Of a stretch of 62,094 nucleotides of DNA, positions 1-62,094 are shown piece by piece. The DNA is from a virus. Its lineage: Duplodnaviria; Caudoviricetes. Where the stretch lies: the IMG/VR virus record IMGVR_UViG_3300042141_000119, positions 1 through 62,094 of that record. One strand, given 5' to 3'. The number at the start of each line of letters is the position of its first letter. Positions within the stretch are counted from its first letter, which is position 1. The notes beneath the pieces were generated by a model. That model worked only from the letters and a program-made list of their open reading frames with translations. It was not told the DNA's origin and searched no databases. The position numbers and the translations under genes were made by a program.

Positions 1-127
1 GTGCGGTATCGCTCTGCCTACAAGAACTACGTCAATCGGCTAACGCCACACACCCTGTCGGCCAGAGGGCGGCTCGGAACAAGCTGGTGTTACAGGGTGG
101 ACACGGCGGGCTGGCACGGCACTGGCG
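1..127 (+). repeat. Terminal direct repeat, left copy (circular assembly overlap)
   Basis: 1-127 is identical to 61968-62094; 127 matches a common assembler k-mer size. Confidence 0.95.
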
Positions 128-636
128 ACTGGCTCGACCGCGTCGGACCGGCGGATGGCTCACGCCTATACCCGGAGTGCGTAACGCCATCCCCTGACGA
201 GTGGCTGGGCGAGCGGCCGGAAATGGGCACGGAGTTTGAGAGGCGAAGCCGAGCGTTCTGGCATCACCTGCGTCGCGAGATAGACGGCTCGCTGCCGTGC
301 AGCGTGCAGCTTCTGAACCAGTCGCAGGCCGCGAGCGGCTGGAGCCGACCCTCTCGATCATGCGGGCCGTCGCTGTGCCTGCATGTATGCACGCCTCCCG
401 TCGGCACTCGTGCGGGCCGCAGGCTTCTCGTGTGTACAAGCCCACACGCGAAGGAGTCGCGAACTTTCTTCCACGTTGACGGTGACTACGGGCTCAAGTA
501 CTCGCAGTTCGCGGCCCTAGAAATTGGCTCCGACAATTACTCCGCTTCTCCACTCCGCTGGCCGCGAGCCAAAGATGCCATTGCTGGCATCCGCGAGTGG
601 CTTCTCTCGACTGTCTACATTCCAGGCCCCATGTAA
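1..636 (+). CDS. 3' part of a hypothetical protein spanning the circular join (starts at 61695, ~302 aa total)
   Basis: ATG at 61695 reads without a stop into GTG at 61968 (= position 1) and on to TAA at 636. Confidence 0.8.
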   Translation: MRYRSAYKNYVNRLTPHTLSARGRLGTSWCYRVDTAGWHGTGDWLDRVGPADGSRLYPECVTPSPDEWLGERPEMGTEFERRSRAFWHHLRREIDGSLPCSVQLLNQSQAASGWSRPSRSCGPSLCLHVCTPPVGTRAGRRLLVCTSPHAKESRTFFHVDGDYGLKYSQFAALEIGSDNYSASPLRWPRAKDAIAGIREWLLSTVYIPGPM

Positions 637-648
637 GGAGCTTCCATC

Positions 649-828
649 ATGTTTACTTGGCTCATTCGCATTGCAGTCTTTTGCTTCATGGCGTGGACGA
701 TGTCGATTCCGGGTACGGAGTGCTACATCGCACCGCTGCACTGGTCTATTCTTCTGTTCCTGTACTGGTTCGCCACGCACCCCATGCATGAACCGTTCTA
801 CTTCACCCGCACCGACCGAAGGAGGTGA
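649..828 (+). CDS. Small hydrophobic/membrane protein (59 aa, MFTWLIRIAVF...)
   Basis: AAGGAG RBS overlapping the upstream stop; manual translation; fills the gap. Confidence 0.55.
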   Translation: MFTWLIRIAVFCFMAWTMSIPGTECYIAPLHWSILLFLYWFATHPMHEPFYFTRTDRRR

Positions 829-832
829 CCCC

Positions 833-1573
833 ATGCCTGTTGTCTATTGCTATGGACGGGCCAGCACCAGCAGCCAGACGCTCACGGAGTCTCACCAGCG
901 GGCCGTGTGCGAGGAGCACGTCACTCGCTCGCTTATCCCCAGCGGCTACGCCTACGGCGGCTGGCTCTACGATTCCGCCACGAGCGGCAGCAAGCCGATG
1001 TTCGAGCGGGACGAGGGCCGCAAGCTCTGGGCTCTCGTGCAGCCGGGAGACAAGATCGTCTGGGCCAAGCTGGACCGGGCGTTCCGCTCTGTGCTGGACG
1101 CCTCGCAGACGATGCTGCTGCTCTCCAGAAAGGACGTTTCCTTCAACTCGCTGGACTTAGGGCTGGACACCAGCACGCCCATCGGCCGCTGCGTGTTCAC
1201 GATCCTCACGGCGTTCGCGGAGCTAGAGCTTGAGTTCATACGCCAGCGCACTCGTGACGGCCTGCGTGCCAAGAGCAAGAGCGGGAAGCCGACGGGGCGG
1301 CACGCACCAATCGGCTGGCGCAAGGTGGGTGCCAAGAAGGACAGCTACTACCTGCCAGACGCGAGCGAGCGTGAGCAGGTGGAGAGAATGGTCGCCATGC
1401 GGAAGGCCGGTGCCTCTCTGGAGCGGCTCACGCTCAACATGACTGGCGTGCGGAGAACGAACGGCAAGCGGTGGAACATCAACTCCATCTCGCGGGCACT
1501 CATAGCTGCTGAACGTCGCTATCCAAAATCGTTCTCAAGACCGACAAGGCGACGTCGAGCCGCCGCCGTATAG
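833..1573 (+). CDS. Serine recombinase (resolvase/invertase family) with C-terminal DNA-binding region
   Basis: YGRAST catalytic Ser motif, KLDRAFRS, DTSTPIGR...FAELE...RTRDGL; AAGGAGGT RBS before ATG 833. Confidence 0.9.
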   Translation: MPVVYCYGRASTSSQTLTESHQRAVCEEHVTRSLIPSGYAYGGWLYDSATSGSKPMFERDEGRKLWALVQPGDKIVWAKLDRAFRSVLDASQTMLLLSRKDVSFNSLDLGLDTSTPIGRCVFTILTAFAELELEFIRQRTRDGLRAKSKSGKPTGRHAPIGWRKVGAKKDSYYLPDASEREQVERMVAMRKAGASLERLTLNMTGVRRTNGKRWNINSISRALIAAERRYPKSFSRPTRRRRAAAV

Positions 1574-2018
1574 TCCGCTGGTCGCAGCCGACTTGCTCCC
1601 CGATTTCGCGGAGAGACTGGCCCTTGTAGAACCGAAGCTGGATCAGTCTCCGCGACTTCGGGGGCAGTCGCGCTATGGCGGCGTGCAGCCTGCCAGACGC
1701 ATGGCTTTTGGAGGCGGCTAGATGCTCTGCCAACTCCATCGGAATCCTGTCTGGCGAACTGTACCGAAGCCCCCGATTGCGGTCGATTTCCCGCAGCAGG
1801 GCGTTGCGGACGGCGACAGAAAAGTAGGTGGTAATCTTCGACTTTTCTGCGTTGTACGTCCTGGCGGCACGGCAAAGCGCCAAGTACGCCACGCTCGTGG
1901 AGTCTATGGCGTCAAGCTGCTTTCGTAGGGTCGGGTAGCGAAGGCGAAAGGCGGCTATCGCCTTCGGGACGACGGCCACCGCCTGCTGTACCACCAACTG
2001 TTGTTCATCGGTCAGCAT
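1500..2018 (-). CDS. RNA polymerase sigma-70/ECF-like factor
   Basis: Region-2-like LCRAARTYN..SKITTY..VRNAL; region-4 HTH LPPKSRRLIQLRFYKGQSLREIGEQVG. Confidence 0.8.
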   Translation of the reverse strand: MLTDEQQLVVQQAVAVVPKAIAAFRLRYPTLRKQLDAIDSTSVAYLALCRAARTYNAEKSKITTYFSVAVRNALLREIDRNRGLRYSSPDRIPMELAEHLAASKSHASGRLHAAIARLPPKSRRLIQLRFYKGQSLREIGEQVGCDQRTIRRRLDVALSVLRTILDSDVQQL

Positions 2019-2046
2019 CCACTAATGCGACCACGACGAACTCGAT

Positions 2047-2346
2047 CTAGGAAGCCTCGACCCACAGACCTGTCGCGGGATCAAGCACCGCGTCTGCGCT
2101 TGGCTTCGGCGGAACAAAGCCGTCTATCTCCTGCAAGTACAGCCATCCAGCGCCAGCGTAGTTGAGGCGGAAAGGAGTGCCGCCATTGCGATGCTGTCCG
2201 CCCTGCGTGTGATAGCTGGTGCGAAGGCAGCGAAGCCCGCGTCTATCGCCGTAGTATTTCTCCCAATCGACGCCTTCGCCTTCGTCGCGTCCGACCACAA
2301 CCTCTACAACGACATTGCTGTCATCGACAAACGCATAGTGCGCCAT
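2047..2346 (-). CDS. Hypothetical tail-associated protein (MAHYAFVDDSNVV...)
   Basis: ATG 2346 follows the stop of the Gly-rich gene; typical partner of Gly-rich phage proteins. Confidence 0.6.
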   Translation of the reverse strand: MAHYAFVDDSNVVVEVVVGRDEGEGVDWEKYYGDRRGLRCLRTSYHTQGGQHRNGGTPFRLNYAGAGWLYLQEIDGFVPPKPSADAVLDPATGLWVEAS

Positions 2347-2348
2347 GA

Positions 2349-3221
2349 CTAGCTCCACGATACCGTGTCGGCCGTGCCACCAGTGATCTCGACAATCGTG
2401 TGAACGCCGTCGGTTGCCGTTGTGCTGGCGAGCCCGGCCCCAATGGTGATCCGCAGCGCACTGTTGAAACGCAGGACGCAAATGCCGCTGCCTCCTGCGC
2501 CTGCCGCGCCAGCCGATGTCGCCCCACCCCCACCACCGCCACCGCGATTGGCAGTCCCGCTGCCGCCAGCAGCACCGGCGTTCGTTGCGCCCGCCCCGCC
2601 GCCACCGCTCGACGGCGCTGCGCCTGGAGTCGTGGCGGTTCCGCCGCCGCCGGAGCCACCAGAGGCAAAGGTAGTGGCCGCTGCCGGAACGCTCGACGAC
2701 TTCCCGGCACCGCCGACGCCCGACTGAAAATTAGGCGAAGTCCCGGACCCGTTTCCGCCGACAGCCCCCGCCCCGCCACCGCCGCCAGCGTGGTTGCCAG
2801 AACTCCCAGCTCCACCGTTAGACCCCTGCAAGCCGCCAAGCATGGCCGTAGCGCCGGGAAACGACGCAACACCTGCGTGCGAGCCGCCGCCGCTTGCGCC
2901 AGTATGAGCGGCCGAACCGTTGGTGCCACCAGCACCGCCGACTGCGACAAACTGGCCCAACCGCGTTGCCCCGCCAAGTGACCCCTGACCAGACGTACCG
3001 GCAGCGCCGCCCGCTCCAATGCTAACCGTGTAGGCCGTGCCTAGAGTCACCGTGACCGTAGTCTCAACGAAGCCGCCAGCACCGCCACCTCCAGCAGGGC
3101 GCGTGCCAGCACCGCCACCCCCACCGCCGCCGCCAACCAGAAGCACTTGGACTGTGCGGCTGATTGGCTCGCGAAGGTCCGAGCGGCTCGCCAGCGAAGA
3201 CGATGCGAGGCGAACGCTCAC
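2349..3221 (-). CDS. Glycine-rich phage tail-associated protein
   Basis: VLLVGGGGGG...GGGGAGG...ANRGGGGGG...GGSGICVLRF pattern; GTG start at 3221 inferred. Confidence 0.7.
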   Translation of the reverse strand: MSVRLASSSLASRSDLREPISRTVQVLLVGGGGGGGGAGTRPAGGGGAGGFVETTVTVTLGTAYTVSIGAGGAAGTSGQGSLGGATRLGQFVAVGGAGGTNGSAAHTGASGGGSHAGVASFPGATAMLGGLQGSNGGAGSSGNHAGGGGGAGAVGGNGSGTSPNFQSGVGGAGKSSSVPAAATTFASGGSGGGGTATTPGAAPSSGGGGAGATNAGAAGGSGTANRGGGGGGGATSAGAAGAGGSGICVLRFNSALRITIGAGLASTTATDGVHTIVEITGGTADTVSWS

Positions 3222-3222
3222 G

Positions 3223-3552
3223 TTAGGTGATCTCCACGCCGAACAGAGAAAACGCGAGGCTCGCATTACCGGCGTACACGGTCACAACATCCGTTGCCGC
3301 GAGGGCAATCCCCAGAACTAGGCACACCGAGTCGTTGCCCGGTATTGAGGAGTCGTAGGCGAGGTACATGGCGTTCGTCTGTGACGCCCCCGCTGGCCTG
3401 ACGCTGACGCGATAGGTGGTAGCCGCAGAGCCAATGTTGCACACCACCAGCGAGCTACCCACAGCCTGCGTTGCGGACGGCACCGTATACAGCGTCGTGG
3501 CTGTTGTGGCAGACGGGTTCGACTGACCTAATGTCTTGTGAGATTGCGGCAT
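3223..3552 (-). CDS. Small beta-rich virion protein
   Basis: TTLYTVPSATQAVGSSLVVCN...SLFGVEIT; in tail-fibre cluster. Confidence 0.6.
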   Translation of the reverse strand: MPQSHKTLGQSNPSATTATTLYTVPSATQAVGSSLVVCNIGSAATTYRVSVRPAGASQTNAMYLAYDSSIPGNDSVCLVLGIALAATDVVTVYAGNASLAFSLFGVEIT

Positions 3553-3555
3553 ACG

Positions 3556-4749
3556 TCAGCCTCCCATTAGCAAGAACGGATGGAGCGGGACAAATGCAAG
3601 CCTGTCGTTACTAAGAGTCCCGGATGTCAGGAGCGATGCGTCAGTTGTCGATCCGCCGCCACCGCCGCCTGAGACGGTCGCCGCCACCCACGCCGACCCG
3701 TTCCACTGCGGCACCTGCCCGGTCGTTGCGCTGGACTGCGTCAGGCTGGAGAGCGAGTGCGTGTGCGTCGCGTCGGCCTTGCCATCGAGCGATGTCTGTA
3801 GGCCAGCTACGTCGCTGATGGAGTGGCTGTGGCTGGACGCCGCCTTCCCGTCCAGAGCCGTCTGCAAGCCAGTCACAGTGCTAATTGCCTGCGAGCCTGT
3901 ATGCGTGGCCCTGTCTCGCAGGGCAGCGTCTGTGGAGTTCGCCGTCGCTCCACTGGCGATCCCGTCCAATTTCGTTTTTGCCGACGACGCAGCCCACCAT
4001 GCCGCAATAGCCTGAAACACCCTCTCGGCAGTGAACGCGCGTCGCGTGGTGGCCGTTCCTGCCTCTGCCTCAGCTTGAGTGATTGTTGACGCCGTCCACT
4101 CGCGGGAGTTGGACAGTCGCGTGTCGTTGCCAATGCACGCCGTTGTTGATGACGAACCGTAGGCAACCGTCAGGCGGCCAGCCGCAAACAGCGTGAACCC
4201 ATCGCCAGACTGAATCTTGACCCCCCCTAGAGTGTCCGCTCCGGCAACCGGAAGGGTGTACTCGCCAGGAATCGTCGGCTTGTCATCGAGGTCGTCGTAG
4301 CTATTGCTCGTGGAAACAGCCGACAGGCCCGTGACCTGCGAGGCCGACAGTGTTAGCGGGTCCGAGCCATCCGCCGCATGGCTTGCGGCGTGCGGCGACG
4401 GCGTGAAGCTCGAAGGCTTCGACGTAATGTCGATCCACGCTACAGACCCACCGCCGCCGCCACCACCACCGCCGGTTGCGCTATCGACGGCAGCGAGGTA
4501 CGTCTCGTAGTCGATCTCCTCCATCGCATCCATAGCAAGCAGCGGTTCGATTGCCGCTGCCACTGTGGAGTAGCCCGGAAGAGACAGATCAACCGCCAGA
4601 AGAACCCGCCGAAATGCGTCTCTCGGAGCCTGCAACGGCGTCTGGAACACAGACTTCCCGAGCGCATTCGGGTAGGCCAGCTTGGCGTCGAGGCTTTGCC
4701 GCAACGACTCGTAGGTTGACTCAGCCGTCAGGAAATATCGCTGGCTCAC
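3556..4749 (-). CDS. Tail fibre protein
   Basis: HTG..AISTVTGLQTALDGKA and HSHSISDVAGLQTSLDGKA fibre repeats, KLDGIA; GTG start overlaps upstream TGA. Confidence 0.75.
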   Translation of the reverse strand: MSQRYFLTAESTYESLRQSLDAKLAYPNALGKSVFQTPLQAPRDAFRRVLLAVDLSLPGYSTVAAAIEPLLAMDAMEEIDYETYLAAVDSATGGGGGGGGGSVAWIDITSKPSSFTPSPHAASHAADGSDPLTLSASQVTGLSAVSTSNSYDDLDDKPTIPGEYTLPVAGADTLGGVKIQSGDGFTLFAAGRLTVAYGSSSTTACIGNDTRLSNSREWTASTITQAEAEAGTATTRRAFTAERVFQAIAAWWAASSAKTKLDGIASGATANSTDAALRDRATHTGSQAISTVTGLQTALDGKAASSHSHSISDVAGLQTSLDGKADATHTHSLSSLTQSSATTGQVPQWNGSAWVAATVSGGGGGGSTTDASLLTSGTLSNDRLAFVPLHPFLLMGG

Positions 4750-5291
4750 AGCCACTTCCTCGTCAGGTAGCGGGTTATGGCGGCCGCAGAGCCGCTCGAA
4801 AGGCTGGCGCTGTACACAATGACCTCTCCCACCAAGCCCTTGTAGAACGCCTTGAGGGCCCCGCCAGACCATCCAGCGCCAACACGGCCGTCGGCTCCGT
4901 AAATGGCCGCCGCCGACGACGGAGAGCCGCTTCCCGACAGGACGGCCGCAGAGCCGCCGGACGTCAGGGAGAACGACTCAGTTGCGGTGGACGGCAGATA
5001 GAGAACTGTGCCGCCAGACGCGGACGGAGAGCAAACGACAAAGGCGTGCCAGGACGAGATGGTGAATGGCGAAATCGCGAGGCTGTCGTTGATGCCGTCG
5101 AACGACAGGGCCGGGCGGCCGTTCAGAGAGTTTGCCACCAAGACCGGCTGGTTGTTCGTGGCCTTCTGCGATGCGTCCCTGCCGTTGCCAGACTTGTCTG
5201 TGGCAAGGCCGACTGATGGCGCATCTGCGGCGTCAAGCCACAGAGCAATGGGCCCAAGCGAGCGCGGGTCGAGCGAGGTTCGCAGAATCAC
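4746..5291 (-). CDS. LamG/ConA-like tail protein
   Basis: LWLDAAD, DKSGNGRDA, NGRPALSFDG, GEVIVY, YL..KW motifs. Confidence 0.6.
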   Translation of the reverse strand: MILRTSLDPRSLGPIALWLDAADAPSVGLATDKSGNGRDASQKATNNQPVLVANSLNGRPALSFDGINDSLAISPFTISSWHAFVVCSPSASGGTVLYLPSTATESFSLTSGGSAAVLSGSGSPSSAAAIYGADGRVGAGWSGGALKAFYKGLVGEVIVYSASLSSGSAAAITRYLTRKWL

Positions 5292-6112
5292 AGAACCCTC
5301 CAGCGCGACGAGCCGGAGTGGTAAACGAGCGTTGCGGACCCGCCGTCAGCGTACAGGATCACGTTTCCGCCATAGGAGGACCGGAACCTGTTTGCGGCCG
5401 TGCTTGCGGAGGACTCGTGCGTCAGTGTGATGGCGGCACCGCCAGAGGAATTGACGTTGACGACAGTCACGGCGAATCCGTTCTGCACGCCAGAGGACAC
5501 AAGCCCCGTGATGCTTACGGCAGCAGAAGACGACACGAAATAGACATCGCCCACGCCCGGCGCCCAGTCGTCCTGGCTGGCGGAAAGCGACGGGGTTCGC
5601 ACCACTGGGGCAACAAAGTCGGAGCCAGTGCATCTGTGGGACGCTGCGTGCGACACGGCCGCTCGAGCATCCGACAGGCGAGAGTCGCTGCCGAGAACAA
5701 CCTGCGTGGATGACGCATCGCCGGAGGCAGCTACGTCCCGCGAGGCCGCCGTGCCAGCGTCTGTGACGCTCGCCAGAAGGTGGCTGTGAGACGCTGCCGC
5801 TGCGCCAATGGACGACGGCGTGATCGGGTCCGATCCTGCCGAACCGTGCGTGGAGGCGTGAGAGGTCGGCGTGCGGCTATCCGTCAATCGGCTGTCGGTC
5901 GATGCCACCGCACCAATAGCCGCCGGAGTAATCGGGTCGGACCCGGCCGAACCGTGCGTGGAGGCGTGGCTGGCGGGCGGTCCGCCGCCAAGAGCAGCGA
6001 TGGCCCCGAGCGTGACCTTCGACGTTACCGAGCCGTCTGCGCTGTCGGATGGGACAACGGCGCTTGCTGTGGCGGCGGCAGAAGGAAGGGCTGAGATTGT
6101 CGTGTCTGGCAT
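5288..6112 (-). CDS. Tail fibre-like protein
   Basis: Repeated HASTHGSAGSDPITP and DSRL.D.R motifs; ATG 6112. Confidence 0.65.
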   Translation of the reverse strand: MPDTTISALPSAAATASAVVPSDSADGSVTSKVTLGAIAALGGGPPASHASTHGSAGSDPITPAAIGAVASTDSRLTDSRTPTSHASTHGSAGSDPITPSSIGAAAASHSHLLASVTDAGTAASRDVAASGDASSTQVVLGSDSRLSDARAAVSHAASHRCTGSDFVAPVVRTPSLSASQDDWAPGVGDVYFVSSSAAVSITGLVSSGVQNGFAVTVVNVNSSGGAAITLTHESSASTAANRFRSSYGGNVILYADGGSATLVYHSGSSRWRVL

Positions 6113-6246
6113 TAGTATCTCGCAGTAATAGATTGGCCCGCCTGCGACAGCAGTGCGCTGCCGGAGGCTGTCTTCACAGAATACGTCACCCGCACCGGCG
6201 GCGGCGACACTTTCACTGGCCTCAGATTGGCTGCGCTTCTCGGCAT
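6112..6246 (-). CDS. Small hypothetical protein (44 aa, MPRSAANLRP...)
   Basis: Manual translation; TAATG coupling to the next gene. Confidence 0.5.
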   Translation of the reverse strand: MPRSAANLRPVKVSPPPVRVTYSVKTASGSALLSQAGQSITARY

Positions 6247-6254
6247 GACAACGC

Positions 6255-6533
6255 TCAGTTCTTTTGATTTTCGTCTGCGGCAGGGACGCTCGCCGTCGCA
6301 GCACGGCCATCGCCGTCACGCATCGCGTACAGCAGCCGCGTCTGCTCCTGTATGGCGCGCGAGATGTCGTGCTGGGTAGACGCCATCTCCTTGAGGAATG
6401 ACCGATGGGCGTCCACCATAGGGATCACAAGGTCCGTTCGGACGAACCACAGGATTGCCGTTGCGAGAACCAGCCCGAAGCCGTACCGCTCCAGCATCCG
6501 CAACGCCGTCTCGTACACGTCCACGCTGCTCAC
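6255..6533 (-). CDS. Single-TM membrane protein, holin candidate
   Basis: RYGFGLVLATAILWFV hydrophobic segment followed by coiled-coil-like region. Confidence 0.45.
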   Translation of the reverse strand: MSSVDVYETALRMLERYGFGLVLATAILWFVRTDLVIPMVDAHRSFLKEMASTQHDISRAIQEQTRLLYAMRDGDGRAATASVPAADENQKN

Positions 6534-6901
6534 CTCTGCGCTCCGCTTCCACGATTCCATGCTGCCATCTTTACCCTGTTTGCGGGCCGCGAGAGCCACC
6601 ACTGCAAGACAAGCTGGCAGATCGCAGACACCGCAGACATCAACACGAATGACCAGAAGAACCCGTACCGCTTTTCCGATCCGCGAACCGACTCGTAGAC
6701 ACGCGACACGCTCGCGGCCACATCGTCAACGGCCCGTTCTTCTTCTGCCGAGCCCCTTCCGCAGGCCAGAAGCCGCTCGACGGGCCACTCCTGCACCGCA
6801 ATCAGCGTCATGTCGTCAATGCGATCCTTCCCGACCAGGCGCACCCTCACCGGAAGCCTGCTGCGGACGTACTCGCACAGTTCTTTCGGGCCTTCGCTCA
6901 C
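6530..6901 (-). CDS. Membrane protein
   Basis: YGFFWSFVLMSAVSAICQLVLQWW hydrophobic segment; overlapping start/stop coupling. Confidence 0.5.
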   Translation of the reverse strand: MSEGPKELCEYVRSRLPVRVRLVGKDRIDDMTLIAVQEWPVERLLACGRGSAEEERAVDDVAASVSRVYESVRGSEKRYGFFWSFVLMSAVSAICQLVLQWWLSRPANRVKMAAWNRGSGAQR

Positions 6902-7176
6902 CACTTCACCTTGTTCGACCAGAATCGTGCAGAAAATATTGAAGGATCGGAGTCTTGGGCGTTGTGGCGCGCGTAGTAGCTGCGGCGGCGGGCCCTTTCG
7001 GCGTCCGTCTTTGGCGCACTGCCAGCGCCCTCCACGCCCTGCTGACCAAACCGTATCAGCCGCTCCTCGCCGCCACTGCACGCCTTGACAACGTGCGACT
7101 TGGTGTCGTGCGACGGCGTCTTTCTCGGGCTGTTGCACTCTAGCTCTGACTTGAGCGAGCGAATCCTATCGGACAT
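6898..7176 (-). CDS. Conserved small basic phage protein
   Basis: KSHVVKAC...IRFGQQG...RRSYYARH...SARFWS..KW; GGGAGG RBS. Confidence 0.65.
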   Translation of the reverse strand: MSDRIRSLKSELECNSPRKTPSHDTKSHVVKACSGGEERLIRFGQQGVEGAGSAPKTDAERARRRSYYARHNAQDSDPSIFSARFWSNKVKW

Positions 7177-7414
7177 GGCACCTCCCGTCGGCGCAGGTGC
7201 CACTAAGCGTCACCTTCGGTCGGTTCTTGGCGCACGGGCAGGAGGGCGGGCAACTGCACGGGTATCGGTGCAGCCTGTCGCCTGACCACACCATGCCGCT
7301 GCCACCACACTCCGCACAGCACTTGCTCGCGGGTTGCGGCGAGGGCTGCGGCGCAGACGGAGAGCCCGCAAACGCGAGCCACACGGCAACTACGGCAACA
7401 GAGATGCTCACCAT
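7166..7414 (-). CDS. Small secreted Cys-rich protein
   Basis: Hydrophobic N-terminus, CCAECGGSG...CSCPPSCPC. Confidence 0.5.
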   Translation of the reverse strand: MVSISVAVVAVWLAFAGSPSAPQPSPQPASKCCAECGGSGMVWSGDRLHRYPCSCPPSCPCAKNRPKVTLSGTCADGRCHVR

Positions 7415-8352
7415 AGCACCTCCTTCGCTCCCCAGTCTCTTAGCTCTCGCTTTGGAAAGCCGTTGACGTTTGAGACGGCATACGTTCCGCCAGCGTCGAT
7501 CATTCGCTGGGCCACCGACTGCGAAATCCAAAAGGAGCCGTCTGGCTGATCGTGAACTTTCGGGCCAGAAACCCACGAAAAACCCCATGAGTTTTGGACG
7601 CAAAACCGGCAGTCTCCCTTTCGCGTGTCGTCCGAAGCCGTCCACTGCATCGCATGGGCCCAAGAGCCCTTCGGGAACAGCATCCCCTCAGAGTTGCGTG
7701 CGGAGTTGAACCCAACACCCGAGCAGCACACGAGCCCATACCCGGAGGCGATGCAGTCCCTCGCCTGCTGCCATGTCGTGACGAGGGAAATCGTGCCGAT
7801 CCTGTGCTTTGCGGCTTCCGCCGTCACCTTTGCCGGGACTCCGCGCCCGCCCCAGTTGATGCCGATGCTCGCGTTGTACTTTGAGAGGTCTAGCCCAAGT
7901 TCGGCGTAGGGCTTTCGGAGCATCAAGCCTCCCGTCTTGTGCGCCCAGCCGACGATTTCGGAGCAGCTTGCGCCTTGCCCGCTGTGCCCTCGAGCGCCGT
8001 ACAGCGGCTCAGTGGCAGTCCGGTCCACCCAGTCCTCTGTGGTGTGGATGTCCGGGTCATTGGCCCTCGCTTGGTCGGCCGATCCGCGAACCGCCATCGA
8101 GACGCAGTCGCCTGTGGTCTGAACCTCGTCGTATGGCACCCGCCCGGCCGCTTTCTCAAACGCCACGACGGCCTTGAACGGCAGGCACAGCCTTCCTTCG
8201 CCCGCGCCCGACAGCGTGTCGCCGAAGAGCGGCATGGGGAGCGACGACAGCAGCCGCTCGGTTGCCTCTGGGTCGCAAAAAGCACCAACGAGCCCATGCT
8301 CGTAGGCTTCGACAATCTCAGAAGGTGAGGCGAACAGATCGCTCATCGCCAC
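7408..8352 (-). CDS. Papain-like (C1 family) cysteine protease
   Basis: Q..GDCVS (Gln/Cys), WAHAM (His), QNSWG (Asn), GSFWI. Confidence 0.75.
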   Translation of the reverse strand: MAMSDLFASPSEIVEAYEHGLVGAFCDPEATERLLSSLPMPLFGDTLSGAGEGRLCLPFKAVVAFEKAAGRVPYDEVQTTGDCVSMAVRGSADQARANDPDIHTTEDWVDRTATEPLYGARGHSGQGASCSEIVGWAHKTGGLMLRKPYAELGLDLSKYNASIGINWGGRGVPAKVTAEAAKHRIGTISLVTTWQQARDCIASGYGLVCCSGVGFNSARNSEGMLFPKGSWAHAMQWTASDDTRKGDCRFCVQNSWGFSWVSGPKVHDQPDGSFWISQSVAQRMIDAGGTYAVSNVNGFPKRELRDWGAKEVLW

Positions 8353-8354
8353 AC

Positions 8355-8771
8355 CTAACGCACGCTAGAGAACGCCTTCGCAGCAGCCTGACGCGACTCT
8401 GCGGTCAACTGCGAATCTGTCTTCCCAATCGCCTCAAGGAGGTAGGCGTCGAGCTTGTCGCCAAGACCGACGTACTTGCCAACCATTCCTGTGTGGGCGA
8501 ACGCCATTTGCAGGGCAGACTTGTACCGATCCCGCAGGCCGAAGGTCGTCTTGCACACCGGATCGGGAGACAGGCCGTCACGCACAACGATGTCCGCCAT
8601 CGCAGCGTGAAAGTCACGCAGCAGCTTGGCGTCCGCAGCGGTAACCCCAGCCAGGATTGCGGACGGCACTATGACCGGGACGGCCACAGGCTGGCGTACC
8701 GCACCGGCGACGCCAAGCATGGCGGCGGACAGGGCGACCAGAAGCCCGGCTGTGATGATGCCCACCCTCAT
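8355..8771 (-). CDS. Hypothetical protein with N-terminal signal/TM
   Basis: ORF track; hydrophobic N-terminus; gene coupling. Confidence 0.55.
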   Translation of the reverse strand: MRVGIITAGLLVALSAAMLGVAGAVRQPVAVPVIVPSAILAGVTAADAKLLRDFHAAMADIVVRDGLSPDPVCKTTFGLRDRYKSALQMAFAHTGMVGKYVGLGDKLDAYLLEAIGKTDSQLTAESRQAAAKAFSSVR

Positions 8772-9007
8772 CTGCCGCCCTTTCTCACGGGATTCACAAG
8801 GGCGTCCATGAGGGCCCTAGCGGCGGCGGCGACCGGCTGCTCGCCGGATGCCTCAGCGTCCGCCGCAAGCGCGAACAGTCGATTGACCCACCACGCCCTG
8901 CGAGACGGTGAAATGCCGGATGGCCGCGAGAACTTCGGCAGGTACGGGTACGCTGCGGCGACGCCGGAAGCCAGCAGCGCAACGGCGGCGACGATAGCGG
9001 CCGTCAT
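8768..9007 (-). CDS. Small membrane protein
   Basis: ORF track; ATGA overlaps on both sides. Confidence 0.55.
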   Translation of the reverse strand: MTAAIVAAVALLASGVAAAYPYLPKFSRPSGISPSRRAWWVNRLFALAADAEASGEQPVAAAARALMDALVNPVRKGGR

Positions 9008-9282
9008 TCTGGAACCTCCGTCAGGCTGACGGCAGTCGCCAGTTTCACGATGTAGTCCACCAACTCGCGACCGGCCTGCGACATCAGCACCGCTTGAATC
9101 CGCTCCAGCAGATCGTCGTCAATGTGCGTCCCGGTCTTGGAAGCGACGAACCGCATGAGTTTGAGCGCCGCGTCGATCCGCTCTTGAGCGGTTTGCGCGC
9201 CGGATATTTCGGACACAATCGACAACGCGGGTGCCCATTCCACCAGCTGCCGAATCTTGTCCCCTACCGTGACGACTGCCAT
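9004..9282 (-). CDS. Hypothetical protein
   Basis: ORF track; GGAG RBS; coupled to the next gene. Confidence 0.6.
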   Translation of the reverse strand: MAVVTVGDKIRQLVEWAPALSIVSEISGAQTAQERIDAALKLMRFVASKTGTHIDDDLLERIQAVLMSQAGRELVDYIVKLATAVSLTEVPE

Positions 9283-9664
9283 TGGGTTTTCTCTCCGTCA
9301 GCCTGGAAACGTGCCTGACTAGGAGATTTATGTCCGGGCGGGGGCGGGCCCGTGACACTATTTTTCGCCGCACCAAACACTCCGAAATGCCTATATCCCG
9401 GCAGGTCTGCTCGAACGAGAAGTCGCCGCCGCTGCCGTGAAACACCCACCTGTACGCCGCCACCTGCCTCCTGAGCGTCTCGGCCGCACGGTAGCCGGTC
9501 TTGTAGACAAGGTCATGGCCCTCCCGCCTGTGCGCACGGCACAGGTCGATGATGTGGCCGTAGGAGCGAACAACCACCTCTATGCAGAATCGCCTCCACC
9601 CCTCCTCGCAGGACTCGGCAATGTTCTGGTCGTCGTACTCCGGCGGGTCGGGGAGGGCAATCAT
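9119..9664 (-). CDS. Hypothetical protein (possible DNA-binding/regulator)
   Basis: ATGA coupling at 9661-9664; W.F....DFSFEQTCRDIGI motif. Confidence 0.5.
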   Translation of the reverse strand: MIALPDPPEYDDQNIAESCEEGWRRFCIEVVVRSYGHIIDLCRAHRREGHDLVYKTGYRAAETLRRQVAAYRWVFHGSGGDFSFEQTCRDIGISECLVRRKIVSRARPRPDINLLVRHVSRLTERKPNGSRHGRGQDSAAGGMGTRVVDCVRNIRRANRSRADRRGAQTHAVRRFQDRDAH

Positions 9665-10020
9665 TTCGTCGGTGCCTCGCAGAATCCGGCTCGCAGCTTT
9701 CCTTCGTTCAGTTCGGGCCACACTTCGAGAGAATGGATCGCGCCCATCACGTTCCACGCCGCATGACCCAGATGGTCTTCGTCACGGTTGCCGGATAGGA
9801 ACAGGTACAGGTGCCGTAGGGCATGGTTGAGAAGGTCGTTCGCGGGCATCCCCTTCTCCCAGTTGAAGTCGCCGTATTTCCTCGCGCCCTCAGCACAGGC
9901 GGCCGCAACGGCCGCGAGGCCGATTGGGCTGATGAGGTCGTACCTCAGCGACTCGGCGTCCGAAGACCGCACGGCCCCAGACGAGTAGCGAACAGAATCC
10001 TCAGCAATCGTCTTTATCAT
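9661..10020 (-). CDS. dATP/dGTP diphosphohydrolase-domain protein (DUF5664-like)
   Basis: SGAVR, RYDLISP, GARKYG..NWEKG, RH, EDHLGHAAWN. Confidence 0.8.
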   Translation of the reverse strand: MIKTIAEDSVRYSSGAVRSSDAESLRYDLISPIGLAAVAAACAEGARKYGDFNWEKGMPANDLLNHALRHLYLFLSGNRDEDHLGHAAWNVMGAIHSLEVWPELNEGKLRAGFCEAPTK

Positions 10021-10532
10021 TTCTTCACCTCAAGGAAACGCGACTGAAACAACTCCTTCGCCTGCTGCCAGCCCAGCGGCGACGGCGAGCCGCCAACCGC
10101 TTCGGCCTCGATGCCCCAGTCGTGCTGGACCGACAACAGAAATTGCTTCTCCCAAATCAATGCCCGATTGTCCGCCGCCTTCACCGACGGCGGCGCGGGC
10201 CACCGCAGGCCGAACGCGCTGGCGATAACCTGCTGAATCCGCTTTTCCAGAGCGACGTACTCCGGGAGCATCGCCTTGAGCGGCCGGGCGACATCGCCCA
10301 AATACGCCTCGCTGGCATCGTGAAGCAGGCCCCACAGCGCATCCTCCTGCGGCACCAGCTTCGACACCACGACGCTGTGCTGGGCGACCGAGTACGGCTG
10401 CGTGGTGTGCCCCGTAAATCGGTTGAGCATCGACAGCGCGTGCGAGATGTCTGGCAGGCGCACATCGGCCTCGCTGAACTCGCTGAGGTCGATCAGCTTC
10501 CCGGTGTGTGTCTGCATCGTCGTTGCGTTCAT
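10017..10532 (-). CDS. HD-domain phosphohydrolase (YfbR/YfdR-like)
   Basis: DISHALS..NRF.GH..YSVAQHS...GLLHDASEAYLGD. Confidence 0.85.
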   Translation of the reverse strand: MNATTMQTHTGKLIDLSEFSEADVRLPDISHALSMLNRFTGHTTQPYSVAQHSVVVSKLVPQEDALWGLLHDASEAYLGDVARPLKAMLPEYVALEKRIQQVIASAFGLRWPAPPSVKAADNRALIWEKQFLLSVQHDWGIEAEAVGGSPSPLGWQQAKELFQSRFLEVKK

Positions 10533-11065
10533 GCCACCTCCTCTTGCTCGCCGCACACAAGCGGCCCTATCGCCGACAGCTTCGCCTTCGGGACGAAATA
10601 CGCCTCGCCATATCCGCCGTAGTTCCGCCGGAAGCGTGCGTCCTTAGCGTCCCTTCCTCGCATCCATCCATGAACCAAAAAGTCGTTTGGTCCGCCGGTC
10701 ACCAGAACGAAGATGTCGCCGTCCGCATCGTCGTCACGCACCAGCAAGTCATAGTCGTGCTGGGACCGCGTCCGCACTTGAATCGCACCGACGTCGCCGC
10801 CGGTCTTGAACGTGTTCACAGAGCCAGACCAGTAGCGCCCGGTCGCCTTTGCGAACGCGCACTCACCCAGAGCGCCGAGAATGTGAACGTGCCACTCGCT
10901 GTCTCTTGTTGGTCGCGAGTTTTCCAGTCCTTTTCTTAGCGCCTCGACGTTTCGACTTACGCCGACGAGAGCCGCTCGGCTCACCTCGAACCACTCCAGC
11001 CGCACCCGTATCGGGCCGCTTGTAGCGAATCCATCCGTCGTCGTCTGGGATTGGCGAGCCTTCAT
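10529..11065 (-). CDS. Hypothetical protein, possible PD-(D/E)XK fold
   Basis: GALGECAFAK...GGDV..IQVRT; start uncertain. Confidence 0.55.
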   Translation of the reverse strand: MKARQSQTTTDGFATSGPIRVRLEWFEVSRAALVGVSRNVEALRKGLENSRPTRDSEWHVHILGALGECAFAKATGRYWSGSVNTFKTGGDVGAIQVRTRSQHDYDLLVRDDDADGDIFVLVTGGPNDFLVHGWMRGRDAKDARFRRNYGGYGEAYFVPKAKLSAIGPLVCGEQEEVA

Positions 11066-11105
11066 CTTCTTCCTCGTCTTCCAGCGGCCCAAAGTCCTTT
11101 GGCAT
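10863..11105 (-). CDS. Small acidic-then-basic protein (MPKDFGPLEDEEE...)
   Basis: TGATG coupling with upstream gene; overlaps the next ORF. Confidence 0.35.
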   Translation of the reverse strand: MPKDFGPLEDEEEDEGSPIPDDDGWIRYKRPDTGAAGVVRGEPSGSRRRKSKRRGAKKRTGKLATNKRQRVARSHSRRSG

Positions 11106-11806
11106 CACTGTGCATCCATGACTTGAGAAACGAACGTCGCAATCTGCTCCAGCGGGAAAGTCACCAGCCACTCCGACTCGTTGCGCCTGTGCAAGACCAC
11201 AGGGACGAGCGAGCCACACTGCTCACGCGCCTTTTCCATGACGGCCGTCAGGTTCAACGCCTGACACCGCTTGACCTCGAGCCAGAGGTTCGGAGTGCCA
11301 GGAGCTATGAGGTCGCTCGCGCTCTCCGTACCGGAGTGCTGCTGGCTGCGTCGTGCGTGCGCTCGCGGGACAAGCCGGTTCCACACGGCCGCCGCCTCCA
11401 ACTCACCGCGCTTGCCCTTCTGCCTGCTGTTGATTGCCATTTTCTCTAACTCCTGCGGGATGCCGTTCCGTCGTCGCCACTCAAGGACGTAGGGCGGAAA
11501 GCCATCCGGCCCATAGCCGAGATGGCGCTTGCGGCGAAGCGACGCCAAAAACTCCGGGTCGTAATTACCGTCATCGCACTCTCGCTTTGCGGTAAGGCAC
11601 TGGGCCTTCGTGAGGTTGTTCCGTCCGCCGAAATGCAGGCCGTCGTGGCACCACACGCAAAGCCGAAGCAACGCCCGGCGGTCGTGGACCCTTCCGGCTC
11701 CCTGCTGGAGGTGGTGGATGTGCAGTGCTTCCGTTCTGCTCCAGCACACCGCGCAGAACTGCATCTGCTCCGCGAAGGCCGATAGTTCTTCACGCCCATC
11801 GCTCAC
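11105..11806 (-). CDS. Zn/HNH-like domain fused to Holliday-junction-resolvase-like nuclease
   Basis: CxxC..HH...LC..CH N-terminal half; SRQKGKRGELE...SDL...LEVKR C-terminal half. Confidence 0.7.
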   Translation of the reverse strand: MSDGREELSAFAEQMQFCAVCWSRTEALHIHHLQQGAGRVHDRRALLRLCVWCHDGLHFGGRNNLTKAQCLTAKRECDDGNYDPEFLASLRRKRHLGYGPDGFPPYVLEWRRRNGIPQELEKMAINSRQKGKRGELEAAAVWNRLVPRAHARRSQQHSGTESASDLIAPGTPNLWLEVKRCQALNLTAVMEKAREQCGSLVPVVLHRRNESEWLVTFPLEQIATFVSQVMDAQ

Positions 11807-12105
11807 TCTGCCTCCCTGTGGACTGCCTCCACGATGCCAGCCACAGCACGCGAAAAGTTCTTCGCGTCCTCGACCGTCCCGAACTCAATCGACCACTTCA
11901 CAGTCGGGTGGCAGAAGCCCTCCGTCGCAACGCCATGCTCTCGGACTTCCTCGACCCAGTTGTCCTTGCACGCAGCAAGCCCGGCGACGATCCTGGCGTT
12001 GGCGATAATCTCCTCGTTCTCAAGCAAGAACCCGCTCAACGCCTTAGCAAGAAATCCACTCATAACCAGCGCTCCTTTGAAAAGGTTCGACACCTCAGCC
12101 TCCAT
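11803..12105 (-). CDS. Hypothetical protein
   Basis: ORF track; coupled genes. Confidence 0.5.
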   Translation of the reverse strand: MEAEVSNLFKGALVMSGFLAKALSGFLLENEEIIANARIVAGLAACKDNWVEEVREHGVATEGFCHPTVKWSIEFGTVEDAKNFSRAVAGIVEAVHREAE

Positions 12106-12370
12106 GCGTTTTCAGCCAGTTCGCCGCCGTCGCAAACCAGAACGACAGCAGGGTCAGGTCTTCCGCACTCGTGACGTTCACTGTTCCGTCCGTCGCTATC
12201 GCAACGCACGACTTGCTCGGCTCCTCCATCCACTCGGCCGCCTCAGGGTCGTCGCCAATGATCGCGTGCATAACGCCCATGCCCTCCATCGGCCTGCACA
12301 ACGCGGCCAGCTTCGCCCCGTTCGATCCCGTGTATTTCAGCAGCACCAAGTCTTTCGCCATCGCCGTCAC
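12095..12370 (-). CDS. Hypothetical protein
   Basis: ORF track; coupled genes. Confidence 0.5.
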   Translation of the reverse strand: MTAMAKDLVLLKYTGSNGAKLAALCRPMEGMGVMHAIIGDDPEAAEWMEEPSKSCVAIATDGTVNVTSAEDLTLLSFWFATAANWLKTHGG

Positions 12371-12641
12371 CCTGTTCGCGCACCGCTTCCGTGCTGAGAA
12401 GGCCGCGCTGGCCTGCGTCAGCTACCCCGTCATGGGGTTGCGGTGTCAGCCTTATTTGGCCTTCTCCTCAGCAATCCACCGGGACGTAGCGGCTTGGGCC
12501 TGCGACGGCTTGCAGCAGGATCGACTACCTGCCCGTTGCCCGGATTTCGCGCTGACACCACACGGCCGCTCGATCAAGTTCAGAGCGGGTTCTTTAGGCT
12601 CGACCGTTTTGATTTCTTGAGCGCTGACCGATACGAGGAAA

Positions 12642-13037
12642 TCAACAGCGCTGTGTTTTGATTTTTCGGAGTACGGAGAAGTCGCCCCATTTGGCGACCG
12701 AAGACCAGTACAGCCACCGGCTGCCGTTCGTCGCGGCGACAGGGACGCACCCAACGACGCCCGTCCGAGTGTTGACGAGGACGAACGCATCGACATGGGT
12801 TGGGCAGTAGGGTTCGTTTCGTGCCCGGCCACGCCGCAGGCGAACTCGCCTGCCGTGATGGCCGGAAGCTGCCGACGCCTTGACTTGAATCCGCCAGTGC
12901 TTTCGGCCGGAGAACGCGAGAAGGTCGTAGCCGTCGTCCACCAGAGGGACGGCGACTGCGTACCCGGAGCGCAGCAGCCTCTCGACTGCCACAGCGACTC
13001 CGATTTCTCCGACGACCCGGCCATCCGTAGCCTCCAT
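12642..13037 (-). CDS. PD-(D/E)XK endonuclease
   Basis: GEIG...GYAV..P..DDGYDL...RIQVKAS...Y....DAF; GGAGG RBS. Confidence 0.7.
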   Translation of the reverse strand: MEATDGRVVGEIGVAVAVERLLRSGYAVAVPLVDDGYDLLAFSGRKHWRIQVKASAASGHHGRRVRLRRGRARNEPYCPTHVDAFVLVNTRTGVVGCVPVAATNGSRWLYWSSVAKWGDFSVLRKIKTQRC

Positions 13038-13052
13038 GCGTCTGACCTCCGG

Positions 13053-14642
13053 TCAGGACTGCGGCTTCTCCGACTCACGCCTGCTCAACTCACGACGAAC
13101 CGCCGCCTTGAACGGGGAGTCCTTCTTCTGCGACTCCATCACCCACGACAGGTAGCCGTCTGGGATGGAGCGGAGCGGCTGGCCTCGATACTTGCCGTAC
13201 ATCATTCGCCAGCCCCGCTCCTTCTTGCCTTCGGGCTTGGCGAAGGGGTCGCGAGTCTCGTGGTCGAACGTCACGCCGACGAGCAGCGACTTGCGCTTCT
13301 CAAGAAGCTCCTGTGCCTGTCTCTCAAGAGCCTCCAGTTCCGCCGAGTCGGCCTCGCGGATGGCCTCCATCGGGTCGCAGCCGTCCATCGACAGGGCGGC
13401 GGCGAGGCGCTCACGGCGAGTCGGTGACTTCCGCAGCTTGGCGTCGAGAACGTCGAACACCGTCAGCAGCTGCTGGTTGCGGAGATTTCCTGTCAGGTCG
13501 TAGTAGCAGAAGTGCGGCTTTCCGCTGGCGGCGATTGCGGCACGACGCTCGTCGCGGCTCATCTCCGGGTGCAGCGTGCCACCCAATGCACGAGTGCCTC
13601 TGCCGATTCGCTGCTCCAGCCGCGAAAGGCTCTTGGTCGGCGCTGCCGAATAGATGTTTCGGAGTTCTGGAAAGTCCCAGCCGAAGCCAAGAATCCCGAC
13701 GTTGACGATGATCTTCCGCTCGCCGCTGATGAAGGCGTCCATGTTCGCCTTCCGCTCGTCTGCCCGCTGCTTCGAGTAGACGACGCTGGCTGCGACACCG
13801 TACCGAGAAAACACCTCCACAAGCAGCTTGGCCTGCCGGATGGAGTGGGCGTAGACGACGCTCGGTTGCTGCTGGAACGTCGAGAGAACGAGCGACGTTA
13901 CCTCCTGAGCGCAATGCTCTGCGGACAGGATGTCGCTGAGTTGCTTGCGGTCCCACTCGCCAGCCACCTCGTCCACCAGCGTCAGGTCGATGCTCTTGGA
14001 CTCGCTCAGGAAGCACTTGGGCGGGACCAGCCATGCGTCATCCAAAGCCTGCCGCAGCGTGTAGACCGACTGCGGGCGAGGGAAGTACCGCAGCCCCCTG
14101 CCCTTGCCCTTGTACGGCGTGGCAGAGAAGCCCACGACGGTCGCACCAAGCGACTCAAAGTGGCAGAGCATCCGCTCCATCGAAGCGGTCATCTTGTAGT
14201 GGCACTCGTCCACGCAGACCAGCGACACGCGGTCGTAGGCGCGGGCCTTGTAGCGGTCGTTGGAGAGCAGGCTGTCACGCGACCCGACGATCACGCGGCT
14301 CCGAATCCCCTCGATCCACTCTGCCCGGCTCCCTTGATGCTCAACGTCGCACCGCTCTCCCAGCCGAAGCTCCAGGCGGTCCCGGCCCTGACGCATGAGG
14401 TCGATCAGCGGAACGATGAAAAGCGGGTGCTTCGCGATGCGGCACAGTTCCGCGACAACTTCGGTCTTGCCGGTGCCCACCGGCTGGCAGACCGTGATCC
14501 GTCGCTCGCCGTTCCGCGCCGCACGGCAAACGTCCTCTACGGCCTGTAGCTGGTAATCCCGGAGGAACTGCCGCCTATCGGCCCGCTCGACCTGCCGGGA
14601 AACCCTGTCGGCACCAACGCACTCTGGGCAGTCGCTAGTCAT
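13053..14642 (-). CDS. Superfamily 2 (DEAD/DEAH-like) helicase
   Basis: LRDYQ, GTGKT, DECH, SATP, QRIGRGTR; C-terminal GKYRGQPL..IP..YL.W domain. Confidence 0.9.
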   Translation of the reverse strand: MTSDCPECVGADRVSRQVERADRRQFLRDYQLQAVEDVCRAARNGERRITVCQPVGTGKTEVVAELCRIAKHPLFIVPLIDLMRQGRDRLELRLGERCDVEHQGSRAEWIEGIRSRVIVGSRDSLLSNDRYKARAYDRVSLVCVDECHYKMTASMERMLCHFESLGATVVGFSATPYKGKGRGLRYFPRPQSVYTLRQALDDAWLVPPKCFLSESKSIDLTLVDEVAGEWDRKQLSDILSAEHCAQEVTSLVLSTFQQQPSVVYAHSIRQAKLLVEVFSRYGVAASVVYSKQRADERKANMDAFISGERKIIVNVGILGFGWDFPELRNIYSAAPTKSLSRLEQRIGRGTRALGGTLHPEMSRDERRAAIAASGKPHFCYYDLTGNLRNQQLLTVFDVLDAKLRKSPTRRERLAAALSMDGCDPMEAIREADSAELEALERQAQELLEKRKSLLVGVTFDHETRDPFAKPEGKKERGWRMMYGKYRGQPLRSIPDGYLSWVMESQKKDSPFKAAVRRELSRRESEKPQS

Positions 14643-14944
14643 TTCGACCTCGCCTTCTTCTTGCGTGCCTTGCGGACCTTCTTGGCTGGCTTGACGAGAG
14701 GCTCCCTGTCGCCGCCTCGCCAGCGGCTGCTGCAAATCGTGGCCTCGCAAGGCTTGGGCTCCGCAGGCACAGCGATTTGCAGCGCCGCCTCGAACTTCTC
14801 ATTGACCCGAGACAGCACCTCTAGCTCCGCGAGGAGTTGCGGCACTGCGCTGGCGCAGAACGCAATCGCGTTCTCTGCGTCCAGCTTCTGCTGAACAGCA
14901 GCAATCGAAATCAGTCGTGCGTAGGCGATGAGTTTTTCGTGCAT
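14639..14944 (-). CDS. Hypothetical protein
   Basis: ORF track; coupled to helicase. Confidence 0.55.
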   Translation of the reverse strand: MHEKLIAYARLISIAAVQQKLDAENAIAFCASAVPQLLAELEVLSRVNEKFEAALQIAVPAEPKPCEATICSSRWRGGDREPLVKPAKKVRKARKKKARSK

Positions 14945-15020
14945 TGGTAAAAATGCCGGGTGATCTGATCGCCGCCCGGCGCGACGCTGAGGAAACGCTC
15001 AGACCTGCGTGTGTTGTGGA

Positions 15021-15698
15021 TCAAGCCAGCGCTGGCTGACGCTCCTTCTTGGCGGACTCTTTTGCGTCCAGTTCCGCCGCCACCTTCTCGATCCGCTCCG
15101 CAGATGCGGGCGGCAGCATCCCTTCGGCAACGCCCTTCTTCGCACGCTCGACTTCGGCCTTCCTGCCAGCCGCATCCTTCGCGGCCCGAACCTTCGCCAG
15201 GAGCGCCTGCTCGATGCGTGCCTCGTCGTTTGCTGCGGCGACCGCCATTGAGCGGCCAGCCATCTCGCCGTCGTCGTCGTCGTCGGCAGCGATGCCAACG
15301 GCCGCACACAGGGCAACCCGCTTGAGGTAGGTCGCCGTCTTGGCGAACTCCTGCGGCGGGATGTTCCCCTTCATGGGCAGATAGGACCGCTCGAATTGCC
15401 CGCTGGAGTGCCCGATGGTCGTGACAAGCATCACGCCACCGTCGTCCTTGAACGGGTGAAAGGTCTGCCGGATGGACAGGCCGTGCTTCCCGTAGACGGC
15501 CCTCACCGTGTCGAACACGGTCGCGAGGTCCGCGTAGTCAGGCAGGAGCTTGCCCGTTTCGCGGTCCTTCTTGGCCCAGTTGGAAAAGCAAGTTCGCGGA
15601 GCGTTGCGAAGCTCGCCGAAAGCCTTGCCCATAGCGGCGTAAAGCTCATCGACGGCCTCGCTGCGCTCGTTCCAAATGCTCGTAGAAATCGCAGACAT
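15021..15698 (-). CDS. ERF-family single-strand annealing protein
   Basis: YADL, HGLS..Q, HSSGQF, TYLKR..L.A..GIA.DDDDDG. Confidence 0.85.
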   Translation of the reverse strand: MSAISTSIWNERSEAVDELYAAMGKAFGELRNAPRTCFSNWAKKDRETGKLLPDYADLATVFDTVRAVYGKHGLSIRQTFHPFKDDGGVMLVTTIGHSSGQFERSYLPMKGNIPPQEFAKTATYLKRVALCAAVGIAADDDDDGEMAGRSMAVAAANDEARIEQALLAKVRAAKDAAGRKAEVERAKKGVAEGMLPPASAERIEKVAAELDAKESAKKERQPALA

Positions 15699-16774
15699 CA
15701 GACTCTCCTCAGTGCATGGGCCGGAAACGGAAGCTCAACCACCTCGCCGTGTGACTCCGGCAACCACCAGTCGAGGCTTTCACGAAGACGAAGATCAGCG
15801 AGGGCGCGGACCATCTGCTCGCGACCCTGCTCAACGACCTGCTCTGGCAGCGTCACGACTTGAACGTCGTGCGGCAGCGAGGTCGAAATGACGATGTAGT
15901 GGATCGGCCGTTCGAGGAGGCCGCAGGCTTCCATCCCGGCGCGATACCACGCCTCAGAGAAGCCGTAGCGGAAGTCAAGCGCTGACTTCCAGAAGTTCGC
16001 GAGGATGTCGGCCTCGCGAGTCGTCTTGAGGTCTACGACGATGCCGTCGCTCGTCAAGGCGTCGAAGCGGCAGCGAAGCAGGTGGCCGTCTGCCGTTTCC
16101 CAGCGGACGGAGAGTTCCCTCTCCACGATCCGCGACATCAGTTCGCGTGCAGCAGGGTGCCGCCTGATCGCCTCTGCCTCCAGCCGAAGCTGGCGGGCGA
16201 GCTTTGGCGACACGACTGTCGCGTCCGGGCCAGCCTCGTTTTTGGCCCACTCAAGGGCACTTTTGCCAACCTGCCCTGTCGGTGTTAGCTTGTCTTCTGG
16301 AGGGACCGCCAGCGAGTCAAGGAAGGCATCGCCCTGCTCGAACCACGAGTGGAGCAGCGAGCCATGCTCTAAGGCATCGCTGCTCTGCTGGGGGATCGTG
16401 CGGGCGACGTAGCGGCCGTAGTACAGGGCTGTCGAGTCAAGAAACGTCTTGACCGGCGAGCAGTTCCTGTACGAATCATCACTGTGATAATCGGCGTTGC
16501 TCTCTCCACGCCGAACATCCGCAACCGCAGGCCCAGCCGAAACGATCTGAGGAAAAAGAGAAGGGTGGCTGACGGGACTCGAACCCGCGACCCCTAGAAT
16601 CACAATCTGGGGGTCGCTCGCTTGGTAGACGGTGCCGTCGGTAGCGGACTCGACGCTTGTGCGAGGGGCTGCCGATGCGGTGCCGCCAAAAGGGTGGTTG
16701 AGCCCCGCCGAAGCCACAGGAAAAAAGTCTTCCCGCTTCTTTGAATCGACAAGCTGTGCCTCACGCACTGCCAT
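15698..16774 (-). CDS. RecE/exonuclease VIII-like PD-(D/E)XK protein (DUF3799-like); start uncertain (GTG ~16603, ATG 16774 or 16795)
   Basis: SNADYH, GSLLH, ELSV.W, RCRFD, VDLKTT, Y....WY; adjacent to ERF. Confidence 0.8.
   Translation of the reverse strand: MAVREAQLVDSKKREDFFPVASAGLNHPFGGTASAAPRTSVESATDGTVYQASDPQIVILGVAGSSPVSHPSLFPQIVSAGPAVADVRRGESNADYHSDDSYRNCSPVKTFLDSTALYYGRYVARTIPQQSSDALEHGSLLHSWFEQGDAFLDSLAVPPEDKLTPTGQVGKSALEWAKNEAGPDATVVSPKLARQLRLEAEAIRRHPAARELMSRIVERELSVRWETADGHLLRCRFDALTSDGIVVDLKTTREADILANFWKSALDFRYGFSEAWYRAGMEACGLLERPIHYIVISTSLPHDVQVVTLPEQVVEQGREQMVRALADLRLRESLDWWLPESHGEVVELPFPAHALRRV
16562..16610 (-). other. 3' half of tRNA-His(GTG): candidate attP core
   Basis: Minus strand reads CCAGATTGTGATTCTAGGGGTCGCGGGTTCGAGTCCCGTCAGCCACCC (anticodon loop, T-arm GGTTCGA, acceptor 3' strand); no 5' half; next to tyrosine recombinase. 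Confidence 0.75.
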
Positions 16775-17585
16775 GATGCCCGACCTCCATGCCATCGCTT
16801 CGCGTTACTGCGAAGAACACATCCTTGCGTCCGACTACGCGGCAACTCTATTGCGTACCGCTAAGAATTGTCAACGGTTTACAAGCGTCAACCACTTCCT
16901 TCGTCATCGACTCTCGGCGGTCAAGCCGATCACGGTGAAGAACGACAGGGCGATGCTGCTGATCCTCATGCGGTACGCCTACGAGAACGGAATCGTGGAC
17001 GAGTACCCTCGCGGCGTCGCCTCCATCAAGGCACCGAAAGCGCCGACGAAAGCATGGACTTTAGCCGAGTGCTGTACAGCTGTCAACCAAGCCAAAAAAC
17101 TGCGAGGGGGGCGTTTTCGGAATGGCGCAGACAAGGGGGAGTTCTTGGAATGTTGGATTCGGCTGGGCTACGCGACGGGGGCACGCTACGGCGACATAAT
17201 GGCGTTTCACAAGCGGCATTTCGCAGGAAATAGGCTGTACTACGCGCAGGGAAAGACCGGCAACGCTATTTCCGCAGTGCTTGACGAGAACGTCATGCGG
17301 TGCGTCCGCTCGATGCTGTCGCAAAGCCCTGACGGCCGTGTTCTTGGGTGGGTGTGCCAGAAGCGCTGGGCCATGCGGCTGATGAAAAAGCTGCTTGCCG
17401 AGTGCGGCCTGGACGGCAGCAGTAAATGGCTGCGTCGGTCTGCCGCGACTCACGTTGAAATGAAGCAGCGGGGGGCGGCGAGGCTGTTTCTCGGCCACAA
17501 GACCGCCGGGCTTGCCGACAAGTTCTACGTTGACTGGGGGCAGGTCGGCTCGGACTTTCCGCCGCCGCCGCCGCTAGTCGAATAG
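16773..17585 (+). CDS. Tyrosine recombinase/integrase
   Basis: TGARYGD (Arg), QGKTG (Lys), KWLRRS (box II variant), LGH, KFY (Tyr). Confidence 0.85.
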   Translation: MMPDLHAIASRYCEEHILASDYAATLLRTAKNCQRFTSVNHFLRHRLSAVKPITVKNDRAMLLILMRYAYENGIVDEYPRGVASIKAPKAPTKAWTLAECCTAVNQAKKLRGGRFRNGADKGEFLECWIRLGYATGARYGDIMAFHKRHFAGNRLYYAQGKTGNAISAVLDENVMRCVRSMLSQSPDGRVLGWVCQKRWAMRLMKKLLAECGLDGSSKWLRRSAATHVEMKQRGAARLFLGHKTAGLADKFYVDWGQVGSDFPPPPPLVE

Positions 17586-20500
17586 CGAAGGGATTTGCGT
17601 GTCGGACTTGCGCTTGGCTCGACGCTTCCTCTGCGCGCCCTTCGGCTTGCGTGCCTCGCGCCGTTCCCGCGAGAGGGCGCGAGTGACGGCAAGGCGACGC
17701 AGCGCCCAGTCCGGTACGTTCGGCTGCATGTCCTGCGGGATATAGACCTGCTTGAACTCTCGCGTGTATGGGTCGATGGATTCCTCGATCTCTCGAACCG
17801 CGTCGGCCGCCGCTTCTTCCGCAGACTCATCCTTTACGTGAGTGCCCGTAAAAGTGTTGATGGCGGTCTTGGCTGCACGCGACGAAAGAGGCGCGTCTCC
17901 TCGCAGGTCCGTCAGCGAGCGCATCATGTACAGAGGCCGCTGCGCGAACGGCAGGTTCTCGATGGCTTTCTCTAGGACGGTTGGCAACTCGACGGACCTG
18001 TCGCCGGTCACGTTGCGGAGGATAGCCTCTGGCGAAGAGGTGGACTCTCCGGCCGGGCGATTGGTGTAGAGGTCTTTGTCGAACACCGTCTCAAGCCCGA
18101 CGCGGTAGAGCGGATGAAGCTGCATCCCTAGCTGACGCGCCGTGCCCTTCACGGTGCCAGACAGCGTGTCTCCGACCGCGAGCATGTTGAGTTGGTCGAA
18201 GCCCGGCAGGACGCCACCGGGCACCCAGTACCGCTGCGTTCCGGGCGCTGGCCTTCCGCCAAGCATTTCCGGCACTGGGATGGCGAGCCGAGAGCGGAGC
18301 GACGAAGACATATATTGGTCGTCGTTTGCCTCCTGAGCATTTTGCGTGGCCTGCACGAGTTGGCCGAATCGGCCGCCCGGACGCTCGACCAACTGCCGCA
18401 AAACCTCACGAAAAATTCTTGACTGGTACGTGTACCATGGGAAAAGATTTTTGAGGTACAGCCGCTCGAAGTCGCTCAGGCTGCTCATGTCTACGTGGAC
18501 GCGCTTCATCGCAGCGGCAGCCGCCTCCGGCTCCACCCCCTGCCCGACGAGAGCCATGTAGCCGCTGATCCGGTTGATGCCGTCCGTCAGCGAATTCATT
18601 TTTTCGCCCGCCCGCATGATCGGATTCTGCGTCTCCACGAGCGGCTTTAGCTTGGATCGCCATGTCGTGAAGTCGCGACCGAACTGGGCCCACGTTCTTC
18701 CCTGCTGCGGCATGAGTTCGCTGACGATTGCCCCGACGTTCACGGGCTGCGCGCCGACGAGAGGGTCGAGCGCTCGCTGGCCGATAGTGCTGGCACCTAT
18801 CTCGAACCCAGTGGGCCCCTGCACCAGCCCCGTACCGGCGAGTTCGCCGTAGAAGCGTGCCACGCCGTCGTCGCCCGCATAGCGGGTCTGCCGAGACAAC
18901 CACTCGCGGAACTGCTTCCCGTCAGCGCCGTCGCTCATCAGCGAGCGGGCTGCACTGATTGACGCCGGATCAAATGCCCCCTCCAGCCAGTTGCTCACCG
19001 CCCCCGAGTAGAGGTCGCGGACGGCACGCGAGGGCCAGGTGAGGATCGAGCCGCGCCACGCCTGCGTGTAATGGTCGAGCCAGTTGAGGAGCTTGCCGGA
19101 GGCTTCTCCGGTCGAGTAGGCGTCTCGCGCACGGGCGAGCCTAGCGACGGCTTCCTCTGGTATCGAAACCTCTGCCAGAGAGATGTTGTCGGCTTTCGCG
19201 CCCCACAGCCGTGCGAGCCGCTCGCGAATGTGCCGCTCACCGCCCGTCGCCCCCTCGTCGTAAGTTCGTGCGCCGATCCGACGCAGGGCCTCCTTCATGG
19301 AGATGTGGCGGCTCTTGTCACTGTACGCCCCCTGCTCCGCGAACGTCGCAAGCGAGTCGTACATCGTCTTCATCGTGGCCTCAGATTCCGCGCGGCCGGT
19401 CAGGTAAGAGCCGATGCTCTCGACTGGGTGCTGGCCGAAAAGCGGAGCCTTCTTCACGACATCGTCGGGAAGGGCGTTGAGCGTGCGAGCCACACGTAGA
19501 GCCTGCGCTCGAGAGATTGGCGGCTGGCCCGGCGGAATCATCGGAGTCAGCTTGTCGATGATGTACTGGGCCGCCTCCTCGTCGCTTCCGGCGGCACGCT
19601 TGGCACCTGCGACGTAGGCGTCCTGCGACAACTCCATGATCGTGTTGCGTCCGCCAGGAAGCTGAAACGCATCCGTGCGCCGGAGCATATCGCCGGTAAA
19701 GGCCGACAGCGCGTCGCCCAGCTTGCGATCACGCTTCGATGCCATGTCCAAAGCGGCCTCTGCTTTTCGAGGCAGGTACTCCGCTCCGTACTTGTCAACG
19801 ATTTCAGCGTCCGTCAGGCCCGCCATCCGCGACCTAGCGACGGCCTCTTCGCGGAGGTTTTTCCAGCCCGCTATGTAGTTCTCGGCTCCCGGCCGTGCCG
19901 CCAGCCACGCCTTGTCTTCGGCTGACCAAGCCGCCTGCGGAGTCTCCAACAGCCTGCCCATGACGCGGTTGCCCTCCTCAGTAAAGGCGTCTGGCGTCGT
20001 TTCGTAGAGCTTGGCACGGTTGTATACGTCTGCGTTCGCGGCAACAGACCTCGCCTTCCTGCGGGCCCCGAAGTCCGCGACCCGCGTCAACTGGTCTTCG
20101 GCATCGACCGCCCCGCCGACGCGGTTGTCGAAGAACGAAGCTGCGTAGCGGCCCGGAGCAGACCACCTCACGGCCTGCCCGAGCGTGTCGAGGGCGTCGG
20201 CGTAGTTGTCGCCAAAGCCCTTGCCGAAAACGTCTCCGGTAATCTTGGCATCTCCAAGCGGAAGCCCGAGTCCGAACGTGTCGGCCAGCTTCTCGTTGCG
20301 GACCTTGTCGAGGCCATCCCCCAGAAGCCTCCTGGCGGCCTCCTCAGCCTGCTTGGGGTCGTCCGCGTGCCGAATGAGGTCGTCCAGAGTCACAGCCCTG
20401 CGGGCCGTTCTGGTGCCGTAGAGAGGCCGCCCCGTGACAGCCGGGTCGAAAGCGCTCAGTTGCTTCCTGCCAGCGCCCTTTAGCTCGGCCATCGTCCGCT

Positions 20501-20999
20501 TCGCGACAGTCGGAAGGTCGCCAGCGGCTGCGGCTCCTGACGAAATGGCCTTCTTGGTGGCAGCGGAGGCGGCGTTGTCCAGAAGATTCAGCGACTTGGC
20601 CGCACGCCCTGCCTTCGTGAGCGATGCGGCCGGGCCGGAGATGAACGACAGGGGGTCCGTAATCGTGTCAGCCGCGAGCCCGAGCGCAAAAGACCCCCAG
20701 TTGTCCTCCTGCGGGACGATCCCGTAGCTCTTGAGAAGGTCGCGACCGCCAACTCTCTCGCCGGGCTTGCCAGCCAATACGCCGCGAATGTAGTCGCCCG
20801 GAGCCGACAGTGCGTCGCCAAGCCTGCCAATCGTTCCGCCAGCAAGTTCGCCAGCCTGCCGAAGAATGGACTCGCGTTCTTGCGGTGTAACGGCATCCTC
20901 CGAGACTGCTTCGTCTCGCAGGGTGGCGTCATCAAAAAGCGGCAAGTAGCCAGCAGGCCGCTTGCCGCGACTTGGCCGCAAGTCGTCGTAAAGCAGCAT
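17574..20999 (-). CDS. Large virion protein (probable internal/ejection protein)
   Basis: 1141 aa, helical Ala-rich; FER...FPWYTY motif; end of structural block. Confidence 0.55.
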   Translation of the reverse strand: MLLYDDLRPSRGKRPAGYLPLFDDATLRDEAVSEDAVTPQERESILRQAGELAGGTIGRLGDALSAPGDYIRGVLAGKPGERVGGRDLLKSYGIVPQEDNWGSFALGLAADTITDPLSFISGPAASLTKAGRAAKSLNLLDNAASAATKKAISSGAAAAGDLPTVAKRTMAELKGAGRKQLSAFDPAVTGRPLYGTRTARRAVTLDDLIRHADDPKQAEEAARRLLGDGLDKVRNEKLADTFGLGLPLGDAKITGDVFGKGFGDNYADALDTLGQAVRWSAPGRYAASFFDNRVGGAVDAEDQLTRVADFGARRKARSVAANADVYNRAKLYETTPDAFTEEGNRVMGRLLETPQAAWSAEDKAWLAARPGAENYIAGWKNLREEAVARSRMAGLTDAEIVDKYGAEYLPRKAEAALDMASKRDRKLGDALSAFTGDMLRRTDAFQLPGGRNTIMELSQDAYVAGAKRAAGSDEEAAQYIIDKLTPMIPPGQPPISRAQALRVARTLNALPDDVVKKAPLFGQHPVESIGSYLTGRAESEATMKTMYDSLATFAEQGAYSDKSRHISMKEALRRIGARTYDEGATGGERHIRERLARLWGAKADNISLAEVSIPEEAVARLARARDAYSTGEASGKLLNWLDHYTQAWRGSILTWPSRAVRDLYSGAVSNWLEGAFDPASISAARSLMSDGADGKQFREWLSRQTRYAGDDGVARFYGELAGTGLVQGPTGFEIGASTIGQRALDPLVGAQPVNVGAIVSELMPQQGRTWAQFGRDFTTWRSKLKPLVETQNPIMRAGEKMNSLTDGINRISGYMALVGQGVEPEAAAAAMKRVHVDMSSLSDFERLYLKNLFPWYTYQSRIFREVLRQLVERPGGRFGQLVQATQNAQEANDDQYMSSSLRSRLAIPVPEMLGGRPAPGTQRYWVPGGVLPGFDQLNMLAVGDTLSGTVKGTARQLGMQLHPLYRVGLETVFDKDLYTNRPAGESTSSPEAILRNVTGDRSVELPTVLEKAIENLPFAQRPLYMMRSLTDLRGDAPLSSRAAKTAINTFTGTHVKDESAEEAAADAVREIEESIDPYTREFKQVYIPQDMQPNVPDWALRRLAVTRALSRERREARKPKGAQRKRRAKRKSDTQIPSLFD

Positions 21000-21005
21000 G
21001 GGCGA

Positions 21006-22844
21006 TTACCTGCGCGGGTACGGCGAAACGGCAGGCTGGGCCGGAGTGGAAAACGGATTCGCCATCATCGCGTCCATCTCACGCTGCACAGACGTAGGTT
21101 GACCGGCGGCCGCTCCTGGCGCTCCCGCCCACGCGGACGCAGGGGCAGAGCCGATATTGCTCATCCAATTCCCAAGCCACCCGAACCAGCCGCCAGTTTG
21201 TTGCGGCGGCGAGACGCCACCGGCGGACGCTTGAATGATCGCATCGGCAGTCTTGTCTATTTGCTCTGGGGCGACCGTGCCCATCTTGGTGAGAATACCG
21301 ATCACCGCCGCCCTTCTCTGGGCCGGTTCGCCTATCCTCAGGGCGGCGTCGATCTCCGACTGAAACTGCTGGGCGTAAGGGACATTGTTTGGCGCGGCGT
21401 CTCCCTTGCCGCCAGCCGCCGCCTCAGCCGCAGCAACCTCGCCAGCCGCCTGTTGCTGTCTGGCGGCGAGCGCGAGGTAGTCGCGGGCTGCATCCTCGTT
21501 CCCGAAGGAACTGTGAACTGCGGCGACCTGCATTGGGTCGCCAGACTGAGCGGCCTGCTGCAAGCTCCGCATGTACGCACCCTGAGCGACTCGCGGATTG
21601 TTTGCCATCCGCACCATGTTGATGTTTGCCCAGTTGTTGCGGACGTTCTGCTGCCGCAGGCCAGCGTCGAAGCGGCGGGCCTCACGGTCGAGGTTTCGCA
21701 ACTGCTGCATTCCCTCCGGCGTCCTGGCGGCGGCGTTGACCTGCTCGATTGTCACAAGCGGCCTGCCATTGTCGTCCACCAGCCCCCTGTGGCGAGCGTA
21801 CACCTCGTCGGCAAACTTGTTGCGGCGGCGATCCTCCATAGCCGTCCGGGTCTTTTCGCTCGGGACGTAGACGAAGCCGCCCATCGGGTTTGCCTCGATG
21901 GTGTACTTGCCCTCCATGGCGGCGTGCCGCTTTTGCTCGCGAGCAACGTCTGCCTTGAGCAAGTCCATGTCGTCTCCGTACTGCGTGGCGTCGATGCCAA
22001 ACGCCTGCGCGAGAGCCATCGTGTGCGAAGCGGAGTTCGGCCCCTGCTCCGGGTCCGCAGCAATTTCCGCAGCCAGACCAAGCATCTCTGGATTCGGAGC
22101 GCGGGACGACACGGAGCCGTCCACGTTGTGCGTGAACGTCCCGCCGAAGCGATCCATCGGAACTTCCGGGCTGTGGACATTCCGGGACATTTTCCGGCGC
22201 TGCTCTGGCGTGTACTGGCTGATGTCGCGACCTTCCGGCAGCGGCTTGCCTGCGGCCTGACGGGACTTCGCAAGCGCACTCTTCTCGCCGGGAAGCAGGT
22301 CGGGGTTCTGGCCTGCCTGTATGCGTGGCGTCGCTCGAGCGGCCGTCCGCACTTCGTCTGGCGTCGAGCCCCCGAAGTGAGCGCCGAGCCAGTCCTCGTA
22401 GGACATTGTCTGTGTGTGCCCGCTGCCCTCGTACTTCTGCCGCAGCCTGCGAGCGTCTTCGGGGCTCATGGCCGCCATGTCTGGCACTGGCCCATCTGGG
22501 GTGCCGGGACTAGCCGACTGCCAGACTTCTCGCACCTTCCGCTGCCTGTCCGCGACGGACGCGGCCGTGTTACGGACCTCCATCGCAGACCGCTCCCGCT
22601 TCTCGGCCTCTCTTTCCTTCTGCTCGGCCAGGAGGCGCTCAGCGTCGGGCGAGTAGTCGGGCTCGAAGCGGCCAGTCTCTCGGTCGAGCCGCTCCACCTT
22701 CGGCTCTGGAGGAAACATGAAGTCTGCCTTCTGCTGCTCCTCGACTGGGTTGACGAGCGCGGGGCCGCTGGCGTTCGCCTGCTGGTCGCGGCGACGCTGC
22801 TGTTGAAGCTCAAACAACCTGCGGGCGGTGTCGGCAGTGTTCAT
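21006..22844 (-). CDS. Hypothetical structural/internal virion protein
   Basis: 612 aa ORF in a coupled structural operon. Confidence 0.55.
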   Translation of the reverse strand: MNTADTARRLFELQQQRRRDQQANASGPALVNPVEEQQKADFMFPPEPKVERLDRETGRFEPDYSPDAERLLAEQKEREAEKRERSAMEVRNTAASVADRQRKVREVWQSASPGTPDGPVPDMAAMSPEDARRLRQKYEGSGHTQTMSYEDWLGAHFGGSTPDEVRTAARATPRIQAGQNPDLLPGEKSALAKSRQAAGKPLPEGRDISQYTPEQRRKMSRNVHSPEVPMDRFGGTFTHNVDGSVSSRAPNPEMLGLAAEIAADPEQGPNSASHTMALAQAFGIDATQYGDDMDLLKADVAREQKRHAAMEGKYTIEANPMGGFVYVPSEKTRTAMEDRRRNKFADEVYARHRGLVDDNGRPLVTIEQVNAAARTPEGMQQLRNLDREARRFDAGLRQQNVRNNWANINMVRMANNPRVAQGAYMRSLQQAAQSGDPMQVAAVHSSFGNEDAARDYLALAARQQQAAGEVAAAEAAAGGKGDAAPNNVPYAQQFQSEIDAALRIGEPAQRRAAVIGILTKMGTVAPEQIDKTADAIIQASAGGVSPPQQTGGWFGWLGNWMSNIGSAPASAWAGAPGAAAGQPTSVQREMDAMMANPFSTPAQPAVSPYPRR

Positions 22845-25800
22845 TTAGTTTCTCCCCGTCCAGTTTTGTATTACCTGAGTCGTCGGAACCGATGCTCCCA
22901 TTCGTGAGCCGCGAATCCTCGCGAGCGCACGGTCGATGGCGCTCTCATTCGAAAGGGCGTCCAGAGACGCGCCGTCGAATCCCGGAGGAATCGGTGGCGT
23001 GGGCGATGAAGGCGATCCTGCCGCCTGGACGCCAGAGCCACCGCCGCCCATGTTGGACAGCGCCACGAGCCCGCCGATAGCGCCAGCGCCGAGCAGCCAG
23101 CGAGGCAGTCGAGAGGGCGGTGTTTCCGGCTTCTTCTTTGGCTTGCCGTCCGAAGACTTCTGCGCCTGTGCCTTGCGAGTAGCAGGAGTCGCATCGTCCG
23201 CAGTCTTGGCGGCTTCTGCGGCATCGACTGGTCCGGGCGACGGCCCAGAAACGTCTCCGGAGGGCGATCTAGCGGGCTCCGGCGTGGGTGCCGCTTGGGA
23301 ACCTACGCCCTCGCCTGCGGCTGGAGTCGCGGGCGTGTCGCCAACTGACGACAGCGAGACGGAGCCATCAACGTCGCCGCCAGCACTAGCGGCGGAAGTG
23401 CCCGGAGTTGCTTCGGCGCGGCCCGCGTCAACAGGGGGTGGCGATGCTGTCGCGTTTGCCGCCTCCATCTCCTTGCGGACCTTCGCCGCCGCCGCTGCAC
23501 CGGCTTTCTTGGCGGCAGACGGACTCATGCCCTCGTCACTGGCCTGACGAGTCGCCTCCTCGCGGGCGGCGGCGGCGGCGTCCTTGATCTCTCGCTTGGT
23601 GTACGCCTTCGCAGGTCCGCCGACAGAGGCGGGCCCGCTGGTGTCGGTGATCTCGGTCGCAGACGAGTCGAGGTTCACATCGCTCGCGAGCGGCTTGCGG
23701 CCCGGAGGAGACTTCGGCGGCTTCGCACCAACCTCTGGAAAGACTCCGGCGTCCACTGTGGCCTGAGCGGCTGGCGTGACGCCACCGCCAGACATTGGCG
23801 CAGACAGGTGGTTCACGTTGGCGGCAGTCTCGCCCTCAATGCCGATTCCGAGACGCCTGCCCGGCGTGAAGTGGTCGGAGATCGCGGCGGCGAGGTCGTC
23901 GCGTGTCATCTTCCAGCTTGGCGATCCCTCTACGCGAGTGTTCGCCTCTGTCCGCATGACAAAGTCAGCGACTTTTTGCGGGTCGCCGTCGAACGCTGGG
24001 AACTTGGTTTTGTCGAGAGGGTTCGCCCCCCTCCCAAACCGAGACTCCATGAACCGCTCCATCGCGGCCGTCACTCTCGACTGCCTTTGCCGTCCGCCGA
24101 GACGCCCCCTCTTGCCGCCTTCGCCAAGCATCTCCATGTCGTTGGCGTCCAGACCTTCCGGCATCATGTCAGCCGGAGTCGTGTCGTCGGGGCTGAACGA
24201 CAGCGTGTCCTGAGCATCCGCCGCGTTTGCGGCACGCTCGCCGCTGGTGAAGTCGGGGCTGGATCGTCGCAGGTTGTAGCCGGGACGATCTGTGTAGCCG
24301 ACAACCGTGTCGAGCAGGCCGCGAGCAGTCTCGAGTTGGCTCGGGCGGTTGAGCGACGCATCGCTGCGCACTCGCGACTGATCCAAGTACGACTGCTCGG
24401 TGGCGTCAGCAATAGCCTGAGCGCGCTCTGGGCTTTCGCCAGCCTCTATGGCGTCGCGGTACGCAATACCGGCTGCGGTCTTAGCCTGCTGGCGATTTCG
24501 CCGCGAGACGGGGAACGCACGCCGAACCTGAGCCTCTGCGGCATCGACGGCGTTGCGGGCCTCGACGGACCCCGCCTGCCCAGAAGCGGCCACAGCCTGC
24601 TCCCTTGCGGCGCGAAGGGCGTTGAGGGCGGACTCCTCTCTGGTCGTGACGCCACCGCGACTGGCAAGACTGCGTGACTCTGGCCTCGCCTTGAACGCCA
24701 GCGGCAAGTCTCGCGGCGCGACACCAGCGGCCGCCGCAAGCTCCGAAGACTCCGACGCGGCGACGGGATTGGAAGGCCGAATCTGCGTCTCAAAGAGCTG
24801 CTCCCGCAGTCGAGCGACGGCGTCGTCGTAGCTCGTAGGCAAGTCGGCCTCGTCAAGCGGCCTGCCGGAAACCTCTACGGAGCGAGCGCCGGGAGCCCGC
24901 ATGGGAGCCGGTCCGGGAGACAGGGAGGCGGCACGGGCGGCGGCGGTGTCGGCCGCAACATCGGGCCGGGAGGCGATCATTTCACGACGCAACGCCGCAA
25001 TGGCATCCCGTCGCTGCTGGTACGCCTGCACATCCTTTGCGATTCCTTCCTGTCCTTCCGCAGCCACTCGCCCACGAATCTCAGCGAGAGCCATCGCCTC
25101 AAGTTCGCCATCGCCAGCGAGACGCGCCTGCTCCAAGTCGAGCAGCAGCCCGTCAATGTCGCTCTTTGGTGCCAGCAGCCGCGAAACTCCTTCGCGGCTC
25201 ATCACCAGCCCGTCGTCTCCGGCGCTAATGGCACCAGCTACTTGCGGCTGCGACTGCTCCAGCCGGGCGGCGATTGCCAGCCGGGTATCCTGCGGCAGGG
25301 AGTTGAAGGCGTCCGCAAGCTCCGGGAGCGTTTCGGGCAAGTCGGCGTCCGCAATGTGCCGTGAGAGCCTAGCCATCAAGCTGGCGGTCGGCAGGTTCGC
25401 TGCGGGAACTCGCGGCGTCCCAGCGGCATCGCGGGACTGCGCGGCGGCGTCGATCTTCGCCGCGTCCCGGATGCTGCCTTCGTCGGCAAGCTGCCTCAGG
25501 CCCTTGATGCGGGCGTCAGCGAACTCTGAATTTCCGAACAGCCGATACAGGTCCGCCCGAGCGGCCGGATCGGCCAGGACGCGGTCCAGCCTCGCAAGCG
25601 TGCGGGCGACCTGCGTGGGGTTAGCGGCCTCTTGCGGGTTGGAAAGCTGATTGATCTCGTTGTAAACGCGCTCCGGGTCGCTGGCCTTCGCGCGTGAGGC
25701 GTTCGGCGTAAGGTTGTCAACCTGCGGATCGACCGTCGTGTCTGGCAGGTCGATGCTCGACGTTTCGAGGTTGTCAATCTGCTTGAGCGTCGAGTCCGGT

Positions 25801-26102
25801 AGTACGCCAGCGTCCGTTAGGTAGTAGAGTTCGGTGAGCGTGAGTTCCCCGCCCTCCCGCATCTTGCGGAGCAGGGCGTTTACCTGCGGAGCCGAAAGCT
25901 GCTGGCGGGGCATAAGGACGATGGCGTCCTGTGCGGCGGCCGACGGCCTCGCCTCAGCGACCGGACGAGGGCGAGGAATATCGCCGCCAGAGGCCGTAGC
26001 GGCCATCCTGCCAAGCTGCGACTTGATGCGACCAATGCGCGCAGCAGCGTCACCAGAGGGCCGCGCTGCGGCCCGTATTGCTCCAGAAACAGGGCCAGCC
26101 AT
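22845..26102 (-). CDS. Large low-complexity hypothetical virion protein
   Basis: 1085 aa Ala/Pro-rich with a hydrophobic segment near the C-terminus. Confidence 0.55.
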   Translation of the reverse strand: MAGPVSGAIRAAARPSGDAAARIGRIKSQLGRMAATASGGDIPRPRPVAEARPSAAAQDAIVLMPRQQLSAPQVNALLRKMREGGELTLTELYYLTDAGVLPDSTLKQIDNLETSSIDLPDTTVDPQVDNLTPNASRAKASDPERVYNEINQLSNPQEAANPTQVARTLARLDRVLADPAARADLYRLFGNSEFADARIKGLRQLADEGSIRDAAKIDAAAQSRDAAGTPRVPAANLPTASLMARLSRHIADADLPETLPELADAFNSLPQDTRLAIAARLEQSQPQVAGAISAGDDGLVMSREGVSRLLAPKSDIDGLLLDLEQARLAGDGELEAMALAEIRGRVAAEGQEGIAKDVQAYQQRRDAIAALRREMIASRPDVAADTAAARAASLSPGPAPMRAPGARSVEVSGRPLDEADLPTSYDDAVARLREQLFETQIRPSNPVAASESSELAAAAGVAPRDLPLAFKARPESRSLASRGGVTTREESALNALRAAREQAVAASGQAGSVEARNAVDAAEAQVRRAFPVSRRNRQQAKTAAGIAYRDAIEAGESPERAQAIADATEQSYLDQSRVRSDASLNRPSQLETARGLLDTVVGYTDRPGYNLRRSSPDFTSGERAANAADAQDTLSFSPDDTTPADMMPEGLDANDMEMLGEGGKRGRLGGRQRQSRVTAAMERFMESRFGRGANPLDKTKFPAFDGDPQKVADFVMRTEANTRVEGSPSWKMTRDDLAAAISDHFTPGRRLGIGIEGETAANVNHLSAPMSGGGVTPAAQATVDAGVFPEVGAKPPKSPPGRKPLASDVNLDSSATEITDTSGPASVGGPAKAYTKREIKDAAAAAREEATRQASDEGMSPSAAKKAGAAAAAKVRKEMEAANATASPPPVDAGRAEATPGTSAASAGGDVDGSVSLSSVGDTPATPAAGEGVGSQAAPTPEPARSPSGDVSGPSPGPVDAAEAAKTADDATPATRKAQAQKSSDGKPKKKPETPPSRLPRWLLGAGAIGGLVALSNMGGGGSGVQAAGSPSSPTPPIPPGFDGASLDALSNESAIDRALARIRGSRMGASVPTTQVIQNWTGRN

Positions 26103-26395
26103 TACTTACTCCGCTTGGAGTCCTTCTTCGCGGGTTTGGCCTCGTCGGAGTCGGCCCTCAGAGACTCCGGGAGGTCGTCGTCGGTCACGGGGATTTCTGG
26201 CCCCTTCCCTTTGTGTTCAGCGTGCAGGTCTGCCAAGTCCTCGCGCTCGTTCTCGGCGTCGTCCTCTGCCTCCTCGCCTAGCTCGGAGCGGGACTTGTCC
26301 TTCTTCGCCATCATGCGGCGCAGCATCTTGCGCACCACAGCAACGGGCAGGTGGTCAATGTCCTCTTCGCTCAGTTCCGGCTTTTCGGCGTCCAT
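26102..26395 (-). CDS. Acidic hypothetical protein
   Basis: AAGGAGG RBS; TAATG coupling. Confidence 0.6.
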   Translation of the reverse strand: MDAEKPELSEEDIDHLPVAVVRKMLRRMMAKKDKSRSELGEEAEDDAENEREDLADLHAEHKGKGPEIPVTDDDLPESLRADSDEAKPAKKDSKRSK

Positions 26396-26423
26396 GCCAT
26401 CACCCTCCTTGATTTGCGTCGGT

Positions 26424-26939
26424 CTAGTCGCGAAGCAGCGAGCCGATCAGCGGAGTCCGATCAACGTAGATCGAGTCCAGCCCAAGCTGGCCCCGACGCC
26501 TCGCCTCTGCCATGTCCTGCTGCCATCCCTGCTTTGCGATCCGCTCGCGGTTCCCCGCGACACGCAGGCTCTCAAGCAGGCCAGCGTTGCCGACTTGCTC
26601 TGATCGCATGGTGGTGTCGTAGGCTTGGTTGGCCCGCGCATTTGCGTCGGCCACGCCAGCCGCCACGCTGTTGGACTCTGCCATCGCCTGAGCGTCGGCC
26701 CCCGCCTGCGCCATGTCGGCCCGGAACTGCTGGCCGCGACCGCGAGAGATTCCTGCGCGGTCCATTCCCTGCCTCGCGGCAGCGCCCGTGCCAGCGGCAC
26801 CAGCCAGAAGGTTGTTTTGCTGCGAGGCCACCGCCGCGTCGGAAATCATGGGCGGCCGGGCCCCGAACGACGGCGTCTTCTGCCCGCGAAGCGGAGACAG
26901 CACCCCAGACGGGAGGGAAGAGTCCGCACTGGTCGCCAT
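26424..26939 (-). CDS. Hypothetical protein (internal virion candidate)
   Basis: ORF track; Gln/Ala-rich; coupled. Confidence 0.55.
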   Translation of the reverse strand: MATSADSSLPSGVLSPLRGQKTPSFGARPPMISDAAVASQQNNLLAGAAGTGAAARQGMDRAGISRGRGQQFRADMAQAGADAQAMAESNSVAAGVADANARANQAYDTTMRSEQVGNAGLLESLRVAGNRERIAKQGWQQDMAEARRRGQLGLDSIYVDRTPLIGSLLRD

Positions 26940-27304
26940 CAGAAGTCCCTCGCCAAGTTGTTGATGAGGGCCTGCTGGAAGTTCACCTGCTTCCGCTTCT
27001 GAAGGGCGGCGTAGTCGAAGTTGTTGGATGTATTGAAGACGTTCCTGCGGCTCTGGAGGGCCCCCTCCTGCACACGCATATCGGAGTCATTCGTCGCCCG
27101 CTGGGCGTAGTTCTGGTTCTCCTGCCGTCGAATGTCGCTGTCGGCCTGCATCTGCTGGAGGCCACGCTCCTGAGCCTTCTTCTCGGTGTCCAGCCCAAGA
27201 CCAGCCGCAGCGGCCATAGACTGGCCCTTCGCGAACGCGGACACGTTCGGGTTCGGCCTGCCAAGACCGCTCAAGACGCCTTTTGTTGCAGTGCTGCCGA
27301 ACAT
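26939..27304 (-). CDS. Hypothetical protein
   Basis: ORF track; coupled. Confidence 0.55.
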   Translation of the reverse strand: MFGSTATKGVLSGLGRPNPNVSAFAKGQSMAAAAGLGLDTEKKAQERGLQQMQADSDIRRQENQNYAQRATNDSDMRVQEGALQSRRNVFNTSNNFDYAALQKRKQVNFQQALINNLARDF

Positions 27305-27315
27305 CGCGAGCGCCC

Positions 27316-27597
27316 TTAGCCGATATTGCGAAGAAGCCCACCCAGCACGCTGAACTTTTGCTGCCCAAGCTGACGCTGGGTCTGCGAGTCGTAGGCCCGC
27401 CGCTGCTGCTCTTGCGCCTGCAAGGCACGCTCGTGCGCCTCACGCTGCTGATCCTGAGCGTCGCGTGCCGCCTGAGCCTGCTGCGCGGCAGCATCGGCGT
27501 TGTCCATCGCGTCGGCCATGTTCGTGTACGAGGAACCAGCGCGGCCCGCGTAAGACCCGAAGCCAGAGCCAATCGCCCGATAGTTTTCGTAGCCCAT
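27316..27597 (-). CDS. Hypothetical protein
   Basis: AAGGAGAGG RBS; Gln/Ala-rich. Confidence 0.55.
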   Translation of the reverse strand: MGYENYRAIGSGFGSYAGRAGSSYTNMADAMDNADAAAQQAQAARDAQDQQREAHERALQAQEQQRRAYDSQTQRQLGQQKFSVLGGLLRNIG

Positions 27598-27612
27598 TGT
27601 CCTCTCCTTGCC

Positions 27613-27987
27613 CTAGCCAGTGCTTCCCGGCGAGTAGTGGTTGTGGTGGCCTGCAATGCTCCCACCGCTGCCGCTCTGGCTCTGCGACGTACTCCTGCTT
27701 CGGAGCCGCACGAGATCGCGAGTCGGCTGCATCGGACGCATCTCTGACGCCTGCGGCTGGTATGACCGGATGGCATCGAGAAGCCCGCGAATCCTGCTGC
27801 CTGCGCCAACGGCCGACGGGATGTCGCCGGAGTAATTGGCCGCAAACTTGGCCCCCCGAAGCTGATTCACCTCGTCTTGCTGCTTGGCAAGTTCGTCCTC
27901 GACTGAGTAGTCGTAGGACTCGTCCACGCTCGTCCGCTGATCGAACGACGGGCCGGAAACTTGGGTGAGATATGGCGGCAGTTTCAT
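27613..27987 (-). CDS. Hypothetical protein
   Basis: ORF track; coupled. Confidence 0.5.
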   Translation of the reverse strand: MKLPPYLTQVSGPSFDQRTSVDESYDYSVEDELAKQQDEVNQLRGAKFAANYSGDIPSAVGAGSRIRGLLDAIRSYQPQASEMRPMQPTRDLVRLRSRSTSQSQSGSGGSIAGHHNHYSPGSTG

Positions 27988-28283
27988 GGAGTCCCTGTGC
28001 TAGTTTTATGTACGGAGCCTACGCCCCTGCGGGCGGCCTTTTCGTCCCGACGGGCCAGCCGAACCGCCAGCAAAACAAGCTGTTTTGCGACGAGTGCCGA
28101 AAAGGCCAGCTTCCTGGCTTTCGCCTGCCCCTCCAGCCACGCGAGGATTTCCTGCATCCTCGACACACAGCCGTCTGGCCCCCATTCGTCCATCCGTCGC
28201 GCGTAGGCGTTGCAGGCGCACGCCGCACTGGATCGGATTCCGAGACAGGAAAGAAGTTGCTTGAGGTGCTGCCCGACGCCCAT
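27984..28283 (-). CDS. Small Cys-containing tail-associated protein
   Basis: GVG..LK..L..LGI....CAC....MDEWGPDGC....EI..WL. Confidence 0.6.
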   Translation of the reverse strand: MGVGQHLKQLLSCLGIRSSAACACNAYARRMDEWGPDGCVSRMQEILAWLEGQAKARKLAFSALVAKQLVLLAVRLARRDEKAARRGVGSVHKTSTGTP

Positions 28284-28284
28284 T

Positions 28285-30066
28285 TCAGCAAACCCCCGTT
28301 GTGTTGCAGGTCTTGGTGCCGGTCACGACCCCAAAGTTGCTGCTGCTGCCATTGAACGTGGCGTTCCCGTTCACGCGGCCACGATTCACCGACGAACCGT
28401 TGAACACGGCGTTGCCGTTGATTATCGCCCCCACGAGATTGCTGCTCGACCCGTTGAACGTGACGTTGCCGTAGATGACTCGCTGGTTCGTCGCACCGGA
28501 GTTGAACACGGCCGTTCCGTAGCTGTTGGCATTGTTGTTGGCCGTGCCGTTGAAAGTGACGCCGCCTGAGAACGTGGCCGAGCCAAACCCGAAGTTGACA
28601 GACTGGTCGTTGAAAATGGCCGGTCCGCTGAACGTCGTTGGGGCGGGCGAGGTGAGGCCGCCGTTGGAGTTCAGCGACGAACCGTTGAACACTGCCCCAC
28701 CGCAGCTGCCGCCTTGATTTCTCGCGCCCGAGTTGAACGTCGCCACTCCATCGACCTGCGAGTAGTTGATGGCATTTGTACCGTTGAACGTCGCGTCGCC
28801 CTTGACTCGCCCCGTTCGCGGCGGCGCGCCTGTCGTCTTCGAGTTGGAACTGCTGCCGTTGAACACTGCGGACGGCTCGACATCGCCCAGATTGAGGCTG
28901 CTGCCGTTGAACGTGGCTGTTCCGGTAAGCGAACCTTGATTCTGCGAGGAATCATTTAGCGTGACGGCGGCGGAAATGATGCCGCTGTTGATGGAACTGT
29001 TGTTGAAAGTCGCCGTGCAATTCAGCTTGTTGGCCGCGATATTGCCGACGAACGTCGCGGTGTCGTTGAACACTGCGGGGCCGACGATGTTGTGGCCGGT
29101 GTACAGGATCGACGCGCCGTTGAGGATGAGCCCGTTGAGCGTGCCCAAGTGGTTGGCGATCCCAGCCTCCGCGAAGGACGCTGTCCCAAGACAGGTCAGT
29201 CGTGGGTTGGTCATGAACCCGTCCTGCGGCTCTACCTGAGTGAAGTTGCCGGTTACGGTGCCTGTCACCGTCCCGGCCGCGTAGGCAATGACATTCCCGG
29301 TCAGGACGAGCGGAGTGCTGCATGGAGCGATGTCAGCCAGAGATGTCCCGCGAAAATCGCCCGACTTTGGCTCGCCTATCGTGGTGTGCAGGTACGCCAC
29401 GCCCGTCACAACGATGCTGACGAGGAACGACACGCCAGCGTTGACCGTCAAGTTGTTGACAGTCGGAGTTCCGAGACTCGCCGTGTGCAGCGGCCCGGCC
29501 TGTATGGTTACGGACGTCGCCGCCGTCGGAAGCTGTCCTAGCGGCGGACCGACTCCACCAAACCAGTTGGCGAGATTCGTCCACTCCCAGTCGCCGCACG
29601 ACTCGCTGGAGTTGTATATCGTCACGACCGGACCGGCGCTGGCGCCCGGCGGATCGCCTCGCGTCAGCGTTTGCTGGTCGGTGCAGCAGGGGCTGGGGTA
29701 GCTGGCCTGGATGTCGTGCTCGGGGTAGCGCCCGGCTTCTCCGGCACACCGAACAATCGTGGCGATCCACTCGTCTACGGGGAACCCGACTTGCCACTCG
29801 TCGTAGCACTTGACTTGAAGTGCCATGTAAAGCGGCGACCGGCAGTACCAGTACGGCGTCCAAACCGCAGGGATGTCCTCCATCACCAAATCGGTTATGT
29901 CGCCGGAGGCATAGACGGATTGGGTCTGCACCTCGATGATGCGCCACTCCGTCGGCTTCTGCTCCTCGCCGCAAGGCGCGCAGCACCCGCAATCGTTAGG
30001 GTGGCCTTGCAGGAGCTTCTGGTCCCGCTGGAGAAGGCGGACGTAGTATGCGCCTAGCTTCGCCAC
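28285..30066 (-). CDS. Beta-solenoid repeat tail spike/receptor-binding candidate
   Basis: N-terminal CGCC; many tandem G.A(T/V)FNG.S.N repeats in the C-terminal half; GTG start inferred. Confidence 0.6.
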   Translation of the reverse strand: MAKLGAYYVRLLQRDQKLLQGHPNDCGCCAPCGEEQKPTEWRIIEVQTQSVYASGDITDLVMEDIPAVWTPYWYCRSPLYMALQVKCYDEWQVGFPVDEWIATIVRCAGEAGRYPEHDIQASYPSPCCTDQQTLTRGDPPGASAGPVVTIYNSSESCGDWEWTNLANWFGGVGPPLGQLPTAATSVTIQAGPLHTASLGTPTVNNLTVNAGVSFLVSIVVTGVAYLHTTIGEPKSGDFRGTSLADIAPCSTPLVLTGNVIAYAAGTVTGTVTGNFTQVEPQDGFMTNPRLTCLGTASFAEAGIANHLGTLNGLILNGASILYTGHNIVGPAVFNDTATFVGNIAANKLNCTATFNNSSINSGIISAAVTLNDSSQNQGSLTGTATFNGSSLNLGDVEPSAVFNGSSSNSKTTGAPPRTGRVKGDATFNGTNAINYSQVDGVATFNSGARNQGGSCGGAVFNGSSLNSNGGLTSPAPTTFSGPAIFNDQSVNFGFGSATFSGGVTFNGTANNNANSYGTAVFNSGATNQRVIYGNVTFNGSSSNLVGAIINGNAVFNGSSVNRGRVNGNATFNGSSSNFGVVTGTKTCNTTGVC

Positions 30067-30082
30067 TTCATTCCCCGCCAGT

Positions 30083-31525
30083 TTAGGGCGACTCGCACGT
30101 TTCGGTGCCGATTGTCGTTGAAGACTGCGGGGCGCTCGCCAGAGTCGTGATGTCCTTGCGGGTGAACACAAGGCCAGACGAGGTCAGCGACACTCCCGTG
30201 AGTACAGTCTCAGTGCCGAGCGGGTACACGACTGGCTCGACGGGCGTAATGGACTTTAGGACATACGACGGCTCGTACTGAACGACAAGCTGGGAGTCTA
30301 CGATTGAGACGCCAGTGACGACCTGCACAAGCTGCGTGGTCGCCCATCGGCAGCAGCCCTCCTCAAGCACGAGTACGGTCGGGTCGCCTACGCTTCCAAC
30401 CTCGACATCTCCGGCGGTATGGTCCGTCGAGTAGCCGGTCGAGGCGATCTCGCGGCCGTCCAGTCCTGGCTGGTTGTCTGGCTGAACGAACTGGCACCAG
30501 TCCCGCTGACGCCCAACAAGCTGCCATTGCCCGCTAGGCATTTGCGCTACGATGACGTATCTGTCCGGTGGAACGTACTCGAGCCGATTGACGCACAGCG
30601 GCAACACCTCTCCGGTAGCCGCCTCGCCGCCAGCGCCGTCCGAGTCCCACACGGGCAGCGATGCCGTAATGCCCGGCCACCAGCCGTCCTCGCCAGTCCT
30701 GCATAGCTTGCACGACGACAGGACGAGCGTGTCGGGCTCAACGCCGTCAATGGCGAAAGCCGGGATAGAAGATTTCTCGGCAACGAGGGACTCGGTCCCG
30801 GTAGTTTCGTCCGCCTCAACGCGAACGGAATTGACAAGCCCGACGTTTGTCGTCGGAACGAGGCCGTCGCCCTCTTCGCCCTCTGCCCACACATAGGCGT
30901 TGCGGAACGTGAACTCTAGCCCCCTCGTCCGGTTGAACTTGAGGCCGGTCACCACAGGGCATCGCTCGACGTTCTGGAGTTGCAGCTTCCAGACGATCTC
31001 TTGCCCAGTTTCGTCTATAAAAAACCGAAGCCTGTCGATGTCTGCGTTGTCGGCTTCTGCTCGAAGCGTCTTGCCGATGAGCGTGCTGGATGGCGGGTCG
31101 AACATGACAGCCCTGCCATTCCCAGCGACTCGCAGGCCAACCTTCACCGAGTCTCCGGTGCTGTTTGCGGTGACGTAATTGCCAGCCGCCACCCGGAAGG
31201 CGGACGGCGAGGCGGCGGCGGACAGGTCGGCGTCCCGCACGCTGTCTGGCGGCACAGGCGGCGGCGACTCCTCCGTCGCCCTGTGGATCGGCGCGCGGTA
31301 GTCCGGGTCGGCCTCGCGGAAGTCAATATTTTGGAGTTGGTGCTGCCGAACCTCAGGTGTGATTTTCCGCATGGCTCGCGGCGTAACGTCCACCTTCTGC
31401 GGGCCAGCGTGGTACAGAGCCTGCTCTGGATTGCCGAGAATCTTGGCGATCTTGCTTGCAGCGTCTGGCGCGATCCCGGCGGACACGAGCGCGTCAGCAA
31501 TGGCGGCGGCTTGGGCGTTGAGCAT
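30083..31525 (-). CDS. Tail/virion protein
   Basis: 480 aa beta-rich; VVTGV repeats. Confidence 0.5.
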   Translation of the reverse strand: MLNAQAAAIADALVSAGIAPDAASKIAKILGNPEQALYHAGPQKVDVTPRAMRKITPEVRQHQLQNIDFREADPDYRAPIHRATEESPPPVPPDSVRDADLSAAASPSAFRVAAGNYVTANSTGDSVKVGLRVAGNGRAVMFDPPSSTLIGKTLRAEADNADIDRLRFFIDETGQEIVWKLQLQNVERCPVVTGLKFNRTRGLEFTFRNAYVWAEGEEGDGLVPTTNVGLVNSVRVEADETTGTESLVAEKSSIPAFAIDGVEPDTLVLSSCKLCRTGEDGWWPGITASLPVWDSDGAGGEAATGEVLPLCVNRLEYVPPDRYVIVAQMPSGQWQLVGRQRDWCQFVQPDNQPGLDGREIASTGYSTDHTAGDVEVGSVGDPTVLVLEEGCCRWATTQLVQVVTGVSIVDSQLVVQYEPSYVLKSITPVEPVVYPLGTETVLTGVSLTSSGLVFTRKDITTLASAPQSSTTIGTETCESP

Positions 31526-31528
31526 TGG

Positions 31529-34507
31529 TCACCGCTGCTCCCGTGCGGCAGTCCCAGCCACATCCAGCCGATACAGGACGACGGGCTCTCCGGCGGTAGC
31601 CGCGCCGGAAATCTCTACGGCTACATTCCGCTCCGGCGAAGCGAAATCATCCGCCAGCCTGCCGGTAAAGAGGGCTGACGCCACGCCCGAGTCCGAGCCT
31701 CGCTGCACCGTCGCCTTGCCCATGTCTAGGCGCGCGGCTGCGTCAGCCGGTTCGCTCACGAACCCCGCCCCCCTGTCCCGCGAGACAAGGTAGCCTCGTG
31801 GGTGCGGCGAGTTGTCGTAGTACACCCGCATGGCGACGACGCACTCGCCGCCCTGCGGCTTGTAGAGAATCCGCACGTTTCTCGTCGTGCCGGAGGACGC
31901 CTTCGGGTCTTCGAGGTCAGATGGGTACTCCATGCTGCCCGTCTTGAACTCGTAAGGAATATGCAGAGGCCAGTCTTCTTCCAGGCCGGTGGCTATGTAC
32001 GAACCCTCCGCAGCAGTCGCGTCTTCTGCGTCCGGGTCGTTTGGAGGGTCAATGGTGAGGTCGCCAGACGAATATCCGAACCCCGTGCTGGCGATCCACA
32101 GTCCGCTGACAGACCCGCTGGAGTCAATCGTTGCGTACACCTCGCCGCCGCAGCCGCCAGTGACGCTCACCTTTGGGGGTGTGCGGTAGCCCGTTCCGCC
32201 ATTGGTAAGCTGCACGGAGACAATCGCCCCGCGTGCCGCGTCCGTAACTCCATCGCCAAGCAGGTAGCACCCACCCTCTCCTGCATAGATGGGGGCGAAG
32301 TCGCCGCCCGCAAGCCTCGCCGTCGCGCTGGCTGTCAGTCGCTGTGGGTATCGCTCCATCCACCACGACTGCGAGGCGATTGAGTAGCACAGCGCTCGCG
32401 TCGGGTAGTCGGTGGGGCTGTCCTCCTCGAAAGACACAAAGGCCCGGACTATTTCTGCGCGAGGATCGACAGAGACAAACCACCACGTTCTGCCGGTAAT
32501 GGAGAGGCGACTTCTGAAAACGTCTGCAATCGGTGACGCAAGCTCCTTGATGGCCCCCGACTGGTCGATGGAATACAGCCCGCTCTCGTCCAGCACATAG
32601 CACACGCCAGCGTGTATGGCCCATGTCCTCTGGTTCACGATGCCGCGATAGGCTACAGGCGTTAGCTGGCCGTCGATGAGCGGCTGGCGAACGAATGTCA
32701 GCGAGTAGGCGTGGCGTGACTGAAAGACGAACAGGCTTGCCCCGAAAGGCACCAGCGCACGCACTGAATCGGCGTCGAGCGAGTTCTGCTGCACGACAAG
32801 CTCGTTGGCATCCGGCACGCTGTCGGGCTCGTCTATTTCGGAAAACAGGATCGTGTTCGGCTGCTCGCCGGATGTGTCTACGGCGTACCAGTGGCGGTCT
32901 TGGAACCGGACCACGACCTCCTTGTCGCTCGGCGGGATGCCGAAGCGGTTGGCGTTGAGTTCGCCGTTCGGAAGGATGATCGGCATGGCCTCGTACCCGG
33001 AGCGGTTGGGGTCGCGAAGCTCGTCGTCCGTCAGGTCGTCAACGAACGTGTCGCCGCTGCCTGTGTGAACGCGATAGAGAGTCGTCGCTTGATTGCTGGT
33101 TGTTCTCCAAAGCTCGACCGCCGCAGCCCGCCCGCCATCCGGCAATTCCGGCAGGGTCCATGTCAGCGAGGTTACCCCTTCGCCAACGTCCACCTCCGTC
33201 ACCGGAGAGAGGTTGCTTGGCAGCGGACCGCCAGCGTCCTCTGGCGTGTCGTCAATGAATCGACAGTAGCACTGGTAAACGCCACGAAGGTGCGGCCGTG
33301 ACACGGCAAACACCTCAGCCCCGCCAGACAGCACCTGCACTGTGGGCGGCGTCTTGTACCCGCCGCCGGGATTTTCGACAGTGATCTCGTCTAGCTGGTC
33401 GCCTTCGATGGTCGTCGTCGCGTAAGCGCCGAAGCCAGAGTTGGACAGAATCTTTAGCTGCGGGGCGACGACGAAGCCGCTCCCGCGATCCACAACCTCA
33501 TCGTCCTCCGTTGAGAACTTGATCCGCTTTAGCTGGTATCGCGGTGCGGCGGTGTTGTTGACGCTGGCGGCCGTGTAGCCTTCGATCACGATGTCGGTCG
33601 GGCTCTCGCCTCCCATTGATGGGATCGTGATGACGACAGGTTCTTCGTCCGAGTAGTCCTTTCCGTAGGCGATAACTTCGACGGACAGCAGCTGCGTCGC
33701 GCCATCGAATCGAACGTCTGTTGGCCCAAGCGGGCCCATCGTCGTGCTTCGCCACCGGGCACCGCCAAAGGTCAGGCGAAACCTTGCGCCAGAACCGACG
33801 CCAGCAGTGTTGGTGACGGTGTAGTCAAAGTCTCGCGTCAGCGTGCTGTCTAGCTTGAGGATATTCCAGTAGGACGGAGCCGTATCGCTTCCTGTTTTTG
33901 TCTGGTCGCCGACGACCGCGTCCAGCGTGTATCGCCCATTGAACGCCGGATAGTAGCTCTGGTTGACGTTGTCGTCGCCGGGAGCGGAGACAATCTTCCA
34001 CTGCGAAATGCCGGTGTACGGGTCATTATTCGGATCGTCGTCCTCAGACTCTCGCAGGACGGCGAGCAGCCCGTTGGGGTCCGTAAACTTCCCGTAGGAG
34101 TCAGACAGCGAAACGGATGGCGGCTTGTCGTAATACTTTCCGCCGTCCAGCACCCGCACCTCCGACACGGCCGCCTGACTGAGGTAGGACAGCCCCTTTG
34201 CGGCCCGAAAGCCGTCGTCCGGTTCTTCGGGGGAGCTAAACGTCAGGGCTGGCGGCTCGTAGTAGCACGCTCCAGGCTTCGTTACGTCTACGCGAGCGAC
34301 GTAGTAGTGCTTAGTTGTGGCTGGCTCGATCTCGGGAGCTTCTGCCGGAGCATCCATCCCGGCATCGACGGCCACAGCCTCCGGGTCGCCACTCCAGCGG
34401 GCCGGGCGCACGCCATGCCCCTGAGCAATGATTAGCTCTCCATGCCTGCCCTGAGCGCAGGAGAAAGGCTTTTCTGCGTCGAAGCGGTCAGTAATCTCCG
34501 GCATCAC
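31529..34507 (-). CDS. Tail nozzle/tubular-B-like protein
   Basis: 992 aa beta-rich; repeated V...G.GY..PP.V modules; position after adaptor. Confidence 0.5.
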   Translation of the reverse strand: MMPEITDRFDAEKPFSCAQGRHGELIIAQGHGVRPARWSGDPEAVAVDAGMDAPAEAPEIEPATTKHYYVARVDVTKPGACYYEPPALTFSSPEEPDDGFRAAKGLSYLSQAAVSEVRVLDGGKYYDKPPSVSLSDSYGKFTDPNGLLAVLRESEDDDPNNDPYTGISQWKIVSAPGDDNVNQSYYPAFNGRYTLDAVVGDQTKTGSDTAPSYWNILKLDSTLTRDFDYTVTNTAGVGSGARFRLTFGGARWRSTTMGPLGPTDVRFDGATQLLSVEVIAYGKDYSDEEPVVITIPSMGGESPTDIVIEGYTAASVNNTAAPRYQLKRIKFSTEDDEVVDRGSGFVVAPQLKILSNSGFGAYATTTIEGDQLDEITVENPGGGYKTPPTVQVLSGGAEVFAVSRPHLRGVYQCYCRFIDDTPEDAGGPLPSNLSPVTEVDVGEGVTSLTWTLPELPDGGRAAAVELWRTTSNQATTLYRVHTGSGDTFVDDLTDDELRDPNRSGYEAMPIILPNGELNANRFGIPPSDKEVVVRFQDRHWYAVDTSGEQPNTILFSEIDEPDSVPDANELVVQQNSLDADSVRALVPFGASLFVFQSRHAYSLTFVRQPLIDGQLTPVAYRGIVNQRTWAIHAGVCYVLDESGLYSIDQSGAIKELASPIADVFRSRLSITGRTWWFVSVDPRAEIVRAFVSFEEDSPTDYPTRALCYSIASQSWWMERYPQRLTASATARLAGGDFAPIYAGEGGCYLLGDGVTDAARGAIVSVQLTNGGTGYRTPPKVSVTGGCGGEVYATIDSSGSVSGLWIASTGFGYSSGDLTIDPPNDPDAEDATAAEGSYIATGLEEDWPLHIPYEFKTGSMEYPSDLEDPKASSGTTRNVRILYKPQGGECVVAMRVYYDNSPHPRGYLVSRDRGAGFVSEPADAAARLDMGKATVQRGSDSGVASALFTGRLADDFASPERNVAVEISGAATAGEPVVLYRLDVAGTAAREQR

Positions 34508-34863
34508 TCGCCCTTCGAGATTGCTTGCGTGTAGGACGCCGAGAAGCCATCGCCGTCCAGCGAAACAGGTTCTGGCGCAGCCAAAGGGTCGCCGCGATCC
34601 GGCAACGGAAGCGCGTGCAGCGTGCCGTCAGCCAGCAGCGCCAGGACACCGCTGCCGCCGCCAGCGGTATAGGTAGCCAGCGAGACAAACGGCGTGCCGC
34701 CACCAAGCGACTCGTCGCTAAACGCGACAGGCCGCATCCCACCGCGCAGCGTTAGCTGGCCGGGAATGTGCGTGCAGAGGTTCACCTGCTTGACGGCTGC
34801 GCCGGGAGGCAGGGCGAACGGGCTGGCGTTGGTTGCCAGACCGCTCCACGCTTCGGCACGCAT
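34504..34863 (-). CDS. Hypothetical tail protein
   Basis: W.GL...ASP..LP.G...N..PGQL..RGG resembles a nozzle N-terminus. Confidence 0.5.
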   Translation of the reverse strand: MRAEAWSGLATNASPFALPPGAAVKQVNLCTHIPGQLTLRGGMRPVAFSDESLGGGTPFVSLATYTAGGGSGVLALLADGTLHALPLPDRGDPLAAPEPVSLDGDGFSASYTQAISKGE

Positions 34864-34865
34864 TG

Positions 34866-35777
34866 TCAGCCTCCGGTGTCAGGGCCACTCGGGCTGTAGT
34901 ACCCAAGCGCTCGCGGAGTGCCTGCGAACGGAGGCGACGGCATGTCCGGGTGCCGGTCGGTAGCGGCCCGACGACCGCTGATTGGGGCAATAACGTCGGA
35001 CTCCATCGCCATCTTGAGGTCGCGCTGGTACACGGCCATCGCGCCCTCGATGTTCTTGCCCATCAGCCTTCCCAGCCACACCTCCGCACTCGACAGGACG
35101 GCGGTGAACATATTCTCCGAAACGTCGAGGTAGTCAGACACAACGGTCTTGGCGTTCTCGGGGATCGTGCCGATGAGACTTCCATCGACGCCGATGATCT
35201 CCTGCGCGACGTAGGGGTACACGCCGAACAGGGACTCCGGGTAATTCGCGCTCGTGCCGTACCGCTTGACAGCGCCGGTGACAGAGAATCCCGGCGTGCG
35301 GCAAATCGTCTCGTAGCCCATGTAGCGAAGCGGCTGCGGCTTGCGACGGTAGGTGATGGCAAAGCCTTCGGCCTCGACAGGGTTGCCAGCGATCCGAAGC
35401 TGCCAGCGGTCTGGCAGGGCCGGGTCTTTCATGACGGTCCAGTAGATCGGATCGCCCAGAGACAAATCCCATGTCTCCAGCTTCTTCCACTCTGCCGGAG
35501 TGATGTACGACGTTACCGTGACTCGGTCTGGCGGAATGAGGGCGTCCACGTTGTTGACGTTGGCGGGAAGCGTGAACGTCTTCTCTCCATCCCCGCTGCC
35601 ATCACTGTCATTCGTCAGCGTGGCGTCCGTAACGTGCCACAGCCAGTCCTTTGCAAACGCAACGTCACGGTAGCCATGATGGGCGGCCGCACGCAGGACG
35701 CGATGCTCGCTGTCCTGTGCCCCGCCGCCAGTGGACGCCATGAGGTACTCGATGATGTCCTGCGCTGCGTAATACAC
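34866..35777 (-). CDS. Head-tail adaptor-like protein
   Basis: Helical N-terminus then DWLW; position after portal. Confidence 0.5.
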   Translation of the reverse strand: MYYAAQDIIEYLMASTGGGAQDSEHRVLRAAAHHGYRDVAFAKDWLWHVTDATLTNDSDGSGDGEKTFTLPANVNNVDALIPPDRVTVTSYITPAEWKKLETWDLSLGDPIYWTVMKDPALPDRWQLRIAGNPVEAEGFAITYRRKPQPLRYMGYETICRTPGFSVTGAVKRYGTSANYPESLFGVYPYVAQEIIGVDGSLIGTIPENAKTVVSDYLDVSENMFTAVLSSAEVWLGRLMGKNIEGAMAVYQRDLKMAMESDVIAPISGRRAATDRHPDMPSPPFAGTPRALGYYSPSGPDTGG

Positions 35778-35804
35778 TGAGTCGTGTCCTTTCGTTTATT
35801 TCGT

Positions 35805-36134
35805 CTAGCCCTTGACGCTCAGGCGGATGGTGGCCGTACCGGCGTCGGTCACGGCGACGATGAACGGGGCGGCAAACAGGGCGTCAGGGAGCGGGTAGGC
35901 TCGGCTGGCGATAACGGTGGTCGTCAGGTCGCCAGAGCCGTCATTTGCCTGCACGGGGGTCGCCTCCGGCCCGGCGGCGACGTACCAAGTCAGCGATGTC
36001 GCGCCCGACACGGAATTGACAAACACCATCCCGGCGCTGGCCGCTCCGAATGGGATTCGCGGGCTGGTGCTGGCAGAGTTCGTCACGGCGATTACGTCCG
36101 TAACTGAGCAGAGTCGTTCGATCTTGTTCGGCAT
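35805..36134 (-). CDS. Small virion protein
   Basis: ORF track; beta-rich; coupled. Confidence 0.55.
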   Translation of the reverse strand: MPNKIERLCSVTDVIAVTNSASTSPRIPFGAASAGMVFVNSVSGATSLTWYVAAGPEATPVQANDGSGDLTTTVIASRAYPLPDALFAAPFIVAVTDAGTATIRLSVKG

Positions 36135-36688
36135 TACTTCTTCTTCCTTTTCCAGTGCGGGACAATCCGCTCCTTGACCTTCTCGACGGCCTCGCCACGC
36201 TTGAGCTTCGGGTTGGCCTGCATCTCCTTGCGGACATGCTCTCGGAGAATGCGCGGGTTGATGTCGATTTCTTTCGGCGGGCCCTTCTGCGGAGGGACGT
36301 ACTCAACGATGCCGTGAACTTCGAGGTCGCGCTTCTTGGCAACGCGAAGAATGTCTGCGGTGGAGTCCACCCAAGCCTCTGGGTCGCAGTGGCCGCGACG
36401 ATCAGCGATTCCGCCCATGAAAAACTTGCCGGAGGTGTTGATCCCGGCCTTCTTGGCGTCGCCGAGCATCCGCCGAGTCAGAGCCTCCGGCTGGTGCTGC
36501 ATCCACTCGTTGGCGTAACGCCCCTGCATAAACGCCCGGTCAGTCCCTCGCGTTCCCGGAGGCTGCTGGAGGGCGCACATGATCGCCCACGTTTCCGACA
36601 GTCCCTGCGCTATCATCGCGGCGTAGTGCGACCGCACCTCAGCGCTGCTGGCGGCTATTTCTGGCGGCAGTTTCTTCGCGGACGGCAT
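36134..36688 (-). CDS. Hypothetical protein
   Basis: ORF track; coupled. Confidence 0.55.
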   Translation of the reverse strand: MPSAKKLPPEIAASSAEVRSHYAAMIAQGLSETWAIMCALQQPPGTRGTDRAFMQGRYANEWMQHQPEALTRRMLGDAKKAGINTSGKFFMGGIADRRGHCDPEAWVDSTADILRVAKKRDLEVHGIVEYVPPQKGPPKEIDINPRILREHVRKEMQANPKLKRGEAVEKVKERIVPHWKRKKK

Positions 36689-36713
36689 GGTTGGCCCCTA
36701 CCTGCTTCTTGGC

Positions 36714-38738
36714 CTACTGCGGGGCCATTTCCGGCGGCACCTGCGGAAGCTCCGGCTCTGCCGCAGGAGGCGGCTCAGACGCAGGAGGCGGTCCACCAGC
36801 CCCCTCCGCGCCAGCGTCTGGCTGCTGGGATGGGGCAGCAGGAGGCGACGGAGGGGGCGGTATCAGGTAGGGCTTGGCGTCGATGTCCAGGCTGTCGGCC
36901 CAGTCCGAAATAAGGCTGTTCATGGGCTCGACAATGCCCATCGGGATCAGCCCCTGCAAAATTGGCCCAAGCGTCTGGAGGGCGGCCTGCATTTGCTCCA
37001 CGCGAGTCGCCTTGTTCGGCTTCCTCGCAGAGCCAGCCTCAATCCGATACTCAAACTCGCGGGCGATGGTCGCGAGGTCTAGCGACTTTACGTGCTGCGC
37101 CCACGCTGCCGCCCCAAGCGGCCCGAGAATTGGCTCGACATCCTGCGGCTCCAGAAGCCAGCGGGACGCGAACGCCTCTCTGCGGGCCAGCAGGCTCATG
37201 GAGTCTTCGAGCCGGTTCGCCATGTCGTCCGGGCGGACGCTCAGTTGCTCGGCCTTCACGCTGGCCTCTGTGGCACTGCGTATCTGGCTGGAGGTCATAG
37301 CGTAAGCGAGTTCCGTCAGGCCCACGCGCTTGTCGAACATGGCGGTGACGGCCTCTACGATTTTCCAAAGCTCTGGAGACACCTCCGGCAACTGGAACAC
37401 AGAAATGAGGTCGTTGACGCTCCGGCCTAGCGTCTCGCTGATCTCGCACACCTTGAATCCTCGCTCGGACTGCGCAAGGATTTGGTCTTTGATGTCTTGG
37501 TCCGCCGCCTTGCTGACACCGATCAGCGTCTCGCAGCTTGTGGCTACGCGCTGGGCGATGAACGACAACGCAAAGTTGATGAACCGAAGCTCGCCAATGC
37601 CCGGCTTGATGTGCGACAGGGGCCACACATAACCCGGCTTCCGGTGGAAATCGAGCGTGACGAACGGCCAGCCATTCGCTTCCGCCCAGAACGGGATCGG
37701 CCACTGAACGGACCGGAACAGGCTTGGGGGCACCCCAGTGGCCGGGTCAACGTCCTCCTCCAGCGAGCCGGGAGGCATATTCAGCGGGTACGGGATTCCC
37801 TCGCACACGACGATGTAGCAGTTCTCGCCAACGCCGTCGAAAGCCCCGACAAGGTCGGCGGGCATCTCCTTGAGCCTGTCGCCAAGCCCCGTCTTGCTCC
37901 AGATTTTCCAGTAGGTCACCAGTTCGTTGCTCTTGCCCGCTCGCCGTCCGCTGTACGGGTGTTCGTCGTCCACGAAAATCTGATCGTCGGCCGCCTTGTC
38001 AATCGGCTTCGCCTCAGAGATGTGCTTTTTGAGTTCCTCCCGCTCGAGTCCGTACTGACGGGCCACAACGTCAATCGGATGGACGCATCGCTTGGCGCAC
38101 CAAGTAATGTCCTCCATCTCGGTGGCGTCAGGGTCTACCGTGAAGTTGTCCACGCTGTCTGCAAACGAGCCAACGATGCTCACCCCAGACTGCGGGAGCG
38201 TCACAAGCTCCGTCCACCAGACGCCCATGCCCTTGATGATCGCCTCGTCCACAACGCGGCGGCTGTGCGTCTTGAGGTCAAGCTCGTTGGGCGTGTAGTT
38301 CAGCATCCGCTCCATGAGAAGAGACGCCACCCGGCGGACCTCCGTCCTGCGGACAGTCTCCTGAGCCGCCTGCTGGTACGCCATCATCGAAGCGTCGTCC
38401 ATGACGCCGACAGCCTCAGGGCTCACGAACGGGTAGCGGGACGGCGTCACCTGCCGCACCGGGTTGCGGTGATAGATGACGCTGCCGAACAGCTTTACAG
38501 CCTCAAAAACGCGATTGCACTGCATCCGAAAGGCGGGCGGCGCAATCGTGCGGTTGTAGCCGTAGTCGTGGCGGGCGTAGGTGTCCTTCCAAAACCAGTT
38601 GTGGGGGCCGTCGAAGAAGTGCATCGCCTCACGAGCGTCCTCCGTAAAGGGACGCTTGTGCTTGAGCGAAAGCTCGATCTTTTTCAGCCAGCCCGTCGCA
38701 ATGGAGCGGAGGGCGTCTTCACCCGTTCTTGTTTCCAT
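36714..38738 (-). CDS. Portal protein (P22/T7-like, putative)
   Basis: ~674 aa after terminase; IKGMGV.W, DPDA, RSATEA, IEAGS, Pro-rich tail. Confidence 0.7.
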   Translation of the reverse strand: METRTGEDALRSIATGWLKKIELSLKHKRPFTEDAREAMHFFDGPHNWFWKDTYARHDYGYNRTIAPPAFRMQCNRVFEAVKLFGSVIYHRNPVRQVTPSRYPFVSPEAVGVMDDASMMAYQQAAQETVRRTEVRRVASLLMERMLNYTPNELDLKTHSRRVVDEAIIKGMGVWWTELVTLPQSGVSIVGSFADSVDNFTVDPDATEMEDITWCAKRCVHPIDVVARQYGLEREELKKHISEAKPIDKAADDQIFVDDEHPYSGRRAGKSNELVTYWKIWSKTGLGDRLKEMPADLVGAFDGVGENCYIVVCEGIPYPLNMPPGSLEEDVDPATGVPPSLFRSVQWPIPFWAEANGWPFVTLDFHRKPGYVWPLSHIKPGIGELRFINFALSFIAQRVATSCETLIGVSKAADQDIKDQILAQSERGFKVCEISETLGRSVNDLISVFQLPEVSPELWKIVEAVTAMFDKRVGLTELAYAMTSSQIRSATEASVKAEQLSVRPDDMANRLEDSMSLLARREAFASRWLLEPQDVEPILGPLGAAAWAQHVKSLDLATIAREFEYRIEAGSARKPNKATRVEQMQAALQTLGPILQGLIPMGIVEPMNSLISDWADSLDIDAKPYLIPPPPSPPAAPSQQPDAGAEGAGGPPPASEPPPAAEPELPQVPPEMAPQ

Positions 38739-39078
38739 TTCCCTGCTTCCTTGCAATCGCCAACTGCTCGGTCAGGCTGGCAATCTGCGCCATCATCCCG
38801 TCGAGCTTTTTCAGTTGAGCCGTCTGAGGGGCGTACTCCCACGCCCCCCACTGCCGCCAGTCTGCGTTCTCCTGCAAACCCGGATCGTCCTTGTGCCGCA
38901 CAGAGGGTTTCTCTTGGAATCCCACGAACGGCGTAAAGACGATGATGTTTACCGTGTGGGCTCCAGGCTGCTGCGACACCCAGCCCAGAGATGGCTGCGA
39001 ACACGACAGGGCGTCGTGATACCAGTACACGGCGTCTCCGATCCTGAGGGACGGCGGGCTAAAAGACTCGGCTTCCAT
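38719..39078 (-). CDS. Hypothetical protein
   Basis: ORF track between terminase and portal. Confidence 0.6.
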   Translation of the reverse strand: MEAESFSPPSLRIGDAVYWYHDALSCSQPSLGWVSQQPGAHTVNIIVFTPFVGFQEKPSVRHKDDPGLQENADWRQWGAWEYAPQTAQLKKLDGMMAQIASLTEQLAIARKQGNGNKNG

Positions 39079-40768
39079 GCTTTGCTCCTGACTGTGGCCC
39101 TAAGAAAATGAAGTCGTCGGCCTCTGCGGACATGCGTCGCTTCCGCTTCCGCAGCCACTCGACGTACCATGGTTCCTCTCCGGCCTCCACCTTCGGCTTG
39201 TGGTACTTCGGCCGGTAAGCGCAGAGATATTCTAGGCACTGGCAGGCGTGTACTTCGCCTCGCGTGTTGGGCTGATCCGTCACGACGTAGGCACCGCCGA
39301 CAAGCTGCGTCTTGTGCTTGTACCGCCGGAGTTCACGCTCGAGGTCTGGGCACGCACCGCGAAGAACGCGAAGCGTCGGACTGCCCTCTGGGCGAATGTG
39401 CAGGTAGTTCCGCACGGCAGACATTCGGGCCTGGACGTCGTCGCAGCCAGCCAGGAACGAGTGGCCCGTCGTCTCTGACGCGACCCCGTGCTTCTTCAAC
39501 TCCTCCGTGTAAAGCTCGACCGGAAGACGGCCCGACCCGATCTCTCTCAGGCGACCGCCGTGCATGTCGATGATGAAGGCATAGAAAGACTGCCCGCTGC
39601 ACTTTTCCCGCATTTTCTCGCCAAAAATGATGGAATTGCAGTTGCGAATGTACAGCTGGTCGTACACCAGCAGCATTGACTCGTCGGGCGGAACGGCGGC
39701 GAACAGGACGCTCGTGACAGCGTGGCCCGGATCGACCGCAGCGTACCGGCACCAGTCGGACGGCACCGTGAAGTTCTCTAGGTCCGTCCTGTCGAAGCCG
39801 TGAACGTGCATGGCGAACGTCGGGTAGCACAGGATCGAGTCGCTGATGAACTCGCCCTCGCTTCTCATCCGCAGAACGTCTTCGCCAAGCGCAGCCCACG
39901 CTTCGATACGCTTCCGCTTCTCGCCGTCCGGGATGTGCGGGTTGTCGAGGAACCGCAGGACGAACTTCACGATGTCCGGGTTCTCGACGCCCTGCTCGGA
40001 CAGCTTGTCCGCGCGTTCAGCTAGGTTCTGGAGCGAGTCATTCCGGCTGTGCGGCATGGCCGACCAAGACAGCACGCCGCGCAGGTCCGACAGACGGGCC
40101 TGCATTTCTGGAATCCACGCATCGCCGTTGTTTACGTCCTCGTCAATGTGGACGCGAGAGGCTTTCCAGCCCTGAGGCGGCTCTCCCTCAGAGGAAAAAA
40201 AGTAGATTTGCCAGCCGTTCGTGAGTTCGCACGACTGGATGTAGCGGGCACTCTTGAGTACCCACGACTTCTTCTTCACCATTCGGGGAGGGATGAGAGG
40301 GGGGGCGGGCTTGGCGTCCTTCTCCCGCGCGGCGTCGGTCGCCGGGTTGTAGGCTCTCCACTCGCCAGTCTTCTCGTCGCGAATGATCTTGAACGCACCC
40401 GCCATGAACAGCATCGGGTACACGACCAGACCGATGTGCTTCCAGTCCTTGCCGACGATGGCGAGAATCCCGTCCTTCTCGGGATACTTCTTGTGCGGGT
40501 CTTTCCCGCAGACGGCCCTCGCGTCCTCCACGAAAGTGCAGAGACTCTTGCCGGAGCGGTTGCCGCCTATGACGAGGATTTCACTCGCCCGGCTCGCGTG
40601 AACCTGCTCCTGCTGCGGCGTCGGGCAGTACAGCTTCAACGCCTCGATCCGGCGGCTCGCCAGTTCCGCCTGCATCTCCTTGAGTTCGTTCCTCTGGAAC
40701 TCCCCCAAACGCTTGACCGAAGGCAGCGGCGAAATCTGAGGGGGTTTGCGGCGGCGTGATTTGGACAT
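39059..40768 (-). CDS. terL: Terminase large subunit
   Basis: P.PQQ..H, GGNRSGKS Walker A, HIDED Walker B, DNPHI, AVDPG nuclease motif. Confidence 0.9.
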   Translation of the reverse strand: MSKSRRRKPPQISPLPSVKRLGEFQRNELKEMQAELASRRIEALKLYCPTPQQEQVHASRASEILVIGGNRSGKSLCTFVEDARAVCGKDPHKKYPEKDGILAIVGKDWKHIGLVVYPMLFMAGAFKIIRDEKTGEWRAYNPATDAAREKDAKPAPPLIPPRMVKKKSWVLKSARYIQSCELTNGWQIYFFSSEGEPPQGWKASRVHIDEDVNNGDAWIPEMQARLSDLRGVLSWSAMPHSRNDSLQNLAERADKLSEQGVENPDIVKFVLRFLDNPHIPDGEKRKRIEAWAALGEDVLRMRSEGEFISDSILCYPTFAMHVHGFDRTDLENFTVPSDWCRYAAVDPGHAVTSVLFAAVPPDESMLLVYDQLYIRNCNSIIFGEKMREKCSGQSFYAFIIDMHGGRLREIGSGRLPVELYTEELKKHGVASETTGHSFLAGCDDVQARMSAVRNYLHIRPEGSPTLRVLRGACPDLERELRRYKHKTQLVGGAYVVTDQPNTRGEVHACQCLEYLCAYRPKYHKPKVEAGEEPWYVEWLRKRKRRMSAEADDFIFLGPQSGAKHGSRVF

Positions 40769-41264
40769 CGAGCAGTCTCCCTTCGTAGCTCACGGCGATC
40801 CTTCGCAGCCTCTGGTCAAGCTCGGCCTCGATCTCCTCGTCCGACCACTGCATGAGAGGCTTCTTGGCACCGCCCAGTTCGGTGTTTTTCGTGACCAGAC
40901 GCACCACGCCCTCCAGCAGCTTCGTGCGGTGGGCCCCGCCTGGAGGGGCGTCGAAATACTGCTTGACCATGAGGGCGGCGAAACCGGAGCTACCGCCGAA
41001 GTAGTCCATGAGCCGCTCCAGCAGTTCGCTGGAGTGGGGAATGTTCTCGCCGCCGCGACCGGCCGACTTGAGGAAGGCTCCGACAGCCCCCTGCTCAATG
41101 GCCTTCATGTCGCCAGCCTTCTGCTTGGCCTTCTTCCCTCTGTTCACCTTCGCCCGGCAGATGAGGCAGCGGGCGTCCCACGACCCGTCCTTCTTGACGC
41201 GGTAGTGGTTCTTGGACAGCGGGAAGGACTGTCCGCAGTCGGTGCAGACTTTCTCGCTACCCAT
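40581..41264 (-). CDS. Zn-finger protein, terminase small subunit candidate
   Basis: CTDC...CLIC N-terminus, WSDEEI motif, directly upstream of terL. Confidence 0.45.
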   Translation of the reverse strand: MGSEKVCTDCGQSFPLSKNHYRVKKDGSWDARCLICRAKVNRGKKAKQKAGDMKAIEQGAVGAFLKSAGRGGENIPHSSELLERLMDYFGGSSGFAALMVKQYFDAPPGGAHRTKLLEGVVRLVTKNTELGGAKKPLMQWSDEEIEAELDQRLRRIAVSYEGRLLDVQITPPQTPSDFAAAFGQAFGGVPEERTQGDAGGTGEPPDRGVEAVLPDAAAGAGSREPGE

Positions 41265-41267
41265 GAC

Positions 41268-41483
41268 TCACCGGCCACCTTGCGAATTGCCACGAGACTG
41301 GCGAACGCGGTCAAGAACCATTCGCAGATGTTCCTCCGCTGGCTTCCCCTGCCGCTCGTACATCGAACCCGACTTCAACTCGGCCATTCGCGAGTCGTAC
41401 TTTTTCTGCGATTCACCGGACTCTCGCGGAATGTATTTCTCGCGAGGGTCTTTCGCGCTGAGGTTGTTGTTGCAATCAGCCAT
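41268..41483 (-). CDS. Hypothetical protein
   Basis: ORF track. Confidence 0.5.
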   Translation of the reverse strand: MADCNNNLSAKDPREKYIPRESGESQKKYDSRMAELKSGSMYERQGKPAEEHLRMVLDRVRQSRGNSQGGR

Positions 41484-41487
41484 TGCG

Positions 41488-41694
41488 TCACCTGTCAGCC
41501 TGCGGAACGGACGTAATCATCGGTGCCATTCCTGTCCGCTGGGCGGGCAGCTTTCCGGCACCCGTCTCCTGCTTGGACCGGAACTCATTCAGTTCCTCAA
41601 TGTCGAGCAGGCCCGCCTTGTGCAACTGATCCATGATCGACGCCCGGTCGTCCTTGAACTGCGTCATCGGAGTGGGCTGGTTAGGCAGCGGCAT
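41488..41694 (-). CDS. Hypothetical protein
   Basis: ORF track; GAGGTG RBS. Confidence 0.5.
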   Translation of the reverse strand: MPLPNQPTPMTQFKDDRASIMDQLHKAGLLDIEELNEFRSKQETGAGKLPAQRTGMAPMITSVPQADR

Positions 41695-41710
41695 TTGCGG
41701 TCACCTCATG

Positions 41711-41752
41711 AAAAAGGCCGCAGGTGAGGCATCCTTCCCCCACCTGCGGCCT
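41711..41752 (-). terminator. Intrinsic terminator after capsid genes
   Basis: GGCCGCAGGTG / CACCTGCGGCC stem with an A5 run (U-tract on minus strand). Confidence 0.75.
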
Positions 41753-41777
41753 GTCGTCACGACACTGTCAACGGGCA

Positions 41778-42317
41778 TCAGAAACCGGCGGTCGTCCGCA
41801 CGAGGATGCGACCGGAGGTCGTGGCACTCGTCGCGATGGCGTAGCCAAGAAGCGGCTTGCCATCGCCCTGCGCCGCAGCGGAGCCAGCCGTAGCCGACAC
41901 ACCGTAGGCGGCAGCAGCAGCAACGCTGGTGGCGGTCTTGGTGACCGTCGAGGGACCACGAACCACCAGCCAGAACACCTCGCCGTCGGCAACGCCAGCG
42001 GCGGGCAGGTACTCGTCAACGACCCCGATCAGAGCGGAAGCGTCGGTCGCCAGACCGTCAACCTCCGACAGGATCGCGGACGCCTTGAACTTCGCCACCT
42101 GACCGGGCAGCAGCGCCGAGCCGCTGGCGTTCTTCACGGCAATGCACTCGACGGTGCGATTGCTGTTGAGCGCCCCAGTGATCGGGCTCTCGTCGCGGAA
42201 CACCTTGCGGGTGCCCACAATGGTCGAACCGTCGCCGTTCTCGGCCTCGTACATCTTGACGGTAACGCCAAGCGTCTGGCCGCGACCGAATCCGGGATCA
42301 GCAGTCAACGTACTCAT
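41778..42317 (-). CDS. Capsid cement/decoration protein (putative)
   Basis: Directly after MCP; GVVDEYL...FWLVVRGP motif. Confidence 0.6.
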   Translation of the reverse strand: MSTLTADPGFGRGQTLGVTVKMYEAENGDGSTIVGTRKVFRDESPITGALNSNRTVECIAVKNASGSALLPGQVAKFKASAILSEVDGLATDASALIGVVDEYLPAAGVADGEVFWLVVRGPSTVTKTATSVAAAAAYGVSATAGSAAAQGDGKPLLGYAIATSATTSGRILVRTTAGF

Positions 42318-42341
42318 CTGTCATCGTTCTCCTAGAAAGGG

Positions 42342-43457
42342 TCAGGCGAGGGCGGCGAACTTCACGAAGTTGCGGGGCGACTTCATCTTGATGTTGGCGA
42401 GGACCGACACCGCGTACCTGTACGCGGAAAGCTCCTCGTTGAAGTACGGTCCCTCCGCTTCGAGAAGCTGCCCAGTCATCACCTTCATTTCCATGTTGCC
42501 GATCGACAGGGCGTAGCCGACGCCCGGAGGACAGCCGTAGTCGCTCGCCACCTCGATGCCGTCGATCTCGACGGTGTCGAAGCCGTAGCTCTTGAGGCCG
42601 TTCGTCTTGGTGACGATGGCCCGCTCACGCGAATCCAGCCGGTTGAGGAACTGGATATACAGAGCCCGGTCGAGGAGGATCATGTCGATCTGATTCTCCT
42701 TCGTGTCGTTCCGCTTCGCGTGCGTCACCGCCGTGCGAATCGCCTCGATGCACTGATCCTTCCACGTTGCAGTCGCACCGCCGAAGAACGTGCTCGTGTA
42801 GTTACAGACGAGGGGCGCCCAAAAGTCGTACTCGGGATCGACCGGAACGGCGGGCCACGAGCCCGACGCAAGCTGCGAGCCAGCGTACTGGCCCAGACCG
42901 CACTTCAGACCGGCGTACTCGTCGTTCGGGAAGCCGAACGGATCGGCGGCGTTGGCCGTCCGCTGCGCGCCCGTGCTGACGTTCACCGTGCCGTTCACGG
43001 AGAACATGCTCTCCAGGCCGTGCCACCGATTCTCGTTACCGGCGGCATTGCCGTCCACGAAGACTTCCTTGGACAGATGCTCCTCGATGCTCTCCTTGAG
43101 CCGATTCGCCATCTTGCCCGCGACGTCGATGAGCTGGGCCTGACCACGATTCTCCAGCATCTCGCGCTTTGTGATCTGGTCCGTCACGGTGTAGCCGCGA
43201 TACGGGAGGCTGGCTCTCTGCCAGAGCGCGTGGCGCGAGAAGACTCGCGGCGACTCGCCTGAGTACGAGGAAACAGGGACGTTCCTGTACCTGACCTGCC
43301 AGTCGAAACCCCGACCTCCCTGATTCATCGCCACGTTGCCGTTGGCTTGCAGGGCAGCGAACACCTTGAACTTGCGGAACGTCGTCTGTTCCTCTTCCTT
43401 CAAATGAAGGGTCAGGGTCGTCCCAATCGAACGGGCCCAGTCAACGCTAGAAGCCAT
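42342..43457 (-). CDS. Major capsid protein (putative)
   Basis: 371 aa between scaffold-like and decoration-like genes; DGNAAG...GLES; terminator downstream. Confidence 0.75.
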   Translation of the reverse strand: MASSVDWARSIGTTLTLHLKEEEQTTFRKFKVFAALQANGNVAMNQGGRGFDWQVRYRNVPVSSYSGESPRVFSRHALWQRASLPYRGYTVTDQITKREMLENRGQAQLIDVAGKMANRLKESIEEHLSKEVFVDGNAAGNENRWHGLESMFSVNGTVNVSTGAQRTANAADPFGFPNDEYAGLKCGLGQYAGSQLASGSWPAVPVDPEYDFWAPLVCNYTSTFFGGATATWKDQCIEAIRTAVTHAKRNDTKENQIDMILLDRALYIQFLNRLDSRERAIVTKTNGLKSYGFDTVEIDGIEVASDYGCPPGVGYALSIGNMEMKVMTGQLLEAEGPYFNEELSAYRYAVSVLANIKMKSPRNFVKFAALA

Positions 43458-43467
43458 TTGCTACCTC

Positions 43468-44577
43468 TCAAGAAATGCGTTCGCGAGCAAGCTGCTTGGC
43501 GAGACGCTGTTCAAAGGTCAAGGGTGCCTGCGGAGTTCTCGGGTCGTCCGAACTCGCGTTCCTGCTCGGATTGCGAGACGCTTCCCTTCTAAGAAACTCT
43601 ATGTCCTTCTGTGCTTGATTTGATGCATCGACGGGAGCTTCTGTCGGCACGGCGGCGGGCTCCGCAGGTGCTGTTTGCTGCGGCAAAACAGACTCAAACG
43701 CGCCTCGCTGCTGCTGCGACTTGTACTGCTCAACGAGCTTCGCAAGAAGATCGCGCTCGACAGCAATCGTCGCCCACTCCCACCGCTGCTCGGGCGTGCC
43801 GATGCCAGCGTCAGCGAGCTTCTCGATGTACTGATTCGCAGCCAAGCCCTCCGGCGTGGCGTTGCCAGCCTCGTCGTACAGCCAGTCGCGGTTCTCCTTC
43901 TCAAGGCCAGCGACGTACTGATTCCGCTGCACCTCCTCAAACTGCTTCTGGACGATCTGCTCCGCGATGCTCTTGGCCTGCTCTTGGATCATGGGCCCCA
44001 GAGCTTCCTCCGGGTTGGTCAGGAACTTCTGGGCGAAGTCGGCCTTGTACTTCTGGTACTCGTACAGGGCGTGGCGAGCGTCGAGCGGAGCGTTCTCGGC
44101 AATCACCTCACGGCCGCTCTCGTCCTTGACGAGGTACTGCTTGTAGGAGTCTCGGACCTCCGGCGGGTTCCACCACTTCTTCGCAGCCTCGCTTGCCGCC
44201 TGCTGCGGCGACTGCTGCGGCTGGGAGGGCTGCTGCTGCTGGGAGGAGAGCCATCGCTCGAAGGGTTCTCGGTGCTGGAGGTACTGTTGGGCGTAGGGGA
44301 TGTACTGCTGGTATTGGGCAAGAGCTTGTGTTGCTGCTTTCTCTCGCTCCATTGAGGCATAGAGGCGGCGAGCAATCGCCACGTCGTCCGCCCCTTTGAA
44401 GTCAGGGAGAGCCTTGAAGGCGTCCCACACCGACTGCTGCGGCTGTGCAGCGGCCTGAGCGGGTGCTGCCGCTTCCGGCGTCGAGGCTTCTGGTGCAGGT
44501 GCCGCACTGGGCTCGCTCGTTTCTGGCGTGGAGTTGTCGAGTGACTCGTCGGCTTCCATGACGGCTTCGTCGGACAT
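43468..44577 (-). CDS. Scaffolding protein (putative)
   Basis: Acidic, Gln/Ala-rich coiled protein immediately upstream of MCP. Confidence 0.6.
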   Translation of the reverse strand: MSDEAVMEADESLDNSTPETSEPSAAPAPEASTPEAAAPAQAAAQPQQSVWDAFKALPDFKGADDVAIARRLYASMEREKAATQALAQYQQYIPYAQQYLQHREPFERWLSSQQQQPSQPQQSPQQAASEAAKKWWNPPEVRDSYKQYLVKDESGREVIAENAPLDARHALYEYQKYKADFAQKFLTNPEEALGPMIQEQAKSIAEQIVQKQFEEVQRNQYVAGLEKENRDWLYDEAGNATPEGLAANQYIEKLADAGIGTPEQRWEWATIAVERDLLAKLVEQYKSQQQRGAFESVLPQQTAPAEPAAVPTEAPVDASNQAQKDIEFLRREASRNPSRNASSDDPRTPQAPLTFEQRLAKQLARERIS

Positions 44578-44591
44578 TGGTATTTCCTGCG

Positions 44592-45857
44592 TTATCGTGA
44601 GGAGAGCGGAACCTTTCCGCCTTGCTGCAACCTGTTGTACGCCTCTAAATCCGCTGTAGCGACACTCGCAGCGTTCCTCGTCCTGGCGTACTGATTGCGC
44701 CTCGCCTCATTCGCAGCATCGACCTCAGCGTCGGTCTTTACGGCAATGTCGGCCGTGTCTTCCGGCGCGTAGCCGAAGTACTGTGCCCACGTTCGCTCGG
44801 GCTTCTGCCGGATCGCACCGACAATCCCCGTAGACACTGCGGCATCGACGGCTGCGTCTTTGGCGAGCCCCTTCGCGGCCGCTTTGGCCCCAGTCTTCGC
44901 AGCCGACTTGGCCCCAGCCATCACAGAGCCCATTGGGATCAGCTGCGTGCCGTCGAGTGTCGCCATCGCGGCGTCACCGATGTCGCGGACAGCAGGTGAC
45001 GGGAGCCTGCCTGTCGTGCGAATCCACCGTTCCGCCGAATCCGGCACGGCGGCCGTAGTTGCCTCTCTCTGCAACTCCGCAAGGCGTGCGGACCTCTGGG
45101 CTGGAGTCGCCGTAGCGGGCAGGTCGAGGATCGGAGAGGGGCTCGAGAGGCGGTTGTTGTCGTTCGACCAGTACGCCCCGAGAGCCGTGTCGAGTGAGCC
45201 CTCCCTTGTCCCTGCCTCCCCGCTCCCCTGCATGGCGAGGAAGTCATACGGCACATTGCCGTAGTTCATCAGCCTGCCAACAGGCATGTCCGGGTTCGTG
45301 GCGGCGTTGGCGATCCCAGCAACGACAGCCTCTTGGTCTGCCCATCCGCCGGAGTCACGCCAGTTGTTGCGGTACAGCCGGTTGTTGTTGGTCCGGTCCC
45401 ACGCTTCGAGGGCGTTCTGCTGGCGAACCTTCGGAAGCCTTGATGGGTCGTCTGACGGCCCGGTCCACGCCGACACGCTCCCGTCCGCCTCAGGGCTGCT
45501 GGCGGACAGCCTGTCCAGAAACTCCTTGTCCCGCAGATACCGCTGGCGGAACTCGTGCGTCTCCGGGTCAACGAGGTAGATGGACTCCTCCCACCGCTTC
45601 TGAACCTCGTCTGGCGTGCGGCCAACGCTGGCGTACTCGGCCCTCGCGTTCGCCCGCTCTGTGGGGTTTGCCCAAGCTGACGGCCGCTTGCCAGCCTTCT
45701 CTGCCATGCCAGCGATCATGGCTGCGGCATCAGCGTCCGAAGTCCCGGCCGGGATGCCGTGACGGGCATAGATGTCCCTGCGGATGGCCCGCTCGCGGAC
45801 ATCACTCGGGTCGCTCTCCAGAAATGAAGACAGTTCGTCGTCAGTCAGGCCAGCCAC
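44592..45857 (-). CDS. Hypothetical protein
   Basis: 421 aa ORF. Confidence 0.6.
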   Translation of the reverse strand: MAGLTDDELSSFLESDPSDVRERAIRRDIYARHGIPAGTSDADAAAMIAGMAEKAGKRPSAWANPTERANARAEYASVGRTPDEVQKRWEESIYLVDPETHEFRQRYLRDKEFLDRLSASSPEADGSVSAWTGPSDDPSRLPKVRQQNALEAWDRTNNNRLYRNNWRDSGGWADQEAVVAGIANAATNPDMPVGRLMNYGNVPYDFLAMQGSGEAGTREGSLDTALGAYWSNDNNRLSSPSPILDLPATATPAQRSARLAELQREATTAAVPDSAERWIRTTGRLPSPAVRDIGDAAMATLDGTQLIPMGSVMAGAKSAAKTGAKAAAKGLAKDAAVDAAVSTGIVGAIRQKPERTWAQYFGYAPEDTADIAVKTDAEVDAANEARRNQYARTRNAASVATADLEAYNRLQQGGKVPLSSR

Positions 45858-45860
45858 CGG

Positions 45861-46226
45861 CTACTCCATGCGAGGGTGAAACGGTTTCCCGTGACCGGAC
45901 CAGCCGTTCTTCGACCGCAGGTACTCGTCCCGCAGGCTGCGTATCCGGTCGGCTGTCGGCTCTGGCGTAACGACGATGGCGTTCTCTGCCTCAGGCCACG
46001 CTGGCTTCTGGAGGCGTCTGAGGGCTCCCTCGCCAAGCACGGCTGCGTTGTTCAGCAGGCTCCCGCCGCCACGAGACACATCCACGAACGGGAGCGTGAC
46101 GCCCGTGAGCGACTTGACGGCCCCCTCGATGCTCGGGACTTCTGACTTGGCGATAATCGCCCCGTCAAACGAGTTGTCTTCCCGGCCGATGAAGTTCTTG
46201 CCCATGAAGTCCCTCAAAGGATTCAT
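45861..46226 (-). CDS. Hypothetical protein
   Basis: ORF track. Confidence 0.5.
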   Translation of the reverse strand: MNPLRDFMGKNFIGREDNSFDGAIIAKSEVPSIEGAVKSLTGVTLPFVDVSRGGGSLLNNAAVLGEGALRRLQKPAWPEAENAIVVTPEPTADRIRSLRDEYLRSKNGWSGHGKPFHPRME

Positions 46227-46241
46227 GGACGGGAGCGGGCA

Positions 46242-46385
46242 TTATCGGGCAAGCAGGTAAAGGCCGATATTCGACAGGGCGTAGCCGAAATACGCGATTG
46301 CCATGCCGTGATTGCCCCGCCATAGCTGCTCGGCGGAAACGTAGGCGTAGATGAGGCCCGTCAGGCCGATAAGCCATCCGCTCAT
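46242..46385 (-). CDS. Small membrane protein (MSGWLIGLTGLIYAYVSAEQ...)
   Basis: Manual translation, 47 aa, two hydrophobic stretches; ATGA coupling. Confidence 0.65.
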   Translation of the reverse strand: MSGWLIGLTGLIYAYVSAEQLWRGNHGMAIAYFGYALSNIGLYLLAR

Positions 46386-46798
46386 TTCAGCCTCTCCAGC
46401 AATGCGCGGAGCGTGGCGGCGAGCCGAGTGTCGTGGAATTCGTCGGCAATCGCAGCAGCCCGCTCAATCGCCTCCCGCTCCGCGTCGGTGATCGTCCCTT
46501 CCATCGTCACCGCCACGTTGCCGTCGCATACGGACAGCGTGGCGTCTTGATCTGCGATGCGGCGGATGGCTTCTTTCAGCCGCTCGTTTTCCGCGAGCGT
46601 CGGTCCCGGCTGTCGATAGAGCGGCTCGTAAACCATGCCATCGTAGGCCAACTCCTCTATCACAATCCGAGCGTGCGCCTGCGTGGAGTATGTGCCGATG
46701 CAGTTGCCGTCGGCTTCAAACACTGCCCACGCCACCGGCTGAGAACCAACGGATGCAGGAGACGGCTCTGCACCGTCCTGCGTGTTGTCAGTGTTCAT
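46382..46798 (-). CDS. Cassette-type hypothetical protein 1 (QPVAW...LRALLERL family)
   Basis: Start and AGGAG RBS lie inside attC1. Confidence 0.7.
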   Translation of the reverse strand: MNTDNTQDGAEPSPASVGSQPVAWAVFEADGNCIGTYSTQAHARIVIEELAYDGMVYEPLYRQPGPTLAENERLKEAIRRIADQDATLSVCDGNVAVTMEGTITDAEREAIERAAAIADEFHDTRLAATLRALLERLK

Positions 46799-46829
46799 AG
46801 TTCGCCGCTCCTGATCCTTGTCGTTCTCA
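46740..46829 (+). mobile_element. Integron attC-like site 1
   Basis: R'' TGAGAAC, L'' GATGCAGG, L' CCTGATC, R' GTTCTCA; two extrahelical bases; 90 bp. Confidence 0.85.
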
Positions 46830-47162
46830 GCCTAGCCGTTCCAGCAATCCCCGAAGCGCCACCGCGTCAGCAGCCGCAGCCTTGTCACCAAATAGTCTCG
46901 CGTCCTGCTCTGCCCCCTCCAGCGCCTCCCGAATCGCCGCTCGCTCCGCTGCCGTAAGGGTTGGCGGCGGCGTCATGTAGAGAGGCAGAATGTCCTCGTC
47001 GCTCCTGCCGTTGTGCCTTGCGCTCGCCTCTGCCCACTTTCGCTGGGGATGCACCGACACCGCCCGCGTGCGGCTGCTGACGAGTGCCGGATTGCCGACC
47101 GACCAAGCAACCGGCTGAGAACCACGCGATGCAGCAAACATCTCATTCACCTCGTCACTCAT
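46827..47162 (-). CDS. Cassette-type hypothetical protein 2 (QPVAW...LRGLLERL family)
   Basis: Start in attC2, stop TGA in the R' box of attC1. Confidence 0.7.
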   Translation of the reverse strand: MSDEVNEMFAASRGSQPVAWSVGNPALVSSRTRAVSVHPQRKWAEASARHNGRSDEDILPLYMTPPPTLTAAERAAIREALEGAEQDARLFGDKAAAADAVALRGLLERLG

Positions 47163-47204
47163 GGTTGCTCCTGTGTTCGATGCCGCTGATCGCTGGCGTT
47201 ATGC
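47116..47204 (+). mobile_element. Integron attC-like site 2
   Basis: R'' TGAGAAC, L'' GATGCAGC, L' GCTGATC, R' GTTATGC; 89 bp. Confidence 0.85.
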
Positions 47205-47459
47205 GATTGTCTCGCGGTGGCATGGAATGGTCAGATTCCCGGTTCGTTCGTCAAACGGTAGCGACTCGTCAGGCTGCGACTCGTCTGGCGTCAGCCAGTC
47301 GCCGCAGTGTTCGCAAGCCTCGCCAGATGGCGAGCCGCAATCACGCGATGGCTGGCGGAACTTGACGCCGCATGATTCGCAACTGAAGTACCGCCACCCG
47401 CGCATAACCACGCGATGCAGCGGACCCGCGAGCGTGTCGGTTGGTTTGTTCATGGTCAT
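47199..47459 (-). CDS. Cassette-type zinc-ribbon protein
   Basis: CESC...CEHC; start in attC3, stop TAA in the R' box of attC2. Confidence 0.7.
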   Translation of the reverse strand: MTMNKPTDTLAGPLHRVVMRGWRYFSCESCGVKFRQPSRDCGSPSGEACEHCGDWLTPDESQPDESLPFDERTGNLTIPCHRETIA

Positions 47460-47491
47460 AGGTCGCGGGCCGCTGATCGCTGGCGTTCTCA
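47402..47491 (+). mobile_element. Integron attC-like site 3
   Basis: R'' GCATAAC, L'' GATGCAGC, GG(A)CCCGCGA/TCGCGGGCC, L' GCTGATC, R' GTTCTCA; 90 bp. Confidence 0.9.
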
Positions 47492-48406
47492 GCCTAGCCT
47501 CGCCAGCAACGCACGCAGCGTAGCCGCCGCCTGCCTCTGCTCACGAGCGTATCCTCCCAGATCGCCGCGAAGCGGCCCCTCCAGTTGGCGTTCGATTGCG
47601 AACATCCCTGCGACAATCGCCTCGCGTTCATCACTTGTCAGCCGCCCCCATAGCCGCAGGCGTTCGATCTCAACAGCGGCTTCATGGCAGGCCCAGTATT
47701 GATCCTCGTCATCGGTGCCGAGCCAACCGGCGTTCGCCTGACGCAGGCGGCGAATGATACACCGATCCTGTGATGTACCCTCGCCATGTGTAGCGTGCGG
47801 CTCGGGTGTAGATGCGACAGCCTGCGGGCTATCAGTTTCGCTGCCTGCGACAGGCGAAAGTGTATCGCCGGTGCCCTCGCCGGGTCGGGTGGCCGCTTTA
47901 TCAGCGCGGTCCCTGTCGGCGTCTGTACGGGCTTTCGCCGCCGGCGCGGCGTCATGAGTTGTCTCCCACTCTGGACGCACCCTGACGAGCAGCGACCGCA
48001 GGATGCCGTAGTCATCCATGCAGGCGATGCGGCCTTCGACCACAACGTATTCCAGCGCGTCGATCTCGGCTTCGGATAGTCGCGTTCTGGAATCTGGAAT
48101 ACTAAGCCCCTCGCCTTTCGACGGTGGGCCATCTGTCTCCACGCATGGTGGAGCAGTCTGTGTGTTGCCAGTGACCTCACCGCACCGACTAGCCGTACCG
48201 GGATTCTCCAGTTCGGACGCCGCATGAAGCGAGTTTTCGTCGGGGGTGCTGACTATCGCCGCTGGCACGGCGTCATGAGTTGCGGCAGAAACCTCTGCCC
48301 GTTTGTTTTTCGGCATCGGTTCCGTAACAGGCACCGTTTCGCGGCTCTCTGCTGCACCGTTTCGCTCGCGGAGCATGGCGTCGGCGTATTGGTCGCGGTC
48401 AGTCAT
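47489..48406 (-). CDS. Mosaic hypothetical protein with repeated modules
   Basis: THDA.PAA twice, (G/V)TG(D/N)T twice, ends LRALLARLG; stop in the R' box of attC3. Confidence 0.6.
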   Translation of the reverse strand: MTDRDQYADAMLRERNGAAESRETVPVTEPMPKNKRAEVSAATHDAVPAAIVSTPDENSLHAASELENPGTASRCGEVTGNTQTAPPCVETDGPPSKGEGLSIPDSRTRLSEAEIDALEYVVVEGRIACMDDYGILRSLLVRVRPEWETTHDAAPAAKARTDADRDRADKAATRPGEGTGDTLSPVAGSETDSPQAVASTPEPHATHGEGTSQDRCIIRRLRQANAGWLGTDDEDQYWACHEAAVEIERLRLWGRLTSDEREAIVAGMFAIERQLEGPLRGDLGGYAREQRQAAATLRALLARLG

Positions 48407-48573
48407 GATTCGATCTCCGGTATTTCCTGTCTGGGCGACAACCCGCACAGCCCACGCAGGCGGGCGTTCTCGGCCCGCAGACGCTCAATCTCGTTCGCAG
48501 CGGCCTCCGCCAGCGGGTCGCGGAACTTCGACGAGTACGAGCGGTCACGGAGTCGGTCAACGATGTCCGTCAT
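48403..48573 (-). CDS. Small hypothetical protein (MTDIVDRLR...AANEIERLR)
   Basis: Manual translation; ATGA coupling. Confidence 0.6.
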   Translation of the reverse strand: MTDIVDRLRDRSYSSKFRDPLAEAAANEIERLRAENARLRGLCGLSPRQEIPEIES

Positions 48574-48575
48574 GG

Positions 48576-48836
48576 CTACTCCAAGAAAGACGCTGGCCTC
48601 GCGGGGGGCGTCACAGCCACGACCCCAACAGCCAGCAGAATCCCGGCAACAAACGACACCAGCAGAATGACGGCCACACGCCTCATGCGGGCCATCTCTG
48701 CCTCGAACGCCAAGTCAACCTCCCGGCGCAGCCCCTCGCCGTGAACGGCCCTCAGGAACGCACCAGCGGCCTCCTGCGAGGTGGGCATCCTTTCCCACTC
48801 CGCAGAGGTCTTTGTGTCCGCCTGACGGGCTTCCAT
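48576..48836 (-). CDS. Small membrane protein
   Basis: C-terminal hydrophobic segment; TGATG coupling. Confidence 0.55.
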   Translation of the reverse strand: MEARQADTKTSAEWERMPTSQEAAGAFLRAVHGEGLRREVDLAFEAEMARMRRVAVILLVSFVAGILLAVGVVAVTPPARPASFLE

Positions 48837-49210
48837 CAGAACGGGATTACGTCGTCAACTTCCGACACGCCAGCCGCCACCGGCACGCGGTCCTTCGCAG
48901 CCCACCGCAGGCTCTTGCCAACCTCATCGGCCAGCAGCCGCAGCGACGAGCCCTGAGTGCCGTCCTTCTTCTGGTACGTCTCCAGAGACAGCCTGCCCGT
49001 GACGACCACCCGGTCGCCCTTCTTGAGCGACTGGGAGACAACGTCCGCCTGCTCCTCGAAGCAGGCCACATCCACCCACGTTGTCTGGCCGTCCTGGCCC
49101 TCACGCTTCACGGTCGAGGCGACGGAGAACGAAAGCATCGCCTTCCCGTTCCGGGTGGTGCGAAGCTCGCCAACCTTGCCGACGTTGCCCGTAATTGTGG
49201 CCGAAATCAT
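48836..49210 (-). CDS. ssb: Single-stranded DNA-binding protein
   Basis: ITGNVG...LRTT.NG...FSVA...W....KGDRV.V.GRL; DDVIPF tail. Confidence 0.92.
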   Translation of the reverse strand: MISATITGNVGKVGELRTTRNGKAMLSFSVASTVKREGQDGQTTWVDVACFEEQADVVSQSLKKGDRVVVTGRLSLETYQKKDGTQGSSLRLLADEVGKSLRWAAKDRVPVAAGVSEVDDVIPF

Positions 49211-49261
49211 GCGGAAATCCTTTCCTGTGAAGTTGCTGAACGCCCGTACAGAATAGCGCCG

Positions 49262-49966
49262 CTACGAATGTGAGTCAACTGTTTTTCGAGGAGGACGGCC
49301 GCGCCGTAACGTGACGCCCTGCTCGCGAAGCAGTCGGCGCGCTGTAGCCACGCAGCAGCCAATCGCAGAGGCTACCTGACAGACGCGCTTGCCTTCGTCG
49401 TGAAGCCTCCTCGCCAATTCGCGACCGGCTTGCTTAGGCCGTCCTCGAACGCCACGACTAATCCGAATTGCCGGAGGGCTACGACGCTCGCCACGCGCCA
49501 CAGCAGCCTCGTGCTCCATGATCTTCCGCTTGGCCTCGCCGTAAGCGGCAGAAGCCTGCTCGACTGTCGAGAACACCCCCAAATACAGAGTTTTATTGCG
49601 GTGACTTATGCAAGCCCCGTATGGGGAAACTCCCGAAAGGCGATTGAGGTAGACGCCCGGCGGAATCGGCTTCGACCGCATCTTTGGCACGGTGCAGTTG
49701 TGGGCGTTCAACGACAGCGTTGTCGCCCGCAGATTGCACAGCCGGTTGTCCGTTCGGTCCCCGTTGATGTGGTCGATATAGCGAGGAACGCTCCCGTCGC
49801 CGTACTCCCATGCCCACACAAGGCGGTGCATCGACACCCACCGCGTCCGCTTGCCATCGCTCCAAGCGTGACGGACGTATCCGCCAGCAGACTTCTGCCA
49901 CGACATCCGCTGCAAGCGGGCCGCGAACTTCTCGTCGTACTTCACCGGCAGGTCTGTGATGTCCAT
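49262..49966 (-). CDS. HNH-AP2 homing endonuclease
   Basis: MHRL...IDHINGDRTDNR..NLR; YLGVF.T.EQA..AY AP2-like; C-terminal HTH. Confidence 0.8.
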   Translation of the reverse strand: MDITDLPVKYDEKFAARLQRMSWQKSAGGYVRHAWSDGKRTRWVSMHRLVWAWEYGDGSVPRYIDHINGDRTDNRLCNLRATTLSLNAHNCTVPKMRSKPIPPGVYLNRLSGVSPYGACISHRNKTLYLGVFSTVEQASAAYGEAKRKIMEHEAAVARGERRSPPAIRISRGVRGRPKQAGRELARRLHDEGKRVCQVASAIGCCVATARRLLREQGVTLRRGRPPRKTVDSHS

Positions 49967-50485
49967 GCCGCTGATTGTCGGTGCGGAAAATGATGTAGAT
50001 AGTCATGGGAGCTTGGGAACGACCTGTTTCTGGAAACTTTTGGCGGGGGGAATGTAAGTAAGTGCGTTCGCACGCGGGGGGGCTCGGGGGCCGGTCCCTC
50101 GCGTGCGTTCCATCTACCCGCCGCAAAAGGACTTCCGTTTCACGCTTGCGACCGATAGCGGGAAACGGCCTGCCGAAACCCTTGTTTTCTCCGGTCCATC
50201 CCCTCTGCGGAGTCTGTCTTGTGTCAGCACGGAGACGACGAGTGATCGTCACTGTGACTGACACGGAGTCCCTGCCATGCACCGCCTCGTTCGACACTGC
50301 ATCCGTTCCTTCGATGCCCGCTACGCCATGTTCCTTGTCATCCACAATGGCGACACTTGGCGGGCTCTCGATTCGGCACTGATCGCAAGCGTGCCGATCC
50401 GCTGATTCCGCCTCTGCGGAGTCTGTCTTTTGTCGGCACCACGTTGGTGCTGGCTGTCCCGTGTCTCTCACTGATGGAGTGTTCC

Positions 50486-50608
50486 ATGTTTCGCCGCCTG
50501 TCGTTCCACGAGATTTACAACACGATCCACGCTCACGAGTCGTGGCGGTGGGATCGCTGGGACTGTCTGTGGGTTTCGCTGGCAGTCTACGTCGATTCGA
50601 TGCCGTGA
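50486..50608 (+). CDS. Small hypothetical protein
   Basis: GGAG RBS; followed by the motif. Confidence 0.45.
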   Translation: MFRRLSFHEIYNTIHAHESWRWDRWDCLWVSLAVYVDSMP

Positions 50609-50714
50609 ATCGCCGCTGCGGAGTCTGGATGGTAGCGGGGCTTGCTTCGGCTTCCCCGCCTCCACCCGCACTTCGCGGGACTGTTCGGTTGTTCTTTCAC
50701 TGAGGAGATTTCCC

Positions 50715-51164
50715 ATGACTGTTGCTGACATGAAGGCCGCTGTTGCTCTTGCCGTCGAGCAGGTTCTCGGACTGGTTCAGGCGGACGCGGCACCTCCGGC
50801 CCCTGCGGTGGACCCGACTCCCGCACCCGTGCGGAAGCGCAAGGGCAATCCCGAAGCCCTCAAGCGTTGGCGCGACGAGCAGAAGGCCGCGAAGGCGAGC
50901 GGCACGGCCAAGCCCGCGAAGGCCGCGAAGCCTGCGGCACGGCCCGCTGCGGAGTCGAAGAAGCAGACCCCGAAGCCCGGAACGTGGACGGTCAAGAAGC
51001 ACACCACGCAGAAGGGCGTGGAAGGCAAGATCGTCACCGTCGGGCCGTTCTCCGCGTGGCTCCCGACTGGCGATGCCGAGAAGGAACAGGCCGCCATCGA
51101 CGCGATCAACCTCGTGTTCCGCTCGACTGCGGCCGTCGATCTTGCGAAGGCCATTCGGGCCTAG
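50715..51164 (+). CDS. Lys/Ala/Pro-rich protein (possible DNA-binding)
   Basis: GAGGAG RBS; AKPAKAAKPA repeats. Confidence 0.7.
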   Translation: MTVADMKAAVALAVEQVLGLVQADAAPPAPAVDPTPAPVRKRKGNPEALKRWRDEQKAAKASGTAKPAKAAKPAARPAAESKKQTPKPGTWTVKKHTTQKGVEGKIVTVGPFSAWLPTGDAEKEQAAIDAINLVFRSTAAVDLAKAIRA

Positions 51165-51280
51165 TCGCTGCGGAGTCTGACTGACGACGGCTCACACGAC
51201 GCACCCTGTCGGCTCACGCTGGCAGGGTGTTCGCCTGCGCCGTTGCAGGAGTTCGTTTCCACCAACAGGAGAGTATCGCT

Positions 51281-51526
51281 ATGGCATCTGTGCCGACGTA
51301 CACGCCCGAAGATGCACCGCAGTGGGTCCGCGATGTAGTCGAGAACCTTCAACGCGAACACGACAAGCGCGTCGAGGAGTACACGAAGCTGGAGGATGCG
51401 CTTCCACGCGGACGCGAGAGGGACGCGATCCTCTTTGCGGCCAACACCCTCCGCGACACCGGGCACCCGCGCGATGCAAACATCCTTGAGCTTTACATGG
51501 AGCGGCTGGTCACGTTCGACGGCTGA
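51281..51526 (+). CDS. Hypothetical protein
   Basis: AGGAG RBS. Confidence 0.65.
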   Translation: MASVPTYTPEDAPQWVRDVVENLQREHDKRVEEYTKLEDALPRGRERDAILFAANTLRDTGHPRDANILELYMERLVTFDG

Positions 51527-51590
51527 CCGCTGTGGAGTCTGGGATACGGGGCAGGACTGACACTGCCCCCAATCCTGCACTCGCAGGCTG

Positions 51591-51624
51591 CACCCATCGC
51601 ACGTTGCGGTGGGTGTTTTTGTTT
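51591..51624 (+). terminator. Intrinsic terminator-like hairpin
   Basis: CACCCATCGCA/TGCGGTGGGTG stem plus T-run. Confidence 0.6.
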
Positions 51625-51648
51625 CCACGTTTCCATGAGGAGTTTCCC

Positions 51649-51882
51649 ATGACCCATCGTGACATCACAGCCGTTCGCAACAGCACGGGCCGCGTCGAGG
51701 CCGCAGTGTTCCCCGCAGACGGAGGCTTCTACTTCCTCGACGTTCGCTCTGACGCCCCGCCGGTCGGCCCGTTCCCCACGCGGGAGCGTGCGGCTGCGTC
51801 CGCCGACATCAACGTCGAACTCGACCGGGAACTGGACCGGATGCTGACGCCGATGGTCGGCAAGGACCGCTGCGTCCGCTGA
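51649..51882 (+). CDS. Hypothetical protein
   Basis: GAGGAG RBS; GPFPTRE motif. Confidence 0.6.
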   Translation: MTHRDITAVRNSTGRVEAAVFPADGGFYFLDVRSDAPPVGPFPTRERAAASADINVELDRELDRMLTPMVGKDRCVR

Positions 51883-51894
51883 AAGGAGCAACCC

Positions 51895-52083
51895 ATGATC
51901 GTCAAGGTCGAACAGTGCTACTGCGGTCACGACAAGTACCGGTTTCGACTGACGCTGCCAGACGGCAAGCGTGAGTTTGTGCCGGGCCGCGAGTGGACCC
52001 GCACAGTGGCGACGGACGCACTCAACGTACTGGAGCGTGTCTACGGAGCCAGACGTTCCCGCATCCGCTTTCGGCACGTTTAG
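51895..52083 (+). CDS. Hypothetical protein
   Basis: AAGGAG RBS. Confidence 0.65.
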   Translation: MIVKVEQCYCGHDKYRFRLTLPDGKREFVPGREWTRTVATDALNVLERVYGARRSRIRFRHV

Positions 52084-52168
52084 CCGCTGCGGAGTCTGAC
52101 TTTTGCGAACGGGGCCAGTCGTCATGGTGGCGGCTGGCCCCGTCGCGTTTCACACGAGGAGGTTCTCG

Positions 52169-52486
52169 ATGATCGCTGCTGTTGAGCCCCGCGAATACTG
52201 CCTGTCACGCACTGGCGTGATCCAGAATCCGGGCATGTTCGAGGGGTGCATGTTGTGGGTGCCGTACTTCTGGGACATCGCCCTCGACGGTCTGTACGAC
52301 GAGCTTCCGGGCGGCGTCCTGTCAGTGACGGTCGAGAAAGAGGACAAGGACTACTTCGCCTCTCTCGTGCGGGACAACCGCGATCCCACGCTCGACCAGC
52401 CCCTGCGGGAAGTGGCCCGCATGATCCGCCGCCGCCGACGCATCCGCCTTGTGCAGCGTGACGACGGCTTCGTCTGCGAAGCGTAG
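52169..52486 (+). CDS. Hypothetical protein
   Basis: GAGGAGG RBS. Confidence 0.65.
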   Translation: MIAAVEPREYCLSRTGVIQNPGMFEGCMLWVPYFWDIALDGLYDELPGGVLSVTVEKEDKDYFASLVRDNRDPTLDQPLREVARMIRRRRRIRLVQRDDGFVCEA

Positions 52487-52571
52487 CGGAAATCACCGCT
52501 GCGGAGTCTTGATTCTGGCCGTCGGCGCGTTGCCGTCGGCTGTCCCTTGTCCCTGTTTCTGAGGAGCTTCT

Positions 52572-52739
52572 ATGCGCACGAAGATTGCCAACACGATCCG
52601 TTTCATTCGCCTCTCCGACGCCGCCCGCAAGCTGGGGGCACAGTCCAAGCGTCAGTTCGTGGCCGACTTCCGCACGCTCACCAACAAGGAGCGACGCGAG
52701 ATCGCGGAACTCCTGAGTGAGAAGGAGGGCCGACAGTGA
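52572..52739 (+). CDS. Small hypothetical protein (MRTKIANTIRF...)
   Basis: GAGGAG RBS; manual translation; GTGA coupling. Confidence 0.55.
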   Translation: MRTKIANTIRFIRLSDAARKLGAQSKRQFVADFRTLTNKERREIAELLSEKEGRQ

Positions 52740-52972
52740 AGGCCAGCTACGAGGCGATGCGGCACGGCCTGCGGATGCTGCGGTCACACTTTGCCGTCCT
52801 TTCGGGCGAAGAGATGGGCCCATCGCAGTCATCGTGGCAGGACGTAGCCGCAGACTGTGCCGCAACGCTGCGGCAACTGGCGGAACTGCTCGATGCGGCA
52901 CGCGACGGGAAGGCCGAACCCTTCCTTGTGTTCCCGTCGCTGGACGACTTGGACGGGGAGGCTGACGCATGA
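52736..52972 (+). CDS. Hypothetical protein
   Basis: ORF track; coupled. Confidence 0.55.
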   Translation: MKASYEAMRHGLRMLRSHFAVLSGEEMGPSQSSWQDVAADCAATLRQLAELLDAARDGKAEPFLVFPSLDDLDGEADA

Positions 52973-53181
52973 GGTACGACGTTCTGTCGCCCGATGGAAT
53001 CTCAATCCATCACGAGGACACCTACCCAAGCCGTGCCGCTGCGGAGTCTGCACTGCGGGAGTGGGCCAAGAGGTTCGAGTTTCAAGGCTTTTATTCCACG
53101 AGTCGGCGGGAGCGTATCCCGCTGGACGAACTGCCCGGCAGGTGCCGGATCGTGGAAGCAGCCACAGATGACGACGACTGA
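52969..53181 (+). CDS. Hypothetical protein
   Basis: ORF track; coupled. Confidence 0.6.
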   Translation: MRYDVLSPDGISIHHEDTYPSRAAAESALREWAKRFEFQGFYSTSRRERIPLDELPGRCRIVEAATDDDD

Positions 53182-53221
53182 TCGTCGCGGCGGATAGCCG
53201 CTGCGGAGTCTGGTTTTTGCA

Positions 53222-53255
53222 GGGCCGTCCCAACGTGGGGCGGCCTTTTCTTTTT
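53222..53255 (+). terminator. Intrinsic terminator-like hairpin
   Basis: GGCCGTCCCA/TGGGGCGGCC stem plus TTTTCTTTTT. Confidence 0.6.
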
Positions 53256-53274
53256 CACCACTGAGGTACGAGCG

Positions 53275-54405
53275 ATGCCAACTGAGGAACAGTACGACGA
53301 GAACGGGTGGGACGCACTCGGCCGCCACAGAGACACGGGAAACACTTACGACCCGGATGGCTACGACATCGACGGCAACAGCCGATGCGACAACGGCGAC
53401 TGCGACGACGACACCTGCGAACGCTGCCACCCGGAGCCGGAGCCGGAGCCAGAGGACGACGAGACGTTCGATGAACAGCTGCACGCTTACAACGCGAAGG
53501 CCACCGACATTCACGGCTGGTTCTACGCCCCGATGCGGCTGGCAAACGGCGGCTGGTCAGCGGACAGAACGCTGTACGCAGGCCACGAGATTGAGATGTA
53601 CTCGGACAACGAGGACTATGACGACGTTCTGACAGTCCTTCGCCAGCTTGACACGCCGTACCGAAACCTCAACCCGCAGACGCGAACGAACCGCTGTGCG
53701 ATTGCCAAGCACGACGGCTCGCTCGACGTTCAAGACGGCGGCTTCGAGGCCGTGACCGTGCCGCTCACACGGGCACAGACCTACGGCATCTTCGAGTCGT
53801 TCAAGATCGTCGGCGACGGCAACTGCTCGGCGTGGAACATGGGCAACGAGGTGGGGCATCACATCCACCTGTCTCGTGCAGCCATCGGCCCGCTGACGCT
53901 CGGCAAGCTGCTCGTGTTCGCCAATGCGGACGCCAATCAGAGGTTCGTGGAGCGTGTGGCCTGCCGCCCGGCAGAGTTCAACGGCTTCTCCTCGAAGAAG
54001 CTGACTGACGCCATGCGGGAGGAGCCGAACGGCGACAGGTACGAGGTCATCAACGTGACCACGCACACGGTCGAGTTCCGCATGTTCAAGTCGAACCTCA
54101 TGACCAGAGCGATCCTCAAGAACTACGAGTTCGCCGTGTCGCTCACGCGGTACTGCGAGCAAGTGACGCACGGCATGGACACAGAGCCGGAGTGGAGCAG
54201 CCACCCGCTGCACTACTTGCAGTACCGGCGATGGGTCGCGGAACACCACGCCGAGTATCCGTACCTGCACCAGTTCTTCCTGGCTCACCCGTCAATGAGC
54301 CAGAACTACCGCTCCAGCAAGGGGCTCAAGGCCAACGCCATCCCGAAGGATCGCAGCCCCAAGTTCGCGTTCATCCGCACGCTGTCGGCCGCTGGCGGTG
54401 CCTGA
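53275..54405 (+). CDS. Putative amidoligase (COOH-NH2 ligase type)
   Basis: GHEIE, KHDGSL, GFEAVT, GHHIH, RY..IN, TVEFRMF. Confidence 0.8.
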   Translation: MPTEEQYDENGWDALGRHRDTGNTYDPDGYDIDGNSRCDNGDCDDDTCERCHPEPEPEPEDDETFDEQLHAYNAKATDIHGWFYAPMRLANGGWSADRTLYAGHEIEMYSDNEDYDDVLTVLRQLDTPYRNLNPQTRTNRCAIAKHDGSLDVQDGGFEAVTVPLTRAQTYGIFESFKIVGDGNCSAWNMGNEVGHHIHLSRAAIGPLTLGKLLVFANADANQRFVERVACRPAEFNGFSSKKLTDAMREEPNGDRYEVINVTTHTVEFRMFKSNLMTRAILKNYEFAVSLTRYCEQVTHGMDTEPEWSSHPLHYLQYRRWVAEHHAEYPYLHQFFLAHPSMSQNYRSSKGLKANAIPKDRSPKFAFIRTLSAAGGA

Positions 54406-54445
54406 CACTCTTCCACCACCAACCACCCACACAGGAGACACACGC

Positions 54446-55291
54446 ATGTGCCTTGCAATCTACAAGCCCGCCGACACCGCCCCTGACTGGACCGCCTACG
54501 AGAACGGCCACCTACAGAACAGCGACTCGTGGGGGTTTGCCGCAGTCGTTGACGGACAGATCGTCACGCGATGCGGCATCGGGAAGTTCACAGAGTTCCG
54601 CGAAGCCTTCGAGCCGTATGCCGACAAGCAGGCCATCATTCACTTCCGATGGGCCACGCACGGCAAGAAGGACGAGGCGAACTGCCACCCGTTCATGGTC
54701 AGTGCGCACCTCGCCATGATCCACAACGGTGTCATCCGCATCAAGTGCGACGAGAACCCGTCCATGTCTGACACTTGGCACTTCAATGAACTGGTTCTCA
54801 AGCCGATGCACGAGCGCGACCCCGACTTCTACGGTCGGCCCGATGTCATCTTCTCGCAGGAACTGGCACACGACAGCAGCAAGTTCGTGTTCCTGCGGGC
54901 CGACGGCGACTACCAAATCTGGAACGCCGATGACGGGGAGTGGGAGCGCGACGGCCACTGGTACAGCAACGACTCCTACGAGGGCTACGGGATGCGGGGT
55001 GCCAGCCGGTCGGCGTCAACCACAAAGAGCAGCATCGGCTTCGATGCAGCCATCCGCTCAGACGCACCGACTTCGCGGTACGACGACGAGGACGAGAAGC
55101 TGTGGCGACGCGAGGCTGAGGCTGTCTGCGTGTCTGCCGGTTACTACGACGAGGATGCGGACGAGACAGACCACTACACGCAGATTCGCATTGACGATCT
55201 TCGGACGTACGGAATGTCGGAGTCTGCCATCGAGGAAGTCCTCAAGATTTTCGGGGCGTGTGGCCTCGAAGCACTGCACGACGCTTACTGA
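54446..55291 (+). CDS. Class II (Ntn) glutamine amidotransferase
   Basis: MC start, N.D.WG, HFRWATHG, CHPF, HNG, SDT. Confidence 0.85.
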   Translation: MCLAIYKPADTAPDWTAYENGHLQNSDSWGFAAVVDGQIVTRCGIGKFTEFREAFEPYADKQAIIHFRWATHGKKDEANCHPFMVSAHLAMIHNGVIRIKCDENPSMSDTWHFNELVLKPMHERDPDFYGRPDVIFSQELAHDSSKFVFLRADGDYQIWNADDGEWERDGHWYSNDSYEGYGMRGASRSASTTKSSIGFDAAIRSDAPTSRYDDEDEKLWRREAEAVCVSAGYYDEDADETDHYTQIRIDDLRTYGMSESAIEEVLKIFGACGLEALHDAY

Positions 55292-55301
55292 TGGAGCAGG
55301 C

Positions 55302-55520
55302 ATGGGCGCGTTCTGGTTTCACTACAACAAGCCCGCATCGCGGGCGGCGGGCCATCCGGTAATGACGGTCCACCACAGGGACGCCTGCATCTTGGTTCGC
55401 AAGATCGTGTGTTCGGTCCCGGTGCGTAGCCGGGAGCGCAGGACACAGCCCCATGTCGTGATCGCTGGCAGAGGACTCGTCCGCATCGCTGGCGACACGG
55501 CATACATCGAGAAGGAATGA
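55302..55520 (+). CDS. Hypothetical protein (FWFHYNKPAS...)
   Basis: GGAG RBS; in frame in ORF track. Confidence 0.65.
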   Translation: MGAFWFHYNKPASRAAGHPVMTVHHRDACILVRKIVCSVPVRSRERRTQPHVVIAGRGLVRIAGDTAYIEKE

Positions 55521-55612
55521 CTGGCGAACGGCGGGGATTTCCCGCTGCGGAGTCTGGTTAGTAGCGGCCGGTGGCATGGTGCCATCGGCCTTTCTCTTTT
55601 CTGGAGGTTCAC

Positions 55613-56353
55613 ATGAAGATTCCTGCGTTCATCAAACGACTGGCGGCAGTGTGCGACAGGGAGTCGGCACGGTTCGCACTCGGCGGCGTCAAGTGCGAGA
55701 GCGATGGCAAGACCGCCAAGCTCACGGCAACAGACGGCCGCATCCTTGCCACTGTTCACTGGAAGGACGACGACCCGGCGACGGTGGACATGGTTGCCGA
55801 CGCTCGGCAACTCTCGTCGCTCCCAGCGAAGGCTTTCCTGCATCCGAAGGGCGTGTGGTTCGACGGCTCGACGCTGCGAGCCACCGTCGGGACGGACAAG
55901 ACTGCCACAAAGGTCGATGCAATCGACGGCAGGTTCCCGCAGTACGAGAAAGTCATGGGCATCCATGACGACCCGGCCGGGTACGTCTCCGTCAGGCTGG
56001 ACGCCGCCCTTCTCGGCAAGCTGTGCGACCTGTCGCACGCCATGAACGACGACCAGCACAAGGACAAGGGGCTGACGCTGTTCGTGAAGGATCAGCAGTC
56101 GTGCGTGTTCGCAACCACCGTCAGCGAGGACGGGCAGCACGTTGCCCGCTTCGCCATCATGCCGCTGGCGGCAGACGACGGCAGCTACAAGCACGTTTTC
56201 CCGGCCCGACCCGGTGCGGAGTCTGGGAATGGGGAGCCGCAGCCAGCCCCGCCGCCGGAGCTCATGGACGGTGACGCCATCGCAGAGGCGGTGACCCGCG
56301 AGCCCGAGCCGCTCGGCTCTCTCGTGGAGGACGGAAACCTAGCCGCAGTCTGA
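55613..56353 (+). CDS. DNA polymerase III beta-clamp-like protein (partial)
   Basis: ESARFALGGV, ATDGRIL, GRFPQYEKV, IMPL. Confidence 0.65.
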   Translation: MKIPAFIKRLAAVCDRESARFALGGVKCESDGKTAKLTATDGRILATVHWKDDDPATVDMVADARQLSSLPAKAFLHPKGVWFDGSTLRATVGTDKTATKVDAIDGRFPQYEKVMGIHDDPAGYVSVRLDAALLGKLCDLSHAMNDDQHKDKGLTLFVKDQQSCVFATTVSEDGQHVARFAIMPLAADDGSYKHVFPARPGAESGNGEPQPAPPPELMDGDAIAEAVTREPEPLGSLVEDGNLAAV

Positions 56354-56504
56354 CCGCTGCGGAGTCTTAGTTGCAAGGGAGGGCAACTCAATGTCACACG
56401 GATGGACACACACGGAGATCGAACTGTTCCTGCTCATGTCGCTGGTGTTCATGAAAGCACTGGCCGTATGGGCACACCTCGACTGACACGCAAGGAGGAA
56501 GCAC

Positions 56505-56783
56505 ATGCCGGAACTGTCGCCACGACAGCGAGACATGCTGGAGTTCATCGCCCGCAGCACTGAGGCGAACGGATACCAGCCGTCGTACGCGGAGATCGCC
56601 AAGCACTTCGGGTGGGCCAGCCGTGCTTACTGCTCGGCCATCACGCGAAGGCTGGCGAAGCTGGGAGTCGCACGCAACAAGGGCATGAGAGCCCTGTCGT
56701 TCGACTGGAAGTCTTACCTCGACAGCGGAGGCGGTCGTCGTCCGACCGCTCGCACCCGCCGTCGCCACCCCATTGCGCTATAG
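56505..56783 (+). CDS. LexA-like winged-helix DNA-binding protein (no peptidase domain)
   Basis: LSPRQ..ML.FI.....GYQPSY.EIA..FG..S. Confidence 0.8.
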   Translation: MPELSPRQRDMLEFIARSTEANGYQPSYAEIAKHFGWASRAYCSAITRRLAKLGVARNKGMRALSFDWKSYLDSGGGRRPTARTRRRHPIAL

Positions 56784-56791
56784 GTGAACCG

Positions 56792-56986
56792 ATGTATACT
56801 CTGCCTCACAGAGCGATCCCGACGGCCACTCTGGAACTACGGCCACGCGAGATCGAACTCCTCATCCGCTCCCTTGCGGAGTCAATCGAGGAGGAGTCCG
56901 AGTACGGCGACGAGGCGAAGGCGGCGGAACTCGCCGTGCTGCAACGCCGACTCGCGAACGTGGACAAGTCACTCATCACTCACTAA
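56792..56986 (+). CDS. Hypothetical protein
   Basis: ORF track, internal ATG. Confidence 0.5.
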   Translation: MYTLPHRAIPTATLELRPREIELLIRSLAESIEEESEYGDEAKAAELAVLQRRLANVDKSLITH

Positions 56987-56997
56987 GGAGGTTTCCC

Positions 56998-57864
56998 ATG
57001 ACTGGCAGCATCTCAATCGGCGCACGCTCCGGCGGCGTCTGCATCCTCAACGCAGCGTCCGCCCTGCGTGACACGGTGTTCGCCGCCGCTGACTCCGTCG
57101 GCTGCGGCCAGTACGTCCCGAAGCAGCCCGCCACCACCACGACGCTCAGTCTGGCGATGCGGGCCGTCGGCACCACGCTGTACGGCAAGCGGCGGAAGCA
57201 GCCCATCGTTGCGAGGCACATCGACGGCGATGCCTTCGAGTGTGTGCGGGTCGTGCCCGGCAGCGACAGGAACACCTACCACCACCTGTTCTCTGCCAGC
57301 ATCGACCGGCAGTGGAACGTGACAGTGCTGGCCCACAACCACGACGCACACTCGTGGACTCTGGACTCGTCCTTGTCCAGTGCGGTGGTCACGATGCGGG
57401 ACTACCTGCCTTCGCCTGTCGTGTCGCAGGTCGCAGTCAAGATTCTTTCCTCATGGAAGGGCGTGCTGCTCAAGGACGACGGCGGCGTGTGGTTCCTTGC
57501 GGACGAGCATCTCGACAAGTACCGCACGCTTGCCGCCGGTCTGCGGCAGAACGGTCGTGGCCCGAAGTTCACGCTGACCACGTTCCCCATCGACGCCAAC
57601 CCTGACACGGTGGCCCACGTTATCCAGAAGGTGCGTGACACCGTGAACGAGGGCGTCAATCAGATCATGCAGGACGTTCTGGAGGCGACCGGCGGAATGA
57701 ACGACCGCTCCATCAACGTCCGACTGTCCCGTGCCAACAAGCTGCTCGCCCTCGTGGAGCAGTACCAGTCTCTGACCGGCATCGCCATGCCGGAACTGAC
57801 CGATGCAATCGAGCAGTGCAAGCAGGCGGTTGCGGTCAATCGCCTGCTCGCCGCTTCTGTCTGA
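56998..57864 (+). CDS. Hypothetical protein (L...GGVWF motif)
   Basis: AAGGAGG RBS; 288 aa; near the AAA/VWA pair. Confidence 0.7.
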   Translation: MTGSISIGARSGGVCILNAASALRDTVFAAADSVGCGQYVPKQPATTTTLSLAMRAVGTTLYGKRRKQPIVARHIDGDAFECVRVVPGSDRNTYHHLFSASIDRQWNVTVLAHNHDAHSWTLDSSLSSAVVTMRDYLPSPVVSQVAVKILSSWKGVLLKDDGGVWFLADEHLDKYRTLAAGLRQNGRGPKFTLTTFPIDANPDTVAHVIQKVRDTVNEGVNQIMQDVLEATGGMNDRSINVRLSRANKLLALVEQYQSLTGIAMPELTDAIEQCKQAVAVNRLLAASV

Positions 57865-57899
57865 CGTAACCCATTACCCACCAGAAAAGGACTTCACCC

Positions 57900-58286
57900 A
57901 TGCGTGCCATGCGTATCAACGTGACCGAGTTCGTGAAGGAGTACACCGCCGCCGCCGAAGCCAACCTCTCCTCAAGGGAGTTGGCCGACCTGCTTGGCAT
58001 GAGCCAGGCCGGAGTCTGGCACCGGGCCGACCAGTGCCGCAAGCACGGCATTGAACTGCCGGTCCTGCGAGGCGGCCGGTTGCTGTCGCCGCAAAGCCGG
58101 GCCCGCAGGAGGGCCAAGTACCGGAAGAACTGGCAGCAGAATCGCAAGCCGGAGGCCGCGTCGAAGTCGCAGGCTCAGGCTGCGGTCATCGACGCGGTGG
58201 CTGACCGCGTGGCAGACAAGGTGTTCGCCCGGCTGCGTGACACGCTCCGGTTCCAGTTCTTCGTAGGCCCGGAAATCCCGGCATAA
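57900..58286 (+). CDS. HTH DNA-binding protein
   Basis: SSRELADLLGMSQAGV..R. Confidence 0.6.
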   Translation: MRAMRINVTEFVKEYTAAAEANLSSRELADLLGMSQAGVWHRADQCRKHGIELPVLRGGRLLSPQSRARRRAKYRKNWQQNRKPEAASKSQAQAAVIDAVADRVADKVFARLRDTLRFQFFVGPEIPA

Positions 58287-58370
58287 ACCCGCTGCGGAGT
58301 CTTGTTCTCGGGGGGGGCGGAACAGTTCTGCCCCTCCCCCCTTCCATTCACCTAGAGGAGTTCATCCATC

Positions 58371-59474
58371 ATGGCCCGTACCACTCTCGGCAACAGCCCT
58401 GCGTTCCTCGCCGCTCAGGTTGTCCCCACGCTCGTGCGTGGCGGCACTGGCGTCGGCAAGTCCTCAACGTGGGAAGCTCTTGCCGCCGCACTCGAGCGGA
58501 CGTTCGTCCCGCTGCTTGGTGCAACGCACCTGCCCGAAGACTTCTCGGGCTACCCCACCCCGAACCACAAGGAAGGCATCGTGAACATGATGCCGACATC
58601 GTGGGTCAAGAAGACGATGGACGGCAAGGCGCTCGTCCTCGTGGACGAGGTGACGAACGTGCCATCGGCAACGCAGGCTGGCCTGCTGTCGGTCATCTCG
58701 GAGCGTCGGGTTGGCGACTACGTCATGCCCGAATCCACGATGGTCGTCGGTGCCTGCAACCCGCCGGAACTGTGCCCCAATGCGGTGCCTCTGGCACCTG
58801 CGATGCGGGCCCGGTTCTTCCACCATGACTGGGTGGTGGACTACGACCACTGGTTCTCCGGCCTGCGGGCTGGCTGCGAGTGGACGGCACCGGAGTTCCC
58901 GATTGTCCCTTCGCACTGGCGGGACTTCCTGCCGCAGTTCGGATCGCTCGCTGAGGCTTTCCTCCGGGCGGCACCCGACTGCCGCGAGAAGCTGCCGACC
59001 GACGACGAGACGATGTCTTTCCCGAACTGCCGCACATGGACGTACCTCGTCAAGTGCTTCGCTGCCGCAGCCGCCTGCGACTACGACCGCGAGCATCCCA
59101 TGTACAAGGCTCTGGCTCTTGGCAACGTGGGCGAGGCGGTTGGTGGCGAGTTCCTCCGCTACTGGCGTAACCTCGACCTCGCCAACCCGGAGTCGTTCCT
59201 CTCGGGAGACGAGCAGTACCAGTACGTCAAGCGTCCAGACGCGAACATCTGCCTGCTCACTGGCTTGGTCAAGGGGCTGCGCGACAACACCAGCCCGGAC
59301 CGCTGGGTCAATGCGGCGAAGGTGTTCGTGACTGTAGGAGAGCAGGAGATCGAGTCGTTCCTCATGCAGTTCAAGTCCTTCTGGCGTCCCATCAAGGACG
59401 GCGGCGTGCGGCCTGACGGCTGGACTCCCCCGAAGGATGTGCTTGCCAAGCTGATGGCACTAGTTCAGTCGTGA
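58371..59474 (+). CDS. MoxR-like AAA+ ATPase
   Basis: GGTGVGKS, LVDEV, ACNP, AMRARF, R.W. Confidence 0.85.
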   Translation: MARTTLGNSPAFLAAQVVPTLVRGGTGVGKSSTWEALAAALERTFVPLLGATHLPEDFSGYPTPNHKEGIVNMMPTSWVKKTMDGKALVLVDEVTNVPSATQAGLLSVISERRVGDYVMPESTMVVGACNPPELCPNAVPLAPAMRARFFHHDWVVDYDHWFSGLRAGCEWTAPEFPIVPSHWRDFLPQFGSLAEAFLRAAPDCREKLPTDDETMSFPNCRTWTYLVKCFAAAAACDYDREHPMYKALALGNVGEAVGGEFLRYWRNLDLANPESFLSGDEQYQYVKRPDANICLLTGLVKGLRDNTSPDRWVNAAKVFVTVGEQEIESFLMQFKSFWRPIKDGGVRPDGWTPPKDVLAKLMALVQS

Positions 59475-59498
59475 CCCGCAAACACAGGAGACACACAC

Positions 59499-59810
59499 AT
59501 GGCTCGCACATGGAGCGTAACGGAGGCCACAGAGAGAGCGGCTTTCCTATCGGACGATACGGGCGAAGACGTTGCCGTTCTTGAGCGGCTCCCCGACGAA
59601 CTGTTTGACTCGCAAGCCCCGCTGAACGGCGAGGATTGGCAGGCAATGGTGGACTTGGTGGCTGCTGCCCCCGAGTTGCTGGCCGCCCTGCGACTCGCAC
59701 GCAACGCGCTCAACGTCGCGCCTCGATTTCATGTCGGCTCGACAGACAGCTACGAGATAGCGGCTGCGTGCGACAAGGCTATTTCCAAATCAGAAGGGAG
59801 GAGTGAGTGA
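59499..59810 (+). CDS. Hypothetical protein (AAAPELL motif)
   Basis: AGGAG RBS. Confidence 0.6.
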   Translation: MARTWSVTEATERAAFLSDDTGEDVAVLERLPDELFDSQAPLNGEDWQAMVDLVAAAPELLAALRLARNALNVAPRFHVGSTDSYEIAAACDKAISKSEGRSE

Positions 59811-60049
59811 TGTGCAGCCAAATGAACTGGCATGACTACGGCCTGACGGACCAGCCATTCACCGTGCCAGACAGTCAGCGGCGGGTACTCGTCGCACAGG
59901 ACGATGGGTACATCGAGATCGGCTACTGGGACGGAGCCCGGTTCCATTTCGACTATCCCACGCTGGTGGACGCCACGATACCTCGCGTGAGGTACTGGTG
60001 CGACCTGCCCGACACACCTACAGAGGAGCGTGACCATGCCAATGATTGA
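59807..60049 (+). CDS. Hypothetical protein (DUF551-like)
   Basis: W...P..RVLV...G.W...V.YW..LP pattern. Confidence 0.5.
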   Translation: MMCSQMNWHDYGLTDQPFTVPDSQRRVLVAQDDGYIEIGYWDGARFHFDYPTLVDATIPRVRYWCDLPDTPTEERDHAND

Positions 60050-60248
60050 CTGGACGGCGGATCAGGCAGAAGAAGTTCGGCAACTGTTTTTAGATCGCAT
60101 GGAATATCTCGCAACCAGCCGCGACCGTGCCGCCGTCCGCAATGACTCGGATGAAGTCCGGCTACTTTCCGGGTTCCTAGACGATGTGCGGGAACTCCTC
60201 CGCCTCTTGGAGGCGGCATACTCCACGCCAGAAGGGAGGACTGAATGA
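60036..60248 (+). CDS. Hypothetical protein
   Basis: GAGGAG RBS; coupled. Confidence 0.55.
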   Translation: MPMIDWTADQAEEVRQLFLDRMEYLATSRDRAAVRNDSDEVRLLSGFLDDVRELLRLLEAAYSTPEGRTE

Positions 60249-61702
60249 CCCCACGACAGCTACTGGGCCAAGCACGGGTGCATACCTTCGAGTACGTCCC
60301 GTACCTTGCGTCCTACATCTACAGCCTGCGAGAGCAGGAGACGCCGGGCATCGGCACGGCTGCGGTGGACGAGGCGGGCAACCTCTACTGGTGCCCGAAG
60401 TTCGTTGCTGAAATCGGCAAGGAGCAGACGGCCTACCTCGTGGCACACGAGGCGCTGCACCTTGTCTACGACCACCACTCCCGTTCACGGGAGATCATCG
60501 GAGAACACCCGGACGAGTTCACTAAGTACGTCTGCAACGTGGCGGGCGATCTCGTGATCGAGCAGACGCTCCACATGATGCGACACCTGCGACCGGAAGG
60601 GGCAGTCTACTTGGGGTGCGAGATTGCCTCGTGGGGCATCAAGCTCGACTTCCCCGAGAACAAGTCGATGCAGGAGTATTACCGCCTCATCCTTGAGAAG
60701 CTCAAGGGCAGGCCGCAGCCACAACCAGAGTCAACATCGCAACAACAGGAGAGCAGCAATGGAAGCGACGACAGCCCTGACGGTTCGGGAGACGGCACTG
60801 GCGACGACGACGGCGAGGGCACTGACGATAACGACGACGGCCAGCCCGGCGGACAGGGCAAGGGCGAGCAGGACGATGGCTCGCAAGCTACGCCTGCAAA
60901 CGGAGCGGGAGCGACTGCGTCTGGGAAGGGCGAGGCATCGCCCAAGCCGGGCGCTCCGGGCTCTGGCGGCTCGTGCGCGGACGGCCAGCCCCGCCCCTAC
61001 GAGATAGACGACGACGGCTCGTGGGAGACATGGGGCAACGACATGGCAGCAGCGAAGGCTGAGGAGGCCATCGCTGAGTACGAGAAGCAGCACGGCATCG
61101 GCTCAGTTCCAGGCGGCGTCAAGCAGGCGCTCCGCTGCAAGCTGCGGCCGCAGCCCGACCCGTTCGACCAGTTGCGGTCTGCCGTGTGCAGCAGCGTGGC
61201 ATCGCCGGTCGGCGGCAGGGACTTCTCTCGCCGCCGCCGGTCCCGCAAGCAGCCGCCGGGCGACAACGACCCGCTCCTGCATGGCCGCATCACGGTGCAG
61301 CCGCACGCGGTCGTGATCGTTGATACCTCTGGGTCCATGATGCACCGGGACACGACGGCCAGAGCGCTGGCTGTCATCGGTCAGGGCATCCGCAAGCTGT
61401 CTCGGGTGAAGGTGTTCTGTGCCGACACGCACGTTCGGTCGCACGCTTCGGTCGCCACGACCAAGACGTTCGACTGGTGCGGCGGCGGCGGGACGGACAT
61501 GGCACGTGCCATCGAGGAGGTGGACCGGACCGACAAGCCCGACTCCATCATCCTCATCACCGATGCGGAAACCGGCTGGCCCGACAAGAAGCCGCACGCC
61601 CGCGTCGTCGTGGCCTACACCGGATCGGTCGGTAGTCCCTATCACCAGCGAATCCCGTCGTGGTGCCGCACGATAGCACTTGCAGGAGGAAGCGATGCCT
61701 AA
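60245..61702 (+). CDS. Metallopeptidase-like plus VWA-like protein (DUF2201 type)
   Basis: HEALH, N.A.D, acidic linker, DTSGSM MIDAS, GGGGTD, ITD. Confidence 0.85.
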   Translation: MTPRQLLGQARVHTFEYVPYLASYIYSLREQETPGIGTAAVDEAGNLYWCPKFVAEIGKEQTAYLVAHEALHLVYDHHSRSREIIGEHPDEFTKYVCNVAGDLVIEQTLHMMRHLRPEGAVYLGCEIASWGIKLDFPENKSMQEYYRLILEKLKGRPQPQPESTSQQQESSNGSDDSPDGSGDGTGDDDGEGTDDNDDGQPGGQGKGEQDDGSQATPANGAGATASGKGEASPKPGAPGSGGSCADGQPRPYEIDDDGSWETWGNDMAAAKAEEAIAEYEKQHGIGSVPGGVKQALRCKLRPQPDPFDQLRSAVCSSVASPVGGRDFSRRRRSRKQPPGDNDPLLHGRITVQPHAVVIVDTSGSMMHRDTTARALAVIGQGIRKLSRVKVFCADTHVRSHASVATTKTFDWCGGGGTDMARAIEEVDRTDKPDSIILITDAETGWPDKKPHARVVVAYTGSVGSPYHQRIPSWCRTIALAGGSDA

Positions 61703-62094
61703 GACAGTCACGAAGAAGGTCTACACCTTTGAACAACTAGACGAGATTCTTTGCAGGAGGGGGGAGCGAGGGCGCACCAACGTCATCGCCCGGCTTCGGG
61801 GGAACGTGTTCCTCTTAGCTCCGACGGACGGCCCGAACCATATCCGCATCCAGTACAACAGCGAACACGCTCGCTTTGAAATCGCCCGCGTCTGGAAAGT
61901 GGCCGGTGAGGGCACCGCCTACAAGGTCTACGCCTACAAGCAGAACCCCAGCCTGCCAGCTTCGCAGGTGCGGTATCGCTCTGCCTACAAGAACTACGTC
62001 AATCGGCTAACGCCACACACCCTGTCGGCCAGAGGGCGGCTCGGAACAAGCTGGTGTTACAGGGTGGACACGGCGGGCTGGCACGGCACTGGCG
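61695..62094 (+). CDS. 5' part of the hypothetical protein spanning the join
   Basis: AGGAGG RBS; open through the window end and in frame with 1-636. Confidence 0.75.
   Translation, partial: MPKTVTKKVYTFEQLDEILCRRGERGRTNVIARLRGNVFLLAPTDGPNHIRIQYNSEHARFEIARVWKVAGEGTAYKVYAYKQNPSLPASQVRYRSAYKNYVNRLTPHTLSARGRLGTSWCYRVDTAGWHGTG
61968..62094 (+). repeat. Terminal direct repeat, right copy
   Basis: Identical to 1-127. Confidence 0.95.

Follow-up and report, generated by a model that had tools for sequence, protein, structure and literature searches.

The window analyzed here, the whole stretch of 62,094 nucleotides, is the complete record of virus IMGVR_UViG_3300042141_000119 (62 kb). The phage is from freshwater, and its relatives form an uncultured freshwater group; a blastn search with 5 kb of the window against phage GenBank records gave no match. 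A small tyrosine integrase gene encoding 270 amino acids (positions 16,773 to 17,585) is the only plus-strand gene amid a long minus-strand array, and it is read divergently from an exonuclease gene of 358 codons and a stop (15,698 to 16,774, minus strand). The exonuclease TGA overlaps, in the string TGATG, the ATG of a gene for an Erf-family single-strand annealing protein (15,021 to 15,698, minus strand; PF04404 at 1.8e-11, phrog_2324 at 4.2e-19), and a ResIII/DEAD helicase gene (13,053 to 14,750, minus strand) is a downstream member of the same array. The order exonuclease, Erf, helicase is also found in prophage locus L069.

The exonuclease matches Pfam PF12684 (DUF3799) at 2.1e-15, with 57.6 bits against a gathering cut-off of 26, and phrog_412, “exonuclease VIII,” at 1e-45. 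Its nuclease domain begins near RRGESNADYH and includes the invariant residues D238 and D248-L-K250; by sequence, it qualifies as a DUF3799 or RecE-like member of the PD-(D/E)XK nucleases. The integrase matches phrog_1 at 3.8e-11, and its profile matches eight PDB sequences titled Integrase or Lambda integrase (E, 1.3e-4 to 8e-4); no Pfam hit was obtained at E ≤ 0.01. R138 (in TGAR), K161, R221/R222 (LRRSAATH), H242 (LGH), and Y252 are invariant in 9/9 sequences, but we see no clear candidate for the first His of HxxR. The catalytic roles that we take these residues to have are presumed from familiar motifs and from the alignment of the PDB profile. As judged from these matches, the protein meets the description of a relative of the tyrosine recombinase catalytic domain.

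The tRNA-His core within the exonuclease frame

On the minus strand, the segment from 16,563 to 16,608 reproduces 46 nt of a host tRNA-His(GTG) gene, namely its 3′ part from the anticodon arm to the 3′ end. Alignment of this segment with the 75-nt tRNA gene shows unbroken identity over ARAGORN positions 30 to 75, and the first mismatch past the core is at 16,609, where the phage has C and the host T. The original prediction had drawn the 3′ half of tRNA-His at 16,562 to 16,610, which is right to 1 to 2 nt. It would have been refuted by the lack of a host match or by a complete tRNA in the window, and it withstood both checks. The 45-nt string at 16,564 to 16,608 (minus strand) matched exactly in 11 stretches of the genome_contigs collection, every one a complete tRNA-His(GTG) gene, with record titles naming Planctomycetota lineages in 10 cases and Chitinophaga in one. 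ARAGORN reported 0 tRNA genes over the window, none complete, and Rfam did not match a tRNA in positions 16,300 to 16,900, giving only sub-threshold noise there.

For comparison we used 11 viral contigs that bear the core; some tests rest on 10 or 9 of them. The core is invariant in all 11 except for one C/T at the first acceptor base, and it occupies the same frame of an exonuclease homolog each time, with flanks that are only 44 to 77% identical among contigs whose core stays constant. An ARAGORN “tRNA-His” call in one contig (L028) was dropped; immediately upstream in L028 are an integrase and the CATG of its start codon, a layout shared with the remaining contigs. The integrase ATG is 164 nt from the core. 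Identity to the 3′ part of a host tRNA and an adjacent recombinase are two of the properties by which a tRNA-targeting attP and integrase are recognized, and the phage segment, as far as its sequence tells, meets both.

In four sequencing runs, read depth climbs roughly 10- to 50-fold over the core. Of the loose read ends there, some carry the tRNA-His 5′ half and others varied downstream DNA, which fits with host attB copies. Metagenome contigs stop at the core; a single X7 contig runs across attP. Neither attL nor attR could be resolved in the four runs, which therefore speak neither for nor against integration.

The minus-strand exonuclease frame reads ...DPQIVILGVAGSSPVSHP... across the fragment, with the core itself rendered in frame as ..QIVILGVAGSSPVSH.., and the remaining two sense frames have stops within the fragment, so the prediction that the exonuclease frame runs through it is borne out. 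The anticodon GTG (16,601 to 16,603, minus strand) is an in-frame Val codon; from the region of the upstream ATG to the nuclease domain, no other codon could act as a canonical start. As had also been claimed, no ATG, GTG, or TTG lies in frame from the fragment to RRGESNADYH in the window. The same gap is seen in 9 of the 11 contigs; in the other two (L004 and L029), a GTG precedes RRGE by one codon.

Residues 1 to 79 of the exonuclease (16,538 to 16,774, minus strand) form an N-terminal extension in which a hypervariable spacer is followed by the tRNA-encoded segment and then by a short linker. The alignment of homologous 5′ regions that had been proposed as a check found the frame from ATG to core open in 11/11 diverged relatives. 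The other two sense frames of the spacer are open in 3/11 and 1/11, and the antisense frames are open in 5/11, 3/11, and 0/11; by shuffling, the chance of an open spacer is 0.17 to 0.32 per spacer, with a product of 8.6e-8. The distances from ATG to core are 166, 169, 169, 151, 118, 145, 157, 130, 112, 142, and 148 nt, all 1 mod 3 with 10 distinct lengths, and those from core to RRGE are 58, 52, 52, 55, 55, 55, 55, 43, 46, 43, and 55 nt, again all 1 mod 3. Indels in the exonuclease 5′ region of the 11 contigs are thus multiples of three throughout. The residues of the extension are not conserved; AF2 gives no fold, with pLDDT of 23 to 42 across residues 1 to 79, and the extension is accordingly predicted to be unstructured. 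It may be translated and yet have no function of its own; translation is inferred from the open frames without protein data.

The shared CATG and promoter-like sites

The start codons of the two divergent genes share one palindrome, CATG, at 16,772 to 16,775, as the original prediction had noted. The integrase ATG occupies 16,773 to 16,775 on the plus strand, and the exonuclease ATG occupies 16,774 to 16,772 on the minus strand. The palindrome is kept in 11/11 core-bearing contigs and in 3/3 contigs of a related group, L006, that lacks this core (see below). A Shine-Dalgarno-like GGAGG (16,784 to 16,788, minus strand) lies 9 nt before the exonuclease ATG, antisense in integrase codons 4 to 6, and GGAGG or AAGGAG is found 6 to 10 nt upstream of this ATG in 10/10 contigs whose sequence covers the region. 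We considered whether the CATG might support leaderless starts and dropped the idea, as neither strand has a −10-like hexamer at the right distance.

Two promoter-like sites, the only σ70-like sites within positions 1 to 19,000 of the window, point toward the exonuclease from within the integrase gene. P1 (TTGACA-18-TAGAGT; 16,845 to 16,874, minus strand) is antisense in integrase codons 25 to 34, and P2 (TTGACA-17-TAAAGT; 17,058 to 17,086, minus strand) is antisense in codons 96 to 105. At P1, 10/10 contigs keep the same nucleotides in the integrase codons TGT CAA and Leu CTA/TTA, and these codons make up small shares of their synonymous sets (TGT, 12%; CAA, 18%; CTA, 5%; TTA, 0.4%). At P2, the codons ACT-(T/G/A)TA and GTC-AA(G/C) are invariant in 9/9, even where the residue varies among L, V, and I. 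Both sites are preserved through invariant, rare integrase codons. Their activity as promoters is inferred, without transcript data, and the σ70 consensus is assumed, not known, to apply to Planctomycetota promoters.

A candidate integrase promoter (TTGAGC-16-GAAAAA; 16,698 to 16,725, plus strand), which is weak in the window, lies inside the exonuclease extension. A GGGGGTTG-type motif is present 71 to 80 nt before the integrase ATG in 9/11 contigs, and the best σ70-like match falls at this position in 8/11, as TTGnnn-16-(G/C)AGAAT, GAGACT, or TAAGCT; in the window and in contigs L002 and L003, the best match lies elsewhere.

Integrated relatives at tRNA-Met

Relatives of the exonuclease are present in 9 of 176 host-family genomes. 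In six of the eight loci fetched, a complete tRNA-Met gene is followed immediately by the exonuclease frame, as expected of an attL-like junction. The frame in these six closes at a stop in the 5′ part of the tRNA, and four of the six have no in-frame start. At one locus (genome G497, contig C39), the upstream flank is chromosomal, being present in 139/176 genomes, and downstream come genes for the exonuclease, an Erf-like protein, and a helicase. A second contig of the same genome, C173, carries an integrase homolog, the CATG, and a tRNA-Met 3′ fragment, which together form a candidate attR; over 52 nt, this fragment shares 98% identity with the native tRNA found in a related genome, where the site is empty. 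Related Planctomycetota prophages thus display, at the level of sequence, the predicted split, with a complete tRNA-Met, a start-less exonuclease, Erf, and helicase. In the lysogen with the candidate attR, the ATG of the CATG is out of the exonuclease frame, whose first codon is instead a GTG 32 nt further on; not all relatives therefore share the precise layout of starts.

Two empty sites in related genomes were compared with the far flank of the candidate attR, and neither matched it: tblastn and blastn against the downstream flank of locus L077 in genome G523 gave nothing significant, and by blastn against locus L083 in G494 only the 52-nt tRNA part matched. A free-phage form of the tRNA-Met group was not found in the viral_contigs collection by protein or by pattern. 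The three contigs of the L006 group (L006, L020, and L021) have the same CATG, Shine-Dalgarno motif, and open extension around a different conserved block; this block was found in 0/176 family genomes, and Rfam found nothing on these loci.

Prophage relatives at tRNA-His, which the original prediction led us to look for, were not found in the genomes searched, and integration of the present phage is therefore inferred. No attL or attR of the tRNA-His phage was found in genome_contigs, in five host genomes with this tRNA-His, or in metagenome contigs, which break at the core. An exonuclease relative was found in 0/5 of those host genomes, and the exonuclease alignment gave 54 pattern matches and 0 relatives in genome_contigs. 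The metagenome_contigs collection held three relatives, each in the attP form or without the core and with no tRNA. A phylum sample yielded only distant exonuclease relatives, in 10/401 genomes, with a tRNA at 0/10 of these loci.

Integration, expression, and known systems

Taken together, the anatomy of the locus, its conservation, and the split state in the tRNA-Met relatives, all established from sequence, make it probable in our judgment that the exonuclease gene contains a tRNA-His attP core in its 5′ coding region and that integration splits the recombination module from its promoters and start. The phage would be temperate, with freshwater Planctomycetota as hosts and the 46-nt fragment as its attP core. 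While the DNA is circular or infecting, transcription would run from the two promoters antisense in the integrase gene, and translation would begin at the exonuclease ATG in the CATG; the ribosome would pass about 55 variable codons and the tRNA-derived codons before reaching the nuclease domain, with Erf and the helicase downstream in the same orientation. Once the phage has recombined with the host tRNA-His gene, the nuclease body, Erf, and helicase would lie immediately after a rebuilt complete tRNA, without promoter, ribosome site, or start codon, while P1, P2, the Shine-Dalgarno motif, and the ATG would remain with the integrase at the opposite prophage end, facing outward. Since these elements are on the far side of the crossover, the recombination module would be assembled only in excised or incoming DNA. 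The claim that integration parts the operon from its start or promoter is thus supported by the anatomy and by the tRNA-Met splits, from sequence alone and without a tRNA-His lysogen.

We are more tentative about a stronger reading, possible but not favored, in which, across a lineage of Planctomycetota phages, site-specific recombination is an on/off switch of a recombination and replication operon that can be expressed only as a circle, with the tRNA half translated. Here the exonuclease promoters and the candidate integrase promoter, which oppose each other across the shared CATG, would form a convergent-transcription circuit deciding between integration and recombination/replication. Whether the split is an adaptive switch or merely a tolerated consequence of the anatomy is a matter of inference, as is any adaptive value.

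It is rather unlikely, though it cannot be set aside, that the split is real and has no regulatory meaning. An integrase-attP cassette would then simply front the exonuclease gene, the extension would be translated only because the promoters sit upstream, and a repressor would silence P1 and P2 in lysogens anyway. A cassette would predict the exchange of the core for a different block, as in the L006 group, but the architecture persists over at least three core types and over exonuclease divergence to a profile E of about 1e-28. A hypervariable extension without predicted structure suits this account, yet frame and openness have been kept through many indels; the start arrangement does differ in the tRNA-Met prophage. 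The physical split itself would follow from the anatomy regardless of a repressor.

We give little weight to the possibility that the exonuclease starts at the anticodon GTG in the core, or at a later noncanonical codon, with the upstream frame an untranslated leader, so that integration would alter the promoter only and leave the protein unchanged. This GTG is in frame (16,603 to 16,601), but no Shine-Dalgarno-like motif was found upstream of it, whereas one precedes the ATG, and in a lysogen it would sit within a folded, processed tRNA. GC3 is weak in the extension (0.45 to 0.70, versus 0.7 to 0.9 in the domain), and the distant homologs are open frames of 276 to 310 amino acids with no long extension in 7 of the 10 places listed; even so, the upstream frame stays open in all 11 contigs despite 44 to 77% identity and 10 distinct in-frame lengths. 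The alternative in which the phage does not integrate at tRNA-His, and carries the fragment merely as a relic or by chance resemblance to a tRNA, can be virtually discounted: no integrated tRNA-His form was found in the genomes, host genomes, or metagenome contigs searched, but 46 nt are invariant while the flanks are near-random among contigs, the cores differ only in the C/T of the first acceptor base, the neighboring gene encodes a tyrosine integrase, and integrated relatives occupy the corresponding position within tRNA-Met.

If the preferred reading of a module split by integration is true, integration-coupled gene control reaches the homologous-recombination module of a phage, beyond repressors (BPs) and conjugation genes (Tn916). 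The locus would also be unusually dense in overlapping information, with a tRNA half that serves for recombination and also codes for protein, integrase codons that carry two promoters and a ribosome site antisense, and two start codons in one CATG. The uncultured freshwater phage group would be assigned to hosts among Planctomycetota carrying this tRNA-His, and prophage exonuclease genes that start directly behind a tRNA should be annotated as split genes, not pseudogenes. Searches of the open-access literature, supplements excluded, for an attP inside an exonuclease gene, for genes parted from their promoter by attP, and for an attP over a phage coding sequence turned up no account of such an arrangement.

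An attP located between a gene and a cis element, or within a gene, likewise ties expression to the integration state in lambda sib retroregulation and in Mx8 intP and SSV1 int, two genes that their own attP alters or splits. There the integrase itself is affected, and here it would be the homologous-recombination module. HTVC019P-type pelagiphages, an example of ordinary tRNA-targeting modules, also have a tyrosine integrase beside an attP core matching part of a host tRNA gene, but their attP sites are all stated to be in non-coding DNA, in the gap between the integrase and RNA polymerase genes (10.1101/410191), whereas the core is coding here.

In BPs and its relatives, including Mycobacterium abscessus MabN/MabB, the attP common core is inside a phage coding sequence (PMC4557955, PMC9934374), and the MabN/MabB attL overlaps a host tRNA-Thr gene (PMC9934374). 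In BPs integration changes the product of the gene holding the core, as it would in the phage described here. The BPs gene encodes a repressor and has the core toward its 3′ end; upon integration an ssrA-like tag is lost and the protein becomes active; the gene here encodes a recombination exonuclease with the core near its 5′ end, and integration would remove promoters, ribosome site, and start codon, with loss of the product expected and probably loss of the operon as well. The analogy with BPs drawn in the original prediction therefore holds for the principle and fails for the gene, the gene end, and the outcome, and this phage is not a member of the BPs type of integration-dependent immunity.

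Tn916 turns on its conjugation genes only after excision and circularization, when Porf7 reads across the joint (PMC11658703, citing Celli and Trieu-Cuot 1998). Its outward promoter at one end is joined to target genes at the other end only as a circle. The present phage may work alike, having the conserved promoter-like sites P1 and P2 on the integrase side and, in its relatives, a start-less exonuclease at attL, again without transcript data. Tn916 is a conjugative element with non-tRNA targets and a joint in non-coding DNA, whereas the joint here is inside an open reading frame and is a tRNA half, with promoter-like sites antisense in the integrase gene. We conclude that the arrangement is probably a variant on attP-in-gene and circularization-dependent switches.

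Gene layout and the tRNA-His fragment

The virus record is complete (62,094 bp, direct terminal repeats, 63% G+C), and its minus strand carries nearly all of the long ORFs. The integrase gene (16773-17585, + strand) is the lone reversed gene, lying between an ORF of 1141 aa (17574-20999, − strand) and an array of minus-strand genes for an exonuclease (15698-16774), Erf (15021-15698), whose ATG overlaps the exonuclease stop, and a ResIII/DEAD helicase (13053-14750). The ATG of the exonuclease (16774-16772, − strand) and that of the integrase (16773-16775, + strand) share one CATG at 16772-16775, as the original prediction stated. The coding overlap is unusually dense. The integrase and the 1141-aa ORF are convergent and overlap by 12 nt (17574-17585), so that no terminator could fit between the integrase and the minus-strand array upstream.

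The exonuclease matches PF12684 at 2.1e-15 and phrog_412 (“exonuclease VIII”) at 1e-45, the match beginning at residue 96 of the 365-aa listing, i.e., residue 89 of the 358-aa protein. The AF2 model, built from a shallow alignment of 11 sequences, has pLDDT values of 23-42 over residues 1-79, the N-terminal extension, and a confident fold afterwards. The integrase has no Pfam hit; it matches PHROG integrases, and its profile matched PDB chains whose titles read Integrase or Lambda integrase (E values of 1.3e-4 to 8e-4); TGAR and LRRSAATH align with the equivalent motifs in those chains. R138, K161, R221/R222, H242, and Y252 are invariant across the integrase alignment.

ARAGORN found no tRNA gene in the window, and positions 16300-16900 gave no Rfam hit to a tRNA. 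The original prediction took a fragment in this region for the 3' half of tRNA-His and proposed a search of tRNA databases; exact matching against genomes identified it as such. A 45-nt string from it matched 11 stretches of a species-representative genome collection exactly, and all 11 are complete tRNA-His(GTG) genes, 10 in records titled as Planctomycetota (Planctomycetaceae, Pirellulales, and Planctomycetia) and one as Chitinophaga. Phage and host are identical over 46 nt (16563-16608, − strand), from the 5' strand of the anticodon stem through the 3' end, with one mismatch beyond (phage C versus host T). The contig titled uncultured Chitinophaga sp. (L014), whose tRNA-His has the same sequence as the Planctomycetota type throughout its 3' part, may be mis-binned.

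In the exonuclease frame the fragment is translated as DPQIVILGVAGSSPVSHP, and the remaining two sense frames both have stops within it. No canonical start codon occurs in the exonuclease frame of the window from the fragment to RRGESNADYH. The predicted open frame through the fragment, and the predicted absence of an in-frame start between it and the SNADYH motif, thus both hold.

Conservation of the long exonuclease ORF

We compared the window with 10 further viral contigs carrying the 46-nt core (L002-L005, L022, L023, L025, L026, L028, and L029); these 10 came from a protein scan plus a core scan, and L019 duplicates the L004 contig. All 11 have an exonuclease homologue downstream of the core in the same frame, and a CATG in which the integrase ATG overlaps an ATG of the exonuclease frame. 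The distances from ATG to core (166, 169, 169, 151, 118, 145, 157, 130, 112, 142, and 148 nt) have 10 different values, each 1 mod 3, and those from core to RRGE (58, 52, 52, 55, 55, 55, 55, 43, 46, 43, and 55 nt) are likewise all 1 mod 3. Pairwise spacer identity is only 44-77%. An alignment of homologue N termini had also been proposed; in these sequences the exonuclease frame is open from the ATG through the core in 11 of 11 contigs. The spacer itself is open in that frame in all 11, compared to 3 and 1 for the other sense frames and 5, 3, and 0 for the antisense frames. By shuffling, the chance of an open frame is 0.17-0.32 per spacer, and these values multiply to 8.6e-8; the contigs are only partly independent, but even five independent lineages would give ~1e-3, the length test excluded. 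GGAGG or AAGGAG lies 6-10 nt 5' of the exonuclease ATG in all 10 contigs that hold that sequence, and neither the integrase ATG nor the anticodon GTG has a comparable SD-like motif before it. On this comparative evidence, the long exonuclease ORF is judged to be real.

The core exists in two variants that differ at base 1 of the acceptor 3' strand, which is C or T (window 16563-16608 versus L004, L005, and L022-L029); the change is synonymous in the exonuclease frame (GTC/GTT). ARAGORN called a 74-nt tRNA-His in one contig (L028:3768-3841), where the upstream integrase and CATG are the same as in the other core-bearing contigs, which have the fragment only.

A sister group (L006/L007, L020, and L021), with exonucleases 62-65% identical, lacks the tRNA-His core and retains the CATG shared with the integrase, the GGAGG, and ~56 codons of open extension (e.g., L006:3785-4020). 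Here the extension surrounds a different conserved 19-nt block, which had no Rfam hit and no match in any of 176 host-family genomes. Judged from sequence, conservation of the arrangement in uncultured Planctomycetota phages is clear.

Promoter-like sites and the proposed switch

A consensus scan of window positions 1-19000 found only two sigma-70-like sites, both on the minus strand within the integrase gene and directed toward the exonuclease: P1 (16874-16845, TTGACA-18-TAGAGT) and P2 (17086-17058, TTGACA-17-TAAAGT). Two sites are not above the shuffled expectation of 2.1, and the evidence for them is their conservation. The integrase codons under P1, TGT-CAA and the Leu codon CTA (TTA in L028), are nucleotide-invariant in 10 of 10 relatives, and in the window's long genes TGT and CAA account for 12% of Cys and 18% of Gln codons, and CTA and TTA for 5% and 0.4% of Leu codons. 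Under P2, ACT-(T/G/A)TA and GTC-AA(G/C) are invariant in 9 of 9, with the residue varying among Leu, Val, and Ile. We read P1 and P2 as putative promoters of the exonuclease operon, antisense in the integrase gene; their activity is inferred, assuming sigma-70 rules in Planctomycetota.

On the plus strand of the extension, 71-80 nt 5' of the integrase ATG, 9 of 11 contigs have a GGGGGTTG-type motif. At its place lies the best sigma-70-like match in 8 of 11 (TTGnnn-16-(G/C)AGAAT, GAGACT, or TAAGCT), the window, L002, and L003 being the exceptions. The motif is a candidate integrase promoter; if it is real, the integrase and exonuclease promoters are opposed and face each other.

Read in the direction of the tRNA, the phage has, in order, integrase (antisense, with P2 and P1), SD, ATG, spacer, core, nuclease body, Erf, and helicase. 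A crossover within the core would create two junctions: attL, in which the 5' part of the host tRNA runs into the core and then the nuclease body, Erf, helicase, and onward, and attR, with the integrase and its P2 and P1, SD, ATG, and spacer, then the core and host DNA. Given this order and crossover, integration would strip the operon of its promoters, ribosome site, and start codon, and excision would restore all three. The anatomy and its conservation are established; that the promoters are active, that the extension is translated, where the crossover falls, and that this phage integrates are all inferred.

Integrated relatives and known systems

A pattern scan found no close exonuclease relative in the genome collection, and five tRNA-His host genomes searched separately had none. 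A six-frame profile search found relatives in 9 of the 176 genomes of the family containing the tRNA-His hosts (G001-G005 are all among its listings), with E values of 3e-52 to 5e-28. At six of eight loci fetched, a complete tRNA-Met(CAT) lies directly 5' of the exonuclease in the same orientation; contig ends truncate the remaining two loci. At all six, the exonuclease frame extends back through the tRNA 3' part, reading ..HKPGV.GSSP.. in the T-arm frame that the tRNA-His phages also use, and is stopped in the 5' part. No in-frame start precedes the exonuclease domain in four of them, and only a T-arm GTG does so in two.

The best case is contig C39 of genome G497, with the order LssY_C and AbiEii genes, tRNA-Met, start-less DUF3799 gene, Erf-like ORF, and ResIII helicase. 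The first in-frame start of this attL is 178 codons in. The 3.9 kb upstream is taken to be chromosomal because it is present in 139 of the 176 genomes. Two exonuclease-free relatives, G523 and G494, have the same flank and a tRNA-Met, which differs from that of the lysogen in the T arm and acceptor 3' strand, as would be expected had the 3' part come with the prophage. The AbiEii toxin-family gene (L069:8895-9584) is just 5' of the occupied site.

A second G497 contig, C173, has an integrase homologue (E value of 1.6e-34) with CATG at its start, a TTGACT-16-TATGCT site within the gene, and, ~210 nt beyond the CATG, a tRNA-Met 3' fragment that ARAGORN did not call as a tRNA and that matches the native tRNA of G494 at 98% identity over 52 nt. 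For 61 codons 5' of this fragment the exonuclease frame has no stop, and it contains GTGs at 2032, 2071, and 2185. By sequence alone, C39 and C173 are the predicted split state, with two caveats: the ATG of the C173 CATG is not in the exonuclease frame, and the DNA beyond the fragment matches neither empty-site flank compared (G523 and G494). C173 also has two same-strand tandem integrase homologues (L084:14-700 and 1187-1981) adjoining the displaced fragment, which may reflect either elements arrayed in tandem at a single tRNA or duplication of the integrase.

The original observation is confirmed, and its interpretation, that integration separates the recombination operon from its start or promoter, is supported by the anatomy, the conservation, and the split state of the tRNA-Met relatives.

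In HTVC019P-type pelagiphages, ordinary tRNA-targeting phages, attP is in noncoding DNA (10.1101/410191), whereas the core here is coding. The repressor gene of BPs holds attP and integration leads to a shorter protein (PMC4557955), and in the M. abscessus prophages MabN and MabB the repressor ORF contains the core, with attL overlapping a tRNA-Thr gene (PMC9934374); a translated tRNA-derived core therefore has precedent. The attP-in-gene arrangement follows the same principle as this integration-dependent immunity. The inferred outcome is closer to Tn916, whose conjugation genes are promoterless when integrated and read from Porf7 only after circularization (PMC11658703). In open-access text, without supplements, we found no account of attP inside an exonuclease gene or of attP cutting a phage operon off from its promoter. 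What would be new is integration-coupled control at an exonuclease gene and its operon; the principle is already known from BPs and Tn916.

Follow-up and report, generated by a model that had tools for sequence, protein, structure and literature searches.

Integron attC sites with antisense cassette genes that start inside attC in a lake-water phage genome

Known integron arrays and the phage locus

In integrons, attC sites are recombined by the integrase IntI as folded single (bottom) strands, and the spacing in a canonical attC site is 5 and 6 nt. Genes that run against the array are found in the chromosomal integrons of Vibrio, where inverted toxin-antitoxin cassettes are a minority and have their own promoters. 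The phage array described here also has genes that run against it, but it differs from the Vibrio case, as generally described, in having start codons inside attC throughout the array.

A CALIN is defined as at least two attC sites with no nearby intI (Cury et al. 2016, PMC4889954), and the same source names R, L, UCS, EHB and VTS as the parts of attC (legend of its Fig. 2) and counts Planctomycetota among the phyla carrying integrons. CALINs in phages are already known from Qi, Rajabal, Ghaly, Tetu and Gillings (2023, PMC9892861), who report 17 of them in 10,705 isolate genomes and who saw recombination with IntI1 for 5 of the 6 phage attC sites that they tested. The array studied here resembles theirs in that orphan DNA methyltransferases occur as cassettes, and the idea that phages tap the integron system is common to both, but here a single attC family occurs in 114 uncultured viral contigs, with genes systematically on the bottom strand and with an RBS and ATG in attC. 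The main text of Qi et al. calls cassette orientation typical or divergent and contains neither "antisense" nor "opposite"; in the literature searched, we did not find antisense phage cassettes with a start codon inside attC described, though orientation may be recorded in tables S1-S4 of Qi et al. IntI also inserts cassettes at non-att genomic sites, termed attG (Loot et al., 10.1101/2022.09.11.507474), and a phage genome without attI could have gained its first cassette in this way, but that work concerns bacterial chromosomes, and no attG-type junction was recognised at the left end of the phage array.

The locus lies in a window of 62,094 nt, the whole stretch of DNA analysed, which is a complete lake-water phage genome. 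It carries three attC sites on the + strand that are genuine integron recombination sites. They fall within 760 nt of each other in a 62-kb genome that has no PF00589 match and whose related records have no IntI, which makes the array a CALIN in the sense of Cury et al. (2016). A complete integron would have its array next to intI, attI and a Pc promoter, and here IntI is absent and the left boundary has no GTT junction. A canonical cassette is a promoterless top-strand ORF followed by attC, whereas here all three ORFs lie on the bottom strand and have their start codons within attC. The reading that we favor, with a probability of about three in four, is that this stretch is a CALIN on a phage that is probably temperate and has a Planctomycetota-like host, with mirror-image cassettes that can be circularised at G/TT. 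The structural part of the original prediction (genuine attC sites, cassettes cut at G/TT and antisense, self-contained translation units in an IntI-free phage) is supported, having proved right wherever it was tested. A blastn search of positions 46200-47700 against 50,697 deposited phage records gave no match.

The attC sites and their cassettes

attC1 spans 46737-46832 on the + strand. Its R'' box, GGCTGAGAAC, occupies 46737-46746, with AAC at 46744-46746, and is followed by a spacer at 46747-46751 and GATGCAG at 46752-46758; on the R' side are CTGATC (46811-46816), a spacer (46817-46822) and GTT (46823-46825), and the R' box reads GTTCTCAGCC. The loop of attC1, between L'' and L', holds the RBS and ATG of a - strand ORF. 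attC2 (47113-47204, +) has the same R'' box, GGCTGAGAAC, with AAC at 47120-47122, GATGCAG at 47128-47134, CTGATC at 47186-47191, GTT at 47198-47200 and the R' box GTTATGC. attC3 (47402-47494, +) has R'' GCATAAC at 47402-47408, GATGCAG at 47414-47420, CTGATC at 47473-47478, GTT at 47485-47487 and the R' box GTTCTCAGCC. All three have AAC and GTT ends, spacers of 5 and 6 nt, an L box with a bulged G (46755, 47131 and 47417) and a second bulge, an A, seven bases past it (46762, 47138 and 47424). These coordinates confirm the full attC layout that had been claimed for three sites (R'', 5-nt spacer, L'', L', 6-nt spacer, R'), and the extra G in L'' and extra A beyond it that had also been claimed are both unpaired columns flanked by covarying pairs in an alignment of 122 sites. 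In that alignment, 82.4% of cells are paired; shuffling lowers this to 71.3% and sliding to 44.9% or less.

The pattern GATGCAG, 30-60 nt, CTGATC occurs 3 times in the window where 0.03 are expected, and 0 of 100 shuffles reach 3. We also searched the window with two covariance models, one derived from phage sites (R1) and one built from only 25 IntI-adjacent sites in Planctomycetota MAGs (R2), the training sites of R2 having initially been found using R1. R2 recovers exactly attC1-3 on the + strand, at 44.6 bits (E 3.3e-08), 45.1 bits and 70.8 bits (E 2.6e-14), with the next match at 13 bits (E 0.76), and so bears out the proposal that a covariance model would find these sites. R1 scores them at 84.8, 71.6 and 88.9 bits. 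A candidate fourth site to the left (45890-45991 with R1, E 1.1; 45961-45991 with R2, E 6.8) was not significant with either model. Folding of the sites had been proposed as a further check, and it holds for attC1, which alone folds in place over its full length (DNA fold z -3.58, both strands), but not for attC2 and attC3, whose in-place folds are no better than those of shuffles (z +1.12 and -1.19); the weak folding of these two is expected because their R boxes come from different cassettes. The attC2 stem has two mismatched pairs adjoining the bulged A.

The same site family is present in 114 IMG/VR contigs, some viral arrays having well over ten sites, and AAC and GTT are in register in 438 of 450 members; the bulged G is invariant across the family, an invariance imposed by the search pattern. 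Short forms of 57-64 nt that have no start codon are also kept in arrays, and the inner sequences of attC agree at 85-100% between genes and phages that are unrelated. Family sites also adjoin IntI genes in Planctomycetota MAGs, where the IntI proteins score 359-449 bits against a TIGR02249 cut-off of 265 and the arrays are placed divergently beside IntI in the canonical layout. The sedentary chromosomal integrons of these MAGs (G001, G003 and G004) share with the phage array the attC family, the AAC and GTT ends, the spacer asymmetry of 5 and 6 nt, both bulges and the circle signature described below. They differ in standing beside IntI, in having sense ORFs in 26 of 27 cassettes, in a median cassette length of 592 nt rather than the 363 nt of phages and, as judged by eye, in attC loops that have no RBS-ATG module. 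Among 61 sampled genomes from the family of a Planctomycetaceae MAG, 34 have the site family, and none has a site that exceeds 75 bits, where the phage types score. A Planctomycetota-like host is therefore only probable.

If each cassette is cut between the G and TT of its R' box, then cassette 2 runs from 46824 to 47198 (375 nt, +) and cassette 3 from 47199 to 47485 (287 nt, +). Cassette 2 starts with TTCTCAGCC and its own R'' box is the complement of this start, the R'' of attC2 being complementary to GTTCTCAGCC at 46823; cassette 3 starts with TTATGC, and the R'' of attC3, GCATAAC, is likewise complementary to GTTATGC at 47198. Thus, the R'' box pairs with the R' box that opens its own cassette, as expected of a unit that has been a circle, and both cassettes in which this could be tested agree with the prediction and uphold its cassette bounds. 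The signature is general in the viral contigs, where R'' complements the preceding R' in 201 of 224 informative neighbouring pairs, with 7 matching the R' of their own site instead and 16 ties. For the 275 unique neighbouring pairs, R'' complements the previous R' over a run of 4.6 nt on average, compared with 1.73 nt for its own R', 1.8 nt in the wrong direction and 1.68 nt for random pairings. As a positive control, the IntI-adjacent arrays show the signature in 21 of 24 pairs, with 0 reversed.

attC is also linked to the gene on its left. Where homology between two cassettes is confined to the left flank (141 pairs), the inner attC is shared in 41%, while for homology confined to the right flank (446 pairs) it is shared in 5.8%, against a background of 6.4%. 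Because this linkage reaches no more than 41% and unrelated genes can carry one and the same attC type, something besides simple G/TT exchange must spread attC types. The stretch made up of attC2 and cassette 3 downstream of it is found again, at 93% identity, in another phage (L093), where the right-hand neighbour is a different one.

To the left of cassette 2 is a first unit (46386-46823, +) whose right end is the G of the attC1 GTT and whose left end directly adjoins the start codon of a conserved, membrane-like 47-aa gene (46242-46385, -). This gene marks the left edge of a variable locus in two syntenic phages (L087 and L056), with which it shares 81% identity, and homology among the three genomes ends directly after its CAT at 46383-46385. 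At this locus L087 has 2 sites and L056 has 4; the gene bodies differ and only attC parts are common. The comparison with related phages that had been proposed thus bears out a cassette content that varies at one locus but not a left boundary at GTT, as no GTT junction and no attI-like or attG-type junction was found at the left end when the three genomes were compared. To the right of attC3 is a 319-aa ORF (47489-48448, -) that has its stop in the attC3 R' box and no attC of its own. It shares a C-terminal motif with the first two cassette genes described below, and pieces of it match cassette genes adjoining attC in other phages.

Circular junctions had also been proposed (47485 to 47199 and 47198 to 46824), and both are absent among the joints listed for Logan contigs of four runs from four studies (4 lake metagenomes), aligned at 90%; most of the listed sides are shorter than 30 nt, and uncovered parts are uninformative. 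Among those joints there was no recombination product of any kind. The same contigs have depth spikes at attC sites and loose ends at 46822/46823, 47201, 47406 and 47489.

Cassette genes on the opposite strand

All three genes of the array run on the - strand, each with its ATG inside an attC site, as had been claimed. ORF1 (46382-46798, 138 aa) starts in attC1 with AGGAG 9 nt upstream, ORF2 (46827-47162, 111 aa) starts in attC2 with AGGAG 5 nt upstream, in line with the ribosome-binding sequences reported earlier for these two sites, and ORF3 (47199-47459, 86 aa), a small Cys-rich protein, starts in attC3. The stops that had been placed in R' boxes are there: TCA of ORF2 at 46827-46829, within its own cassette, and TTA of ORF3 at 47199-47201. 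ORF3 reads the shared R''-L'' arm in another frame than ORF2 does, and across cassettes this 16-nt arm is translated in one frame in 122 and in a second frame in 24. This reading in two frames, together with the covarying stem pairs, points to constraint at the level of DNA.

The polarity holds across viral cassettes, in 186 of 249 of which the longest ORF is antisense, compared with a sense ORF in 26 of 27 IntI-adjacent cassettes; the sense ORF is the longer in the other 63 of 249 by this crude test. A bottom-strand ORF begins in or next to its own attC in 214 of the 249, inside attC in 156 of these, and usually stops in the R' box; relative to the previous G, the last base of the stop lies at +4 in 71 cassettes, at +9 in 42 and at +1 in 36. 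The antisense frames include real genes, among them four DNA methyltransferase families, HNH, DUF551 and crAss001_48 (best E 2.5e-45). Translation through ATG-less attC sites, fusing domains across cassettes, was considered and dropped: the frame is open through the site plus at least 150 nt on either side for 47 of 309 sites on the bottom strand and for 67 of 309 in the top-strand control, which is no enrichment.

No function emerged for the cassette proteins of the window. ORF1 has a PVAW motif and a C-terminal TDAEREAI...LRALLERL domain resembling the largest cassette-protein family, although ORF1 was not among the proteins clustered to define the families; ORF2 belongs with ORF1 in the same family, and ORF3 is unrelated to either. 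Neither these three nor the 319-aa ORF has a Pfam or PHROG match. The AF2 model of ORF1 (pLDDT 81.9, pTM 0.38) gave 0 fold matches in the PDB at E<=0.001. Atlas look-alikes, which we treat as leads only, score up to 0.88 for ORF1 and 0.92 for ORF3, for which DUF7836 (rank 7) is the sole named family among the matches listed.

Proposed movement of the cassettes and its implications

We infer that a host integron integrase acting in trans cuts and joins the folded attC sites. Like the cassettes of bacterial integrons, each cassette is a circularisable unit with its cut at the G/TT of the R' box, yet its layout is the mirror image of theirs: the gene lies on the bottom, recombinogenic strand, with its Shine-Dalgarno and ATG in the attC loop, its first 15 or so codons formed by the L''-R'' arm and its stop in the R' half-site opening the same cassette. 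With Shine-Dalgarno, ATG and stop all within the unit, each cassette would carry its own translation signals and join the minus-strand operon of the phage. Host IntI might act during lysogeny or SOS, for instance, and the reversed orientation would separate a phage-specific cassette pool from the sense cassettes of the host.

A competing account, which we consider unlikely, is that the attC sites are fossils. An integrase would have brought them in once, after which they were kept as a portable translation-initiation module and RNA hairpin and shuffled by homologous recombination between repeats of about 80 nt. The window does encode an ERF annealing protein (15021-15698) and a PDDEXK exonuclease (15698-16795) that could recombine such repeats, and the similarity of inner sequences across unrelated genes and phages and a left-flank linkage of only 41% fit this account as well. 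Homologous exchange inside attC would leave an existing circle signature intact, but complementarity of R'' with the previous R' in 201 of 224 pairs cannot arise by it. In the start region of an mRNA, the two bulges and the spacer asymmetry have no function, and still they persist while stem pairs covary; they persist in IntI-adjacent sites as well, and the short forms without a start codon are kept in arrays too.

The original claim that the phage has no IntI stands: the PF00589 search of the window returned nothing, and of the 49 viral records with arrays that were searched, 24 being at least 90% complete, none has an IntI over the TIGR02249 cut-off. The window does encode a phage-type tyrosine integrase (16632-17585, +), about 29 kb from the array, that matches phrog_1 (E 3.8e-11) without a Pfam or NCBIfam match and without BLAST similarity to a MAG IntI. 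Since PHROG profiles find this protein, the blank for PF00589 is a miss of sensitivity rather than an absence. That this integrase, and not host IntI, recombines the hairpin sites seems to us very unlikely. A phrog_1 integrase is encoded by 37 of the 49 array-bearing records and by 20 of the 24 near-complete ones, but a high share is expected anyway of temperate phages, and the remaining 4 of 24, including a 204-kb genome with terminal repeats, have none. In the cases checked, 12-45 kb separate the integrase from the array, it shows no similarity to IntI, and the sites belong to a family that adjoins bacterial IntI. The integrase at 16632-17585 is probably a bystander. Chance inverted repeats, or ordinary terminators or translational-coupling hairpins between paralogues, can be dismissed, for although ORF1, ORF2 and the 319-aa ORF are paralogous and their shared N- and C-terminal motifs overlap the R boxes, the pattern count and the covariance-model E values (1e-8 to 1e-14) defy chance, ORF3 is unrelated yet shares the arm in another frame, attC2 and attC3 make poor hairpins in place, and the circle signature recurs in viral contigs.

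Returning to recombination by host IntI, it is possible, though we hold this at less than even odds, that temperate phages of Planctomycetota-like hosts run a parallel, mirror-image cassette economy off the host enzyme. In this view, an RBS, a start codon and a leader peptide would have arisen within attC itself, on its recombinogenic strand, so that a captured gene would be ready for translation in the phage operon. As the bottom strand is the non-template strand, transcription would free it to fold, coupling expression to shuffling, and the reversed polarity would silence phage cassettes in host arrays and host cassettes in phages.

If this is true, then integron recombination would be a regular engine of accessory-gene turnover in many uncultured phages of 30 to 204 kb rather than rare hitch-hiking. 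An attC site with a second role in starting translation is relevant to the origin of cassettes with uniform attC and to the expression of cassettes distant from a promoter. The attC type also links uncultured phages to hosts with a matching integron and could serve as a marker for host prediction. Host integrons have been described as stores of defence genes, and the phage cassettes, with their orphan DNA methyltransferases and many unknown small proteins, may be a ready-sorted library of candidate anti-defence genes facing those stores.

Three attC sites in a complete phage genome

The window is a complete IMG/VR virus record of 62,094 bp with direct terminal repeats. Its virion proteins include a major head protein and a portal; it further encodes an SSB, an HNH endonuclease, a helicase, an ERF annealing protein and a PDDEXK exonuclease, and nearly all of its genes between 2 and 53 kb lie on the minus strand. 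The HNH endonuclease carries a resolvase-type HTH (49262-49966), and its gene adjoins that of the SSB (48836-49210). ARAGORN found no tRNA genes in the window.

The original prediction described three sites with the full attC layout, and this is what we observe on the plus strand, where attC1 (AAC at 46744, GTT at 46823), attC2 (AAC at 47120, GTT at 47198) and attC3 (AAC at 47406, GTT at 47485) are imperfect palindromes. From the outside in, each consists of an AAC-terminated R'' box, a 5-nt spacer and GATGCAG on one side and GTT, a 6-nt spacer and CTGATC on the other, enclosing a loop of ~50 nt; the L'' arm carries an additional G, and seven bases further on an A is likewise left unpaired, also as predicted. 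The core pattern occurs three times in the window versus 0.03 times expected. As had been claimed, R'' pairs with the preceding R': that of attC2 complements the R' flank of attC1, and that of attC3 (GCATAAC) complements the R' flank of attC2 (GTTATGC) and not its own. In line with this, attC1 is the only site that folds end to end in place (z -3.58), attC2 and attC3 folding no better than shuffles.

A site family shared with bacterial integrons

A 24-base degenerate pattern derived from the three sites matched 114 IMG/VR contigs and 19 genome contigs, 9 of the latter titled as Planctomycetota lineages. Alignment of 122 distinct sites showed covariation among stem pairs past the L box (at pair 30-88, for instance, CG in 44, AU in 35, GC in 28, UA in 10 and no pairing in 4), and 82.4% of cells are paired versus 71.3% when shuffled and at most 44.9% with the partner slid. 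R1, the covariance model built from this alignment, identifies the three sites and no others in the window. In the fetched loci it gives 453 matches, and arrays on single contigs run to considerably more than ten sites. Phage arrays such as L020, L058, L037 and L044 alternate long forms with short, nearly loopless ones of 57-64 nt (of 450 sites, 42 measure 57 nt and 24 measure 64 nt), and the genes beside the short forms mostly begin just outside the site. In contigs from four lake metagenomes, the attC2 and attC3 region (47114-47566) has a summed depth of ~1,000-2,700 in three runs versus 3-50 for its flanks, and thus the attC family is abundant in these waters well beyond this phage.

Three of five pattern-bearing MAGs encode an integron integrase (IntI) above the TIGR02249 cut-off of 265 (359-449 bits), one of them confirmed on its ORF at 431 bits. 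R1 matches lie next to these genes in the canonical divergent arrangement: IntI at 9162-10865 of locus L152 (plus strand) is accompanied by 13 matches on the minus strand (404-8129), and IntI at 8478-9425 of L153 (minus strand) by 14 on the plus strand (10529-17531). The layout recurs in L148, L149 and L150, with one pattern match ~450 nt from the IntI of L148. A second model, R2, was trained on 25 IntI-adjacent sites alone, which had first been located with R1, and it finds exactly the three window sites on the plus strand (70.8, 45.1 and 44.6 bits; 13 bits for the following match). The R2 result, from a covariance model built for this analysis, fixes both family membership and polarity, with plus as the top strand.

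R1 matches were also present in 34 of the 61 genomes that were sampled from the Planctomycetaceae MAG's family, one genome having as many as 43. Runs of matches across tens of kilobases (G080:C1:231571-313798, G095:C6 and G105:C1) look like very large chromosomal integrons. Another array, of about ten sites (L127, G001:C4:688001-696000), lies on a 2.9-Mb contig, the over-cut-off IntI of that genome being on other contigs, and may be a chromosomal CALIN.

Cassettes and their mirrored genes

The cassette-circle signature claimed for the window holds there and across the family. Over 275 unique neighboring site pairs, the R'' flank has a mean perfect complementary run of 4.6 nt with the previous R' flank, versus 1.73 nt with its own R', 1.8 nt in the wrong direction and 1.68 nt at random. 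Among the 224 informative pairs, in which the two R' flanks differ, 201 favor the previous site and 7 their own, with 16 ties; in IntI-adjacent arrays the runs are 4.38 versus 0.5 nt, and 21 of 24 pairs favor the previous site with none reversed. The inner attC is common to 41% of pairs homologous on the left flank only and to 5.8% of right-only pairs, against a background of 6.4%. This last comparison indicates that the attC travels with the gene to its left, and so, as for integrons, the exchange point lies at the GTT end.

As predicted, the cassette genes of the window run antisense: minus-strand ORFs of 138, 111 and 86 aa begin inside attC1, attC2 and attC3 (ORF1, 46382-46798; ORF2, 46827-47162; ORF3, 47199-47459). 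ORF2 (TCA, 46827-46829) and ORF3 (TTA, 47199-47201) each stop within the R' half-site with which its own cassette begins. The 16-nt R''-L'' arm is identical in ORF2 and ORF3 but is read in a different frame by each, so its conservation is at the nucleotide level.

The longest ORF is on the top strand in 26 of 27 IntI-adjacent cassettes and on the bottom strand in 186 of 249 viral ones. In 214 of the 249, a bottom-strand ORF starts within or beside its own attC (within it in 156) and takes up at least 60% of the rest. Relative to the previous G, the stop codon ends at +4 in 71 cassettes, at +9 in 42 and at +1 in 36. The arm is read in two frames (122 and 24 cassettes), with an identical arm present in both. 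The antisense frames of viral cassettes include real genes: among the 119 cluster representatives are DNA methyltransferases (C5, N6/N4, MT-A70 and Dam types) as well as HNH, DUF551 and a crAss001_48-like protein.

ORF2 belongs to the largest cassette-protein family (54 of 222 clustered proteins), whose motifs are shared by ORF1 and by a 319-aa ORF right of attC3 (47489-48448), both outside the clustered set. The 319-aa ORF has a mosaic look: 47863-47965 shares 91% identity with L017:140-242, directly left of an attC, and 47931-48076 shares 89% with L027:3555-3700, also adjoining an attC; a 46-nt direct repeat lies at 47916-47961 and 48237-48282. The gene may have arisen by fusion of decayed cassettes.

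Related phages and the proposed recombining enzyme

Two related loci, L087 and L056, are ~80% identical to the window over the capsid region and a 47-aa gene (46242-46385), and diverge right past the start codon of that gene. At this shared locus they carry two and four sites, respectively, to the window's three, with only attC parts in common. A further locus, L093, has attC2, cassette 3 (47199-47485) and attC3 at 93% identity, and similarity stops at the GTTCT of attC3. Contigs from the four lake metagenomes have loose ends at attC edges; the predicted circular junctions were not among the joints listed for them.

The window was said to lack IntI, and indeed it has no PF00589 match; likewise, no IntI over the cut-off occurs in any of 49 long viral records that bear arrays, 24 of them at least 90% complete. 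For the divergent ORF at 16632-17585, the profile matches are to PHROG integrases alone (phrog_1, E 3.8e-11), with no Pfam or NCBIfam match and no similarity to IntI. Beside it lie the ERF (15021-15698) and PDDEXK exonuclease (15698-16795) genes, which form a recombination module. Because a PHROG-type integrase is present in 37 of the 49 records and 20 of the 24 near-complete ones, most array-bearing phages are probably temperate.

Phage CALINs were already known, with 17 in 10,705 phage genomes and recombination with IntI1 at five of six tested phage attC sites (Qi et al. 2023, PMC9892861). The main text of that study makes no mention of antisense genes, which set the window-type arrays apart, and the literature searched yielded no account of the mirrored arrangement. 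The array itself is confirmed, and its interpretation as a phage-borne cassette array is supported. As to the enzyme, we infer that a host IntI would act in trans on the phage sites, which is the simplest reading.
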